A model generated the notes under the pieces. That model did no database searches. It was not told the origin of the DNA and saw only the letters and a list, made by a program, of their open reading frames with translations. Positions 1 to 64,000 of a stretch of 64,000 bases of DNA are shown piece by piece. Source of the stretch: Ginglymostoma cirratum. Its lineage: Eukaryota. Position numbers and translations under genes: made by a program. The stretch's first letter is position 1. Every line of letters starts with the position of its first letter. The stretch is from NCBI GenBank assembly GCA_024137785.1, contig JAHRHZ010000023.1, forward strand, positions 7,960,330-8,024,329, read 5' to 3'.

Positions 1-301
1 CATAACTTTGGTTGTGTAATAAAGCTGGATGCTCCATGAATCCTGAGTGCAATAAAAACAATTCTACACCAACTTTCTCTGCAGCAGTTACACTCTCAGG
101 TAACTAAACAAACTGGCAGGTAACCAAAGTCTTCTCACCAATGAAGTAAAGCACAGAAGCAACAAATCTAGGAAAATGAAAATGGAAAAGTGAAGCACAG
201 ATTAAAAAAAGGAGACCAGAGGTATCTGCTGTCTGGTGTTTTGTTTATTACTGGCAAAAAAAATTGTACTACTAGACTGCACACTAAATACACCATCTTA
301 C

Positions 302-355
302 CTTCTCAGACTGACTGAGCAGAAAGTGATGAAAGTGAGGGTCGTCCTTTACTTG
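302..355 (-). CDS. GLYR1: GLYR1 coding exon 7, QVKDDPHFHHFLLSQSEK (LSD2/KDM1B-binding peptide)
   Basis: ttgcag|CAA GTA AAG GAC GAC CCT CAC TTT CAT CAC TTT CTG CTC AGT CAG TCT GAG AAG|gtaag; 54 nt; the dehydrogenase-domain exons lie beyond the left edge. Confidence 0.95.
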
Positions 356-3183
356 CTGCAATTAGAAAAACCAAATCTGAGCATGGTGAGGAATCATACT
401 CTGATCTTATAACTGAAGATTTCTATTTGTGATGAGTGGAAGAACAGAACCAGAAATTTTCTCTCTACTTGTCTCTATTATGGGTAAATCAACAACCAAA
501 AAGATACATAAACCCACAACTGGAACCATTCAGCAAGCAATATTTAACTAAAGAGGGATATGCTAAAAAAAAATGTACTCTTCTTCAGAATTTCACAAAG
601 TTCTTTGGTGTTTGATTCTGTACAAACTCTCCTGACAAAATCTATTATCAATTCATGTATTTGCATGAAGTACATCATGAGAGTGTGACTTCTGTTTTAA
701 CAAATCTTTTACATTTACTTGTCCCCGAATGATTCCAATTCTGAATGCACCAATTTAGTAAACTTTAACAAGTTCATCTTCTCCAGTCAAACTACTTTCC
801 TAAAAACAAACATTCTTTGGTGTCTACAAAATCACTAACCTGACTTCTGAAATGCTGGCAAAACTCCATGCATTGACCAGATGGCATTTGAACTAATTTA
901 GGCTCAGTCTACAATTTACTCAGATTGGGACCAGCCCCAATCCCCCAATGCTACGTGGAAGCTCCTAGGTCATCATTTTGGATTTTCTGATGATTTGTCC
1001 TCAGAAAAAGTCAGGGCAGATGGAAACTATACTTAAGATTGGAGTCTTAAAAGTTAAGTGCTTTCACACAAATTGAAATAAACGTGGCACTGAGACAAAG
1101 TACAATTAAATGCCATTGAACTCAGTTTTGAAGTTGCTTCCCAAGAACTTCACTCCCTAAGTAAAGGGGATAAACCCTACTCCTGGGTGCTCAGTAAAGG
1201 CAAAGGCTTAATTGAAAACTGTGAACTGGGATTAAAAGAGAAAGATCTATGTGTAGTCAAACTTTTAAAGAAGGCTGAGAGTGCCAGTTCTCCTTACATT
1301 CAGAAAGGACAGAGAATATTTTGAAGTATGTCTGTTTACATCTACAAGGATAACCTGATGTAGGGAATGGGAGCATGTTATTTTATACTATTACAGAAAG
1401 TCAAATTGCACACATTGTGTCTGTTTGTTGATACTTAGTTTGCAAACTTGCTTGCTGTAAGATAAAACAATATCATGATTTATACCCAACTCTAGAAATA
1501 TTTTCAAAGAGCCTGCAGAAGCATACATGCAAAAACAACACCAAAATCTATTTTAAGAGGACAATATTGTTATCCATCTGGGGTACAATATACTCTATGC
1601 TCCTGAACTCAAGGTGCTCAGACTGCTAATGGGAATGATGATCACAACTGTACATCAAGAAAATATGTAAGTCAAGAACCCTGAATGTGAAACACTCCCT
1701 TCACAATCACAATGTTGTACACACACAAGGAATTAAATTTAGTTAAACGCCAATATCCTCTCAATGTGTATCAACATATCCATTGTTACACTGAATTATT
1801 ATTTCCATTGCACTACACTTGCACACACAGATACACGAAGAACCATTTCTAACTGTTCAATTGTAATCATTCTATCACAGCTGTGATTAAAACACTGCAA
1901 CACTTCAGCCCTCTCACACATTAGGAGTTCCTAACAAGTACGTAAACCCTGGAGTTTTTCAAGCTATCAAACTAAAATTCTAGGCAGTTCCAGCAGGTAC
2001 AGTATTCTACATTATAACTGTTTAGGTATTATGTAAACCAAGTTGTCCATGACTAATATTGCAGTTTTCAGCAAACAGAGGGTGAAGTTGGTTATGTAGG
2101 ATGTAACTTGAGTTATGAAAGCCAAAATGTTCGATTATGAAGAATGAAATGCTACACTTTGTCAAGTTCTAGCTTCAGCAATGCTCTAAAGGCAACCAAT
2201 GTTTTCTCAGGCATTAAAAAGACTTCTGAATTTGTGAAATATTCAAGTGTGCTAGTTTCTTTCCATCCCTGGCCTATCAAGCTTCCATATCTATCCTACC
2301 TAATAGTCTACCAGCCTGTTTTTTTTTATTCCAGTGGAAATTAAACAAAACACATGAAGACAAAAACCTGTACTTAATACAGCTTGATCAAAATAATACT
2401 CCCTGTCAAACACACCTGCCACTTTACGAACACTCAGTCATCACTTGCGATACCAGGCATTACAGGCAATTTCTGTTACAAAACGTCTGGTACCCAAATG
2501 AAAATAAGTTGGGATTAGTATAGTAAATATTTTCAACTCCCGAAGAGGAGACTGTGTTATAATCAGAGGATACAAGGATCTATTTATCACTGTAGACTTG
2601 TTGAAAACTGTTCTAACCCTCTATATCAAGCCTCAACAAAAACAGCAGGGACTGAAAAATTTCAGCAAGCAAATTTAATTTTTAAACTTTTAAAATGACG
2701 ATAACTGGGGAAAAGCTCGATCATATCAGTGGTTGAGAAAAAAAAAACAAAGGTTCCAACCCAGGCACATATTTTCCTACACAACATAGATTGCTTTTTA
2801 ACCTTTGAAGACGAGTAGAGTTTGGCAAGCATACTTCTCCTTAGGAGCCAGACCTGCGCTGCACAAGCTAAATTTTCAAAAGGGCAGCATAAATAATACA
2901 CATTATGCCAGATGCCGCAGCTGGATAATAGTACAAAATATCTGTATAGTTTTCTGATTGAAGAAAATCAAACAATAATTTATGACTTAATGGCAATAAT
3001 ATACTAGAGTTACCACCTAGTAAAGTTTCAGAAACCAAAACACAGATCCAGGTTCCCTAGATTTACTGCCAAAACCCTAGCCATTTCCAACACGACTGCA
3101 TGAGTCCAGTCCTCTAATTCAGTGATGTGTCAATAACAACCTAAAACCGCAAACCTCTTGACTTTAAGAAATTTGTGGCTCAC

Positions 3184-3252
3184 CTTCCATTTGTATCCTG
3201 CGACTGGACCCGTAACCAATCTTTTCACTGTGGATGGCTCAGGGAAAGCATC
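3184..3252 (-). CDS. GLYR1: GLYR1 coding exon 6, DAFPEPSTVKRLVTGPVAGYKWK
   Basis: cttccacttaag|GAT...TGG AAG|gtgagc; 69 nt; similar to human [20 protein letters not shown]. Confidence 0.9.
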
Positions 3253-3535
3253 CTTAAGTGGAAGGAAGAAAACATAAAGATCACTACATTTTACAAAGAA
3301 GCCATATATTTCCTGTACATAACATTACCATGTTTTCACCAACTTATTTAATTGAATAGATGTTTTAATTCTTCCATGAGATGTTCCAATTGCATACGTC
3401 TTGAATGGCTGCAGTCCACATGCTGCAGGTAGACCCACAACACCCTTAGGGAGGAAATTCCACAGGGAGAATACAAATTTAAGACAAAAAAATTTCAACA
3501 TCGTGCAACTGGAATTGTTTCTACCCAAAACCAAC

Positions 3536-3667
3536 CTTTTCCTCCTTTGGTGGCCGACCCCTTTTCCTTGTACTGTGCTCTGAAATTTCTGTTGCGGAGA
3601 AATTTTGTTTTTTACTGTCAGATGAAAAGTGCCTGTTTTTATCTTCTGAGGAGGCAAAAGCAGATAC
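3536..3667 (-). CDS. GLYR1: GLYR1 coding exon 5, VSAFASSEDKNRHFSSDSKKQNFSATEISEHSTRKRGRPPKEEK (AT-hook)
   Basis: ctgactaattcattttcag|GTA...GAA AAG|gttggt; 132 nt, phase 0-0; contains the RKRGRPPK AT-hook typical of GLYR1. Confidence 0.93.
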
Positions 3668-3794
3668 CTGAAAATGAATTAGTCAGAAGTAAAGGCAATG
3701 ATATGCTTTTAGCCAAAAACCCAGTTGATTGTCCCTTATATGAAGCAGTGACAATTGTTAAATGTTATTTCAATGGATTCACATTAATTTAAAC

Positions 3795-4114
3795 TTAGAA
3801 TCCCTACAGCGTGGGAACAGTCCCTTCGGCCCAACAACTCCACACCGAACTTCACAGCATCCCACCCAGACCCATCCACCTATAACCCACCTAATCTACA
3901 CATCCCTGAAAACTACAGGCAATTTACCATGGCCAATTCACATAGCCTGCACATCTTTGCACTGTGGGAGGTAACCGCAGCACCCGGAGGAAACCTACAC
4001 AGACGCAGGGAGAATGCGCAAATTGCACACAGACAGTCGCCCGAGGCTGGAATCGAACCCGGGTCCCTGGCGCTGTGAGGCAGCAGTGCTAACCACTGAA
4101 ACACCATCCCGCCC
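3795..4114 (-). mobile_element. Full-length tRNA-derived SINE, HE1-like (elasmobranch)
   Basis: Minus strand shows an A-box-like TGGTGTTTCAGTGG, B box GGTTCGATTCC, body, and a CR1-type 3' tail; homologous to copies at ~27375 and ~62220. Confidence 0.85.
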
Positions 4115-7059
4115 TAAGGCCAAATCTATACAAACAATCTATCACAAAGTTTAGTAAATGTGCAGAATTTTCAAAAAATTAATCCAAAGCTCAACTCAAA
4201 CAAATGCAGTTGTGTGCTACCGCGTAAGTGTGCATACCAGTTATAATAATTTCCACATCTATTCAAAGTGGAACCGTTGCTATTAATTCTATCTAATCAG
4301 TCGTGTCTGCTTTATTGATATTATTCTAAATTAGAAATTTCAGGGGACGAGGTGTTTTGATTTTCTGAAGGACCCACGCATTTGAGCCGGAAGGGGTCTT
4401 TCGTGTCCCCTCAGAAGCGAGTGTGGATGCAAGATTGCATTATAAACAACGCACCCGCCAACCCACACCCATTCTGCAACAAAAAAACATGCATCATCCA
4501 AAAGTTCCCACATAGGTCAGGCACAATGGACCTCCAAGTGACAATGCGAAATAATTTAAGCACAACATGTGTATACTTCCAAAAAGAGTACGTTGACTGC
4601 GAAGCCAGTAAAAAGACATTAAATACAAATTGTTTTTTGCTGGTAACAATTAAATGTAAAACAAAAGGGCTTTGTTAAGTGTTCTAAATGAATGTGTCCA
4701 GTATGTGGCTGACATTTAGGAAATTGCTTCCTTTTGATCAGCTTTGTTTGATAATGAGAGCAGCCATTTGATTTTCCACATATTAGCTTTGAAATTCAAA
4801 CGAGGTACATTTCAGGCTGTGCTCTTCCAGCTATTCAGAGCCATTAGAGAGTTACAGGCTGAAGATCCAACATGGCTAGTTGAATCTTGTGTCTTAATTT
4901 TTACATAGACATTGGACCAAGCTTAGTATTAAGAGTTAGCAAGAGCTCACTTTTAAACATATATTCAGATTGATTTTCCAATGATCTGTCGAGAAGCAGA
5001 ATTTGCTATATTGACATTCTATTGCTTTATTCTAGTATAAAATCACAATTTGTGGTTTACAACTTAAGTTATACTACGAATACATCATTTATTATTCCCT
5101 TACCTAAAGGCTAGGAGAAACTGATGAGCCTCATCTTAATTTAACAAACTAATTACTGTGATTTGATTCCCTAACCAATGTACATAAATTCATGTCATGG
5201 TCCATTAGAGGAGCAAGGGATCATTTACAGGCTTGTTTTGTGGTGCTGGATAGAAGTGGTGTCCAGAAAGAGAGTCCTAATTTTAAGAGAAGATACCTCC
5301 ACCTCTTCTTTTTTTAAGAATATGAAACATTAATGCTAAGAGAAGGGAACAGAATAACCCCAAGGAAACAAAAAAAAAATAAAACAGACTGAAAATGGTG
5401 AAACACAGCAGTTTAACTTGTATGGTACACTGAAACATCCCTAGATGCATCATTGCATTATAAAACAGGATTTGATCGCCAAATAAAGAAATATTGTAAC
5501 AGGTGATCAAAACCTTGGTCAATGAACATCTCAAAGGACCAAAATGAGTTCATGAGCCTTGGGCTTCATGCTGTGACGAATGAAGGCAAGGCCACCGTTG
5601 GTGGAGTGATTAAATTGAGCATGTGCAAGTGGCTGGAATTATATGTTTGAGTGAATGGAAAGAAGAGAATATGGTTTATAGATAAATCATTTTTGCTGTT
5701 CAACATTATTGGAAGATTTATCAACCAAATGCGCAAAACAGAGACATGATCTGACACAAAAAAGTCAGGCACAGGTGTGAGTTATCAGACAACAATCTTG
5801 CAGGCACTGGTGGTCTCATTGGTGTCATTTTGACAGAAAGACAATGCTGATCACGTACAGCTGTGAAACATGGCTTCTAATTTCTTATACCCACGAGGCA
5901 GAAATGGAAAAACAGTTTCCTTTCTTTTGTACTTTATTTAAAAAGTTGAATCTTAACAAAGCCTGAAGGAAACAGGAAGGGAAAAGGGAAGTCAGTGAAT
6001 TGAGCACCAGTGGGAACGGAAAGGACAGAGGCAGAGTTAAGGTAGTGACAGTGATGAGTACATGGGGTGTTCGGAAGAGTGAGTGAAGTACAAGGGAACT
6101 GGAGAAAGGAATGGTTGAGGGGCATAATTTCCATGCAGTTCCAAAACTAAAAGCAGAGATTGGGCATCCATAATAACTCTTTTTGAGCCACAACAAATCA
6201 TAGCATCGTAAAGAAAGAAAATATATATATACACACAAGAAAAAGAGGAGAGGACTGGCAGGACAGCAAAAGAGATAAGAGCGAAAAGCAACAAGACATA
6301 GACAAAAGAGACAGACAAGAGAATAACACTCTTTGTGTAATTAGCAATGTATTAAAATCATGCAACTGAGCCTAACCATCAAATTTTCACATTATAAATT
6401 CTCACATCGTTTATAATGGAAACTGTCCACCTAAACTTGATATTGTGTAATTACACACTCCATCTAGCATGAGCTCAATAGCCTTACAATTGGCAGTAGG
6501 ATGCAATTACAGTGACTAACTTACACACACAAATATAGATAAGAATTTATAATAAAATGTAATGAAAATTTGGATTGAAGACACTAACATCAGTACGTTC
6601 CAACATATGCTTCTGCCGTCTAAACCAAGTTCATTTATGAAAATGTCAATTTTGCATGGACTTTTCATGAATTTTCCAATATAAACACCAGTGCCCACAT
6701 TTTCTCTTGTGTAAACTTGCACAATTTTTTGCCATCCTCAACTACAGTGAACCTGGTCTCCAACAGCCTGCAGGACTGACCTTTTGTACCTAGAATTCTC
6801 CTATTTATCAACTATTAAAGATTAGTATCAGAGAGGCATTAAGACATTGATAAATGATTCAATTTCCATTATGTTACCAGATATCACAATTAATATTTAA
6901 GATTAAGAGCAAATCGTCAAAGCTCATATGCTCCAAACACATCACAATAATTATCTCTTACAGTGATTGTCCAACTGTACTTGAACAAATTTATTAAGTA
7001 CACCATTAAACCCATTTTGACTTCATTGTCAATTTGAAATTTCTTGATGCTACAGTTTT

Positions 7060-7388
7060 TATTCTATCATTGGATACAGGTATTGCTGATTTGGCCAGAA
7101 TTTGTTCACCATCCCAAATGGTTCCTGAACTGAGTGAGCTGTTAGGCATTATAGGACTAGTTAAGAGTCAAGCACATTGCTCTGGGTTTGGACTCACATT
7201 GTCGGGGCAGATCAGGCCATAGCACCAGATTTAGTACTAGTAAACCATTTGGGACTTTACGATATCAGATGATAGTTTCACAGTCACCCTTGTGGAGACT
7301 TGTTTTCAATTCCAAGTTTGTTAATTCAATTTAAAATTTGCCAGCTGTCGTGATGGGATTTGAATCTGTGCTCCCAGAGCATTATTAT
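7060..7388 (-). mobile_element. Second-family SINE copy
   Basis: gttaagagtcaagcacattgct...gatgggatttgaatc. Confidence 0.55.
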
Positions 7389-7634
7389 GGAGGTGAAAAG
7401 GCAGCCCTAGAGATGACACAAGAGAAGTTGGAAACTCATCTCAGGATCAAATGGGATGCCATGACCGCAAACAAACTCATTCATTTTCAATACGTTGCCA
7501 GGGACGGGAAATGGGGTCAGTAGCTACGGAACGGAGTTCGGAGCACAGAACAAATACAGCAACTTCAGTATTTACTCCAATATTTCGAGAAAATTCACAA
7601 TTTATTTCATTTAATGTATCCTTCATGGGAAATT

Positions 7635-8345
7635 AAGTGAGTGGACAAAAACTTGACAGATGAAATGTAACGTGGGGAATTGGGAGACTATGCACTTTGG
7701 CAGGAAAAATAAAGGATCCGCATATTATTTGACACAGAGAAGAGGCACTTAGAAGTCCTCGTGCAAGAATCACAAAAAGCTAGCATCGACAGGTTCAGCA
7801 GGCAATAGGGAAGGCAGTTGAAATGTTGGCTTTTTCCCAAAGGGAATAAATTATAAAAGTACAGAGGTTTTGCTAAAACTATGCAAGTTACTTGTCAGAA
7901 GTCAGTTGGAATACAGTGCATAATTTTGGTCTCTGTATCTAAGTAAAGATATATATCATTGGCCAGAGAAGGTTCACTAGACCGATCCTTGGAGGGATTG
8001 TTTTATGAGGAGAGGGCTGAGTAGATTGGGCCTGTACTTACTGGAATTTACAAAAATGGGAGGCATCCTTAATGTCAGAATAAGCAGTTGCGCATTTAAG
8101 ACAGAGACGAGGAGGAATTTATGCTCTAAAGATAGTGAATCTGTGGAATTCTTTACCATGGAGGGCTGTCAAAAGTATATTCAGGACTGAGTTAGACAGA
8201 TTTTTAAATCGAGAAGGGAATGAAGGCTGATAGAGAAAAGCCAGGAAGCAAAGTTATGGATTATCAGATCAGCCATGATCTAACTGAGCAACGGAGCAGA
8301 CTTGATGGACCGAATGGCTCATTTCTGGTCCTATGTCTTATTGGT
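7635..8345 (+). mobile_element. Old CR1 LINE 3' fragment
   Basis: Degenerate equivalents of LEYSVQFWSP and RRFTRLIP; ends gatggaccgaatggctcatttctggtcctatgtctta. Confidence 0.75.
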
Positions 8346-8634
8346 CAACCAGAGAGATAAGCGTAATGTCCAGGGGTTGAAATTTCACGTTTCCTATTTA
8401 TTTGCAGGTTTTGTTTTTGTAATGAAATTTCTTAAGCTGCAAGATTGTTCCAATGCAGAATAACCACCTCCCCAATCACTGCAGTGTCAACACCAGCCAA
8501 GAATGCAATTTTAGAACAAAATTAACTGCTGTGATCCTAGAACACAAGGGAGCTTTCTGCTCAAACTAGTTTAAATACATATTAATGTGAAACTCTGACT
8601 TGTTTTCGGTCCATTGGATGATAGCACGCCTCAC

Positions 8635-8758
8635 CTTTGATTTAATAAATTCCTCAACTGCATCCACTGCCTGTTGAAAGCGTTTCCCTTTGGTAGATTT
8701 CATCATTTCCTCCTTGTGAAGGTGATAGGATTTAAGTTGGTCTACTTTGATCCACGCA
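8635..8758 (-). CDS. GLYR1: GLYR1 coding exon 4, (H)[41 protein letters not shown]
   Basis: ttacag|T GCG TGG...TCA AAG|gtgagg; 124 nt; lies inside ORF 8566..8787; end of PWWP domain. Confidence 0.96.
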
Positions 8759-10714
8759 CTGTAACAAAACATATTGCGATCAGTCAATCTCCAGAACCAT
8801 CTTGCTTAAATTCAACTTCTACATCTTCAAAGAGACAATACGTATAAAGCCTCAGTTACTGTTCATTTGATTTTTGCTATTTGAGCAATATGTACCCAAT
8901 ATTATGCATCTCGATTACATTGTCCAACTACCTTCATGACATATGCCACATGAATTTTGCTACTGCATTAAGAACATGCAAACATCTATGAAAAAAGACA
9001 TTCACATTGAACAAGTAGGAAATTTCAGGAATTACAATGTGTGCTCAGCTACTTTCGGGAAATGTGTTTGCACCAAATTTTCTATAGTGATATATTACTT
9101 TCTCATCCCGTTGCCCCATTTGCCAGGTCCTCTTTACTTTTAACACAACATTTGCTTTTAATATTGCAGAGCAATTACAACACAATGACTTAGTGCTTTG
9201 TGGTTATTATTGTAAAACTCAACATTAGTTTAACAGGATTACTGTAACAGTGCAAGTGCCATAACAGTGTGTAAATTGAAAGCTAGCAAAACCGACCGAG
9301 ACATTTCTGGATTTACACTTGGTTTAAAAGATTAAAGATAGAGCATGCTTTCTCTTTCATTAAGCAAATTGTCATATTTTTCATATCAATTATAAGTATC
9401 ACACCTTCAAGACCTTTACTTTCCAGGCACAATGTTAGAAAAGAGCCATCTGTTCTACTAATCAAGATTGGCAATTTTGCAGTTCGGTGTACAAGCATAA
9501 TGCTATATACCTGGTAGGTACCGAACCTTAAGAGTAACTGGCACCTCCAATTACTGACCAGACCCCTGAAGGAGATTGACCTATGCCCACAGAGTTTATT
9601 GATGGATCATTTAATCCCATCTTTCTTGACATTCATTGGAAACATGCCATTTCCCTATGAACTGCAAGGGAGAGCAGGAATCTAATTTGTGCTAAATGGA
9701 AAGTAAGGATTATCTTAATCACTTCACAGCTGCACTCAAGGACCAAATCTAAATAGGTTATACTCGACCTATGAACAACTGGGATAAACAAGTCATCTGT
9801 AACTCAGCTTCTCACATCCGAAGGTGAAAAGAAACTAACAATAAAATACCTTTAGCACCTTCATTACATAAACAAAGAGCAGCACAAAGAGCATTGGAAT
9901 AACCTCCTAGAGACAGCAAAAAACTGGGTAATAGATTTTATTGCAAAGCAGGCAATGTATGTAAATGAAAACAGGTAGTTTCTGTAAAGGATATGATGCA
10001 GGATTTTAAACTCAGCTCGGCATTAAATATCACATCCCAAGATTTACCTGGTCTCCTAAGTGAGCAACAGCAAATTGACTTTGAAACAGATAGGTTTTCA
10101 AGCAGTTGGCAAGAACAATGGCTTTGATTTTCCTGAAATTGGATGGAGGAATTTGTCATCCGTCCAGGACCAGGTGAAAAAGTAGATAATGGAAAAGCTC
10201 AGGCTTGGGAGTGTACAGATAGAAAGTTAACTGATTTTAACCATGTGGTACCACAGAGACGAGCAAGAGTAGGCCCAGGCTAGATCCTTGGAGGGCCTCT
10301 ATAGGCAAACGTGGGGAAAGAATAGTAAGGTGATTGCTGGAGATGGACTGGCTGTGACCCATGAGCGAAGGGTACAAACACACAATCCGATACAGCTAGA
10401 AAATGAATGTTAGCGGAGGACAGCATCAATTGTGAAACACATCAGATGCTAGAAAGGGTTCAAGGTGGTAAGGGAGACACTAAGCTTGGTCAGTCATTTT
10501 GGATGTCTTTTAAGACTGAAGCCATGGTTATCTTACTAATGTGTCGTATGCAAAACCCGGACTGGAAAGATTTAAACAGAGTTTCAAGATATAGGTTGGG
10601 CGCAGAGTTACAGGCAATAACACTTTAAAATACTTGTCTTTAAGCTAGTTGCATTTTTGGATTAGAATGCATTAGCAGCAGTTTTGAAAGTGGTAGTGAT
10701 TATAGTTAAAGAAA

Positions 10715-11060
10715 GGAGAACTGTTGAGGTGTTTAAGATGGTTAGACGACTGGATAGGCTACACAAAGAAATTATTTCCTCTCAGAGGGTTTAGAACAAG
10801 AGGGGCAGAACATTAAAGTTTGAAACCTTTTTAGGGTGATACCAGGAAGCACTTTGAAATAGAACAGATAGTGGAAATCCGGAACACATTCCCTCAGAAA
10901 GCTGTGAGCAACCGAAAAATTCAACCAAAACTGATCTTTGTTTGTAAGGGCTTTAGGACAACGAGTTAAAAAGAAGTGAATGGAGTTGAGGTACAGATCA
11001 GCAATTACATAACTGAACAGCAGAATAGGCTTCAATGTCCTACTTCTCATATTGCTATGT
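10715..11060 (+). mobile_element. Old CR1 3' fragment
   Basis: gaggtgtttaagatg...gttgaggtacagatcagc, CR1 3'-end pattern. Confidence 0.6.
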
Positions 11061-11304
11061 CTTGGATTGGTGCCAGGGGCTGTTAACTGATAAAAGATTG
11101 AATGGGAAGTGTCAAATAACAGAAGAAAAATCTCACGGAAGAGATGAGTAAATAATTGCGAAGTGACAAGATCATATTTGGGAGTTTGTAGCTAGATTGC
11201 TTAATCCAATACAACAAAACACTGCATAAATGTTTTAGGAAACAAGCTATGTGAAGAGGTCTGAATTAGGCTTTTTCAAGTGTGTTTACAAAGAAGTGAC
11301 TTAC

Positions 11305-11384
11305 TGGTCTTCAGTTCCAAAGAACTTCACAAAGAAGCATTTTTTCCCCCGTGGTTTCTTGAGATCTTTGGGTGGATGAACAAT
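11305..11384 (-). CDS. GLYR1: GLYR1 coding exon 3, [26 protein letters not shown](H)
   Basis: ttgtaag|ATT...GAC CA|gtaagt; 80 nt; near-identical to the GLYR1 PWWP sequence. Confidence 0.97.
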
Positions 11385-13736
11385 CTTACAACAAAAAAAA
11401 ATTAAAAATAAATTAAATTGGTCATAAACAAGAATCATAGTTCATTGAGAGAATAAAAAAGCTAATCATAACTTTCCAAATCCAGAACGGCAGTCACTGC
11501 AACAACTTCGAATAATCAGATCAGTAAATGGCTGATTTCCATTGAAGTGACACCCACAGTGTTGTTAGGAAGGGAGTTCCAGGAATTTGACATGACGACA
11601 GTACAGGAACAGCAATATAATTCCAAATCAGGATGGTTCTTGGCTTAGAAAGGAACTTGCAGTGAGTGGTGTTTGCAGTCATCTATTGCGTTTGTCCTTA
11701 GAAGGTGTGGTCACAGGAGCCTTGGCACATTGCTGCCGTGCATCATACAGGTGGTACATACTATGACCACTCTGCATTTCCCATGTATTGTTGGAGCTGA
11801 TCCATCCAGGCAAGTGGAGTACATCATTGACTGCAAAAGAGCTGTTTCATATTAAGCAACAAGCCATTTTGGAACGATTTATCTGAAATTGCTGACATGT
11901 TCAAATGTAACCTTTAAAAAAAATCCAGTTTTTAAAAAACTAATCACCTAATTTGATGGATTCAAAAGTTATGATGTTTTCAAATACTCTACCATGTAAA
12001 GTTGCTTCCATGAATTAATTTAACCTATCAAAGTTAGGTGATATCTCACATCAAATTTCCAGAGTATCGGTATATAATGAGCAGGTAATGTAATTATGTG
12101 CATTAACCATTCCTTAACTAACATTTAGTCTCCTACTCTCACATACCATATTATCTTGCTTGCCACTGGTTGGTAAAGCTGATCCTACTACTTAATAATT
12201 ATCCAGTAAGGCACTTACTCCAAGTTTGTTGGGAGCTTAATAAATTTTAAAACTTTATAAATGAGCTTCATAAATAGACTGCCAAATTGCTATCCCACAA
12301 AAATACTTCCATGGGATAAAGACACAAATAGATGTAGCCACTTTTTATTCCAGTCCTGAACAGGTCAGAAATCAGGGTAAGGTAGCCGGAAAACAAAAAA
12401 TTTAAATGTTGTATTGAGACAAGTGTTTCAAATGTTGCAGTGTTTAAAAGCACCTACTTTCAAGATTTCTCTTACACAGAAAGCACTGTCACACAAAAAG
12501 CACTAATATTTGTATTTAACTTTTGAATTTGTTCCAATGAGGTGATCCTTTGCCTTCCAGTTATTTTAAAAATCAGTTTCCATTTAAGTAATTATTTATT
12601 TGACTTTTGTGTCAATAGATAAGGCAAAATAGCAGGATGACCATAATGTTCCTGAACTAGTAATCCAGAAATTCAAACTGATGCTCTGGAGCTGAGAAAC
12701 TCAATCCCACCAAGGAAGCTGATGGAATTTAAATTCGATTGATAAATCTGGGATTGAAAGACAGTATATCTAGTTATTTAGAAGCCTCTATTACATTTTA
12801 TTTTGAAGCCGTCTTGCCAGTTCATACCTTGTACTAGTTGATGCCAATTGACAAAAGGAACTAGAATAATTCCCTCCATCAGATTTCTGATCTAGACCAG
12901 AAGCCAAATGATGTTCCAGAACTTCTTGCATTACTGATGCCAGTTTTAGCATTCAGCAACTTTATATTTCACTTCAACTGCTGACTGTAATGGCCTGAAT
13001 GTCTTCCAATAACCCTACTTCAAGCAATGTGGCAGCGCATCAAAACTGCTCAGTCATCAGTTCATCATACTTTTGCCATTAAATTCTGGGATCAGCTGAT
13101 CATCTCATTACTGCTGCCACTAACCTTCAAAGCTCAGAAATCTAATCTAAATGTTACCAAAAACACTGCAACAGCATTCACTGAATACAAGGAATAAAAA
13201 AAAAGTGTTTTATACAACATAGGGAAAATAATGAAAAACCCTGTCCACCAAAGAAGGCAGAGCACTAGATTTGAAACCACAGGGTGTAACTCTTCGTAGG
13301 AGTACCTTCAAAATGTGGAAGCAGATGTACATCTCGAGGATTAGCTCTTTAAACCAAAGCCGTTTGTTTTCAGAAACTGACTCCTTTCGATAGTAACTTT
13401 AACAGGGAATACACATCGCAGTGGAAACAATCCGGTTTCAGCAGTCAATTGCTCTAAACATTGAACAGAGTGAAGGAGCCCCGCCACTCGCACAATAAAA
13501 CCAGCACGATTTCCTCATAGAGAGAGCGAAGGAGAAAAGGCTGGCGGGGTTGGTCTTGGGATCTTCTGTCCGGATCCCTCCACGACATGACACCAGGATA
13601 ATGCTTTGCTCTGTCCCACCCCAGTGATCCTCATGCACAAAACTCCCCACTCGCCTTCCATAAATAATACAGGCAAAAGGGGACAAGGAAGGTGGTGGGA
13701 AGAAAGAAACGTTTAAGCGTTGTGTTTCTTACTCAC

Positions 13737-13773
13737 CTTTCCTGGCCAGGGCGGATACCGACCCAGTTTGCCC
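13737..13773 (-). CDS. GLYR1: GLYR1 coding exon 2, (W)GKLGRYPPWPGK, PWWP signature
   Basis: tctctcag|G GGC AAA CTG GGT CGG TAT CCG CCC TGG CCA GGA AAG|gtgagt; 37 nt; phase matches exon 1. Confidence 0.97.
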
Positions 13774-13969
13774 CTGAGAGAAGGGAAAGAAAGAGCATAA
13801 GCGATTATTTTTTTCGTGAGAGGGGGGCGTGTGTAGGGAGGTAGGAGCTTTTTTTTTTCCAAAAAACATAAAAACGACACTCGATGACAGCGGCTGGCCG
13901 AAAATTAAACAAGCTGCCGTGGCGATCGGGTTGAAAGGAGAGCGATCATAAGCCGCTGTTGCCTCTTAC

Positions 13970-14007
13970 CAGACCAGATCTCCCACCCGTAAGCTGACGG
14001 CCGCCAT
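13970..14007 (-). CDS. GLYR1: GLYR1 (N-PAC/NP60) coding exon 1, MAAVSLRVGDLV(W), start of PWWP domain
   Basis: Minus strand reads AAG ATG GCG GCC GTC AGC TTA CGG GTG GGA GAT CTG GTC TG|gtaag; 38 nt; closely matches the vertebrate GLYR1 N-terminus (MAAVSLRLGDLVW). Confidence 0.96.
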
Positions 14008-14101
14008 CTTCCTCAGAGGAATTCGTCCATCGCCCTCTCAACGGCGACACCCCTCCCCCACCCCGGGGCCCTCCGTCCGTCGGCCCGCCCGCCTCCTCCC
14101 C

Positions 14102-14111
14102 ATCACGTGAC
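14102..14111. promoter_or_regulatory. E-box (USF/TFE/CLEAR-type)
   Basis: ATCACGTGAC, ~95 bp upstream of the GLYR1 ATG. Confidence 0.6.
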
Positions 14112-14316
14112 ACGGCCGGGTGAGAGGTCAACGCCCCGCCCCGGCCGCAACGGATTTGTTTTACGAATTTTTTTTTTCAACACGACGCCTATTTTCCCGT
14201 GCTGCGAAGCGAACGAGATGGAATACCCGGGTAAATGGTTGGAAGGGGTGGGGCTGCGTGTCGAAAACACACACACGGCCCCTCCCCCTTACCCGCCCGC
14301 GGTGTGTGTGCGCGCG

Positions 14317-14328
14317 CGCGCATGCGCA
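14317..14328. promoter_or_regulatory. NRF1 palindromic site
   Basis: CGCGCATGCGCA matches the consensus YGCGCAYGCGCR, a motif typical of bidirectional promoters. Confidence 0.75.
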
Positions 14329-14338
14329 GCAGCTCGGA

Positions 14339-14349
14339 AAGATGGCGGC
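14339..14349 (+). promoter_or_regulatory. YY1 motif (UBN1 side)
   Basis: AAGATGGCGGC, exact YY1 consensus; an inverted copy at 14000-14010 overlaps the GLYR1 ATG. Confidence 0.65.
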
Positions 14350-14398
14350 GGCCGAAGTTTTGTCGGGTTTGTTTTTGTTGCTGTTGAAGGGATTGTGA
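14342..14398 (+). other. Candidate uORF in the UBN1 5' leader, MAAAEVLSGLFLLLLKGL*
   Basis: AAGATGG strong Kozak context; 18 codons then TGA; ends 189 nt before the UBN1 ATG; translation depends on an unmapped TSS. Confidence 0.5.
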
Positions 14399-14587
14399 TT
14401 GCCCGCCACCGCCACCCCTCCCCCGCTTCTTCTTCCTCTCAGCGTCTCTTTTATTCGTTTTAAATTATCCCCTTCCTCTCCGTCAACACGACAGGGTGAA
14501 GACAGAGAGAAGGGGTGGGGGGAAAGGTGTTGACAAAAAATATATATAAAGAGCGGCCGAGCGAGTGGGTCCCGCGCGACTCGCAAC

Positions 14588-14854
14588 ATGGCCGAACCGC
14601 GACGAGTGTCCCTGACTACCCTGCCCGTGTCGGCTCCTCTCTTGAAGAAGAAGAAAGAAGACAAGGAGGAGGCAGCAGCGGAGGAGGAAGAAGAAGAGGA
14701 GGAGGAAGAGGAAGGGGGCGAGGAGGCGACGGCCGTGATGGTGCTGAAGGGGGAAATAGCGGCCGTCACCTCGCGCCACACGCTGGCTCTCTTTGAGTCG
14801 AGCGAGAAGAGTTGCCCCGAGTTCTTCTACCCCGAGTTGATGCGAGTGCGGAAG
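14588..14854 (+). CDS. UBN1: UBN1 first coding exon, MAEPRRV...poly-Glu...LALFESSEKSCPEFFYPELMRVRK
   Basis: caacATGG Kozak context; CPEFFYPEL motif of the ubinuclein NHRD; ends CGG AAG|gtgagc; 267 nt; head-to-head with GLYR1, as for mammalian UBN1. Confidence 0.93.
14665..14713 (+). repeat. Coding GAG/GAA low-complexity repeat (poly-Glu) in the first UBN1 coding exon
   Basis: Encodes EEAAAEEEEEEEEEEE. Confidence 0.85.
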
Positions 14855-17800
14855 GTGAGCGATCCTTGTCTCTCCGAGCGTGAGTCCAGCGTGAAAAGTA
14901 ACGCAGATGCGCTCGATCTGGAGTACACCCCTCCCCTTGACCTTCCTTCCCCACCCCCCCCCCAAATGCCGTGTCACCGTTAATACGGAAACAATCTATG
15001 CCCGTCTTTTTGGAATCAATTTTGGAAAATAGTTACTTTAAAAAGACGTAGAAGCTCTCCCTTACCGCTCCGGACATTAAGATTAGTTCAGCTTTTCCTA
15101 GTTAGTTCTGAGTTTGCACCGGCACGTTAATTCTGCTCAGTGTCGTATTTTAAACACAGGGACAGATGGTATTGCATATATCTGATCTAGTTGACGTGAC
15201 CTAATCAGCTACTGTTTTCTGTTGTTCAAGGCCCCCCATTAATTGTTAATTTCGCTGAAAGTTTTAAGCAATAATCCACCTGGAAACTAAACAGTAGGAT
15301 TTAATGTTCTGTATTAGTAGCCGCTTTACTCAATTGTTGTCATATCCTGGTTATTCATGAGTCAGAATGTAAATTTAGCTCTCAAAATAATTTTTTTCAC
15401 AAAATAAGTTTTCAAAACTGAATAATTCAGAACAACATGAACATGAAATAAACTTGATTGCATGTGACAAAAGGCAGTTTTCATGCTGAAGACTGGTAAA
15501 CTACAACATTGCTTTGTATTCAGGTCTAGCACTTGAGATCAGGCTGTTGAAACTAAAATATTGAATCCATGTTGGCATCGTGAAACTAGCTCTTAGTATA
15601 TTGGACAAGCAAGTTAGCAAAAGAGAACAAGATATGATACTGAAATAAAATTGGAGTAGAGTTCTAGAATCACATTTGATCTGACTTGGAGCCTTTCTCT
15701 TGACTTATGTTATCCTGAAAGCTTTGCTAAACCACACACTAATGCTCTAGTTGTGACGTATATGCAGCCCAACTCAATCCCATAGATGGCCTGAATAAAA
15801 TGAACTGTATGAGTTTGTGGGAGAAAGAAAAGAAGACACCAAGTGTAAGTGGAGCACAGAGCAGACTATAGTATCAACAATTGCAATTTTCAGTGTAAAG
15901 CATTTAACCAGAAACATGGTTTGCCTGTAAAATGATAGAAAGTGGACAGTTGCTATGAAATATATAAAGGGTCAGAATTGGTTGTAGTATAGATGGGGAG
16001 ACGAAATAATGATTTCACATCCTGTTTGTTCTTGCATTGCATTCCGCGGTAACCAAATCTGAGATATTGAGCAAACAAGATGAATTCAAGGTTTCCATAA
16101 TTGTAAAGACTTTTCTGCTTTCTTGAATTGTTGCTTTGATCTCACTTTTAAAGAGGAAAGTCCAGGAAATCAAATTAACTGCATTGATATAATCAAGCCT
16201 TTTTTTCCCAAAGTTGCTTGTTTATAAATTTCACAGGGTTTAAAATAGAAATGCTTGGGTCTTACCTTCGAGTGATTTAATCAAAACATAATATCAAATA
16301 TTTTATTAAGCGATATTCAGAATCAGGTGGTCGGAACCAAGATTGGGGCAAGTTTTCATTCCTTCTACAATCTGACTTAATGGTTTTGCTGATTTGTCAT
16401 GTTGCAAACCCACATGAATGTTTGGCTTACATAAGCCATACATTTTAATAAAGTTTTTCAGAGGCAGTTTTGAAGTGTATGTGATATGTGAATTTTAAGC
16501 ACAATCTTACTCCTTTAATGTCCACAACCAATGAATTGCCTTTATTTACTAAGCCATTTCTGAATGCACATATCGTGGATGTATAGTTCCTGCAAAATCT
16601 TTTTCAGGCTGAATGTTGCAAAGAACATTAGCCCTTTCCACTACTTTGGTTATTTTTCTCAATGCTTCAATGTTTATGTCCCATTGTTGCAAAAAGTGCA
16701 TTTTCAAAGGTACATCACAACCACACTGACTTAATTACATTTGGCACACAGCAGATAAAATAACTGTTGATTAAAGCTCTTATCTGCTTTTTGCATAGGG
16801 AAGTAGTTCCAAATTGGGTCTTTCATTCACAAGTAACAGAAATAGACCACTCAGCTGAACCAGTCAAATGTTGATACTCCATACAAGTGTATAGTTCTAC
16901 TCTCATTTACTGAAACTATTCTCATGTCCTTTCAGCTCCATTCCTTCATTTGCCTATCCAATTAAATGCTGCCAAGAATTTCTGTCAACCATAAACGATC
17001 GGACTGAATTCCAGATTTGTTCAATTGTGAATGAATTTCTCCAAATCCCTTGCTCCAAATTGCTGCACCACATCGTCTTTACCCCTCATTCTTGATCCCA
17101 ACTTTGAACTATCCGTGTCTCTTCCTTTGATATTTTTACACATTTATGGCATCAGAGTCCACATTGATCAAGCCTTTTTACATTAGAACAATCTATTTTA
17201 GAGTAAAAGATATCACTTCACCTATGTTCATATTGCCTGTTACTTATGCAGGGCACATTGTATTAGTGATTCACTGAAACTTTAGGTTCATCTTGAAGGC
17301 AAAGCATGAATATTGGTGGTCTTTGACTAGTAAACCTTTGAATGCAACCCCAAAATTGTCAACCTTAAACTGTATTCTGCATTAATTACTAACCTGGTAC
17401 AGGACAAAATTTGTTTTGATGGGAATACTATACTGAAATGATTACCCTTCGCATTAACTCATTTTGCGGAGATATTTATTTTAATGGAATGGCTGGCATC
17501 TGATTGCTCTTTGTTACAAAATACAAATTTATTTTCAAAAAATAATTAAGCATCTATTTGAAATAAACATAATAGGAAGCAGACTTATGAATAGGTGGAA
17601 GAAAGATGGATTAAACCTATTGATCCTGGTCTTATCAATGTTATCCGAGCAAACATTGAATTAACTACGCGTTCAGTTGAGTTGCTACAGTTGCCATCAC
17701 TTGCAAGGTCAGATTGTAATATATTTGTTGTAGTGTCAGATCCGAATGCAGATGTCTTATACACACTATAATTTAATGCATTTTCCTTAGAACTAATATG

Positions 17801-20560
17801 AAAGATTTTCTATATGTTAGCTTCCCTGATGCAGATAAGTAACCACATTTTAATAAAGTGCGCGTTTCATTGCTGATATTGCTTAATTTTCAAGTATTTA
17901 AGTTGGGTGTGATTGAATTAGCTGATTGCTTGCAGTGCCAAATTTTTTTTTTGTGGACATAATCTTGGTACGTTTTGGATTTTGTCATATGATGTGTGCA
18001 GAAGGCCAAAGTGGTGATTAGACGTTTGATGCTGTATCTGTTGGCCTTTGATCTAATTTTGCTGGAGACTAGTGTTAAATGTAGAAGTAAACATTTGAAA
18101 TATTTAATAGCTGCCAAAAACAATTCTGGAGAAGAAATTTTGTGCCCTTCTTGGAGTGTAGTTCTCTTTCATACTGCCTGCAAGAGAAGAATGAATCAGA
18201 ATGTAATCTGTTCGAATAAAAGATCAATGTTTAATAATTTTACGACATTCCGCCTTTAAACATTACTTGAATTAACTCAAGTGTTGTTTCAGCGTGCTAT
18301 GCTGTGGGGTGATTGGGCAAGTTTTGTTTTTATGATATCTCTGGGTGTAGATTTTACCTGCATTTTTAGCAGATATTCCAGGCAGAAATTTATAGAAATT
18401 ATGCTAGTCCAGAAATTCGGCTTGCAAGAGAGCCAAAATAAGCAGAAGGAAATGTAGGATAAAAATGATTGATAGATTTTCTTTTGTCCCTTGTTGTGAA
18501 GAAACATTGTTTGCAATGAGGGAAGTGAAATAAACATTTTGTCAAAAGCTGTGATTAGTTTAGCTCCGCAAGGCAGTTTTAATCACTGTTCTCAAATTTG
18601 TCAATGGAACTGTTCTTTGGGAGAGCATGGCAGAATGCTGTATCTTTCACAATAGTGGTGAGACATGTTCAGCCTTTTGTTTTCCATTTATTGGATTGTT
18701 TGAAATACATTGCTCAAGTTTGCATTATTGGAAACCAATGTGAATAAAGTCAGCTGAGAAGTGTAACTTTTGAAGTTGTGCTAATATTATGACTTGAATT
18801 GTAAGAGATAAATCTCCATTCTCTTTCTCACCACCCCCTCCCCCTCTCACCTTTTATCCCCTCCCCCTTCCTTTCTTTCCTCTCCACTCCTTCCACAGGA
18901 CTTCCTTTTTGATCATTTTGCCACTGTTTGTAACTAAATATGGTTGTTTAGTATATTTTGCTTTCATTACTATTATCACATTACAAATGCTGATTGCGCA
19001 TACCCCCAAAATACATTCACTCAACTGAATTAGTAATTGGTATTTCAAATCTGTATAGGTAAAACCATTTTACAACAAGATGTACCCAGTGGTACCACAA
19101 CACTGGTGTGTTTTGCTTAAATAAAACATGGAATATTCTGTAGTAGATTTCTTAGAACTTGTTACATTTGAGCTGCAGAAGTATTGGTGAATTTGTACAC
19201 GAGATTATTTGTAATAGAGCACTTGTTCTAAGTACAAGATCAGATGGTTACTCTTTAGGATTATCTAGTTAAGCCAGTATTGTGTTTAGAATTGAATTAA
19301 TGTCTGGATTTACATTCAGATTTCCTTTAAAGCAATTATGCTTCAGTGTGCAAAGGCTTCAAAACTTATTCATACAATTTATGTTGAAGGTCCTGTGTGC
19401 ACAATGTTTCTCAGCAAAATCAGACAAAACTGATGAAATTGCACTGATTGCATTGTTTCAATATTAACAACCTTGATGTTTGGGGTTTTATCTGGCAGTA
19501 AAAAAGCGCCAGCTATAAATAGCAGCTTTCACAGTTCGGAAGAAGGTGTTATTAAAAATTATGATCAGTGGATCTATTCTAAGACTGCTGATTGAAAGTC
19601 AAAACAAAATTAAATGACCCCTAAAAAGTAACAGCCAACTTAAGTGAATCCTGAATGGTAACAATAAATGTGGTTTAAAGTAGTGAGTTGCTCTTTAGGC
19701 CTTTGTGTATTAACATGACTGAGAAATAAAGAAAATCTTCCAAGTATATTTATTCAACTGATATTGGAATTACAAATGGAGTGCAAAGTGTAATATTTGC
19801 CAGTGAAAATCTCATCTATGATTTGTCCAGTATCCTCCCGTGTTCCATGTTCTGTAACCTCATCTTATCAAAAACTCTATTTATGCCAAACATACTAAAT
19901 CATTTTCAGCTATCACTCCCTTTGTTGACTTATGCTGACTACTTATCTATGAATTCAAATTTTGACATTCTCCTCCCTTGGAAGTTGTACACTTCCAAGG
20001 CCATGCCCACCTCCATATCTTGCTTTCGCTATCTCTTATTTTTCTCATTCCAGCCTCCTTCACATTATCATTGATAGCCACATCATGGTTACCTTGATTT
20101 TATCCTCTGGAAATCTCTTCCAATTCCACATTTTAAGGCCAACTTCTTGATCAGACCTCCGAATACCACCTCCTCTGGCTTGGCATCCATCTTCTATACT
20201 AAAAAAAAATCAGCAAAACATCTTGTGACACTTTCTACTTTGCAGGTAGTGTGTAAAAGCAGTGGTTGTTGGTTGGTCACCTGTACCATCTCTATAAGAG
20301 GGCTGATTTATGTCGTCTCTATGGAGAGATGATCAGAATAAGTCTTGATTAATTAAGAGGTTTGTCTTGATGTTTGCTGCTTGGCTTCTCTCATTATCTC
20401 TGCAGCTTATGAGTGTTATTTCAAAGTCAGAAAAAGCTGCAGGAGTTTACCTGTGTGCTTTCATGTACTCTGCGATTTATTGGGTGTCTATTATGCATTA
20501 TACCAACAGGAAAGTCATAAGTATATTGACAACTTCTGTTAAATAGATAAGTGATAGGAT

Positions 20561-20766
20561 TTGAAAGTCACCATATTCCTATGGACCATATGCTGCTCTC
20601 TCATTAGACAGAAGACTGGTGGTAGTTTAACCTGAGAGCCAATATGCCTCAGGCAAGGGGAGAGCTTGAGAAGGAGTCCTTCATGGTGACCTTGGCTGGT
20701 GTAAGAATTGACCCCACAATATTGGTGTCACACTGCATCTCAAACCAGCTATCCAGCCAACTGAGC
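20561..20766 (-). mobile_element. Third tRNA-derived SINE-like element
   Basis: Minus strand begins gctcagttggctggatagctggtttg (A box) and has gggtcaattc (B-box-like). Confidence 0.5.
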
Positions 20767-20779
20767 AGGGGGTACCTTA

Positions 20780-21120
20780 ATTGAATCACATTGGATCCTG
20801 AGGAGAGTTGACTGGGTGCATGTGGAAAGAATGTTTCCTTTTGTGGGAGAATTGAGAACTAGGGGTCATAGTTTAAAAATAAGGGGGTCCCATTTAGGAT
20901 CGAGTTGAGGAAATGTATTTTTCCTTTGCGGATTGAGAGTCTTCTGGTTCCCTTAAAAGGCAGAACTTTTTAAATATTTTTAAGGCAGAAGTGGATTGCC
21001 AAGGGGTTGAAAGATTATCAGGATATGTAGGAATGTCGAGTTGAGGTTAAATCAGTTCTGCTAAGATCTTATTGAATGGCAGAACAGGCTAGAAGTGCTG
21101 AGTGGCCTACTGTTCCTTGT
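20780..21120 (+). mobile_element. Old CR1 3' fragment
   Basis: agaactaggggtcatagtttaaaaataagggg...attgaatggcagaacaggctagaagtgctgagtggcctac. Confidence 0.65.
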
Positions 21121-21242
21121 TTGTTTGATCTCAACTGTTAGCAGTAGCACATTTGACTCTAATACATTGTCAAAAACACCTTTGCGGTTGCTTTTCACGC
21201 AGAGGTATCTATCAAGTCATAAAAATAAAACAAAGACGGACA

Positions 21243-21342
21243 GCTCTGATAGAGGGTCACTGGACTCGAAATGTTAACTCTGCTTTCTTGCCACCGATGC
21301 TGCCAGACCTGCTGAGTTCCTCTGGCAATTTCTGTTTTTGTT
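21243..21342 (+). mobile_element. Short Penelope-derived repeat with mutated hammerhead
   Basis: ctgatagagggtcactggactcgaaatgttaactc...gatgctgccagacctgctgagtt; same family as 23160-23251. Confidence 0.7.
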
Positions 21343-21849
21343 CTATATCAAGACAGTTACTTTTGCAGCAAACTGGTGAACTCATCTTCCGATTTTAATA
21401 TTAAGCCTTAAAAGACATTTTGGAAGTAGTCCTGGTGTGGGTGGTGGTTTATCTGGTAAGTAATGAACTGGAAAATGTGTACAATGCATATCTTCTGGTC
21501 TCACTGGCTCTTGGCAGTTGAGATGCCATCCTGGAATATGTAAGCAGTGTTTCATGTGTGTTCTGAATACTTGTATTTTCGGATACCGGTTTAATGTTGC
21601 TATAGTACATTCCCAGCTTGTGGGGGTTTATAGCAAATTATGAAGAACAAAATACTTCCTCCTTCAGCTTATAACATGGCAGAATTTTCATTTGTAGTGT
21701 ATGTATTTTCGAATGTAACTTATTTCTTAATGATCATTGTAAGAAAGGTTTTTATCTAAATTACCTTGGCCAGTGTGTCTCAACGATGAGAATAGATAGA
21801 AACTTTCCTCACGCTGCCAGGCAGAGAATGGTTATTTTCCATAATTTTT

Positions 21850-22130
21850 TCATTTATTCATGATATGGGCATCACTGGCTAGGCCAACGTTTACTGCCCA
21901 TCCATAATTGCCCAGAAGGCCGCTACGACTTTGTGACTCTCTTACATTGCTGGTTGTAGATTTCCTTCCCTAAAAGATATCAGCGAATCAGGTGGGTCTT
22001 TGCAACAATTAACAGCTCTTCAGTCCTGATTTTTATTGAGTTCAGATTTCACCAACTACCACAGCGAGATTTGAATCCCTGTCCATTGGACTGGGGTTCT
22101 GAGTTGCTCATCCAGTGACATTAGCACCAC
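21850..22130 (-). mobile_element. Second-family SINE copy
   Basis: ttattcatgatatgggcatcactggctaggccaacgtttactgccc...gagatttgaatcc...atccagtgacatta. Confidence 0.6.
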
Positions 22131-23159
22131 ACCCTCCTATAGTAAGAGGGCCGTATCTGGTTCTCTAATTCTGGAAGGAAGTTATTGAATGCAGTGAAAA
22201 TCATTTTGAACAGACAGCTGATAACTTTTTAGCCTAGTATTGCCTTACTACATTTGATACACCAAGTCCATTTTCTTTAACAAAGCTATTCAGTTGTATG
22301 TTTTCAAATTAATTGTAAATTGATAAACGTAGCAGGCTGTGCTATACTGCTGTTAGAAACTACTATCCTCAGCACAAAAGTAAGAGTGCTGCTGACTGAT
22401 GGAAAATCACTACATGTTTGATTGTTTATTTTGCATACTCCTCTGCAGAATTATATGACGAGATTTAAAGTCAGTGAATCTTGGAGCTTGTGATTCTTGA
22501 TGATTGGCGAAAACATATCGGACATCAGCTGCTAGTCATCTAGACTGTCTTGATTTGCTCTGGATGCATTGTGTTCAACTAAGTTTTCTAATGCCAGGCT
22601 TCTAAAGTGAAATGCATAACCATGGAGTGAAAATGCGAACGGTAAACGAAATAGATTAACTTCCATGCTCCTTCCATGGTCGGTGGAAACCTACAATTTG
22701 AGTGGTTTGTCAACTGAAATGAGTGAAATTTTCCTCTTCCTGGTGTGGCATGAACAATAGCAAGAACGGTGGGAAAATCTGGCAGAAATGGCGCAAATCA
22801 TTTTCTCAGTATTCATCCAATTTTTTTATCTCCTGAAGTTGAGCGGTAACTTCAGAAACTAACAGTTGAGTGGCAACTATATCGTTTCCATACGTTTGCA
22901 TCTTAGCTTAACCCCCTTATTCATATATTACTTCTAATTCTCCTCTAGGTGGTGCATATTCTTAACACGTCCATCAGAGAGGGTACTTGTCCCTGCATGC
23001 TCCAGGGTGATCATCTGCCTCAACCCTTCATCCACACAAGTTGATGTTAACAAACCATCAGCTTCGCAACATCTTCATGCCGGCTCTCAGGTCAAATCAA
23101 ACACAACTTCAAGCCCTTTGGAGGTTGATAACACCTATAACTTACAGTTACTTACATTT

Positions 23160-23197
23160 AGTTCTGAGGAAGGGTCCACGGACCCGAAACGTTAACT
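23160..23197 (+). ncRNA. Minimal type I hammerhead ribozyme motif, core intact
   Basis: agtt-CTGAGGA-a-GGGTC-cacg-GACCC-GAAA-CGT-T-aact: stem I agtt/aact, 5-bp stem II, palindromic ACGT stem III, GUU cleavage triplet. Confidence 0.7.
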
Positions 23198-23251
23198 CCT
23201 TCGCAGATGTTGCCAGACCTGCTGAGCTTTTCCAGCAACTTTGTTTTTGTT
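23160..23251 (+). mobile_element. Short Penelope-derived repeat carrying the intact hammerhead
   Basis: Hammerhead followed by cagatgttgccagacctgctgagcttttccagcaactttgtttttgtt. Confidence 0.75.
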
Positions 23252-24655
23252 CCTATAACTTAGATGCTTCTAGAAGGTCACTTTGAGTTAATGTCATTCA
23301 TGCATCCCGTTCATCAAAACCTGATGCATGTTGTGGTCTTCGCTTTCTTAGTGCTCCCTCCCTTTACCACTTACTTGAATGATGCTAGCGTCTGTGAGCT
23401 CCACATTGCATCCTTAGTATATTTTTGCTGATTGTAGCACTGAGTTATGGGCTGTCAGCTTCTTTATGGTTTGCATTGCTTTCTGGGCACAGAGTTTTTA
23501 AGAGCTCTGGCTTGATGGGCTGAATGGTCCATATTCCTGTGTCTCCAATCGCTAGCTTCTGTGATTTTGTATTACCTCATTGTGCAGATGGAGAGATTGG
23601 CAGCTTGTGATGATGTGGAGTATTGAGCAGGCAATCTATCAATGAGACAGGGAGTGAAAAGTCACTATGGCACCATGCTGTGCCAAGGCAAGTAGCATTT
23701 GCATCACATGTCAGATAATGACCATCTCAAACATGGGAGAATTTAACTGTCGCCCTGAATGTTCAGTGGTCTTGCATCCGATGATATTGGAGGTCTCCAG
23801 TTTACAAACATGTGTCTTCAGAATGCTTGTACGTAAGAATGTGATCCATACAGGGGTAATATTTTTAAAGATCCTACTTATGAACATTTCCTGAACTTAT
23901 GAGCTGCTATTTTATATTGTCTTGCATTGTGCTCTGACTTGCATATGGACTCCAGACGAGAATCCATTCACAAACCAGGGATTGCCTGTGCAGTGAAGAT
24001 ATTCTGAGCATGCCTCTCGCGATATACTGACGGTGAGACATGATGTAACTTTGGAACTCCTTGCCACAGATCAGTGGGGGCAGAGTCCTTGTGTATATTT
24101 AAGACTGAGATAGAAATTCTTGATCAGTAGGGGCATTGAGAGTTAGGAGGAAAAGGCAAGAATATGGATGAGAGGAATTGTTGGATCAACCATGAGCCTG
24201 TTGAATGGCGGAGCAGACTTGTGGATCTGAATGGCCTAATCCTGTTCCTGTTTCTTAGTCTTGTAGCACAAATTGTGTACTGTGGAGACTCTGTCTGTGG
24301 GATAGGCCACTTTTCCTGCAGTGAGTCAAAATGAGGACTTGATTGTGGTAGAAGTGAATAAGAGAGCAGTTGGTGGTGATGCATGAACAGGACAGGGTTT
24401 GAGATGTCCCCATTGAGTGCAAAGAAAGCATGGTGGGCAGGAAAGATTCATCCTCGATGGTGAGGTGGATGAGAACTGTGAGTGGACACGCAATACAGAG
24501 AGCTGTCATCCATCAGCCTTGATGAGATGCATGACCAATGACCACGTACAGGTTCTAAGCCAGTATTAGGTATCCTCTGCCCAGTGTTTCATTTTCTGTG
24601 TGACAGGAAGGACCAATACAGTCAGTTCCCATCATCTTGGGTGCAATCTACTGTC

Positions 24656-25055
24656 NNNNNNNNNNNNNNNNNNNNNNNNNNNNNNNNNNNNNNNNNNNNN
24701 NNNNNNNNNNNNNNNNNNNNNNNNNNNNNNNNNNNNNNNNNNNNNNNNNNNNNNNNNNNNNNNNNNNNNNNNNNNNNNNNNNNNNNNNNNNNNNNNNNNN
24801 NNNNNNNNNNNNNNNNNNNNNNNNNNNNNNNNNNNNNNNNNNNNNNNNNNNNNNNNNNNNNNNNNNNNNNNNNNNNNNNNNNNNNNNNNNNNNNNNNNNN
24901 NNNNNNNNNNNNNNNNNNNNNNNNNNNNNNNNNNNNNNNNNNNNNNNNNNNNNNNNNNNNNNNNNNNNNNNNNNNNNNNNNNNNNNNNNNNNNNNNNNNN
25001 NNNNNNNNNNNNNNNNNNNNNNNNNNNNNNNNNNNNNNNNNNNNNNNNNNNNNNN
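24656..25055. other. Assembly gap (400 N)
   Basis: Run of N; an identical 47-mer lies on both sides. Confidence 0.98.
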
Positions 25056-25647
25056 AGGACCAATACAGTCAGTTCCCATCATCTTGGGTGCAATCTACTG
25101 TCGTATATGTAGCATCCTGGATAGGTGGATAGTGTGGTTAGCAATCTGATTGTCCCAGTTTAAAAACTTTTCGTACCCCATATTGCTTTGAAATTTAAAG
25201 CAGCTCATGTGTGGATCAGGACATGTACACAATGCACTAATGTATAAAGTGCTTCAGTCTTTACAGGGAGTTTGAGTCAGCTAGTGTGCATAACACAGTT
25301 ATGTTGTTGATCCTCACTGTTATATACAATGACCACATACAGGTCCTAAGCCAGTATTAGGTATCCTCTTTAGTGATGAATAAGGTGAAGGCTGTGGGAG
25401 TCTGAGAGGAGCTGAAATCGCAAAGCTCTTCCCAATTATTCTTTCTGTGTTCATAGACTCATACAGTACAGAAGAAGCCCTTCAGCCCATCAAGTCTATA
25501 TTGCCAAAAAATACAACTAATTTCACTAGTCCATTCTCCCTCATTAGGCCCTTGGCCTTGAATAACATGATATTTCAAGTTTTCATCCAAATACTTTTTA
25601 AAGGTTGTGAGGTTCCCAACCTCAACAAATCTCCCAGGCAGATGAAT

Positions 25648-25945
25648 CTGAGGTGGGGTGATGTCACTGGACTAATAATAATAATCCAGAGCCTCCGGTT
25701 CTGGAAGTATGGGTTTGAATCCCGCCATGGTAGATGGTGAAATTTGAATTCAATAATAAGCTGGCCCAGTAGTGGCCATGCAACTTATGATGATTGTTGT
25801 AAACCATGTAGTTCACTTGTGTCCATCCTTGCCTGTTTTGGCTGGTGCTGTGGGTATGGAGTCTCTCAATGTTGTTAACTCTTAACTGCCCTCTGTGCAA
25901 TTTGGGATGGGCAATAAATGATAGATTAGCCAGAAATACCAGTGT
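25648..25945 (+). mobile_element. Second tRNA-type SINE family
   Basis: gatgtcactggactaataa...gggtttgaatcccgccatggtagatggtgaaatttgaattcaat...gggatgggcaataaatg; related copies near 7060-7388(-), 12640-12760(+), 21850-22130(-) and 42978-43315(-). Confidence 0.65.
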
Positions 25946-25984
25946 TCTAAACATTATATGATGCTAATGTTTTTTTTTAATTAG

Positions 25985-26077
25985 AAAGACGCAGCTAAAC
26001 ATTTTGATGCTCCTTTTAATGATGACAAAAGGGAAGAAGAAATTGAGGCTTTGGCTAAAAAGTTTGAAGAGAAATAC
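25985..26077 (+). CDS. UBN1: UBN1 coding exon 2, KDAAKHFDAPFNDDKREEEIEALAKKFEEKY
   Basis: ttttaattag|AAA...AAA TAC|gtgagt; 93 nt; EALAxKFEEKY motif. Confidence 0.95.
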
Positions 26078-27373
26078 GTGAGTCCTGCTTAGTTTTTCTT
26101 CATTAAGAAAGCTTACAGCATTAATAACTACAGTATCAGACAGATAATGACTTAATGCAGAAAGTTTTGTTGCTGTCCTACTATTTTGTAAGCTGACTTC
26201 CACCCGGGCTATTTGAAGTTGATTGCTCTAAGCTTTCTCAAACTAATTAAAAGGTAACAATGATTAATTCAACAATGCTGCGAAAGTAAACCTGTTGCAA
26301 AGTTTTTAATAATGGCCATGTTATCTGAAAATTTAATCATCAGATGGATTTGATCTCAGAATCTGTTCACTCCAGTAGGCATCTTAGTGAAGCAGAGTCT
26401 CCTATTTAAGATCAAAAGTTCAAGTTCATCAGATTATAAATTAGTCTACAGGTATCTTCTCCACATGTGACACATTTGAAGCTGTGTAGATTGGTAAATT
26501 TAATGATTGGAGCACACGACTGAGGTGGATTAATAGGACACGATTTGAATGAATATTTATGGTTCATTTGAAATGGATTATTTTTTGAAACTGCTGTGAA
26601 ACCTTCAAGACCACACAGTGGACATGCGCATATTTCCTGTCAACAGGCTACTAACCTGCCTTCCCTCCTACCTGCAATATAGTTGATACAATTATTTGAT
26701 CATTGCCACATTGACTTCTTGAGGATTTTGGTTAATGCAAATAAAGCAAATATTTCTTGAGCGTTACAATATATTTATCAATCGACCTGCTCTGCTCTGA
26801 CTTCATCAAGTGCCACACGACTGCACCAAAAGTACAGCAACTCTTTTTGGAACATGAACCAGCTGTCCATTGTGTTACCCTCCCACAGAGTTCTGTATTT
26901 ATAGACATAAATACTTGAAATACAAATTTGGGTCAGTAACCTCTAGCTGTCATGCACTGCAAGTGTGACAGTGTTTTCGGTGACACAAAAACACATTTTC
27001 TCTTTAATCATCCAAGCAAAACAGCTAAGCAAGTCTCACATCATTACTTATTGTTAAAGAAGTAATGTTTCATTACAGTACGACTTCCAAATAAAAGTTA
27101 CATGACCATGGTTGAATTTTAATAAAAACAGAAATCGATATTCAGGCATGCGTTGCCGGAGGTAGTTCAATTTCCAGATTTAAATGTCAACTTGCAGGAC
27201 CTTTCTGATTGTTACTCCTCTCTTAAATCGTTTTCATATGTTAATTCATTGCTTGGAGAGTATTATGTGGTTGAGAAAGGAGTCACAAACTGATGTGAAT
27301 GCTCCTTCCATGACCATGGCCATATTGTACCGGACAACAGTTAGTCTTAGTCTTATATTGTTTATGACAAATA

Positions 27374-27661
27374 CAATCCCTACAATGTGGGAGCAGGCCA
27401 TTCTGCCCATCGAGCCCACACCAACCCTTCAGAGAGCATCCCACCCAGACCCACCCTGTAACCCTGCATCTGCCATGGCTAATCTACCTGACCAGCACAT
27501 CTTTGGACTGTGGGAGGAAAACACAGCACCTGGAGGAAATCCATGCATACACTAGGAGAATGTACAAACTCCATGCAGACTATCACCCAAGGGCAGAATT
27601 GAATCTGGGTTCCTGGTGCTGTGAGGCAGCAGTGCTAACTACTGAGCCACTGTGTCATGCC
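27374..27661 (-). mobile_element. HE1-like SINE copy
   Basis: Shares cacatctttggactgtgggagga and gctgtgaggcagcagtgctaac with the 3795-4114 copy. Confidence 0.85.
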
Positions 27662-28007
27662 AGTCTTGCCCTAATTTTCAACATGAGTTAAGGCTGGTGC
27701 CAACACTCAATGAATGCAAATTTCCTGCTAGACTTTGGTCCGTAATTCCGAGCCAGACCCTCTGGTCTTCACATACCGAGACTATAATGTGATTCAAACT
27801 CAGTACTTTCCGACTCAATTGTTAATGGTACAGTTAAGCCCAAGACTCACTTCATCTCGTGAATGAAGAGATTGAAGTTGATGCAGCAGAGAATCGTTGA
27901 AGAAGATGACTTGCTTTAGCTGCATGGAACTGCAAAAGGAGATCAATTGAATGAGTAGCATATGTACAATTAATGATATCTGTTCATGTATAGCTTTTAC
28001 ATTTTAG

Positions 28008-28103
28008 GGCCCAAAGAAGCGAAGGAAGGACCGTATCCAAGATCTGATCGACATGGGTTATGGATATGATGAAACTGATCCATTTATAGATAACTCAGAG
28101 GCT
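28008..28103 (+). CDS. UBN1: UBN1 coding exon 3, [32 protein letters not shown] (HRD/HUN domain)
   Basis: attttag|GGC...GAG GCT|gtaagt; 96 nt; conserved Hpc2-related domain. Confidence 0.97.
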
Positions 28104-29239
28104 GTAAGTAAATTGAATTAATAAGCACGGTTTTTAAGTAACTGTGATAACTCTTCAATGTCACTTCATTTGCTGTGAAGTGTTTCAAGGTGTCCTAAGC
28201 AATTCACAAGCATCGGATGAATGCAAGTTCGTTCTTTTATTTTCTCCTGCCTTCTTTTGTTTTCCTGGGCAACAAATGCAATTTTAGCCCTTTTTTCCTA
28301 TTTAGCAATAAACAAGAATCCTGCACATAATATCTATCATCCTTTCTATTGCTCTGTTAAAACTTATATGACATTTTCCAGACCATCTCGTTCTTGTTCA
28401 GAATCTAAGTACTAATGTGATGTTCTCATAGGAATTTTATGTGTAATAACATTTGATTGTTGCTCAATATATTTCAATGAGTTTGGGAAAGGTTTTTCAG
28501 TCTTTGTGCCATCAGGTACTTTCTGTATCTGCATGTCTGGATCAGAAATTTTAACATTCTTGCACTGAAACTAACTGGGCTTTTTCAGTGAACAATGTGT
28601 TCAGTGACATGAGGGAAAATAATTTGTCATGATTATAGAACCAGCCCAAGACCATTTAGGTTGCTGAATCTAGTTGCCTTAAAATTGCACATGTGAAAAA
28701 AATGGATAATATTGGTTACCTAGGTGAGGTTGAAGATTAAAGTATGTATTAAATTTGTTGGATGGAATGCCACTATTGGTCCCAAATAAAATCTTAAATG
28801 CTTAACTTATTTTGGACAGGAATAACAGTTTATTCTTAGCTACACATTACAAGGAAAGCTTAGATGTGGTATTCTGTTTGTCTACGTTGCGTTTCCAAGT
28901 ACAATCTGCGCTTAAACAACTGCCCATTTTAATCAGATGTTTTTAATGAGCCAAAACCAAAAACCATTAACAATTTTCATTAACGTCATTCTCAGTGTTC
29001 ACAAATAATGCCTTAAGTACTTTATTTTGGATAGGAATAACTGTTTACTCCTAGTTCACACCTCATTAAAGTACCCTGGGTACAACAAAAGACATTTTTA
29101 AGGCAAGCTTCACTCACCTGCAATTTTAAATTTCTTATCCATACACTCCGCATCTAGATTTTGTTCTTCTTTCCAATTCATTTCACTAACTCTTGTTCAA
29201 ATAGAAAAAACTTCTGAGATAACAAAATAAGCAATGCAT

Positions 29240-29805
29240 GACTTATTGTCACATATCGAGGGAGATACAGTGAAAAATGTTCTGTCGCCACAATTGTGTC
29301 ATTTGAAGTACAAAGAAAAGTACTTAAATAGAGTTTATCTTCACTGCCGGTGTCCCAAACACGACAGCATTTCTGCAAGGTCCCCTCTTTGGGCCTACTG
29401 GAGGTAGGAACCCCCGCTCCAGGCATCAACATGGCTGCGGTCAGTGACGTACCGCCACCAAATGATTTGACACTGTGTGCCTAGTACAGCCAGAAGTCCC
29501 CATTCTGCCATTGCTGCAGCTGATGCTCCACGGCCATTCCAGGGGTCCATGCATCAAGTCTATGGAGCCAGAAGTCCCCGCTCTGCTATTGTTGCAGCTG
29601 GCACTCTACCCCCATTCCAGGAGTTCATGCGTTGGGCATAGAAGCCAGGTGTCACTGCCAGCCCTGCTCCGGCCTCCCCAGAGGGAAATGAAGAAAAGAA
29701 AACTAAAAAGAACAAAGACAAAAAGGAGAGAGAGAGAATGCGACCAGCCTGGAGCAGACAGACTCAGCCCAAACACTATCTACCGTCTCACTGCCACCAT
29801 CTTGA
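29240..29805 (-). mobile_element. Probable internally deleted non-autonomous non-LTR element
   Basis: Minus strand starts caagatggtggcag (YY1-like LINE 5' end) and ends ttttcactgtatctccctcgatatgtgacaataag; GC-rich body with an internal duplication. Confidence 0.45.
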
Positions 29806-32800
29806 GTTTACAACTCTTGAAAAATAGCACTAACATTTTAATTATCCTCTCCGGCAGCTTTTACTGTGAAGGAAAATTGTTCAGCAGCTGCTTTTTTGAT
29901 ATTAATACTCTAAGTATTTAGTTGACAATCGTATTCCGGACCAAGATGTTTCTGTCATGAGAACTTGAATTGTAGAAATATTTCTACAGCTGAAATACTG
30001 TAATCCCTTGATAACATTCAGCGTGTTGCACTGGCTGCTTTTTGTTGGAAAAAAAAATGTTTCCACCTCCTTGGAAATTGTTGTGTGTAGTGAGCATAGT
30101 TTTCAAAACCTCAATAGGAATTTTTTTATATAAGACTAGCTGTAAGGGTGCAATTATGATTTGACTTCAGAATTATCTGACATCTAAGAATGAGGTAAAC
30201 ACTAACAAGCTTATCCTTCTCGATAGGTATGCATCATTTATCTTTCTCCAAATCTGTTACATTTTGGGTACGTGTAATTAATTGCTGCTTAGTTGGTATG
30301 TTTATATGATCTCTTGTACAGATGTTTGATGTGCATTTGAAAAAAAAACTCCTGGTTAGTAAGTATTGCTATGTACCTGTAACATACTATCTATCACTGA
30401 AGGGGCAGAGTTTTTAGATCTAGTAGTTAACAGACCTCAGCTCGTAACCTCAACTGAATAGCCCCACTGGATCGAGGGTGTTAGTTCTACTTGGGCCTAC
30501 AGCCAATGTCCTTGTTAAAGCAAGAGATATTTGGAGTAAGATAGATTCTAGAGTGGAAAAACCAGTAAATAAGTTATCTCTGAGTCTGAAGTTGAAGATG
30601 AATATTGGCACCAGGGAAAGCTATTTTGTTATCAGACAAAAATGTAGAGAGATCAAAATGCTGGCTTCTGGCTAGGAAGCTTGAGGGTAGCTCAAGAAAC
30701 CAGTTTAAAAAAGTAACATTTGTAGAGATCAGGGCAATATCAGGGGGTGAAAAAATGAACAAAGTCTTCAAAAATATCATTCAGTCATAAATGGTTCCCA
30801 TGGTAGCTCTTAAATGTCCTGGCTGAGTAGGGATTGAAAGTGTTCAAAACCATGAGAACATTGTGATATGGTCCTTTTGGCTAATGCAATCCTTGTCACT
30901 GCTTTCTTTCCCATTAGCCACTTAGTTAACTCCTATCTCTTACTCGGTATCCATACTGTAATAATCCTCTGTTTCTAATTTAGTTTTGCAGTGAATTCCA
31001 CATTGTAATAATCTTTTATGTAAAAATTTCTTCAAAACTTGCTTTAATTCTCATTTTGAAATCTATGATTCATTGTTTCTGTTCCTTGGTGTGACCATAA
31101 CCTTAACGTGACCATTCATGATCTAGGAAACCTCTACCAGTTCACCCTTTAACTTTAACAGTTCTAGAAAGTTGGCTTCTAATTTCTTCAGTCTCTCTTC
31201 AAAATTGTGACTGTTCAACCTTGAACGTTTCTGAGTATCTGTCCTCCTGCTTTTCTGTTGGACACTTTTAAACCTCCTTAACGGAGGATAGCACAAAATT
31301 CTAAACAAAGTTGTTCCAAATATAATATTGCATTGCTTTTGCAATGCATCCCAACAGGTAAAGAACAGTTCCAATGGCCCCTTTTTTTGTGTTGCTGCGA
31401 ACTTTTGAGGCCATCTGTTCTTAATGATCTGGTTAATTGCCCATCAGTTTCATTATGTATCAGCTAAGTTTAAAATCTTGCCACTTAAGGTGCTATTAAC
31501 TCTGCTTTGATTGAATCCTCTCGTTCTTCAAGTGAAGCAAATAAAACTTACCTGTAATGTTTTTCTGCATGGTTGCTAACTTGCTGAGTGATTCTGGCAC
31601 ATTCTGCATTTAATACTTCATTCAAGTATGAGTTTAAGTGCCAAGATAAGTAAATGGCAAATTGGAGCATAACAGTTTTTGAAATGATTTGTTATTATTG
31701 ACTCTGTCCTCATATTAGTAGGAAACAACATGATTCTTTATTTCCATTTATCTCAAGGGCCAGATAGTCTCAGATTTGAAAAAAAATGGGCTGACAAACC
31801 TATTCACAATAATTAATCATCAATTAAATGCCTATCTGTTAAATTCACCAAAAGCTGTCAGGCATTGAACAAATCAGGGACAATGTTTACATTTGAACTG
31901 ATTAGCTTTTCAGCTAGTTTATTTCAAAACTTAACTGAAGTGGTATTTAATCTATTATCTACTGTGGCAGAATTTGAAAAGCCAATACTGAACTAATTCT
32001 CCAGATGAAATGCTAGCATTGCTTAAAACAACAGCAATTGGTATCTTTCTGTCTTTGCGTACCAGTCTGAATGGTTTACAAATTAATTGCAAGGTATAGA
32101 GCAATGACTACTTGGTGCTAAATTTCAAAATCATTGTTACTTGACATCACGTTCAGTTTAAAATGTGCATATCTACTTGTAATATTAAACCTGATCTCTC
32201 TTTGGCAGGATTTAAAGATCTAATTTTTTCCTGCCAGGAAGGAAATTTTTTTGCATTACTGGAATAAGAAAGTGGGGAGCATATTAAAATATTTTAGAAA
32301 CTCCAGTCCTACCCAAAATGCTAAAATGTGCTTGATTGAAGATGCTAGTCTGTTTATTTTGACAACCATTTTGATATTACAAGTGTATTATAAAATGGAA
32401 ATTATTTTTGTGCTTTCCTATAAAACAAAATTTCCCTGTGTCACAGACTCTTGCTGTCATCTGTTCACAATACAGGGAAGGATTTCCATTACAGTGCATA
32501 TATCAGGAGCAAAATGACCACTACTTGCAGAGAGACCTATGAAAATATTTTAAACTAACAGTTTAAAAGAAGTCAAAATTCTACAGCAAAGTAAATCGTG
32601 TAAATGAATAAGACAGCCAACCAAAAATTTCTCAGTCAGTGATATGTGTAACAATTGGCTTGAAGTATTTTGTTTACTACAGAGCAGTTGGAATTCCATT
32701 TCCATGAACTTAAGTTTGATTTGTCAAGGCGTGTGATTTCATTAATACTGCAGATTATGGCACACTGCATACCTCAGTGTGCAACACATAATATTAGTGA

Positions 32801-32956
32801 CAAGAAATAATGTTTAATGTGTAATTTTTTTTGGCCTGTCTAGTCAAAACAGTCAAGATTTTTTCCCCATGGAACTAATCATTCACACACTTATCAGTAA
32901 TGCACCTCATCAGTTGTGTTCCCTCCTAATATCCTCCTTCCTTTGCGGTGTTCTAG

Positions 32957-33100
32957 TATGATGAACTTGTTCCAGCTTCCTTAACTACCAAACTGGGTGG
33001 CTTTTACATCAATAGTGGAACATTGCAATTCCGCCAAGCATCTGAATCAGATGGGGATGAAGATTTTGTAAAAGACAAGAAAAAGACAAAGTCTCCAAAG
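32957..33100 (+). CDS. UBN1: UBN1 coding exon 4, [48 protein letters not shown]
   Basis: ttctag|TAT...CCA AAG|gtgagt; 144 nt; GGFYINSG core of the HRD. Confidence 0.97.
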
Positions 33101-34158
33101 GTGAGTAAAGAAACTTGATTGCTAAGTGTCCCATTTGTCATGTTTTGCTCTAATATTATAGAACCTTAGGATTTCTGTTGTCAGTAATATTAAGTCTAAC
33201 CTGTCCATATGACAGAGGCTGGAGGAATGTATCATGACGCTAGTCCTGCAATTCCCAGAACACACAACCTTTTCTAGTTTTCATGGAAACCAAACAGATT
33301 CTTAAACAGAATTATGGGTTTATTATCAAATCTTATTCAATAATGATGCTCTAATTGTTTAACATACAGTGAGTAATACAGAAGTATAAATATTCATCTC
33401 TGTAAATATCCCAAAAATGTGCGCGCACGCTGTCTCTTCAGGAAAAGAGAGAAAATAAAACTCCCTGGTCAATTTGGCATTCTGGAAAAAAAAAACATTT
33501 TTAGCCAATGGGTTATTCTCGGCAAGGCAAAGCGATTGAGCACAGAATGTTTTGAGTTTAATATGATCTGGCACATGGTCATGTCACTCATTGTGTACGG
33601 TTGTCTTTGAAGTCATGTAGACACAACTTAGGAAATATAATCTTGTGATGTTCTATCAAGCAATGAACAGGTTTCACCCTAAACTGAAATAGAGGATTTT
33701 CATTTTTAGAAATGAGGCAGATCAGCTAGGCACCTTGTTCTTAACAGGCTTTCCTCTTTCTCCACTATTCTTAGCGTGCCTCCCTCCAACTGAACCAGGT
33801 AAAACAAGAACATCTCCAAATCAGTGATGATTCAAAAACTGTACCAGCAGTGTACACAGCAAAGCCACCTTTTATCACTAGCCATGCCTTCCTATTGAAT
33901 GGCAGAGCAGGCTGAAAAGGCTGAACGGCCTACATTTTTTACGCTCTTACTAAAGTCTGAACCTGTCAGTCACAGAGTAATGTAAAATGCCTAATTGTAT
34001 TATGGTATCTCACAATAATGTTCATTTTAAAACCTGATTGAAATAGTAATGTACTGTGGAGAATATTTCGGAAGTGTCAGTTATTTGAATCTCGGGTTAT
34101 GTTTTGGTACCTACGGTTTACTTTGGATTATTTCTGATATTCCTCTTGTTTTTAATAG

Positions 34159-34265
34159 AAACGAAAATTAAAAGAAGGAAATGAAAAGACGAAGAAAAGA
34201 AGAAAAGATGATGGCCATGAAAAAGAGAAGAAGTCTCAAAAATCAAAAATCTCCAAACAGGCTGG
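34159..34265 (+). CDS. UBN1: UBN1 coding exon 5, Lys-rich KRKLKEGNEKTKKRRKDDGHEKEKKSQKSKISKQA(G)
   Basis: tttaatag|AAA CGA...GCT GG|gtaag; 107 nt; ends in phase 2, matching the next exon. Confidence 0.93.
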
Positions 34266-36529
34266 GTAAGTCCATTGGATTTTTAAGTCACTACTCTTGA
34301 CAGTGAATCAACGTAGCACCAGCGGTGTTTCAATATTATTGGTAGAATTGCCAATTGAGAGACATAGTAAAAGCAAAATACTGCAGATACTGAGAATCCG
34401 AAATCACAACACAAAATGCTACAACTGCTTTTGCAGATCCACCTGCACCTGTAGAACACAAAATGGAGCCAGTTTGACCGGAGTGTTTATACAGGGTCAT
34501 CAACACGAAGTGTTAACTGTTTCTCCCCCGATGTTGCTTGACCAGCTACGTATTTCAAGGAGTTTCTTTTCCGCTTTCAGACGTGGTGTGGTCGTACAAA
34601 AGTAACATGACTTTATTGTAACAAACACAGTCCCCAAAACTGAGACGTAATTTTGGCAAGTTACTGATTCTTTTAGCTCCACCCCCTAACTGGTCACTAA
34701 CAAGTCTGATAGAGAATTCAGAAAAAAATCCTCAGCGAACGCGTGGTGAGGATGTGGAACTCACCACCGTAGGGGGTAGTTGATGCAAAAATTAAAGGTG
34801 GACTGAGCGGTAGACAAATATATAGTAGAAAATAGAGTAGAGGGTTACAGTGAAAGGTTTGAGATGAGAAAAAATTGGAGGAGGATCAAGTGAAGCCTGA
34901 CCACCAACATGGACTTGTTAGGCCAAAGGGCTCTGTCTGTACTGTGCCCAAAATTAACCTTTGTCAAAGATGGAAAAAATACTTCATTTTCTTTGGCAGC
35001 CCCTTAGCGTAGAGGATGACCTGCCTGTTTCACTCCGGCGGAGTGGATTCTGTAGTGACTGTATAGTCCAATCTGGAAAAATACACTAAAGTTTCATAAG
35101 TGCAATTTTCTCCATATTACTTACCCATCAGAAACAAAGGCCAATTAGTACCTCGTGGCAGCAGTGTGCCTTGATCCAGCTGTTACCAAGCTATTTGTCC
35201 ATCTCTTTCAGGATCAGTACATGGAATGGGTGGAATTTATTTTAAAATGAATCTTTCCTCAAAAGCAAGCTTCTTTTCTGGAATGTTACTTGCAGTGAAC
35301 TTTTTTTTAATATAAATTAGACAACTTCTGCATGATACACAGTCTTAGTTTATAATGTGAACCCACCAAATAAATTAATCAGGGAGACTATATAACACGA
35401 AGCAATGGATAAACTTTTCCTGCAATTTATGAAATTGTTTTTGTAACAAGTATACAAGTAAAATTGTGCTACAGGAATGTCAAAAATTTGAGTGTCATTG
35501 AGCAACATTGTCCTGTCCCTTCTAAGTCGCTCCCCTGGTTGTTGCTGCTTGGTGTTGCGAAAAATAATATGATTACTCGGAAAACTGCTGCTCAGTAGCA
35601 ATAAGCCAATAGCTCATGCAAATGTATTTAAAATATAAATTGAGCATAATAGGACGGCAGCCTTAGATGTTTTTGTGGCAGTGGAATACCTCCAGTTTCA
35701 TCTCTCCTGTTCATAATTCCAAGCGATTTTAACATAATAACTGATACTAGGAAAAGGAGTAATGAGTTCAATTTCTAATATTTAACTGTAAAATCCAACA
35801 TTTAGGCACCCATCTCATAACAAACTCTGTTGCATTCATTTAGGCTGTGTCTGAGCTACAGCCAGAAACGAAAGGAAGTGTTCAAAACCTCTGGTCATCC
35901 AATAGCAAAAAAATTAGATTATTTTTATTAAAATAATTAATTTCAGGAATAATGGCCATGTCAGACACAAGTAAGGAAGTTCGAATGAACTGAAATCATG
36001 GTATAAAAGACGCTGAATATTCTGTCTTTTGGGAATCGTTTTTCCTCCATATTTTGGGACACAACCTTGAAAGTTCATGGGGGGTTCTCCAGGATTTGGC
36101 CATATCTTCATCAAAAGACTGGACGAACACTTCGGAGAGCAATATAGGTGGCAATTTATGCCAAAGGCCCACTACGTCAGGATTGGTGAAAACCCGCTGC
36201 AGAAATTAAGGGTCATAGTATTTAAAATTTCAAGTTACTTGAATGAAAGGTAAGTCTGTCCTTTCAAATCCTTCTATTACAAGTAGACTTGCCAAAATTC
36301 CACTTTGATGATCCAAGTGATGCACACTTACTGTGTTCCAAAGCTTCAAGTAATGCTGCTATTAAACAATTTTATGGTCCCTTACCTAATGAGTATTTTA
36401 ACTGATGCAAGTCTTCCAGTCCAACCCTCAATGAACTTAAGAAAATGGAAATCTTTGGAAAGATTGTTCTCACTCTGGTTGTGCCTTTTTTTAATCCTCA
36501 TCCTTGACATCTGATGTTTTTGTAATCAG

Positions 36530-36995
36530 GTTTATGCCACTGAATGTCCATAAAGAAGATAAAAAGAAAAAGAAAAAATACATGGGAACCTTGGGTGTGA
36601 AAGAGATGTTAAAAAAGTTTGAGAAAGAGAAGGAAGCATTGAAGAAACGAGAGGATCAGAAGAGCTTGCCCACTTCTCAGACTATGGTTGGCACTCTTCT
36701 TGAAACTGATAACAGCTCAATAAACATTAATGTTTCAGACCCTCTGCTTTCACTTATCGGATCAGCTAATGAGAGTGATCTTCTGAAAGTGGCCAGCACT
36801 GTGGACTTAGAAATAGATCTAGAACGTCTTCTGAATGAATCTCCTCCGGGCAGTCCTCTTAATGATTTTGATGATGGCAGTGATCCTCTCCCTGTACTAC
36901 AGTACTCAACAGCGGGTCAAACTCCAAAGCAAGTCCCCACATTACCAGAAGGGCTTCCAGCACTACTAGAAAAGCGTATTAAAGAGCTGACACAG
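36530..36995 (+). CDS. UBN1: UBN1 coding exon 6, FMPLNVHKEDKKKKKKY...DPLLSLIGS...LPEGLPALLEKRIKELTQ
   Basis: taatcag|G TTT...ACA CAG|gtaag; 466 nt; lies inside ORF 36504..37010. Confidence 0.96.
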
Positions 36996-38614
36996 GTAAG
37001 ATGCAGGTGAAACTAGTGTCTGAGGATGAAGAAGAAATCACCAGGCATATGTTTTAATTGTCCAAGCTTTTGTCGTTGTGGGATTTGTAACTTGTAGATG
37101 AAGTTTCCCATCAAGGTTGTCAATGTCTCAAGCTGCTGATGCAAAGAGATTTTGGTAGTTTGATTGGAATTCATTCACCAATAAGCGCAAATGCTACTCT
37201 TCTCCAATCTCTCAGTCGCGAATGTTGAACAGGACAAATAAATCAGTAGGAAACTGGATTGAGTTACCTTAGCTTTGGGGGTTGGATTTTGAGGTGCAGA
37301 GGCCGCGTGTTTTAATGGAAGATAACAGCAAACATTTTATTAACCAGTTCCTATGTCACCAGAAGTGTGCAGGTTGATCAAATATTCCAGATAATTGAGA
37401 GGTCCACATAACCACAGTAAAGCCTAACCAAGGGAAGCTTCGAGACATCAAAGCCCTCGACAAAAATCTATGTTAAACCATCAACACACCTCTTAAAATT
37501 AATGTAGAAACACACAGAAAGTAATAGAAACGTAATGCAGGGGATATACCCATCACTCTTATACTTTATTTGCAGTATAAATACTCAGGCTTTGTGTCAG
37601 ATCCCAGTATTTGAGGTACATAATTTTTGCCAGTTTTTCGAGTGCAGGTTGATAAGCAGCCAGTTAAAACAAAGTTAGTTGTATTCTGAGAGATTGATCA
37701 TCCGTTGCCATATCTGGCTGCACTGCAAAATATGAGGTCTTGCTGTCACCTGCTGAAACTTCTTGCTAATCTATGTTTATTCTGGAATGCAATGATAATC
37801 CCCAATTTTTTTGTTGAAAATCATCTTAAACCCTTTCCTGTGTCTCTTCTATTTGTGCTTCCACTAAGTGTTTGAAGCATGTGGACTAATTTGTCCATCA
37901 GATTGAAGACCATCCATTTGGCTGCCTCTGCTGCTTCATTCTCTTTTACTGTCATGCAGCAGATTAAGTTTCCAACTTGCCGTAATCCCGAACTCTCCTA
38001 TCATCCTTCGTGCCCTCCTTGTGCTCATCTTCCACTCTCTAAAGCCAATTCCCACTGAACTGACCAGCCAACCTAAAAAGGCATATAGGAACAAGAGTAG
38101 ACCATATTGTCTTTTGAGCCTGCTTCACTATTAAATATCGACATGAATAATGATCTGTCTCACCTTGACTGTTCCATTCGCTCCTCCTCTCTTGATTCCC
38201 AAAGCTGTTTACCTTGGCCTTAAAGAAGTTTAAAAGTGGAACCCACAGCAATGCGGTTGATACTTTGTTCAAGGACGATTAGGGATGAGCAACAAATGCA
38301 AGACTTGCCAGCAATGCCCACGTCCCATGTAAGAATAAAAAAAACCTCCCTTCAAATAGGGGGAGACAAAATTAACACAGTATCAGATTTGATCTCGCCA
38401 TAGCTGTGCAAAATGGCCTGTTAATTTTTGTTATTAATGTACTGCTGACCCTTTGTAATAAAGGCCAGCATTCCATTCAGCATTTTATTTGATTTGTTAT
38501 ATTTGCATGCTAACTTTTGTTTTCTGTGAGAGTACTCCCAAATCTCTCTCCTCCTTAACCATTTAGAAAATTCTGCTTTTCTATACTAGTTGCCACAGTG
38601 AATAATTTCTCACT

Positions 38615-40255
38615 TTAGAACATAGAACAGTACAGCACAGTACACAATGTTGTGCCGACCTATCATCCTACTCTAAGATCAAACTACCCTGCATACCCTG
38701 TATTTTACTATCATCCATGTGCCTATCCAAGAGTCGCTTGAATGTATCTGACTCCACTACCCCTGCTGGTAGCGTATTCCATGCACCCACCACTCTCTGT
38801 GTAAAGAACCTACCTCTGACATCTCCCCTATACCTTCCTCCAATCACCTTAAAGTTATGCCCCCTCGCAATAGTCATTTCCACCCTTGGGAAAAAGTCTC
38901 TGGCTATCCATTCTATCTATGCCTCTCATCATCTTGTACACCTCTATCAAGTCACCTCTCATCCTTCTTCGCTCCAGTGAGAAAACCCCAAGCTCCCTCA
39001 ACCTTTCCCCATAAGACCTGCCCTCCAGTCCACGCAGCATCCTGGTAAATCTCCGCTGCACCCTCTCTAAAGCTTCATTCCTATAATGAGGCGACCAGAA
39101 CTGAACGCAATATTCCAAGTGTGGTCTAACCAGAGTTATGGAGAGCTGCAGCATAACCTCACGGCTCTTAAGCTCAATTCCCCTTCCAATGAAAGCCAAC
39201 ACACCATTTGCCTTCTTTACAACCCTACCGACTTGGGTAGCAACTTTTGAGGGATCTATGGACGTGGACCCCAAGACCTCCTCTGTTCCTCCACACTGCT
39301 GCCATTAACCCTGTGTTCTGCATTCAAATTCAACCTTCCAAAATGAATCGCTTCGCACTTTTCTGGGTTGAATTCTATCTGCCACTTCTTTGCCCAGCTC
39401 TGCATCCTGTCAATGTCCCGTTGCAACCTACAATAGCCCTCCACATTGTCCACAACTCCTCCAACTTTTGTGTCATCGGCAGACTTCTTAATCCACCTTC
39501 CCACTTCCTCATCCAAGTCATTTATAAAGATCACAGAGCAGAGGTCCCAGAACAGATCCCTGCGAAACACGACTGGTCACCGACCTCCAAGCTGAATGCT
39601 TTCCATCTGCTGAATACTTTCCATCTACGACTACCCTCTGTCTTCTATTGGACTGTATCCAGACAGCCAAATTACCCTGATTCCTGTGCCTCCTTACATT
39701 CTGAATGAGCCTACCATGGGGAACCTTATCAAATGCCTTGCTAAAATCCATATACACCACATCCACTGCTCTGTCTTCATCAATGTGTTTTGTCACGCCC
39801 TCAAAGAATTCACTAAGGCTTGTGAGGCATGACCTGCCCCCCTCAAAGCCATGTTGACTATTTCTAATCAAACTATGCTTTTCCAAATAATCATAAATAC
39901 TACCTCTCAGAATCCTCTCCAATAATTTGCCTACCACAAAAGTAAAACTGACCGGTCTGTTATTCCCAGAATTATCCCTAATGTCTGTCTTGAACAATGG
40001 AATAACATTTGCCACCCTCCAATCATCTGGTACTACTCCAGTGGACAGTGAGAACGCAAAGATCATCGCCAAAGGCACAGCAATCTATTCCCTCGCTTCC
40101 CGTAATAACGTTGCGTATATCCCGTCTGGCGCAGGGGCCTTATCTTTCCTCGTATTTTTCAGTATTTCTAGCACATCCTCCTTCCTAATGTCACCCTGTT
40201 CAATCATGTTAGCCTGTTTCATGCTGTCCTCACAAACGTCAAGGTCCCTCTCACT
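38615..40255 (-). mobile_element. 5'-truncated CR1-clade LINE (HER1-like), degenerate ORF2 reverse transcriptase
   Basis: Frameshifted ORFs 39518..40078 (VPDDWRVANVIPLFK, YMDFSKAFDKVPH, QGSVLGPLL), 39256..39570 (ADDTK), 38855..39274 (LVRPHLEYCVQFWSP) and 38668..38883; CR1 3' tail near 38615. Confidence 0.93.
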
Positions 40256-40710
40256 CCTTTACTTCTCCACTTTGCAGTTGAATCTTCCATCTTGTTGCCC
40301 ATTCTTTGCAGCATATTGTGTCCTCTTCTTGGCTTGCGTATCCATCGATCTTTGTATAATCACAAACTTCAGTAGTTATACATTAAGTAGGAAGATGAAG
40401 AAACAGTAGATTGCAAACACCTGAGAACCCAGCACTAATATTGTGGCACTCCACTCGTCAGAACCTAACAACTTGAAAGTGAACAGTTTATTCTCCCTAT
40501 TTGGTTTCTGTCCACAAACCAATCCTCTATTCATGATAATAATATTAACCCCAAATCTGAATCATTATCTTGCATATTAATATTTGACATGCCTTTTCAA
40601 AATCCAGTCATCCTATATCTACTTAAGCCTGTTTACTGACCCTACTAGTTAAATCCTCCAGAAATTAAATTTGTTATTGCGGTTTTCCTTTTGTAGTACC
40701 ATTTGATCTG

Positions 40711-42033
40711 TTCGCTGAGCTGGTGTGCTTGATTGCAGATATTTCATCACCCTGCGAGGTAACATCGTCAGCGCATCTCTGGTTAAAGCATTGCTGTTCT
40801 GTCCTGCCTATTTATGTGCCTTGGTTTGCTGGGGTGGTTGGCATCACTTCCAGTTTTGTTTGTCAGTGGTTTGCATCTCGGGTCCAGTTCAGTGTGTTTA
40901 TTGATGGACTTCTGCTTGGAATGCCAGGCCTCCAGGAATTCCCTGGCATGTCTCTATTAGGCTTGTGCTATTTCGGATGTGTTGTCCCAGTCTAATTCGT
41001 GTTCTCCTTTGTCTGTGTATATTGAGACCAGTGAGAACTGGTCGTGTCTCTTATGGCTAGCTGGTGATCATGTCTCCTTATTGTCAGTTTTCTTCTAGTT
41101 TGGCCTGTGTAATGTTTCTCACTGTCCTTGCATGGTATTTTGTATATTACGTTAGCCTTAATGGTTGTGGGTTAGGGATCCTTTACATTCGTCAGTAGCC
41201 GTCGCAGGGTGGTTAGTTTGTGGGCTATCCTGATACCTAGTGGCCTGAGTAGTCTTGTGGTCCTCGCTGATAGGTCTCTCATGTACGGTAGGGTGGCTAG
41301 TGTGTCTGGCCATGTTGTGGTCTGTCGCAGAGGTAATGACAGATTGTGCTTTTTGGGTATCGTGCCACAACAAGAAGACACAACACGGCCAGACACATTA
41401 GTCACCCTCCTGTACATGAGAGACCTATCAGATGACCACAAGACTACTCGGGCCACTAGGTATCAGGGTAGCCCACAAACTAACAACCACCCTGCTATGG
41501 CTCCTGACGAACGTAAAGGATCCCATACCCACGAACATTAAGGCTAGTGTAATATACAAAATACCATGCAAGGGCGGTGAGAAACATTACACAGGCTAAA
41601 CTAGAAGAAAGCTGACAATAAGGATACATGATCACCAGCTAGCCACCAAGAGACACGACCAGTTCTCACTGTTCTCAGTACACACGGACAAAAGAGGACA
41701 CAAATTTGACCGGGACTACACATCCCGAATAGCACAAGCCAAATAGAGACATGCCAGGGAATTCCTGGCGTCCCGGCGTTCCAACTGGAACTCAATCAAC
41801 AAACACTGGACCCGATATACGAACCACTGAGAAACAAATTTGGAAGTGATACTAACCAGCCCAGCAAACCAAGGCACATAAATAACAAGCCAGACAGAAC
41901 ACCAACGCTTCACCGAAGGTGTGCTGACGATGTTACCTCACAAGGTGGCAAAACGTCTGCAGTCAAACACCGGCACAGTGAGCGAGTCTACAGCCTCATC
42001 CACAACCCGAGCTACAAATCTTCTCAAAAACTT
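40711..42033. mobile_element. Penelope-like element, two head-to-head inverted copies of the GIY-YIG end
   Basis: Plus arm encodes degenerate VIYKIPCKGGEKHYTG*TRRKLTIRIHDHQLATKRHD (GIY-YIG endonuclease); minus arm encodes LPYMRDLSARTTRLLRPLGIRIAHK; arms are reverse complements; each ends in a hammerhead-like motif. Confidence 0.85.
40731..40777 (-). ncRNA. Minimal type I hammerhead ribozyme motif in the left Penelope arm
   Basis: Minus strand: gatgcg-CTGACGA-t-GTTACC-tcgcag-GGTGAT-GAAA-TAT-C-tgcaatc; conserved core present, palindromic ATAT stem III. Confidence 0.65.
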
Positions 42034-42774
42034 TGAACCGTATTGACCATCTGATCATAATACGGTTTTCTAAGTACATTAAAATTTCCTCAAGAAATAT
42101 ACCCAACCATTATTCTGATGATTGACATGAGGGTAATGTTTCTGTTGTCCCTTGTTTTTAATTTTTTTAATGTAAGTGTACCATTTGTTAACTACCGATC
42201 TGCTTGGGACATTCTAGAGTCGAGGTACTTTCAGAAAGTCATAATCCGAGAGAGGCTAATTCTTTTTTTTAAACAGATCTTACAATCTTCTATGAATTGT
42301 ACCAAACAAAGCAATCCTGTCTCAGAAGGGAGTCATTTTTATGGCATATACAATGTTATATTCTGATCTAGTGGCTACATGTGACTCCAGATCCTTAACC
42401 ATGTAGTTGTCTCTTGAATGCCCTTTTGAAATGGCCTATTGTGTCTCTACTTCAAGGGCAATTAGAAATAGTCAGCAAATGCTGGTCTTGCCATTGACAC
42501 CACATCCAGTGAAATAATTTAAGAAGCAGGATAATGTCACTTGCAGTTTGAGGAGAATTGTAAAACTGAATTAATGTTTGTGGCTAGTAACGTGAAATAG
42601 GGAATACCAGGAACCAGGTTCACTAAAGGATCTGGCGGTATAAAATTTCATGACACTTGCTTTCAAAATTTTAAAGTAATTGCAAGTTTCTGAATTTACG
42701 TAGCATTGTTTGTAATATTCAAATAGTTAATCCGGTGTGTGAGTCTTATCGAAGAATGCATTCTGCCAATCACA

Positions 42775-43715
42775 TTAGTTTCATTGCCGGTGTGATGTTA
42801 GATGTGTAGACTACACATACCAAAGGCTAGTGGATCACACTGAACAGCACATCCCTTCGGCTGTTCACAACAAGCAGGACACTGACCATATTCAACCACC
42901 CCGTGCTTGCAAAACTCAATGTCTAACATTAGAAGTGATTCTGTAATTGAACAGCATTTATTGTATAATTATGAAGGTTTTATTCATTCATGGGATTTGG
43001 GCATAGCTGGCTAAGCCAGCATTTATTACCCGTCTTTAACTGCTCAGATATCAGTTAAGAGTCGACCACGTTGCTGTGGATCTGGATTCAGAATCTAGGC
43101 CAGACCAGGGAAGGAGAGCAGTTACCTTATCTAAAAGGACACTAGTGAACCAGATGTGTTTTTCCAACAATTAACATTAGACCTATAATTCCGAATTTCT
43201 ACTGCATTCAGACTCCACCATTGCTATAATGGGATTTGAACCGGCATCCCCAAAGCATTGCTGTAGTCTCTGGCTTAGTAGTCTTGTAATGAAACGATTA
43301 GGTCATCATTTCCCCTTGCAAGTTAGATTGACAACCAATTTTAATTTGTCATTGAGTTTATAGTGTGGCACATGTGCATGGTTTGGAAGTCATATTTATT
43401 AATATGTAAAGCCGTAGTCTTTGCAGACAGTCTGTGCCTTTTCACCTCATCAATATAGGTGATGGCCATTGAATCTGCCAGTTTTAAAGTGTTAAACAAA
43501 ACTTGACAGTTGACTGTCAGTCATCACTAATTGATGCACTCGCCTTGGCAATACCTCCACTAGCTAGAGTCTGTTTGCCAACCAAACAACACTGTCCTTC
43601 CATACAGTATAAATGTTTTCTCTTTATGTTGTTGTTGTTGTTCTTGTGAATTATCCTAATAAGTGCTGGACAAAAAGCTTCAATAAAATGTCTTTTTTTT
43701 CAGTGATACTCAACT
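42775..43715 (+). mobile_element. Old Penelope-like GIY-YIG remnant interrupted by a SINE
   Basis: Faint FHCRCDVRCVDYTYQRLVDHTEQHIPSAV (cf. FQCxCDARYVGRTSQRL); resumes after the SINE at ~43320; decayed hammerhead-like end near 43655-43685. Confidence 0.55.
42978..43315 (-). mobile_element. Second-family SINE nested in the Penelope remnant
   Basis: ttattcattcatgggatttgggcatagctggctaagccagcatttatt tail; B-box complement gggatttgaacc. Confidence 0.65.
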
Positions 43716-44291
43716 TGCATGCTACTGAAATACTCTTGAATTCAGAAAATGTTCTGAAAGTCGGCATTGTTCTTATCCCAGGTAGTTAGAGAGTGAACTA
43801 TGGAATTGGAGCCAATTTACTGAAACTGAAAAGTTTTTATTTAGAGAGGACGTTATAAAGATAAATCTCCAAGCCCAACAACAACAATTTCAATCTGTCT
43901 CTTTTCATGGGAACACCAGTGAATCTGTACTTAATGGTCATTATCTGATTCGTTATTGCACTCATTTTGCAGTTAAAAGGTTCTTAACTGACATTGAGCG
44001 ACTCCAAAAAGTGCATACCAAAATGTTAACTTTTGTCAGTACAGTTCATTGTAGGTTTTTTCATACTTGTTTGATATCTTTTAAGATTATTTTTGAAAAC
44101 GAAGTGGCCAAAAGACGATTGAATTGAATCTTTTTTTCTTCTTCTGTAGTTATTGGTTGCCATTCAGTTTTGTATATGACAAACTGGTGCTGAAGATCAT
44201 CAAGAACTGCAGCTCTTTAATCCAATTAAAATAGGCTTTAGAAGGGACCTGAAGGTACGAAAAAAAAGCTGATGATATTCTTGTCTTGTAG

Positions 44292-44362
44292 GCTGCCAAA
44301 GCCTTAGAAGGAGAGGGGAAGCAGAAATTCTTCACACAAGATGTCAATAATATTCTGCTTAA
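44292..44362 (+). CDS. UBN1: UBN1 coding exon 7, AAKALEGEGKQKFFTQDVNNILL(N)
   Basis: cttgtag|GCT...CTT AA|gtaagt; 71 nt; ubinuclein middle domain. Confidence 0.95.
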
Positions 44363-45171
44363 GTAAGTATAATGCAACAATCATTGGTTTCCTTTCAGAA
44401 AAGTGAGGCATTTTTCTTTTGAAAAGATGAAACTAATTGGTGCCTTAGAAAAATTGTGAAGGGATTTGATAGGTTGCTGTACCAAATTTGTCTATTTGGG
44501 GAGTACAAAACTAGAAGGTACAGAGGAAATCCATTAAAGAATTTCAGGATGGAAACTCTTGAGTGGTTGCAAATAGCGTTTTCTTAAATGCATCGGTGTT
44601 AGGCAAGTACAAGTGGTATATGCTAGCAGGATTTAGCAAATTAAGGTGCAAGGAAGCTCGTGTTTAGAATAAGCAGCAGCATGATCAGTTAGGCTGATTA
44701 TCCTGTAAATTCTACGTAATTTAAATTTAGGGGTGTTGAATTCCCATGAAAGAGTTTATTTTACTCTATCAGCCAAACATATGGGCTGATTTTCACAGTT
44801 TCATTAGATGCACAAATCAAAACTATTTAACAATTTTCTATTAGATTACATAAATGTATACGATGTACTTTTTAAAAATTGCTTTTCAAATTAAACTTGT
44901 CACATCATGTCTTAAGTACTTTGCCTCAAGGCAGGTCCTTGGTTCATTGTCTGCCACTCATCTTGAGCAGCTCCCTTGGCAGTTTTTGTCAATGGTAATT
45001 TGTAATTGCTTTCCACACTCAAGCATAGGGCATGAAGGCAGATCCTAAATTTACCTCAGTAGAAGTGAAATCAAACTCGTACTGTTGGTTTTATTTTGAA
45101 CCTGGAATAAATGTTAGTGATTAGCACAGCGTTTAGTGAACCTAGAGTTCAGCTTAGGGGAAAAAGTTCCC

Positions 45172-45352
45172 AAAGAAGTGCAGATGCTGGAAATCAGAAA
45201 CAAAAACAGAAATTGCTAAGAAGTCCAGCAGACCTGGCAGCATCTGTACAGAGAAAATAGAATTAAAATTTTGTGTCCAGTGGCCCATCTTCAAAACTGT
45301 ACAGATGCTGTCAGGCCTGCTAAGCTTTTCCAGTAATTTGTTTTTGTTTGTG
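45172..45352. mobile_element. Same short repeat family in inverted (foldback) form
   Basis: aaacaaaaacagaaattgct...cagcatctgtaca and tgtacagatgctg...agtaatttgtttttgttt arms flank a decayed minus-strand hammerhead. Confidence 0.7.
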
Positions 45353-45891
45353 CAGATTACGAATGTGCGTATGAAGGGCTGCATGGTCGAAATAACTTGG
45401 TGAATCTTGTTCTAATGTTTGGAGAATTGTGCAAGGCCAGCTATTCTCCATCTAAATTCATGATACCCCTTGCCAACACCTGAAGCTCTGCTCCGAGAGA
45501 GCAAATTTAAACAATTTACTCTTGTTTTTCTGCTGCGGTACATCATTCCTCATGCTGCATGAACAAAGTGTCTCCTTGTATTGTTAGTTGTGTTGTGTGA
45601 TGTGAATAACAAGTCATTGAAGTGGTGGTAAAGCTGATTTCTTGCCATCCAAGTACTTAGTGCAGGACAGAGAGTGGCTAAAGTACAAATGAACAAATCT
45701 GTTTCCGTTATATAACCTGGTGCTGTTTGAACTGCCAGTTTTAAAATTATTTTATCTTGCAATGTTTATACGTAGTATTGAAGCATGAATGTGTATTATT
45801 ACAGAAGTATAGTTGTTTCTAATTTCAATCATGTGTCTGTAAGGATCTCACTGTGCACTCTTCATCTATTTTGATGTGTTTGTGCTTTCAG

Positions 45892-46021
45892 TATTGAACT
45901 TCAGTCCCGTGAATTGAATAGTCAGGCCCGCTCTGGGGTTTATGCACACCTGGCATCCTTCTTACCATGTAGCAAGGATACTCTGGTCAAAAGGGCAAAG
46001 AAGCTACACATGAATGAGCAG
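45892..46021 (+). CDS. UBN1: UBN1 coding exon 8, [43 protein letters not shown]
   Basis: gctttcag|T ATT...GAG CAG|gtaact; 130 nt. Confidence 0.96.
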
Positions 46022-49000
46022 GTAACTAATGTGAAAATTAGTGTTCCAGGATAAAATCCATTTCTGTAACTATGACTCTTTGAGGAAAACCATTTACAGA
46101 TACATTGTTGCATTCCTGATTTAAAAAATCTGTGACAGACTAAAGATCTGTGATTGCAACCAAATTTGCAACATGACAATATCTAAAAATTAAACTTTTA
46201 TACTGAAGTATTGTTACTAGCTTTAGTTATTGATTGTAAATTTGAGTATACAATCTATCATTATGCTAGTTCAAGGGTATTCTTAAGAATAAATTTTTAT
46301 TTTGCAGTAGGTATAGTTTACAAATGAAGTTCTTTTTAAGATTAATGCTTGGAAAGATTTATATTAATTATAAAGTGATTAAATACTTGCATAAATAAAT
46401 TGCCTTTTGACAGTGGTCCAGGAGCACATTTAAATTTTGAAAATACTGTGCAGTAGCCTCTTATTGTAGTTATTTGATTAAAGCATTTGCTGGTTTTATG
46501 TTTAAGAATGCACAACAATCATGTCCAAAAGCTGTATGGTTAGCACATGACCTCATCTATTTCATCTTTTCCAAATACGTTGCTGGATAAAGTCGTCTTC
46601 AGCATATGTTATACATTGTGATCTCCTATCCTTAAATTCCTGAAAGCACATTCCTTTGTCATCTTTATTTTGTCTGCTCATATCACATGTAAGGATGGCA
46701 CAGTTTACTGCTACAATTAAGGGAAAGAACAACTTGCTAAATGCTGCTGTGCTATTTCTGTTAAATCAACCTTTTTGATCACTCATGATTTGCTGGAACA
46801 CTCCTATTTCAATAGGTTATAGTACAGATAGTTATGTGTTAGTGGCTTATACACGGTACATTAAGCTTATTATCGAGACTGACGCTACGGTGTTGCGTTG
46901 TTGCGGGTGTCCTCTGTTGCGTGAATGGTTACAACAAAGATTAAACTATTAATTATGCAGTTCACATGAGTACAAAAGATCCTATTGCAAAGGAGGAGGG
47001 AGTTCCAGTGCTCTGACCTATGTTCTTCTATATACCGCTTTTTCGGACCAAACAAAAGTAGGTGTTTTATCTCCATTGTAGTTGCTGGGATTTTGTTGGT
47101 ATAGAATTGGTAGTACATTTTCCTACACGAAGCCACTACATTTCACAATTGTTTCTTGCTTGGAAGTACTTTGATGTGACATGAGACTATACAAAGAAAG
47201 CACAGATTAAATGACTAAAGCCCTTTATAGACTTGTTACTCATGTAAACTATCAGAATTCTTATTTGTGGAAACAGAAGTTGAGGTACGCAAGAGTGGAA
47301 GAAGAGCCCCTTTCAGTGACGTCAACATTGTGATGACTCATCAGGGTCTAAGATAGGAGTCAAGTCAACTTTTACAGCAATCTCAGTACTTGAGCAGCTG
47401 AACCAAATCATGATTCAGCAATTCAAGGCAATTGTTTTACCACTTTGTCCATTCATGGAATGTGCGCCAGCAGTTAACATGCATTCCTAAATGCCTTTGA
47501 GAGGTAGTGGTGAGCTTTCTCTTGAACTGCTGCTGTACTTGTATACGTACATCCACAACCCACACTGATAAGAAGGGAATTCCAGGATTTTACCCCAGGA
47601 ATATTCCAGAAATATTGATATAGTATGATGCCAGGATGCTGTTGTGGCTTGGAGCAGACTTTGCAAGCTGTAATGTTGGAATGCATTTGTTACCCTTATC
47701 CTCCGAGGTAGTTCTGGTCATGGGTTTGAAATATGCTATCAAAGAAGTCTTAGCAAGTTAACTGAATTGCATCTTGCAGTTGAAGGGAGTTCATGTTGAA
47801 GAAGGTGGATGGGTTCAATCAAGTAGGCTCCATTATCCCAAATTACTTGAGTATTGTTGGAGCAACAATTTCAGTGAGGAGTGGGATAAAGCACTTGGGG
47901 CTAAGGGGATGTAAGGGTATGGGTGGGGTGGGGAGGGGAAGGTAGGAACAGGCTATTGAGTCGGATGATTAGCCACGATAATGATAACAGAGCAGCCTCG
48001 AAAGGTCAAATGGCCGACTCCGGTTCTATGTTTCTATGGATGGACATCAGGACGGTGGGGCAGAGAAAATACAGAGTATCATTTTTGCAGTTCCTCACTT
48101 GTGACCTGTTCTTGTAACCGCAGTATTTATATGGCTGGTCCAGTTAGTTAGTTTCTGGTTAATGGTTTAAACACCCACCCCCTTGCATTGTGGTTTTAGC
48201 TAGATGCAATTCATATTCTTAGGATGCTTGATTCTGTGAAATTACAAACCTACACCAGCTCTGAGCCCGTTGCAAAAAATTGCTGTGGATCTGTGAACAG
48301 GACAGCAGCAGCAAGATTCTTCAACCCATTAGATTGGAGAATCCCACTGGACATGCAGGGTTCAAACCAGGAAGAATGATGTAGGAAATGTAAATTAAGT
48401 TCAAACGGTATTCTGGAAAGCAATCTGAAGGTTGGAAACTGCAGGAGAGATATTTAAAAACTGGCAGAAAAATAGTCTGTGGAATGATAGTCTGAGAATT
48501 TTTTCAAGGTAGAAAGGTTGTTCTGTAATATAATTTATTATCACATTTAAAATTCTCTCTTGATTGCCCCATCCCGAAGTCTCTGAGCTATTCTTAGTAT
48601 TGGTTTGTCGTATTTAGTATTAAATTCTAGCAAGTTTAACTAATTTCAATGGCAAACGCATCATCAAGGACTGCGACAAAACCACAATGTGGCTGCATAG
48701 GGTGTCTCTGTCGGGATTTCCTAGTTTAAGTGCACATGTGCATGCTCCAAAAGTTGCTGTGTGATTTCCTTTCAATGGTCTGTGAGACTGCATCCATGTT
48801 GTTTTCATTGCAAATTCTGGGCTAACTGTTTATAATGTTGAAATTTAAATATATTAGTTAAATTTCTTTGCAAAATTTGCAAATGACGTGCAACCTTACC
48901 ACCCTTTACAGCGTGGTTCCGTTCTGTTTTTCTTGTAGGAACATTTTGCACATTTGCTCTTAAGTTTTTGTAGTAAGATTTGACCTTTCAACAGTGAAAA

Positions 49001-50239
49001 ATGCTTGTTTATTTGACCATGGTTAAAGATTAAAGTTAAACACTGCTGTGGGCTTTGTTTAACCACAAGATTGTCTGATATAAAACCAGCATGAGTATGA
49101 AGCAACTGTTGATTGCAGTGTGGAGAGAGTGATCAGTAAAGTTGTGGTTCTATCTATATGCTTCATGCTTCACTATTAATAAGTCTGCTGAAAGGCCAAG
49201 TGGTGACAGTTAAGGCTGTACATTAGTTCAAGAGTCTTACTACCACTGAATGATCAAATCATGAGTCAGCAGTAGACAGTTAGAGAGAGGAGATACTTAT
49301 CAACTGTGGATGACCACCTTCTTTATTAAAGTTTTAAACTGAAATGATTTTTAATTGGTATGTATAAATGGACAGTTGTTGTCATATAAGTAATCAAAGC
49401 CATTTGTTTTATTTGTCAATGCATTGTTCTTATTTCCAATCAGATTTTCCTCAATTAGATATAATAATGTAACAATCTTTTTTAGTACATGGCTCTTTTA
49501 TATATTTCCTTTAAAAGCCATTTTCTTATCATCCAGTGGTAATGCTGATGCACTTTTTTCCCCTACCTTTTGGAAAGCTAAATCTTATTTTGTCACTCCA
49601 TTTCTTTTCCTAGCCATAATTCCTGCTTTCAGCAGCTTAAATATCACAGCACTGTGCTGTACTTTGTACAAGTTGCATCTGCTTTTTCGACCTTTTACAT
49701 GTGGAAATTATGAATCATTAAGAGTAGGCAGTGCTTCTTTTATTTTACCTATAGACAACAGCATATCATGCCATCAGAGAAAAACACCCTTTGTTTTTAA
49801 AAAGTTAAGACCTAAGTTTAAATTACTCCCTTCCGTTCATTCTTCATTAGGTTTTATGGTTATACTGTACCCTGAATGCATTGTAACCATTGTAGATCAA
49901 AGCTTGCGATGGAGATGAAATGCTGACATTGAAGGGTGGGGTGAAATTACCTTTTGTATTGAGAAACTTTATAGGAAAGTTCCTATAGTTCAGGAGATTA
50001 TGCAAGGTGAAAGGAATAGGAGAGAAGATCAGTTTGAGCGCTTGTGATTAGATAAAGCCATGAATCAGTTTTGGTCATGTTGTTTTCGCCTTTGCCTCTG
50101 AGCAAAAAGATTTTGGGCTCAAACTCCACATGAGGCTCTGGGTGCCCAAGCCAAATTGCCACTCTGAACAGTACCAAAGTGAATTATTTTTTTTTTTTTG
50201 TTTGAAGAGCCTTCCTTCGTATGAGTGATTTAGATATAG

Positions 50240-50578
50240 ATAAAAACAGAAATTGCTGGAGAAACTTACCAGGTCTAGCAGCACCTGTAGAAAGCAAGCA
50301 GAGTTGACATTCTGAAGAATGGTCACTGGACCCAAAACATCAACTCTACTTTCTGCCAGCAGGTCTAGCAGCATCTGTTTCTGATTTCGAACATCCACAG
50401 TTCTTTGTTTTTTGTTTAGTGATTAAATAGAGATCTTGTTTGGATGGTTGCTTCAGATCAAGGTCTCTGATATCTTCTGAAGGAGGGTCATTGGAATCGA
50501 AACGTTACTGCTAAGTTTTTCCAGCAGTTTCTGTTTTTGCTTCTGATTTCCAGCATCTGCAATTCTTTTTGTTTTTTC
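50240..50578. mobile_element. Two adjacent copies of the same short repeat family, each with a mutated hammerhead
   Basis: ctgaagaatggtcactggacccaaaacatc (~50312) and ctgaaggagggtcattggaatcgaaacgtt (~50477), with family flanks. Confidence 0.7.
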
Positions 50579-50739
50579 CCTAATGTCTTGCTTCACGTTC
50601 CTCCTCAACCAACACTAGAAGAATTTTTTTGCTTTGTTTTGCAGTTTTTTTTGTTCACTGAATTACAAACACTCAATATATTTGTTACCACACTCAACAT
50701 TGTGTGTGAACTATTTTGAGGCAGTTGGGAAAACTAGAA

Positions 50740-51166
50740 TGAAAGAACTTGGCTCATGCAGCAACTTGCCAAAGCTCAGAACATCCCTAAGCATTTCACA
50801 TCTAATTAACTACTTTTGAAATATATTCACTATTATTCTGTTGATGACCTTTAGCAGTTAAAGCCCTGTGAAGGCTCCAGAAATGGCAATGAGATGGTTG
50901 ACCAAGATCATTTGTTTTTGTGATGCTTGATTAGATAAATTTTGACTTGTGGATGGAAAGAATTGCTCTAATTTTGTGTGATTCAATCTTTTGTGTGCAT
51001 ATGAACAGGGAGTTAAGACCATGATTTATTGTATTTTCTGAAAGAGGTTGCCTCCAACAGTTTCATACTTGCCTAATAAATTTTGAGGTACTTTAGCCAA
51101 TAATGGAGGTGAAGATATGACTTACTGACTTAGAGTTAAAAGTCTTACCACATGGCCAAGCTGACA
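50740..51166 (-). mobile_element. Ancient DeuSINE-like (SacSINE1/AmnSINE-like) remnant
   Basis: Degenerate ctgaaagaggttgcctccaacag core and ctgacttagag...gccaagctgaca head; recognised from memory only. Confidence 0.4.
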
Positions 51167-52852
51167 GTCGCATATTTTAGAGGTGTTAAGCCTTTGTTTA
51201 AAGTCTGAATATTTAAATATTTCTGCTTAAAATGGCTGTGTTCTGATAAAGGTGATGTCAAAAGAAATACAACACTCTTTACCACAAGCAAAGATTGGAG
51301 CTCTTCTCCAGTTCATCTAATCACTTTAACTTCATTTGGAGAATATCGAAGTTTGTAGTAACACTGAAAATACATTGCCATCCCTGGGTTTTGCATAAAA
51401 GACGACTTGCATTAAGTAGTCACACTCAGAGCAGCAACAATTGGTTATTTAATTCAGATTTGGCTCCTATTGACAATATTATTGTTCCGTAACATGGGTA
51501 CTTTCCAGAAAAGCAATGAGGTTGTAAATTCAAACATTCATGTCTACTGTTGCTTATAACCTGTCAATACTTATTCCATAAATTCTTCAAAATTGATTCT
51601 ACAAAGGAACTTTAAATTTGTCCTCAACATTTTATGTTGACTCTCTCAAAGTTATTTTAACAGTTTCCTATATCATGAGCTTAGTAAAAGCATTGTATTC
51701 ACTTTGGGCTTGTTTAATTGTGCCACCCTTAAGAAAGTGATCACGAGGAGATAAGATCATGCATACTTCATTTTTTACAGTCTTCTCCTAGTAATTCAAA
51801 TACAGTTTCTGTGCTAAAAAGGTGACAATATCCAGTAATTTAAATAAAACAATAAATAGAAAGCAGCATTTTTGTGCTCTAATTATTTGCATCATCACAA
51901 AATTTGAATTAACTAATTTTGAATTAGGAGGAGTAGACTATTGAATTCATGAACCATGGTCTGCCAGTGTAAGACCATGTCAAATCAGCAAACATAAATT
52001 GTCTTGAGTGCGATTGATTTAATGTGAATTAAGATCTGGTACTCGTACATGACCAGCTTATATCCTGCTTTAGCTCCTATGTTGCTTTTTCCATAAAATA
52101 TATTTTGGACAAAGCGTAGGGGAAATTATCTCTGTACTCCCCTAATTCTGATGTGGGAGTTTGGTTAAGCAACTAATTTTCTGTCCTCTTAAAAAATTAT
52201 TACAGACTGGGGAAAAATGGCTGGTAAAGACAGGTGAATGCTTAATGCAGGTGAGCGTTTATTTAGGTTTCACTGTCTATAATGAATAAATGAATTCTTA
52301 AGGATTTTACATGAAAATTTTTAATGTTATGTCTGCATTGGTTCATGTGCTTCCTTTTTATTGTGTGATCATAAAACTATTGCCTATATGCAAGTTGCAG
52401 TAGAACCTACTGTCTGATTACACAGCTTTATATAATATTTTAAATTTTGTGTTTAGTATTCCAAGTAGAGCCATTTTCAGATAAGCTAGCCTCAGTTCTG
52501 CCTGGTTAATCTGACCAGTTTAATGACAAATTGACATTTTGGATTGCCATACCTCCTTCAAATAAGTTTCTGCCATTAACTATTAGACCTCTTTGTAGTG
52601 AATGAAAAAAATGTACCACTATCTCTGCTATTACAGGAATACAGGTCTATGCAGACTATGCATATCAGATTTTGTCAAATATAGCAAGTCTGCTGCAAAC
52701 CTTTCTAAAACTGATGAATTTGAGGGGTTGGGGATGATCCAATGTACTTTTTTTCAAAATTCTGAACTCGCTGTATTGCCCGGGTTGTCTGGATAAATGC
52801 TTGAATTTAGTGAAGAAGAGAAATACAATTGCTTTTAATTCTTTTCCTGCAG

Positions 52853-52971
52853 GATGGCCGGCTGAAGGAACCAATACATAAATTAAAAGAAGCAATTGGG
52901 AAAGCAATGCCGAATCAAATAGCAAAGTATCAAGATGATTGTCAAGCTCATAGCCAAGCCAAGATTGCCAA
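52853..52971 (+). CDS. UBN1: UBN1 coding exon 9, [39 protein letters not shown](K)
   Basis: ttcctgcag|GAT...GCC AA|gtatgt; 119 nt. Confidence 0.96.
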
Positions 52972-53054
52972 GTATGTGTCATACAGCTTAACATCACAGT
53001 TGCATTAACATCTGTCATTGGAAACATGTTAGTCCATTTTAAAGGCAGTAATTT

Positions 53055-54190
53055 CAGAACACTTAGAATTGCCAATGTTGTCACATTGTTTAAGAAGGGT
53101 AGCAGGGATAATCCAGGAAATTACAGGCCTGTGAACCTCATTTTGGTGGTATGGAAATTATTGGAAGAGATTCTCAGGGACAAGGTCAGAAGCAAATGGA
53201 CTTATTAGCGATAGACGGCATGGTTTTGTGCTGGGGAGGTCATGCCTCACCAACTTGAGTGTTTTGCAGAGGTGAAAAAGCAGTTGTTGTCTACATGAGC
53301 TTTAGTAAAGCCTTTGACAAGGTCCCTCATGGCAGTCTGGTACAAAAGGTGAAGTTACATGGTTTCGGGGTGACTTGGCAAGATGGGTACAGAACTGGCT
53401 TAGTCACAGAAGACAGAGGGTAGCAGTGGAAGGATGCTTTTCAGAGTGGAGGTCTGTGACTATTGGTTTCCATAGGGATCAGTGCTGGGACCTCTGGTGT
53501 ACATAAATGATTTGGAGGAAAATGTGGCTTGTCTAATTAGTAGGTTTGCAGACAATGGAAAGATTGGAGTCATGGAAGTCAGTGGAATTGGTGGATTGAT
53601 GGAAGTCGGTGTACTAAGCTTTGAGGATGACACAAAAACGTAACGGAAGTCAAGTAATTAGATACATATAATTTGCAGAAGGATATAGACAGATTAAGTG
53701 AGTGAGCAAAATCTTGGCAGATGGAATATAACGTGGGAAAATGTGAGGTTATGGACTTTGGCAGGAAGAGTAGAGGAGCTGAGTATTAAACGAAGAAAGA
53801 CTGCTGAAACCTACAGTACAGAGGGGCTGAGGGTCCTCGTGAATCACAAAAATCTAGCATCCCAAGTTCAGCAAGTAAAAGAAAGTCAGTACTCCATTTC
53901 CTTTCTCATCAAAGTGAATCGATTATAAAATATTGAAGTCTTGTTAACACTATGTTATGCTCAAGAAGAAAGTAGTGAATATGTGGGACTCAATGCCACA
54001 GAAGGCTGCAGAGGCCAAATCACTGAGTGTATTTAAGGCAAAGATAGGTTTTTTTGATTAGTCAGGGGATCAAAGGTTATGGAAAGAAGGCCGGAGAATG
54101 GGGTTGAGAAGCGTATCAGCCATCATCAAATGGCGGAGCAAACAAGATAGGCCAAATGGTCTAATTCTTCTCATCTATCTTCTGGTCTTG
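53055..54190 (+). mobile_element. Degenerate CR1 LINE ORF2 fragments plus 3' UTR
   Basis: IANVVTLFKKGSRDNPGNYRPVNL, tttagtaaagcctttgacaaggtccctcatgg, ggatcagtgctgggacct; probably more than one insertion. Confidence 0.85.
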
Positions 54191-55660
54191 TGGACTAGGT
54201 GGCCAAATTGCATCTCAAAACAGATCCTGTCCTCAGCAGTTTTCTTTGCGTGTTACGTTCAAGGACTAAGAGGCTGAAGTGTTTAAAAAACAGCCGGGGA
54301 TTTATTAAGGGAGGGGTTCACTCTGCAGCAGCAAGGTTAGACTAACTGTTTCACGCCAAAATGGCTGATGTCAGGTCCTATGATCAGATTCTGAAAGCAA
54401 CAGCTGAACATATATAAATACACAACACTGTACAAGGTACAAGAGCAGTTTTGGTCCCCTTATCTAAGGAGGGATATGCTAACGTTGGAGGCAGTGCAGA
54501 AAGGCTTGCAAGGTTGAAGAAGGGGTATGGAGGGATTTTCTTATGAGCAGATAATGTGTAAATTGGGCTTGTACTCATTAGAGTTTACAAGGGTGTGAGG
54601 CAACCTTATTTTTACATACAAGATTCTTGGGGTACTTAACAGGGAACAAATTTAGCATCTACCCTGTTGTGGGAAAGTCTGGGACCCTCATCTGAGTTGT
54701 TTTCATCTGATAAAGTCTGAAGAAATGCCCGAGAGATAGTGGAATGAGGAACAAGTGATGTATGCGTTAGTTGAGTTAATTGCATATGAATTGATTGTGT
54801 GTGTGTGTAAGAGCAGCTAGTTATCGTGGTGTAATGACATAAAGCTCTAACATAGAAGTTGAGACTTTAATTCTGTTTAAGTTTTATCTTTTGGAGTAAC
54901 TGAAGTTAAAGGGTTTCCCATTTAAGACATTTTTACAATCTCAACTGATGTTATTACTGAAAAAGTAGTATTCCAGATTGAAATATGGCTTGATTGATCA
55001 TGTTTATTTTTGATTTTAATGAGGTTGTCTTTCACTGACACAAGTGCTTGCTCGTTTGGTTTTAACAATGAAGCAAATTTGTTATGCAAAAAAATTGAAG
55101 ATAAAATAGAACAAACTAAAGTATTGACTCAACACGTTTAAAAATTTCAAAACACAGCGTAAACTACAGTGCCATTAAACTCAATAGCACCCCATTGCAG
55201 CATTCAAATATCAGTGGGCGAATTCCCTTCTCTGTTACACATTGTGTTTGACCTAGCTGTGGCTTTAATTCCATGATCTTGAAGATCTGAGCCGCTTAAT
55301 TATTAGTTTTTAAGAAAAGTTTAAAAGCACATTTCAGCTTCAGACAAGGCTTGTGTAAAACTGAAAATATTGGACTTCAGTTTTTCAGGCTTATAAGGGA
55401 TCCCCCTAACCAAAAGCGAAAAAAAATCAACCTTTGACCTTCTAAACTGAAACCCTAATGCACATCGTTTATTTTGTTCACTTGTAACAGCTGTGCCAGT
55501 TAAAACAAAATCCCATTGCATGCCAGGAACGTTCTCACTGTTTTTAGAAAGAAACCACTAGTGCTACAGAAATACCTACAAGTTAATCATTCAGCCCCTT
55601 CAGACATGCAAACCAAAACCCAAATACCACTAGCTTAAGCCCAAACTCTACAATAAAGTC

Positions 55661-55976
55661 AGTCATACAGCAGGGAAACAGACCCTTCAGTCCAACTCAT
55701 CCATGCCGACCTAGTTTACCGAACTGAACTAGTCCCACTTGCCTGTGTTTGGTCTATATCTCTCTCAAACCTTTCCTGTTCATGTACCTATCCAAATGTC
55801 TTTTAAATGTTGTAATTGTGTACCTGCATCTACCACTTCCTCTGGCAGTTCGTTCCACATACGTATCTTACTCTGTGTGGAAACCATTGCCCCTCAGGTC
55901 CCTTTTAAATCTTTCCCCTCATGGCGTAACCTATGCCCCTTTGAACTCCCTACCCTAGGGGAAAAGACCTTTGCTA
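55661..55976 (-). mobile_element. CR1 3'-end element, left arm of an inverted pair
   Basis: Reverse complement of 56262-56579; typical agtcatacagc...gacccttcagtccaac terminus. Confidence 0.8.
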
Positions 55977-56261
55977 AATATATAAACAAGCACCTTTCGT
56001 CACAACAGAGATGAAGAGGAATTTCTTCTGAGGGTAGTGATTCTGTAGAATTCTGTACTACAGAGGGCTTTCGATTCACTGTCATTAAGAACATGAGGCT
56101 CAGATGGACAACTTTTTAGTAGTAGAGGAATCAAGAGTTATGTGGGAAGGACAGGAAGTTGAAGTTAAGGAACATCAGATCAGTTATGATGTCATTGAAG
56201 TCTGCTCCTGTGTCTAATGGTCATCTTGCATCTCAGTTGTGATGCAAGGTGTGTGTTTATG

Positions 56262-56579
56262 TAGCAAAGGTGTTTTACCTGGGGTGGGGGTGGATTTAAA
56301 AACTAGGCAGCATAGGTTTAAGGTGAGGGGGGAAAGATTTTAAAAGGGACCAGAGGGACAATGTTTCTCACACTGAGTTTTGTATCTGGAATGAACTGCC
56401 GGAGGAAGTGGTAGATGCAGGTGCAGTTGCAACATTTAAAAGACACTTGGATAGGTACATGGATAGGAAAGGTTTAAGAAATATGGGCCAGCAACAGGCA
56501 AGTGGGACTAATTTAGTTTGGGAAACTTGGTCAACATGGTTCGGTTGGACTGAAGGGTCTGTTTTCAAGCTGTATGACT
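56262..56579 (+). mobile_element. CR1 3'-end element, right arm of an inverted pair
   Basis: cataggtttaaggtgagggggg...gttggactgaagggtctgtttt...ctgtatgact. Confidence 0.8.
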
Positions 56580-57582
56580 CTGTGTGACTTTATTTTATTT
56601 TAGAGTGGATTACACTTGCGTTTGAAGCTAATTCTTGATCTTGGGAACAGCAGGAAGTCATTTAACCGTCCCAACCTGTTTGGCCAATTGATCAAATCGT
56701 GGCTGATCTGGATATTAATCCCTTCAACCTGTTATGTTTCATGTCCTTTAATACTCTTGCCTAGTAAAGATGTTTCTCATTCTCTCAATTTTCAAATGTC
56801 TAGTTGACCTTACCACAACAGGATTCTTCAGTGAAGAGTTGGGCTGGGGTGGGTTTCAAAGTTTCAGATCTTGACTACCTTTTAAATGCTTCTTGACATT
56901 GTCCCAATTACCTTTGGTCTAACTTTAAGGTTATGCCCTCCTGTTGTGAACTACCCCCCTCTTCCTTACAACCCACCCAGCCCCAAAAAAGTGCAATCAC
57001 AATTCTGGTACCTGGTCAAGATTGTGGATAATTGTCCCAGTCTGTCATGCTCACAAAAAGCATAAAACATTCAACCCAGGCAATTACTGCCCCATCGCTA
57101 TACTCTTTAAGATTAGCAAAGTGACGGATGATGTTAGCACTACTGGTATCAAGTGGAACTATAAAGACCTGCTCAGCTTTGAGTTCTGCCAGGAGCACTG
57201 GCTGTAGATCAATTACAGTCTTGGTCGAGGCATATATTTTAAACAGCTGAAGTGTAGAGGTTAGGTAAGACTGCACTTGATATGAAGCATTTGCATTAGT
57301 CTTAACCGTGTATGACGTCAAGATCTCCGACAAAAATTTAAGTGATTAGGGGGTTTTGTTTTGCTCCCCAATGCTTGCAGTAGTACCATGCATAAAGGAA
57401 GATAGTTAAAAATAATTTGACTTACGAAGTATGAATAAGTTATGAGTGTACTTTTGTTCTTTACTAAAGAACTGCATTTAAAGAACACAGTTTTTGTTTT
57501 AACGTAACATTGTGCCTTTCACTGAATTTTTATCATTCTCTCTAATTCTGCAAGTAATCTGTTTCCTACTTCTCATCTGCAG

Positions 57583-57705
57583 GATGATGGGGGAAGATAA
57601 GGACCAGAAGGAGAGAATGTTTTCTGATGATGATGATGAAGACGACAAGTTGGGAAGAAGAGTTGTAGGACCTCGCAAAAAGTTTCACTGGAATGATGAG
57701 ATCAG
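57583..57705 (+). CDS. UBN1: UBN1 coding exon 10, [40 protein letters not shown](R)
   Basis: catctgcag|G ATG...ATC AG|gttcaa; 123 nt; GPRKKFxW motif. Confidence 0.95.
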
Positions 57706-59681
57706 GTTCAATATGTTGCTTGCTTTAATAGACTGTATAAGGCATTTGTATCAGTAGTATGTTTATGGACTGCAACTGGATAAAAATATAATTGTGGATT
57801 ATATGTGTGTTTTATATGATAACTTAGTATGAGCGTATTGTTTGATGTGTCTGCGTATCAAATCATTCAAATTGTGCTACTGTTTGAGTGCTCCATAACT
57901 GGAGTCACTGGGGAAACAATGAGTGAAGTGAGAGTGCATAACATTGGCAATTACCAGAATGGACCGTTGATAGGCAAAGTTGGGGAGGAGATCCCTGAAT
58001 GACCTCAGAATTTAGGTTAGAGGTGTACACTTGATGCTGTAGGCATAAATAATAATATAGAATGATTTGGAAGAAGCTAAATGCTTTTCATAGATGCTGC
58101 CAGACCTGCTGAGTTTCTCCAGCACTTTGTTTTTATTTCCCATTTCCAGCATTTGCTTTCTTTTTCTTTTAAGTAATACAAGCATAGTTTTGGTGAGAGA
58201 AGACAAGTTGTTTAAATTTGTGGATCCATAAGAAGTTGTGAGGCCCTTGAAGATGATAGTAACAAATGATGCACCAAAGTGTGAAAGAGTCACATGTAAC
58301 ATCAGTAAGAAATGGAACAAGCAAGATGAAAACAATGTTAGAATTGATGAGTCAGTGCAGAATTCTATTAATGTGATTGGATAATTTGAAAGTCAGCAGC
58401 AGTTTCTGTAATTTTTGAAATTTGTGGCTGGAAGGAGAGACTGCAAGTCCAATTAGTTTTTGGAAAGTTAAGAGGATCACTTTGCTTAAAAATATATCAA
58501 ATTTTCTTTGTACGTACTTTCTAAGGAGCAGGAAAGGTGGTGTGGGAGTAACAGATAAGAGATAAATTAGAAACAAAATTGGAGGTATTTATTTCAATCT
58601 AGGAAAGATATGTGGTTAGCATTGGAGGTCTGGAGTTTGATAGTTGTGGTAGAGACAAAGCTTGATATTATTCCTAACAGAAGGACTGAATGGAACCATG
58701 CTTGGGGGTGCTTTGGTGAGATTTGCAAATGATTTCCTTCCTCCAAATCTCCATGTACGACATTAAGCCAGCGAATGCTGAACTTCTGGAAATGCAGACG
58801 TTTCTCCATGTGCTGTATTCGCTGTGTACTCTAAACGTTTTCAAGTCATGTACGTAATGACATAGACTTGTTGCAAGTTAAAATCATCTGCAGAAACAAT
58901 AGGGTATTTTTCTTTCTTTGCCATACGGATAGTAATAAAAACAATTAACTATCCTTTGTAGAAAATCACCCGATTTTTATACAATTATTCTGAGCTCTGC
59001 CAGGTTGTCGTGCTAGCGGTGATGATAAACTTTTCCCTATGAGCCCTGACTACATAGCTTAAAATAGCACTCTGTATTTGTAATATTTTTGATTGGTTTA
59101 TTTGTGCTGAATTATTGGCGTTTTTGTGTAATGAATACACAATTGTAAATGATTTGAAGCTGTGTAAACACATTTTGTAGTACCTCTTGGACATAGGGGA
59201 GATATTTAAATCTGGACGTGGGCTTTCCTTTATTCTACTTGCCAGTGCTTTCTCATGTACTCTTTTACCTTTTCTAATTTTCTCCCTCACCCCCCACACT
59301 TTTAATACTCCTTTGGGGGCTCTCTTTGAGCTCTGTATATCTGAATGAATCACCTTCATGTTATATATAGGAGTTGATATTTAGAGCACCATCCTTTCTC
59401 ATGGACACTCCAGATTTTGTGCAAGCAAGAAGAATGAGAGAGTTCATGTAATTTAGTTACATTTTTAAAATATGTTAATATGCCTTTGAATGAAATTCAA
59501 CAATGCTTTAGCTATATTGATTGCGCAGTGTCTTTTGCTTCAAATAAATAAAACGTTTCTATGCATCGATCAGAAATTTGCATTTAAGTTACAGTTGGAA
59601 CACACATACTGAGAAAATAGAACATGGTAGGTTTTCTCTGGGCCCTATCTCTTTACACATATTTCTTACATTGTGCTACAG

Positions 59682-59825
59682 AGAGCTGCTGTGCAGTGTC
59701 GTGAGGACTAAGATGGCGTGCTGTGAACAAGAGAGAAACAAGTCCCAGTCTGCAGAGGACTACCTAAAGGCTTTTCTTGAATCTGAAGTCAAACCACTTT
59801 GGCCTAAAGGGTGGATGCAAGCAAG
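59682..59825 (+). CDS. UBN1: UBN1 coding exon 11, [47 protein letters not shown](R)
   Basis: gctacag|A GAG...GCA AG|gtacat; 144 nt; [14 protein letters not shown] motif. Confidence 0.96.
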
Positions 59826-61651
59826 GTACATGGCAAAGGACAGTAAACAGTATATACTTCAAGTGAAGTTAAATGTCACTGCATAAAGAGCTGTTAAATG
59901 AGCATCCTGCAAAGAATGAGAATAAGCCTTCAGAAGAGGCAAGGTAGAACAACTGTATGTGCTCGGCAAGGCTGTCCTGCTGTTCCTCTGATCCAAGACC
60001 AGTCCTTGAACTGGACCTGGAAAGTGAAGAGATAGGCAGTGGTTGACTCTTCCTTGCAAGTTTAACAAAGAGATGAGTGTTTTCTTAAAGTAAGACAGCT
60101 TTGTCAGTATACGTACATGTTGGGAGAAATTTTAATAAAAAAGTGCCAAGATAGCAAGGCACTAATAGCCTCAACCGTGGTAATATTTCTGACTTGCAGC
60201 TTATCCAGGGTAGATTTTCCATGAGGTCATGAATGAATGAATGGTTTCTGTCCTCCGGAGAGGTTCTGGTCCTTTTTTCAATGTTCCAATTAGTCTTCCA
60301 AGTTAAGTTTATGTTGTGCACTGATGAGAGATTGTGAGGCTGTGACTGTGCTTCAATTGTTAATAGTGTGAAATATGGCACCAGTTTGAGGAAGTTGGGG
60401 AAAGATAGTTATAGTGTTTGGTTTCCCCGTAGCAGCTGAAAGAGGTTGAAATATATTGCTGTAATTGTAACATAGCACTTGAGAGAAAGCTCAAGTGGAA
60501 ATGTGAGAAACAATTAATTGCGTAGTGTTCTCGAAGAATTGACACTGGCAGTGCGCTCCAAAAGAACATATTTTGTGTTCTTCTGTTTGACAGCTCCTGG
60601 ACCATAGAACTGTAGAATAAGAGAAATGGCAGAGTCTCAGACCATAGCTTTGCTGTGCTCCTTAAGTTTTTTTTTTAATATAGAATCACAAACAGGTCTC
60701 GGGTGCAGTAATCCGAGAATTCACCTCCACTGTGGTGAGTAACTTGGCTTGGTCCAGTTTTGCCTTCAGGAGGATATAACTGGTCTTATCTCAGCTCAAC
60801 ATCGTCACTGCGGTGTGAGAAAATTAGTTTCTCATTCCAGTGTCTCTGTTTAACATTTTTGACTGTAATGGAAAGGATTTGGATGGTTACATGTCCAGTA
60901 ATCCTAGGATACCTCAATTACTGCTTCCTTAAATTTGTCTGCTAAAACTATGCACAAACCTAAAAGGAGAACTGTGTTAAAACTTTAATGATTTTAAATG
61001 TAAGTTATATTAACTGTGTTAAATGTGTCTACCTGATTTTGGTGTGTTCACTGTAAATACATGTTTCATTCTGAGCAGAAAATTCTGGAACAACTCAACA
61101 GGTCAGAATGTATCTGAGATGATCAGCGTTAATATTTTTGGGTTGACTTCCAGCATCTGCAGTTCTTTGCTTTTGCATTACTGAACAATATTTAAACATG
61201 ATGTTTAATCTGTGATGTTCTAGCCTTTAGCTGTATTACATTTACGTTTGCCTGAAATCCCAAAGAAGGTAAAATCTTAGCTCAAAAATGATTTGCAAAT
61301 CAGATGTCATGCATAAATACGACCGTGCAAAATGTTTCATAAAATGAGATTGCAGGTAAATCCAAGGCTGAAAGTTATGCTGGTGGTGTTATAATGCTCC
61401 AGGATTAATAATGATTAAGCATGTTGTTCATCAGCTGTGTCTCCCTTTTTTTTTTGCCTTCCACTGATGCTTGCCAACAGCTTCAGTGTGCATACTCTCA
61501 GCTGGAAAATACTTGAAGCAATTTCTGATGGTGGTTGTAACATGGCATGGACATTGTACTAGGTTGTGGCAAGTTGTTTAAAAAAAGGTTTCACAGTCTG
61601 CATAGTATGAAAGTAAGGGAAAAAAATCATAGATTTATTTTTCCTCAACAG

Positions 61652-61702
61652 AACATTATTCAAAGAGAGCAGGAAGGTACATGCTCATGTCACCTCAATA
61701 CC
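61652..61702 (+). CDS. UBN1: UBN1 coding exon 12, TLFKESRKVHAHVTSI(P)
   Basis: ctcaacag|A ACA TTA TTC AAA GAG AGC...ATA CC|gtgagt; 51 nt; phase 2-2. Confidence 0.93.
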
Positions 61703-62219
61703 GTGAGTATTTGCATCATCAGTGCTCCTGCGCAGTTACTGTGCTTTGGTTTTTCCCAGTACAGGCAACTTTGGTAATGTGTTAACTAACCCTGGCAGTG
61801 AGAACCTCATTCATGTAGTAGTTTAAGCATGCAGAAGATTAAAGCTAATGGCATTAACTAAATGTCTGCATTGTAATTTATTGGAGTGACTAGCTTGTTC
61901 TTTATTGAACCTGCCTAATTTTAATTCCATTGATATCCACTTCAGTGGTTTGCCACACACAGTGAAAACCAAAACCACTCTTTGTGCTAAATTTTGCAAT
62001 GACACATCATTGTGGAAAACATCCATGTTCACCCGTTTGACACGATGACCAATCACATCCTTGTGTTGCTTAGTACAGCAACAGGGGACCATAAATAATT
62101 TGGGGAGAAGAACTCTTAAGTTTTTTTGGCTCTTTTTCTAGTATTTCAATTTTCCCTCTTGCCCCCTCCTTCTGTCTCTTGTGAAACCACCATCCTGGAC
62201 ACTCTACCTGAACTCAAAT

Positions 62220-62415
62220 CATAGAATCCCTACAGTGTGGAAACAGGCCCTTCAGCCCAACAAGTCCACACCGACCATCAGAGCATCCCCCCAGACCCAT
62301 CCCCCTATGACCCACCTAATCTACGCATCCCTGAACACTATGGGCAATTTAGCATGGCCAGTCCACCTAACCTGCACATCTTTGGACTGTGGGAGGAAAT
62401 CGCAGCACCTGGAAA
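62220..62415 (-). mobile_element. HE1-like SINE, 5'-truncated
   Basis: tagaatccctacagtgtggaaacaggccc...ggactgtgggaggaaatcgcagcacctgga; no tRNA head. Confidence 0.8.
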
Positions 62416-62519
62416 ATCAGTTGTATAGTTCTCTTTCTTGGGCTTCTCTTTAGCACTTTGGAAACAATTTGGCAAAGTTTCAGTATGGATTGGTTCCTGG
62501 ATGAGCAGGTTGTCCTGTG

Positions 62520-62945
62520 AATGTGACATCAAATAAATTGGGCTTATACTGTTTGGAGTTTAGAAGAACAACTGGTAATCGAATTGAAACATATGCAAGA
62601 TTCTGAATAATTTTGACTTGCAAAATACTGAGAGTTCATTTCCATTGGCTGACGAAATTAGAGCATGTAGGCTCAGGCTCAGGAAAAGGGATTGATCGCT
62701 TATAATTGAGATGGGGGGGGGAAGTTCCCACTGAGTGGACGAAAAATTCTTAGAATTCTGCCCAATACAGATTTGTGGATGCTCAATCTTTGAGTGTATT
62801 TCAGGCTGCAGTAGGCCTTTCATGGAACTGAGGGATATGGAAATAGGTGTAAAAGTGGAACCGAGGCAAAGGATCCACCATGATCATCTTGAATGAGTGA
62901 AGCAGGCTCGATGGGCCAAAATGTACTACACCCATTTACTTTCCT
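62520..62945 (+). mobile_element. Old CR1 3' fragment
   Basis: ttggagtttagaagaa...tcttgaatgagtgaagcaggctcgatgggcc. Confidence 0.6.
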
Positions 62946-63143
62946 TATGATGGTCTAACCTTTCTCCCTCCCTCGCTGTCCTGGTCCATTTAACAACATT
63001 GCAGCCATGCACAGTTATTAAAATTGACTTTTAACTTGGCATTATTCAATGTGAAATTGATGTTACGTTTGAAATTGTAATTTTGAAGTAGTAGACAACT
63101 GTATATAGATAACTTTACTAACACTATTTGCACTTTCATTCAG

Positions 63144-63186
63144 AACGAAGAAGAAAGTCATTGCTGCCCCAAAGACTAAAATAAAG
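63144..63186 (+). CDS. UBN1: UBN1 coding exon 13, TKKKVIAAPKTKIK
   Basis: ttcattcag|A ACG AAG...ATA AAG|gtaagt; 43 nt; similar to human AKKKVMAPSKIKVK; gene continues past the right edge. Confidence 0.9.
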
Positions 63187-64000
63187 GTAAGTGTGCAGCA
63201 TTGTTGGAAGCATGAGATGCATATTTGAAAAATATTGCAAATCCTCAGAAAATTGGCTTTTTAAATTGCAAATGGTGAAATTTTATTTTGCTGTGATGCT
63301 CCTTAGATTAACGGTTGGCTAAACTTGAACGGTTTAAATGGGTTGAGTTTAAAATACTGTATTTCACACCAATAAACAAAATAATTAAATCGTTTGACTG
63401 TGAACCTGTTCCATTTTGTATCTGAGCTTAAAACTTCATTCTGGCTCGATATGTGGAAATGTTTTCTGAACATTCAGATACTTGCTTTGGCATACACAAA
63501 ATTTCAATGAATATGATTATTTAGAAAGTACATCAGATGTATTTAATAAATGCAGTTGCGGGATTCTGTAATTTCGGCAATTGACATAATAGTGAAATTA
63601 ACCTTTTTGGTGCATCCACTTCATCATTCTTTTAGGCAGGAGTTTTGCTTTGTGACCTCACTGCACAGAGCGTTAAGCACTTTCAAAGAAAAAGCTAGCC
63701 ACTGCTGTACATCGAAAAAGCCTAATTAAAAAGCACTAGTTGATGTGAAACAAATTTTAATAAAGGGGAAGTCGCAAACAGGAGATTGCAGCTGAATATT
63801 ACAGAGAATGCAAAATTGATACTCGGGTTGTGGGATTGGCATGATTTTAGTTAAAATAATAATACTCTTTCCTAGAGGCATTTTAGGACAGGCATTCTAA
63901 ATAATTACTATCAAGAAATGTTACAAGAAATATAGTAGAATCATAATTTTTGATTCCACCTTTTAGTTCCCTGAACAGCTCAGCTGGGGAAATGGAAATA

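Follow-up and report, generated by a model that had tools for sequence, protein, structure and literature searches.

Minimal hammerhead ribozymes (min-HHRs) have been described from Penelope-like retroelements by Cervera and De la Pena 2014, and the consulted part of that work (PMC4209133) characterizes them by an extra base between positions 9 and 10.1, a G10.1-C11.1 pair, palindromic positions 15.2/16.2 and a short helix I. The same source reports that solo copies occur genome-wide in the thousands and are linked to truncated elements; the single motif showed no cleavage, and dimers cleaved at a low level. Insertions of endonuclease-bearing Penelope elements with an inverted 5' copy and an optional 30-40-bp tail, as well as non-autonomous derivatives, are described in the accessible sections of PMC8557442. 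For the Poseidon element of Anolis carolinensis, the portion of PMC11167929 available to us reports two internal reverse transcription (RT) starts that define the tail in vitro, insertions that arise from uncut RNA, a ribozyme that did not cleave in the absence of protein, and a cut site at which RNA-seq showed no ends. Finally, the available text of a preprint (bioRxiv 10.64898/2026.07.22.740005) defines retrozymes as tandem and records them in one chondrichthyan genome.

The motif analyzed here lies in a 64-kb stretch of DNA from the shark Ginglymostoma cirratum (hereafter, the window). It is an ordinary member of a known hammerhead kind and probably inert. With the Penelope min-HHR, as far as the consulted part of PMC4209133 goes, it shares the CUGANGA-H and GAAA boxes, the lack of a helix III loop, a 4-bp helix I, a U-rich 5' side and the occurrence of thousands of solo copies, whereas its stem II has 5 bp compared to 7-8 in Schistosoma (5 in other listed members); the alignment rows examined from that source include no cartilaginous fish. 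The shark family that carries the motif resembles the insertions in the sections of PMC8557442 named above in its opposed arms, a tail on one arm only and a hammerhead in the terminal repeat, but most of its copies share one sharp boundary at stem I in place of scattered truncation sites. With Poseidon (PMC11167929, same portion) it has in common a stem III-less ribozyme, two 3' ends and an uncut ribozyme in its copies; unlike Poseidon, whose ORF starts in stem II and whose protein is known, the shark family has neither a reading frame conserved across its subfamilies nor an assigned protein. Non-LTR retrozymes, in the parts of the preprint and of PMC7229834 that we could consult, are likewise non-coding, Penelope-related and equipped with a type I hammerhead. 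An identity with these was rejected, since tandem units of at least 2 ribozymes are required, and the present copy is solo with a target duplication, its nearest sister being dead and 1.9 kb away. Amniote intronic hammerheads (RECK and others; PMC6155905, in part) also are type I hammerheads in host introns, but they are conserved across classes and have tertiary contacts, whereas the shark copy is one of very many and gives no sign of constraint. A published description of the shark family's ribozyme was not found in our search, outside which lay most subscription papers and repeat databases.

A minimal hammerhead motif in the first coding intron of UBN1

The letters at 23160-23197 of the plus strand (Table 1) are exactly those in which a preliminary description of this DNA had seen a conserved core, a perfect stem II and a 4-bp stem I. 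Every hammerhead core base is present (C3 U4 G5 A6 N7 G8 A9, G12 A13 A14 A15.1 and U16.1 H17), together with a 5-bp stem II, and the features of the min-HHR class are found as well, i.e., the extra A23171, the G23172-C23185 pair, the ACGU palindrome at 15.2/16.2 and the 4-bp helix I. The lone adenine between the CUGAGGA box and stem II, correctly read before, is thus not a spacer but a typical feature of this class. Each term of the published >80% consensus is matched, and the CGUU end recurs in several of the members listed (PMC4209133, supplementary file 2, in part), in agreement with the earlier assignment to minimal type I hammerheads of the Penelope kind.

A pattern search found 1 match in the 64 kb compared to a chance mean of 0.04, with 4 of 100 shuffles holding one; when at least 4 pairs were required in each of stems I and II, 1 match was observed versus 0 in 150 simulated windows. 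The motif is confirmed as real, beyond chance. Rfam gave no match at gathering score for the motif region, and the 6 weak matches around the site (up to E=10) included no hammerhead model, a silence that is expected because the motif is devoid of helix III. A metagenome scan with a 30-letter motif returned 0 matches. Since A15.1-C-G-U16.1 runs without a loop, a monomer fold with helix III and loop contacts is unavailable, and stem III can therefore form only between two molecules. Of the self-complementary ACGU stem III that had been proposed, the palindrome stands, but its formation within a monomer does not.

The identity of the host gene was established through the exon at 36534-36992, which shows 100% identity over 153 aa to a Stegostoma tigrinum protein labelled ubinuclein-1-like, all 43 protein matches of this exon being labelled ubinuclein-1. 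Coding exons 1 and 2 were placed with two other shark orthologues, and from their boundaries (Table 1) it follows that the motif is in sense orientation in the first coding intron, as previously stated, with the donor ~8.3 kb upstream and the acceptor ~2.8 kb downstream. Judging from the gene structure, it should be transcribed with the UBN1 pre-mRNA; the intron flanks had zero read depth in runs X21 and X22, of which 24% and 57%, respectively, were read. One contig (X1 record 1, 22792-23233, 1 difference) crosses the cut site and was not counted as uncut RNA, the kind of run being unrecorded.

Two further observations concern the gene model. Protein P0001 (isoform X5) starts at a Met in exon 3 (window position 28053), so some annotated UBN1 transcripts may exclude intron 1 as defined here. 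Moreover, a 400-N gap between identical 47-bp repeats (24609-25102), probably an assembly artefact, makes the length of intron 1 approximate and could hide a family copy.

Table 1. Coordinates of the motif, its carrier repeat, the neighboring UBN1 exons and further family loci in the window.
Feature	Position	Strand	Remarks
Minimal type I hammerhead motif	23160..23197	+	sequence, pattern match, stem test, PMC4209133 consensus (source seen in part)
Stem I, 5' strand	23160-63	+	pairs with 3' strand 23194-97
CUGAGGA box	23164-70	+	C3 = 23164, A9 = 23170
Extra A after A9	23171	+	
Stem II	23172-76/23181-85		5 Watson-Crick pairs, 4-nt loop; G10.1 23172, C11.1 23185
GAAA	23186-89		G12 23186, A15.1 23189
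C15.2, G16.2, U16.1, U17	23190, 23191, 23192, 23193		
Predicted cut, GUU site	between 23193 and 23194		
Remainder of repeat	23198..23251	+	shortened pyrimidine tract, hairpin, T-rich end; tail absent
Left target-site duplication copy, 11 bp	23134..23144	+	
Non-family filler at 5' junction, 15 nt	23145..23159	+	not in family reads; within organism B contig X9 record 24
Right target-site duplication copy	23252..23262	+	first 3 nt match family too (microhomology)
UBN1 coding exon 1	14588..14854	+	shark orthologues; donor GT at 14855
UBN1 intron 1	14855-25984	+	
UBN1 coding exon 2	25985..26077	+	shark orthologues; acceptor AG 25983-84
Nearest sister copy	21242..21341	+	same intron, 1.9 kb upstream; G8/A9 altered, catalytically dead; tail-less
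Weak family fragment	31575..31623	+	E 0.043
Decayed family locus, two opposed arms	34369..34584		profile search
Family locus, opposed arms, one tailed and one tail-less	45167..45362		core broken
Family locus, opposed arms, one tailed and one tail-less	50238..50413		G12 altered
Family copy, tailed, internal deletion	50472..50574	+	A9 altered
Family copy, tailed	58084..58169	+	ribozyme head absent
Decayed family fragments, both strands	61074..61173		profile search

A solo insertion shared with a second species

The carrier of the motif is a solo 92-bp repeat copy with the motif at its front and an 11-bp target duplication; an 11-mer was shared in this way in only 1 of 635 control placements. Compared to the majority in family reads, the copy has 4 substitutions in ~94 nt (23177, 23178, 23203 and 23210), and the two that fall inside the motif, 23177 and 23178, are both in loop II. 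It is without 8-10 nt behind stem I, stops ahead of a tail of at least 30 nt and has no inverted arm. The filler at the 5' junction resembles re-copied target and element-start sequence and may represent an end-joining scar.

Several minor observations can be added. A 10-mer that includes filler (23144-23153) recurs at ~21353-21362, just behind the sister 1.8 kb upstream, possibly by chance. The loss of 8-10 nt (at 23198-23199) may be private to the lineage of the window, and an older, unrelated repeat (22988-23085; contigs with ~82% identity) is situated just upstream of the copy. The T-rich end together with the target duplication (23240-23263) ends in AG and resembles a cryptic splice acceptor.

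The insertion was also recovered from a related species, organism B. One contig spans 23048-23184 with 7 differences and a 13-nt insertion, reaching 40 letters past the left junction, and a second one covers 23229-23700 with 23 differences in 472 positions and 23 letters in the element, which is below our 31-letter bridging rule. Taken together, both contigs indicate that the insertion predates a split of ~5% in intron DNA. The ~100 flank nt hold 4 listed changes, with up to 3 more of uncertain position in the rest, and we see no sign of extra conservation of the motif in this comparison, which comprises one related species, cover to 23184 and few sites. Inside the motif, organism B bases are swamped by family reads, and the runs aligned were 6 of the 24 listed. 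By arithmetic, the length of X3 record 16 would fit an orthologue with ~23 extra bases, 13 of them being the X9 insertion.

At 4.3% divergence, the 15-base core would remain untouched with a chance of 0.52 and core plus stems (33 bases) with a chance of 0.23, the latter dropping to 0.06 at 8%. That core and stems have been kept since before the organism B split, at this chance of ~0.06-0.23, is an observation against an inactive pseudo-LTR stub, as is the placement of its two motif changes in loop II.

An abundant repeat family with a sharp 5' end

A family profile was built from seven copies and searched across the 64-kb window, where it found 14 pieces at nine loci, this copy included. These loci, along with matches in shark runs, confirm that a short dispersed repeat carries the motif, as proposed; the suggested unit of ~90 bp applies to this copy (92 bp) but not to the family, whose unit is ~100 nt, or ~135 nt with tail. 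Shark sequencing runs are very rich in the family, with 25,250 of 15.6 million contigs (run X3) and 11,285 of 12.9 million poly(A) reads (run X21) matching the 1-kb stretch at 88% likeness, nearly all of them on the repeat; these figures are aligned contigs and reads, not copy numbers.

At least 3333 of 4029 family RNA reads, an alignment outside which head-less copies fell, have loose ends before 23160-63, where the upstream agreement is 0.35-0.43 (0.33-0.37 for contigs), which indicates that most copies share nothing upstream of stem I. Furthermore, the distance between stem I and the start of the copy is no more than 2 nt for all 5 clear heads in the window, and opposite-strand joints cluster at 23160-63. 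Opposed arms were found at 4 of the 9 window loci, and the 8 aligned window pieces have two 3' ends, 4 being tail-less and 4 carrying a ~35-nt tail. Family RNA reads are even on both strands and cross the cut site, from a library that may be unstranded; no pile-up of read ends was seen for the family, a weak test given the fragmented libraries. The subfamilies share no conserved reading frame.

The family majority keeps the CUGANGA/GAAA core, as the preliminary description had required of the consensus. In the family reads, G12 is altered in 635/4011 (16%) compared to 723/4003 (18%) for the loop base 23180, so the catalytic G12 decays about as fast as a loop base, counts that are unphased and, through an 82% likeness cut-off, biased toward copies like this one. 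Alterations of C11.1 (637/4011), C15.2 (503/3994) and G16.2 (958/3955) are similarly recorded, and U17 is changed to C in 266/3710 reads; the listed motif variation is at CpG sites, save for U17 to C and the two loop bases private to the copy. Assuming independent sites, we estimate that one third to one half of aligned reads are motif-complete, an unphased value subject to the bias of the cut-off. Because family reads lose G12 about as often as a loop base, the intact core of the present copy is unremarkable. Of the 6 heads in the window it is the one with an intact core; the other 5 are broken, and the 6 differ by decay only.

Origin of the copy

We consider the motif copy to be a likely Penelope-like pseudo-LTR stub, predicted to be inactive in the UBN1 pre-mRNA (probability of roughly 0.6). 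A Penelope parent would have provided an RT-endonuclease protein that nicks the A/T-rich target. Reverse transcription would begin inside the element RNA, at the first of two sites ~35 nt apart, resulting in the tail-less end; copying of the uncut RNA would proceed until it halted at the leading edge of stem I, where the RNA probably has its 5' end, and repair would leave the filler and the 11-bp duplication. At the family level, inverted arms and an optional tail, traits of endonuclease-bearing Penelope elements, are present, with this copy having neither; both are ordinary products of Penelope insertion. A parent ORF linked to the family was not found in the window, nor was a majority sequence upstream of stem I in family reads. 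When the 47-aa frame that reads through the copy was searched against proteins, a weak test, 0 of 22 candidates scored.

The defined 5' end fits both stubs of a coding element and a separate non-autonomous family. The latter would be a self-standing mini-element of 100-135 nt, transcribed on its own and served in trans by a Penelope protein, of which this copy would be an old and inert member; this origin, which corresponds to the derivation given in the preliminary description, we regard as possible but rather unlikely. It explains family reads without an upstream majority equally well. Random 5' truncation would not give a sharp common 5' end without upstream consensus, and the very high abundance of the repeat in X3 contigs and X21 reads as well as the lack of a linked ORF in the window also speak for it, non-autonomous Penelope derivatives being on record (PMC8557442; bioRxiv 10.64898/2026.07.22.740005; both in the parts consulted). 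However, insertions of coding elements leave behind target duplications, opposed arms and two kinds of 3' end, and the copies are dispersed rather than tandem: the 15 joints listed, besides which there are 31 more, comprise 2 of the 'goes back' type, found in 3 contigs. In addition, reads on both strands and across the cut site, with the reservation about strandedness made above, resemble those of passengers in host transcripts.

Taken by itself, the UBN1 locus is of minor importance. The family is of more use: by beginning sharply at stem I, ending at either of two 3' sites and retaining the uncut ribozyme, its copies resemble the genomic trace of RT that starts internally on uncut RNA, as demonstrated in vitro for the anole element, and they would allow this model to be tested on a large scale in a shark genome.

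Predicted folding and activity

Active hammerheads would be expected to arise when two copies swap their stem I strands and pair their ACGU palindromes, so that each core cleaves its partner strand, a reaction in which the protein of the element would probably assist. GUU cut sites are slower than GUC sites. The preliminary description envisaged self-cleavage at the locus as well as pairing with sister copies, and nearest-neighbour folding, which ignores tertiary contacts, protein help and co-transcriptional timing, argues against both. The predicted minimum-energy structure differs from the hammerhead fold (folding z -0.36). In the isolated 38-mer, stem II is predicted at 0.997 and stem I at 0.49 (0.43-0.49 for stem I over 38-41-mers); when the sequence is extended by 23198-207, this segment is predicted to pair with the 5' half of the ribozyme, leaving 2e-5 to 4e-4 for the hammerhead fold in three contexts, and stem III is in any case beyond the reach of a monomer. 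At a predicted -17.1 kcal/mol, the strand-swapped active homodimer is less stable than two separate monomers (-19.0) and than a stem II duplex that would be inactive (-26.9), a deficit that widens with the flanks left open. The heterodimer with the sister at 21242 is likewise weaker than the monomers (-7.5 versus -16.8 kcal/mol), and this sister was ruled out as a substrate partner on energy. With the 5 other window heads broken, there is no intact sense partner in the 64-kb window. On these predictions, the locus is very probably inert, whether it is a stub or a mini-element, and with neither a partner nor a sign of constraint, the UBN1 intron is likely spliced normally.

It is worth noting that, in the predicted fold (23163-23207), it is the pyrimidine run behind stem I that pairs with the purine-rich 5' half of the ribozyme. 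Since the family majority has a similar run, this pairing may serve as an intrinsic off-state, or it may simply result from a tract that resembles a splice acceptor and ends in CAG.

A low rate of cutting of the UBN1 pre-mRNA, through family RNA in trans or the element protein and with some effect on splicing or level, appears improbable to us. The core is complete, in sense, in intron 1 and retained in two species, the abundant family RNA offers partners in principle, and both a protein-assisted Penelope ribozyme (PMC11167929) and effects of an intronic ribozyme on host mRNA (CPEB3, PMC10919898) have been published, according to the parts of these papers available to us. Nevertheless, the dimer energetics are unfavourable and the competing fold would dominate as soon as 23198-207 is made; organism B shows no excess conservation, the family lacks a read-end pile-up (weak, from fragmented libraries), the tail is absent, and five sense heads in UBN1 suggest tolerance. 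If such partner- or protein-dependent cutting were true, transposon activity would be tied to host pre-mRNA processing.

Shark introns might even hold a very large pool of core-complete sense hammerhead halves that cut only in the presence of Penelope RNA or protein, an idea to which we give very little credence; equally far-fetched is the corollary that the present copy is one such switch, kept since before the split of the two species. If true, element activity would trigger the cleavage of pre-mRNAs, e.g., that of the histone-chaperone subunit UBN1.

A coincidental hammerhead match in a repeat unrelated to Penelope would agree with the missing Rfam match, folding z-scores near zero and the lack of a visible parent ORF, but is largely refuted by the 0 matches in 150 simulated windows, by a family majority that carries the whole motif and by a second family in the window, in which a ribozyme of the same layout but with other stems directly follows a GIY-YIG remnant.

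Further remnants in the window

The second family is represented in UBN1 intron 6 by a 1.2-kb remnant with a fold-back structure (40725-41970), derived from another Penelope-like element. Its two outer ends each carry a hammerhead, and a GIY-YIG remnant that does not reach the curated Pfam cut-off (E 0.005) occupies 41501-41713. Of the two ribozymes, the antisense copy on the minus strand (40771) has a complete core, an AUAU palindrome and a G-U pair at 10.1/11.1, and the sense copy (~41923) has lost G12. By analogy, a hammerhead behind a GIY-YIG remnant would support the Penelope link of the family in UBN1 intron 1. A second long fold-back of ~0.9 kb, located at 55661-56579, has arms that are 80-87% complementary and a LINE-like translation.
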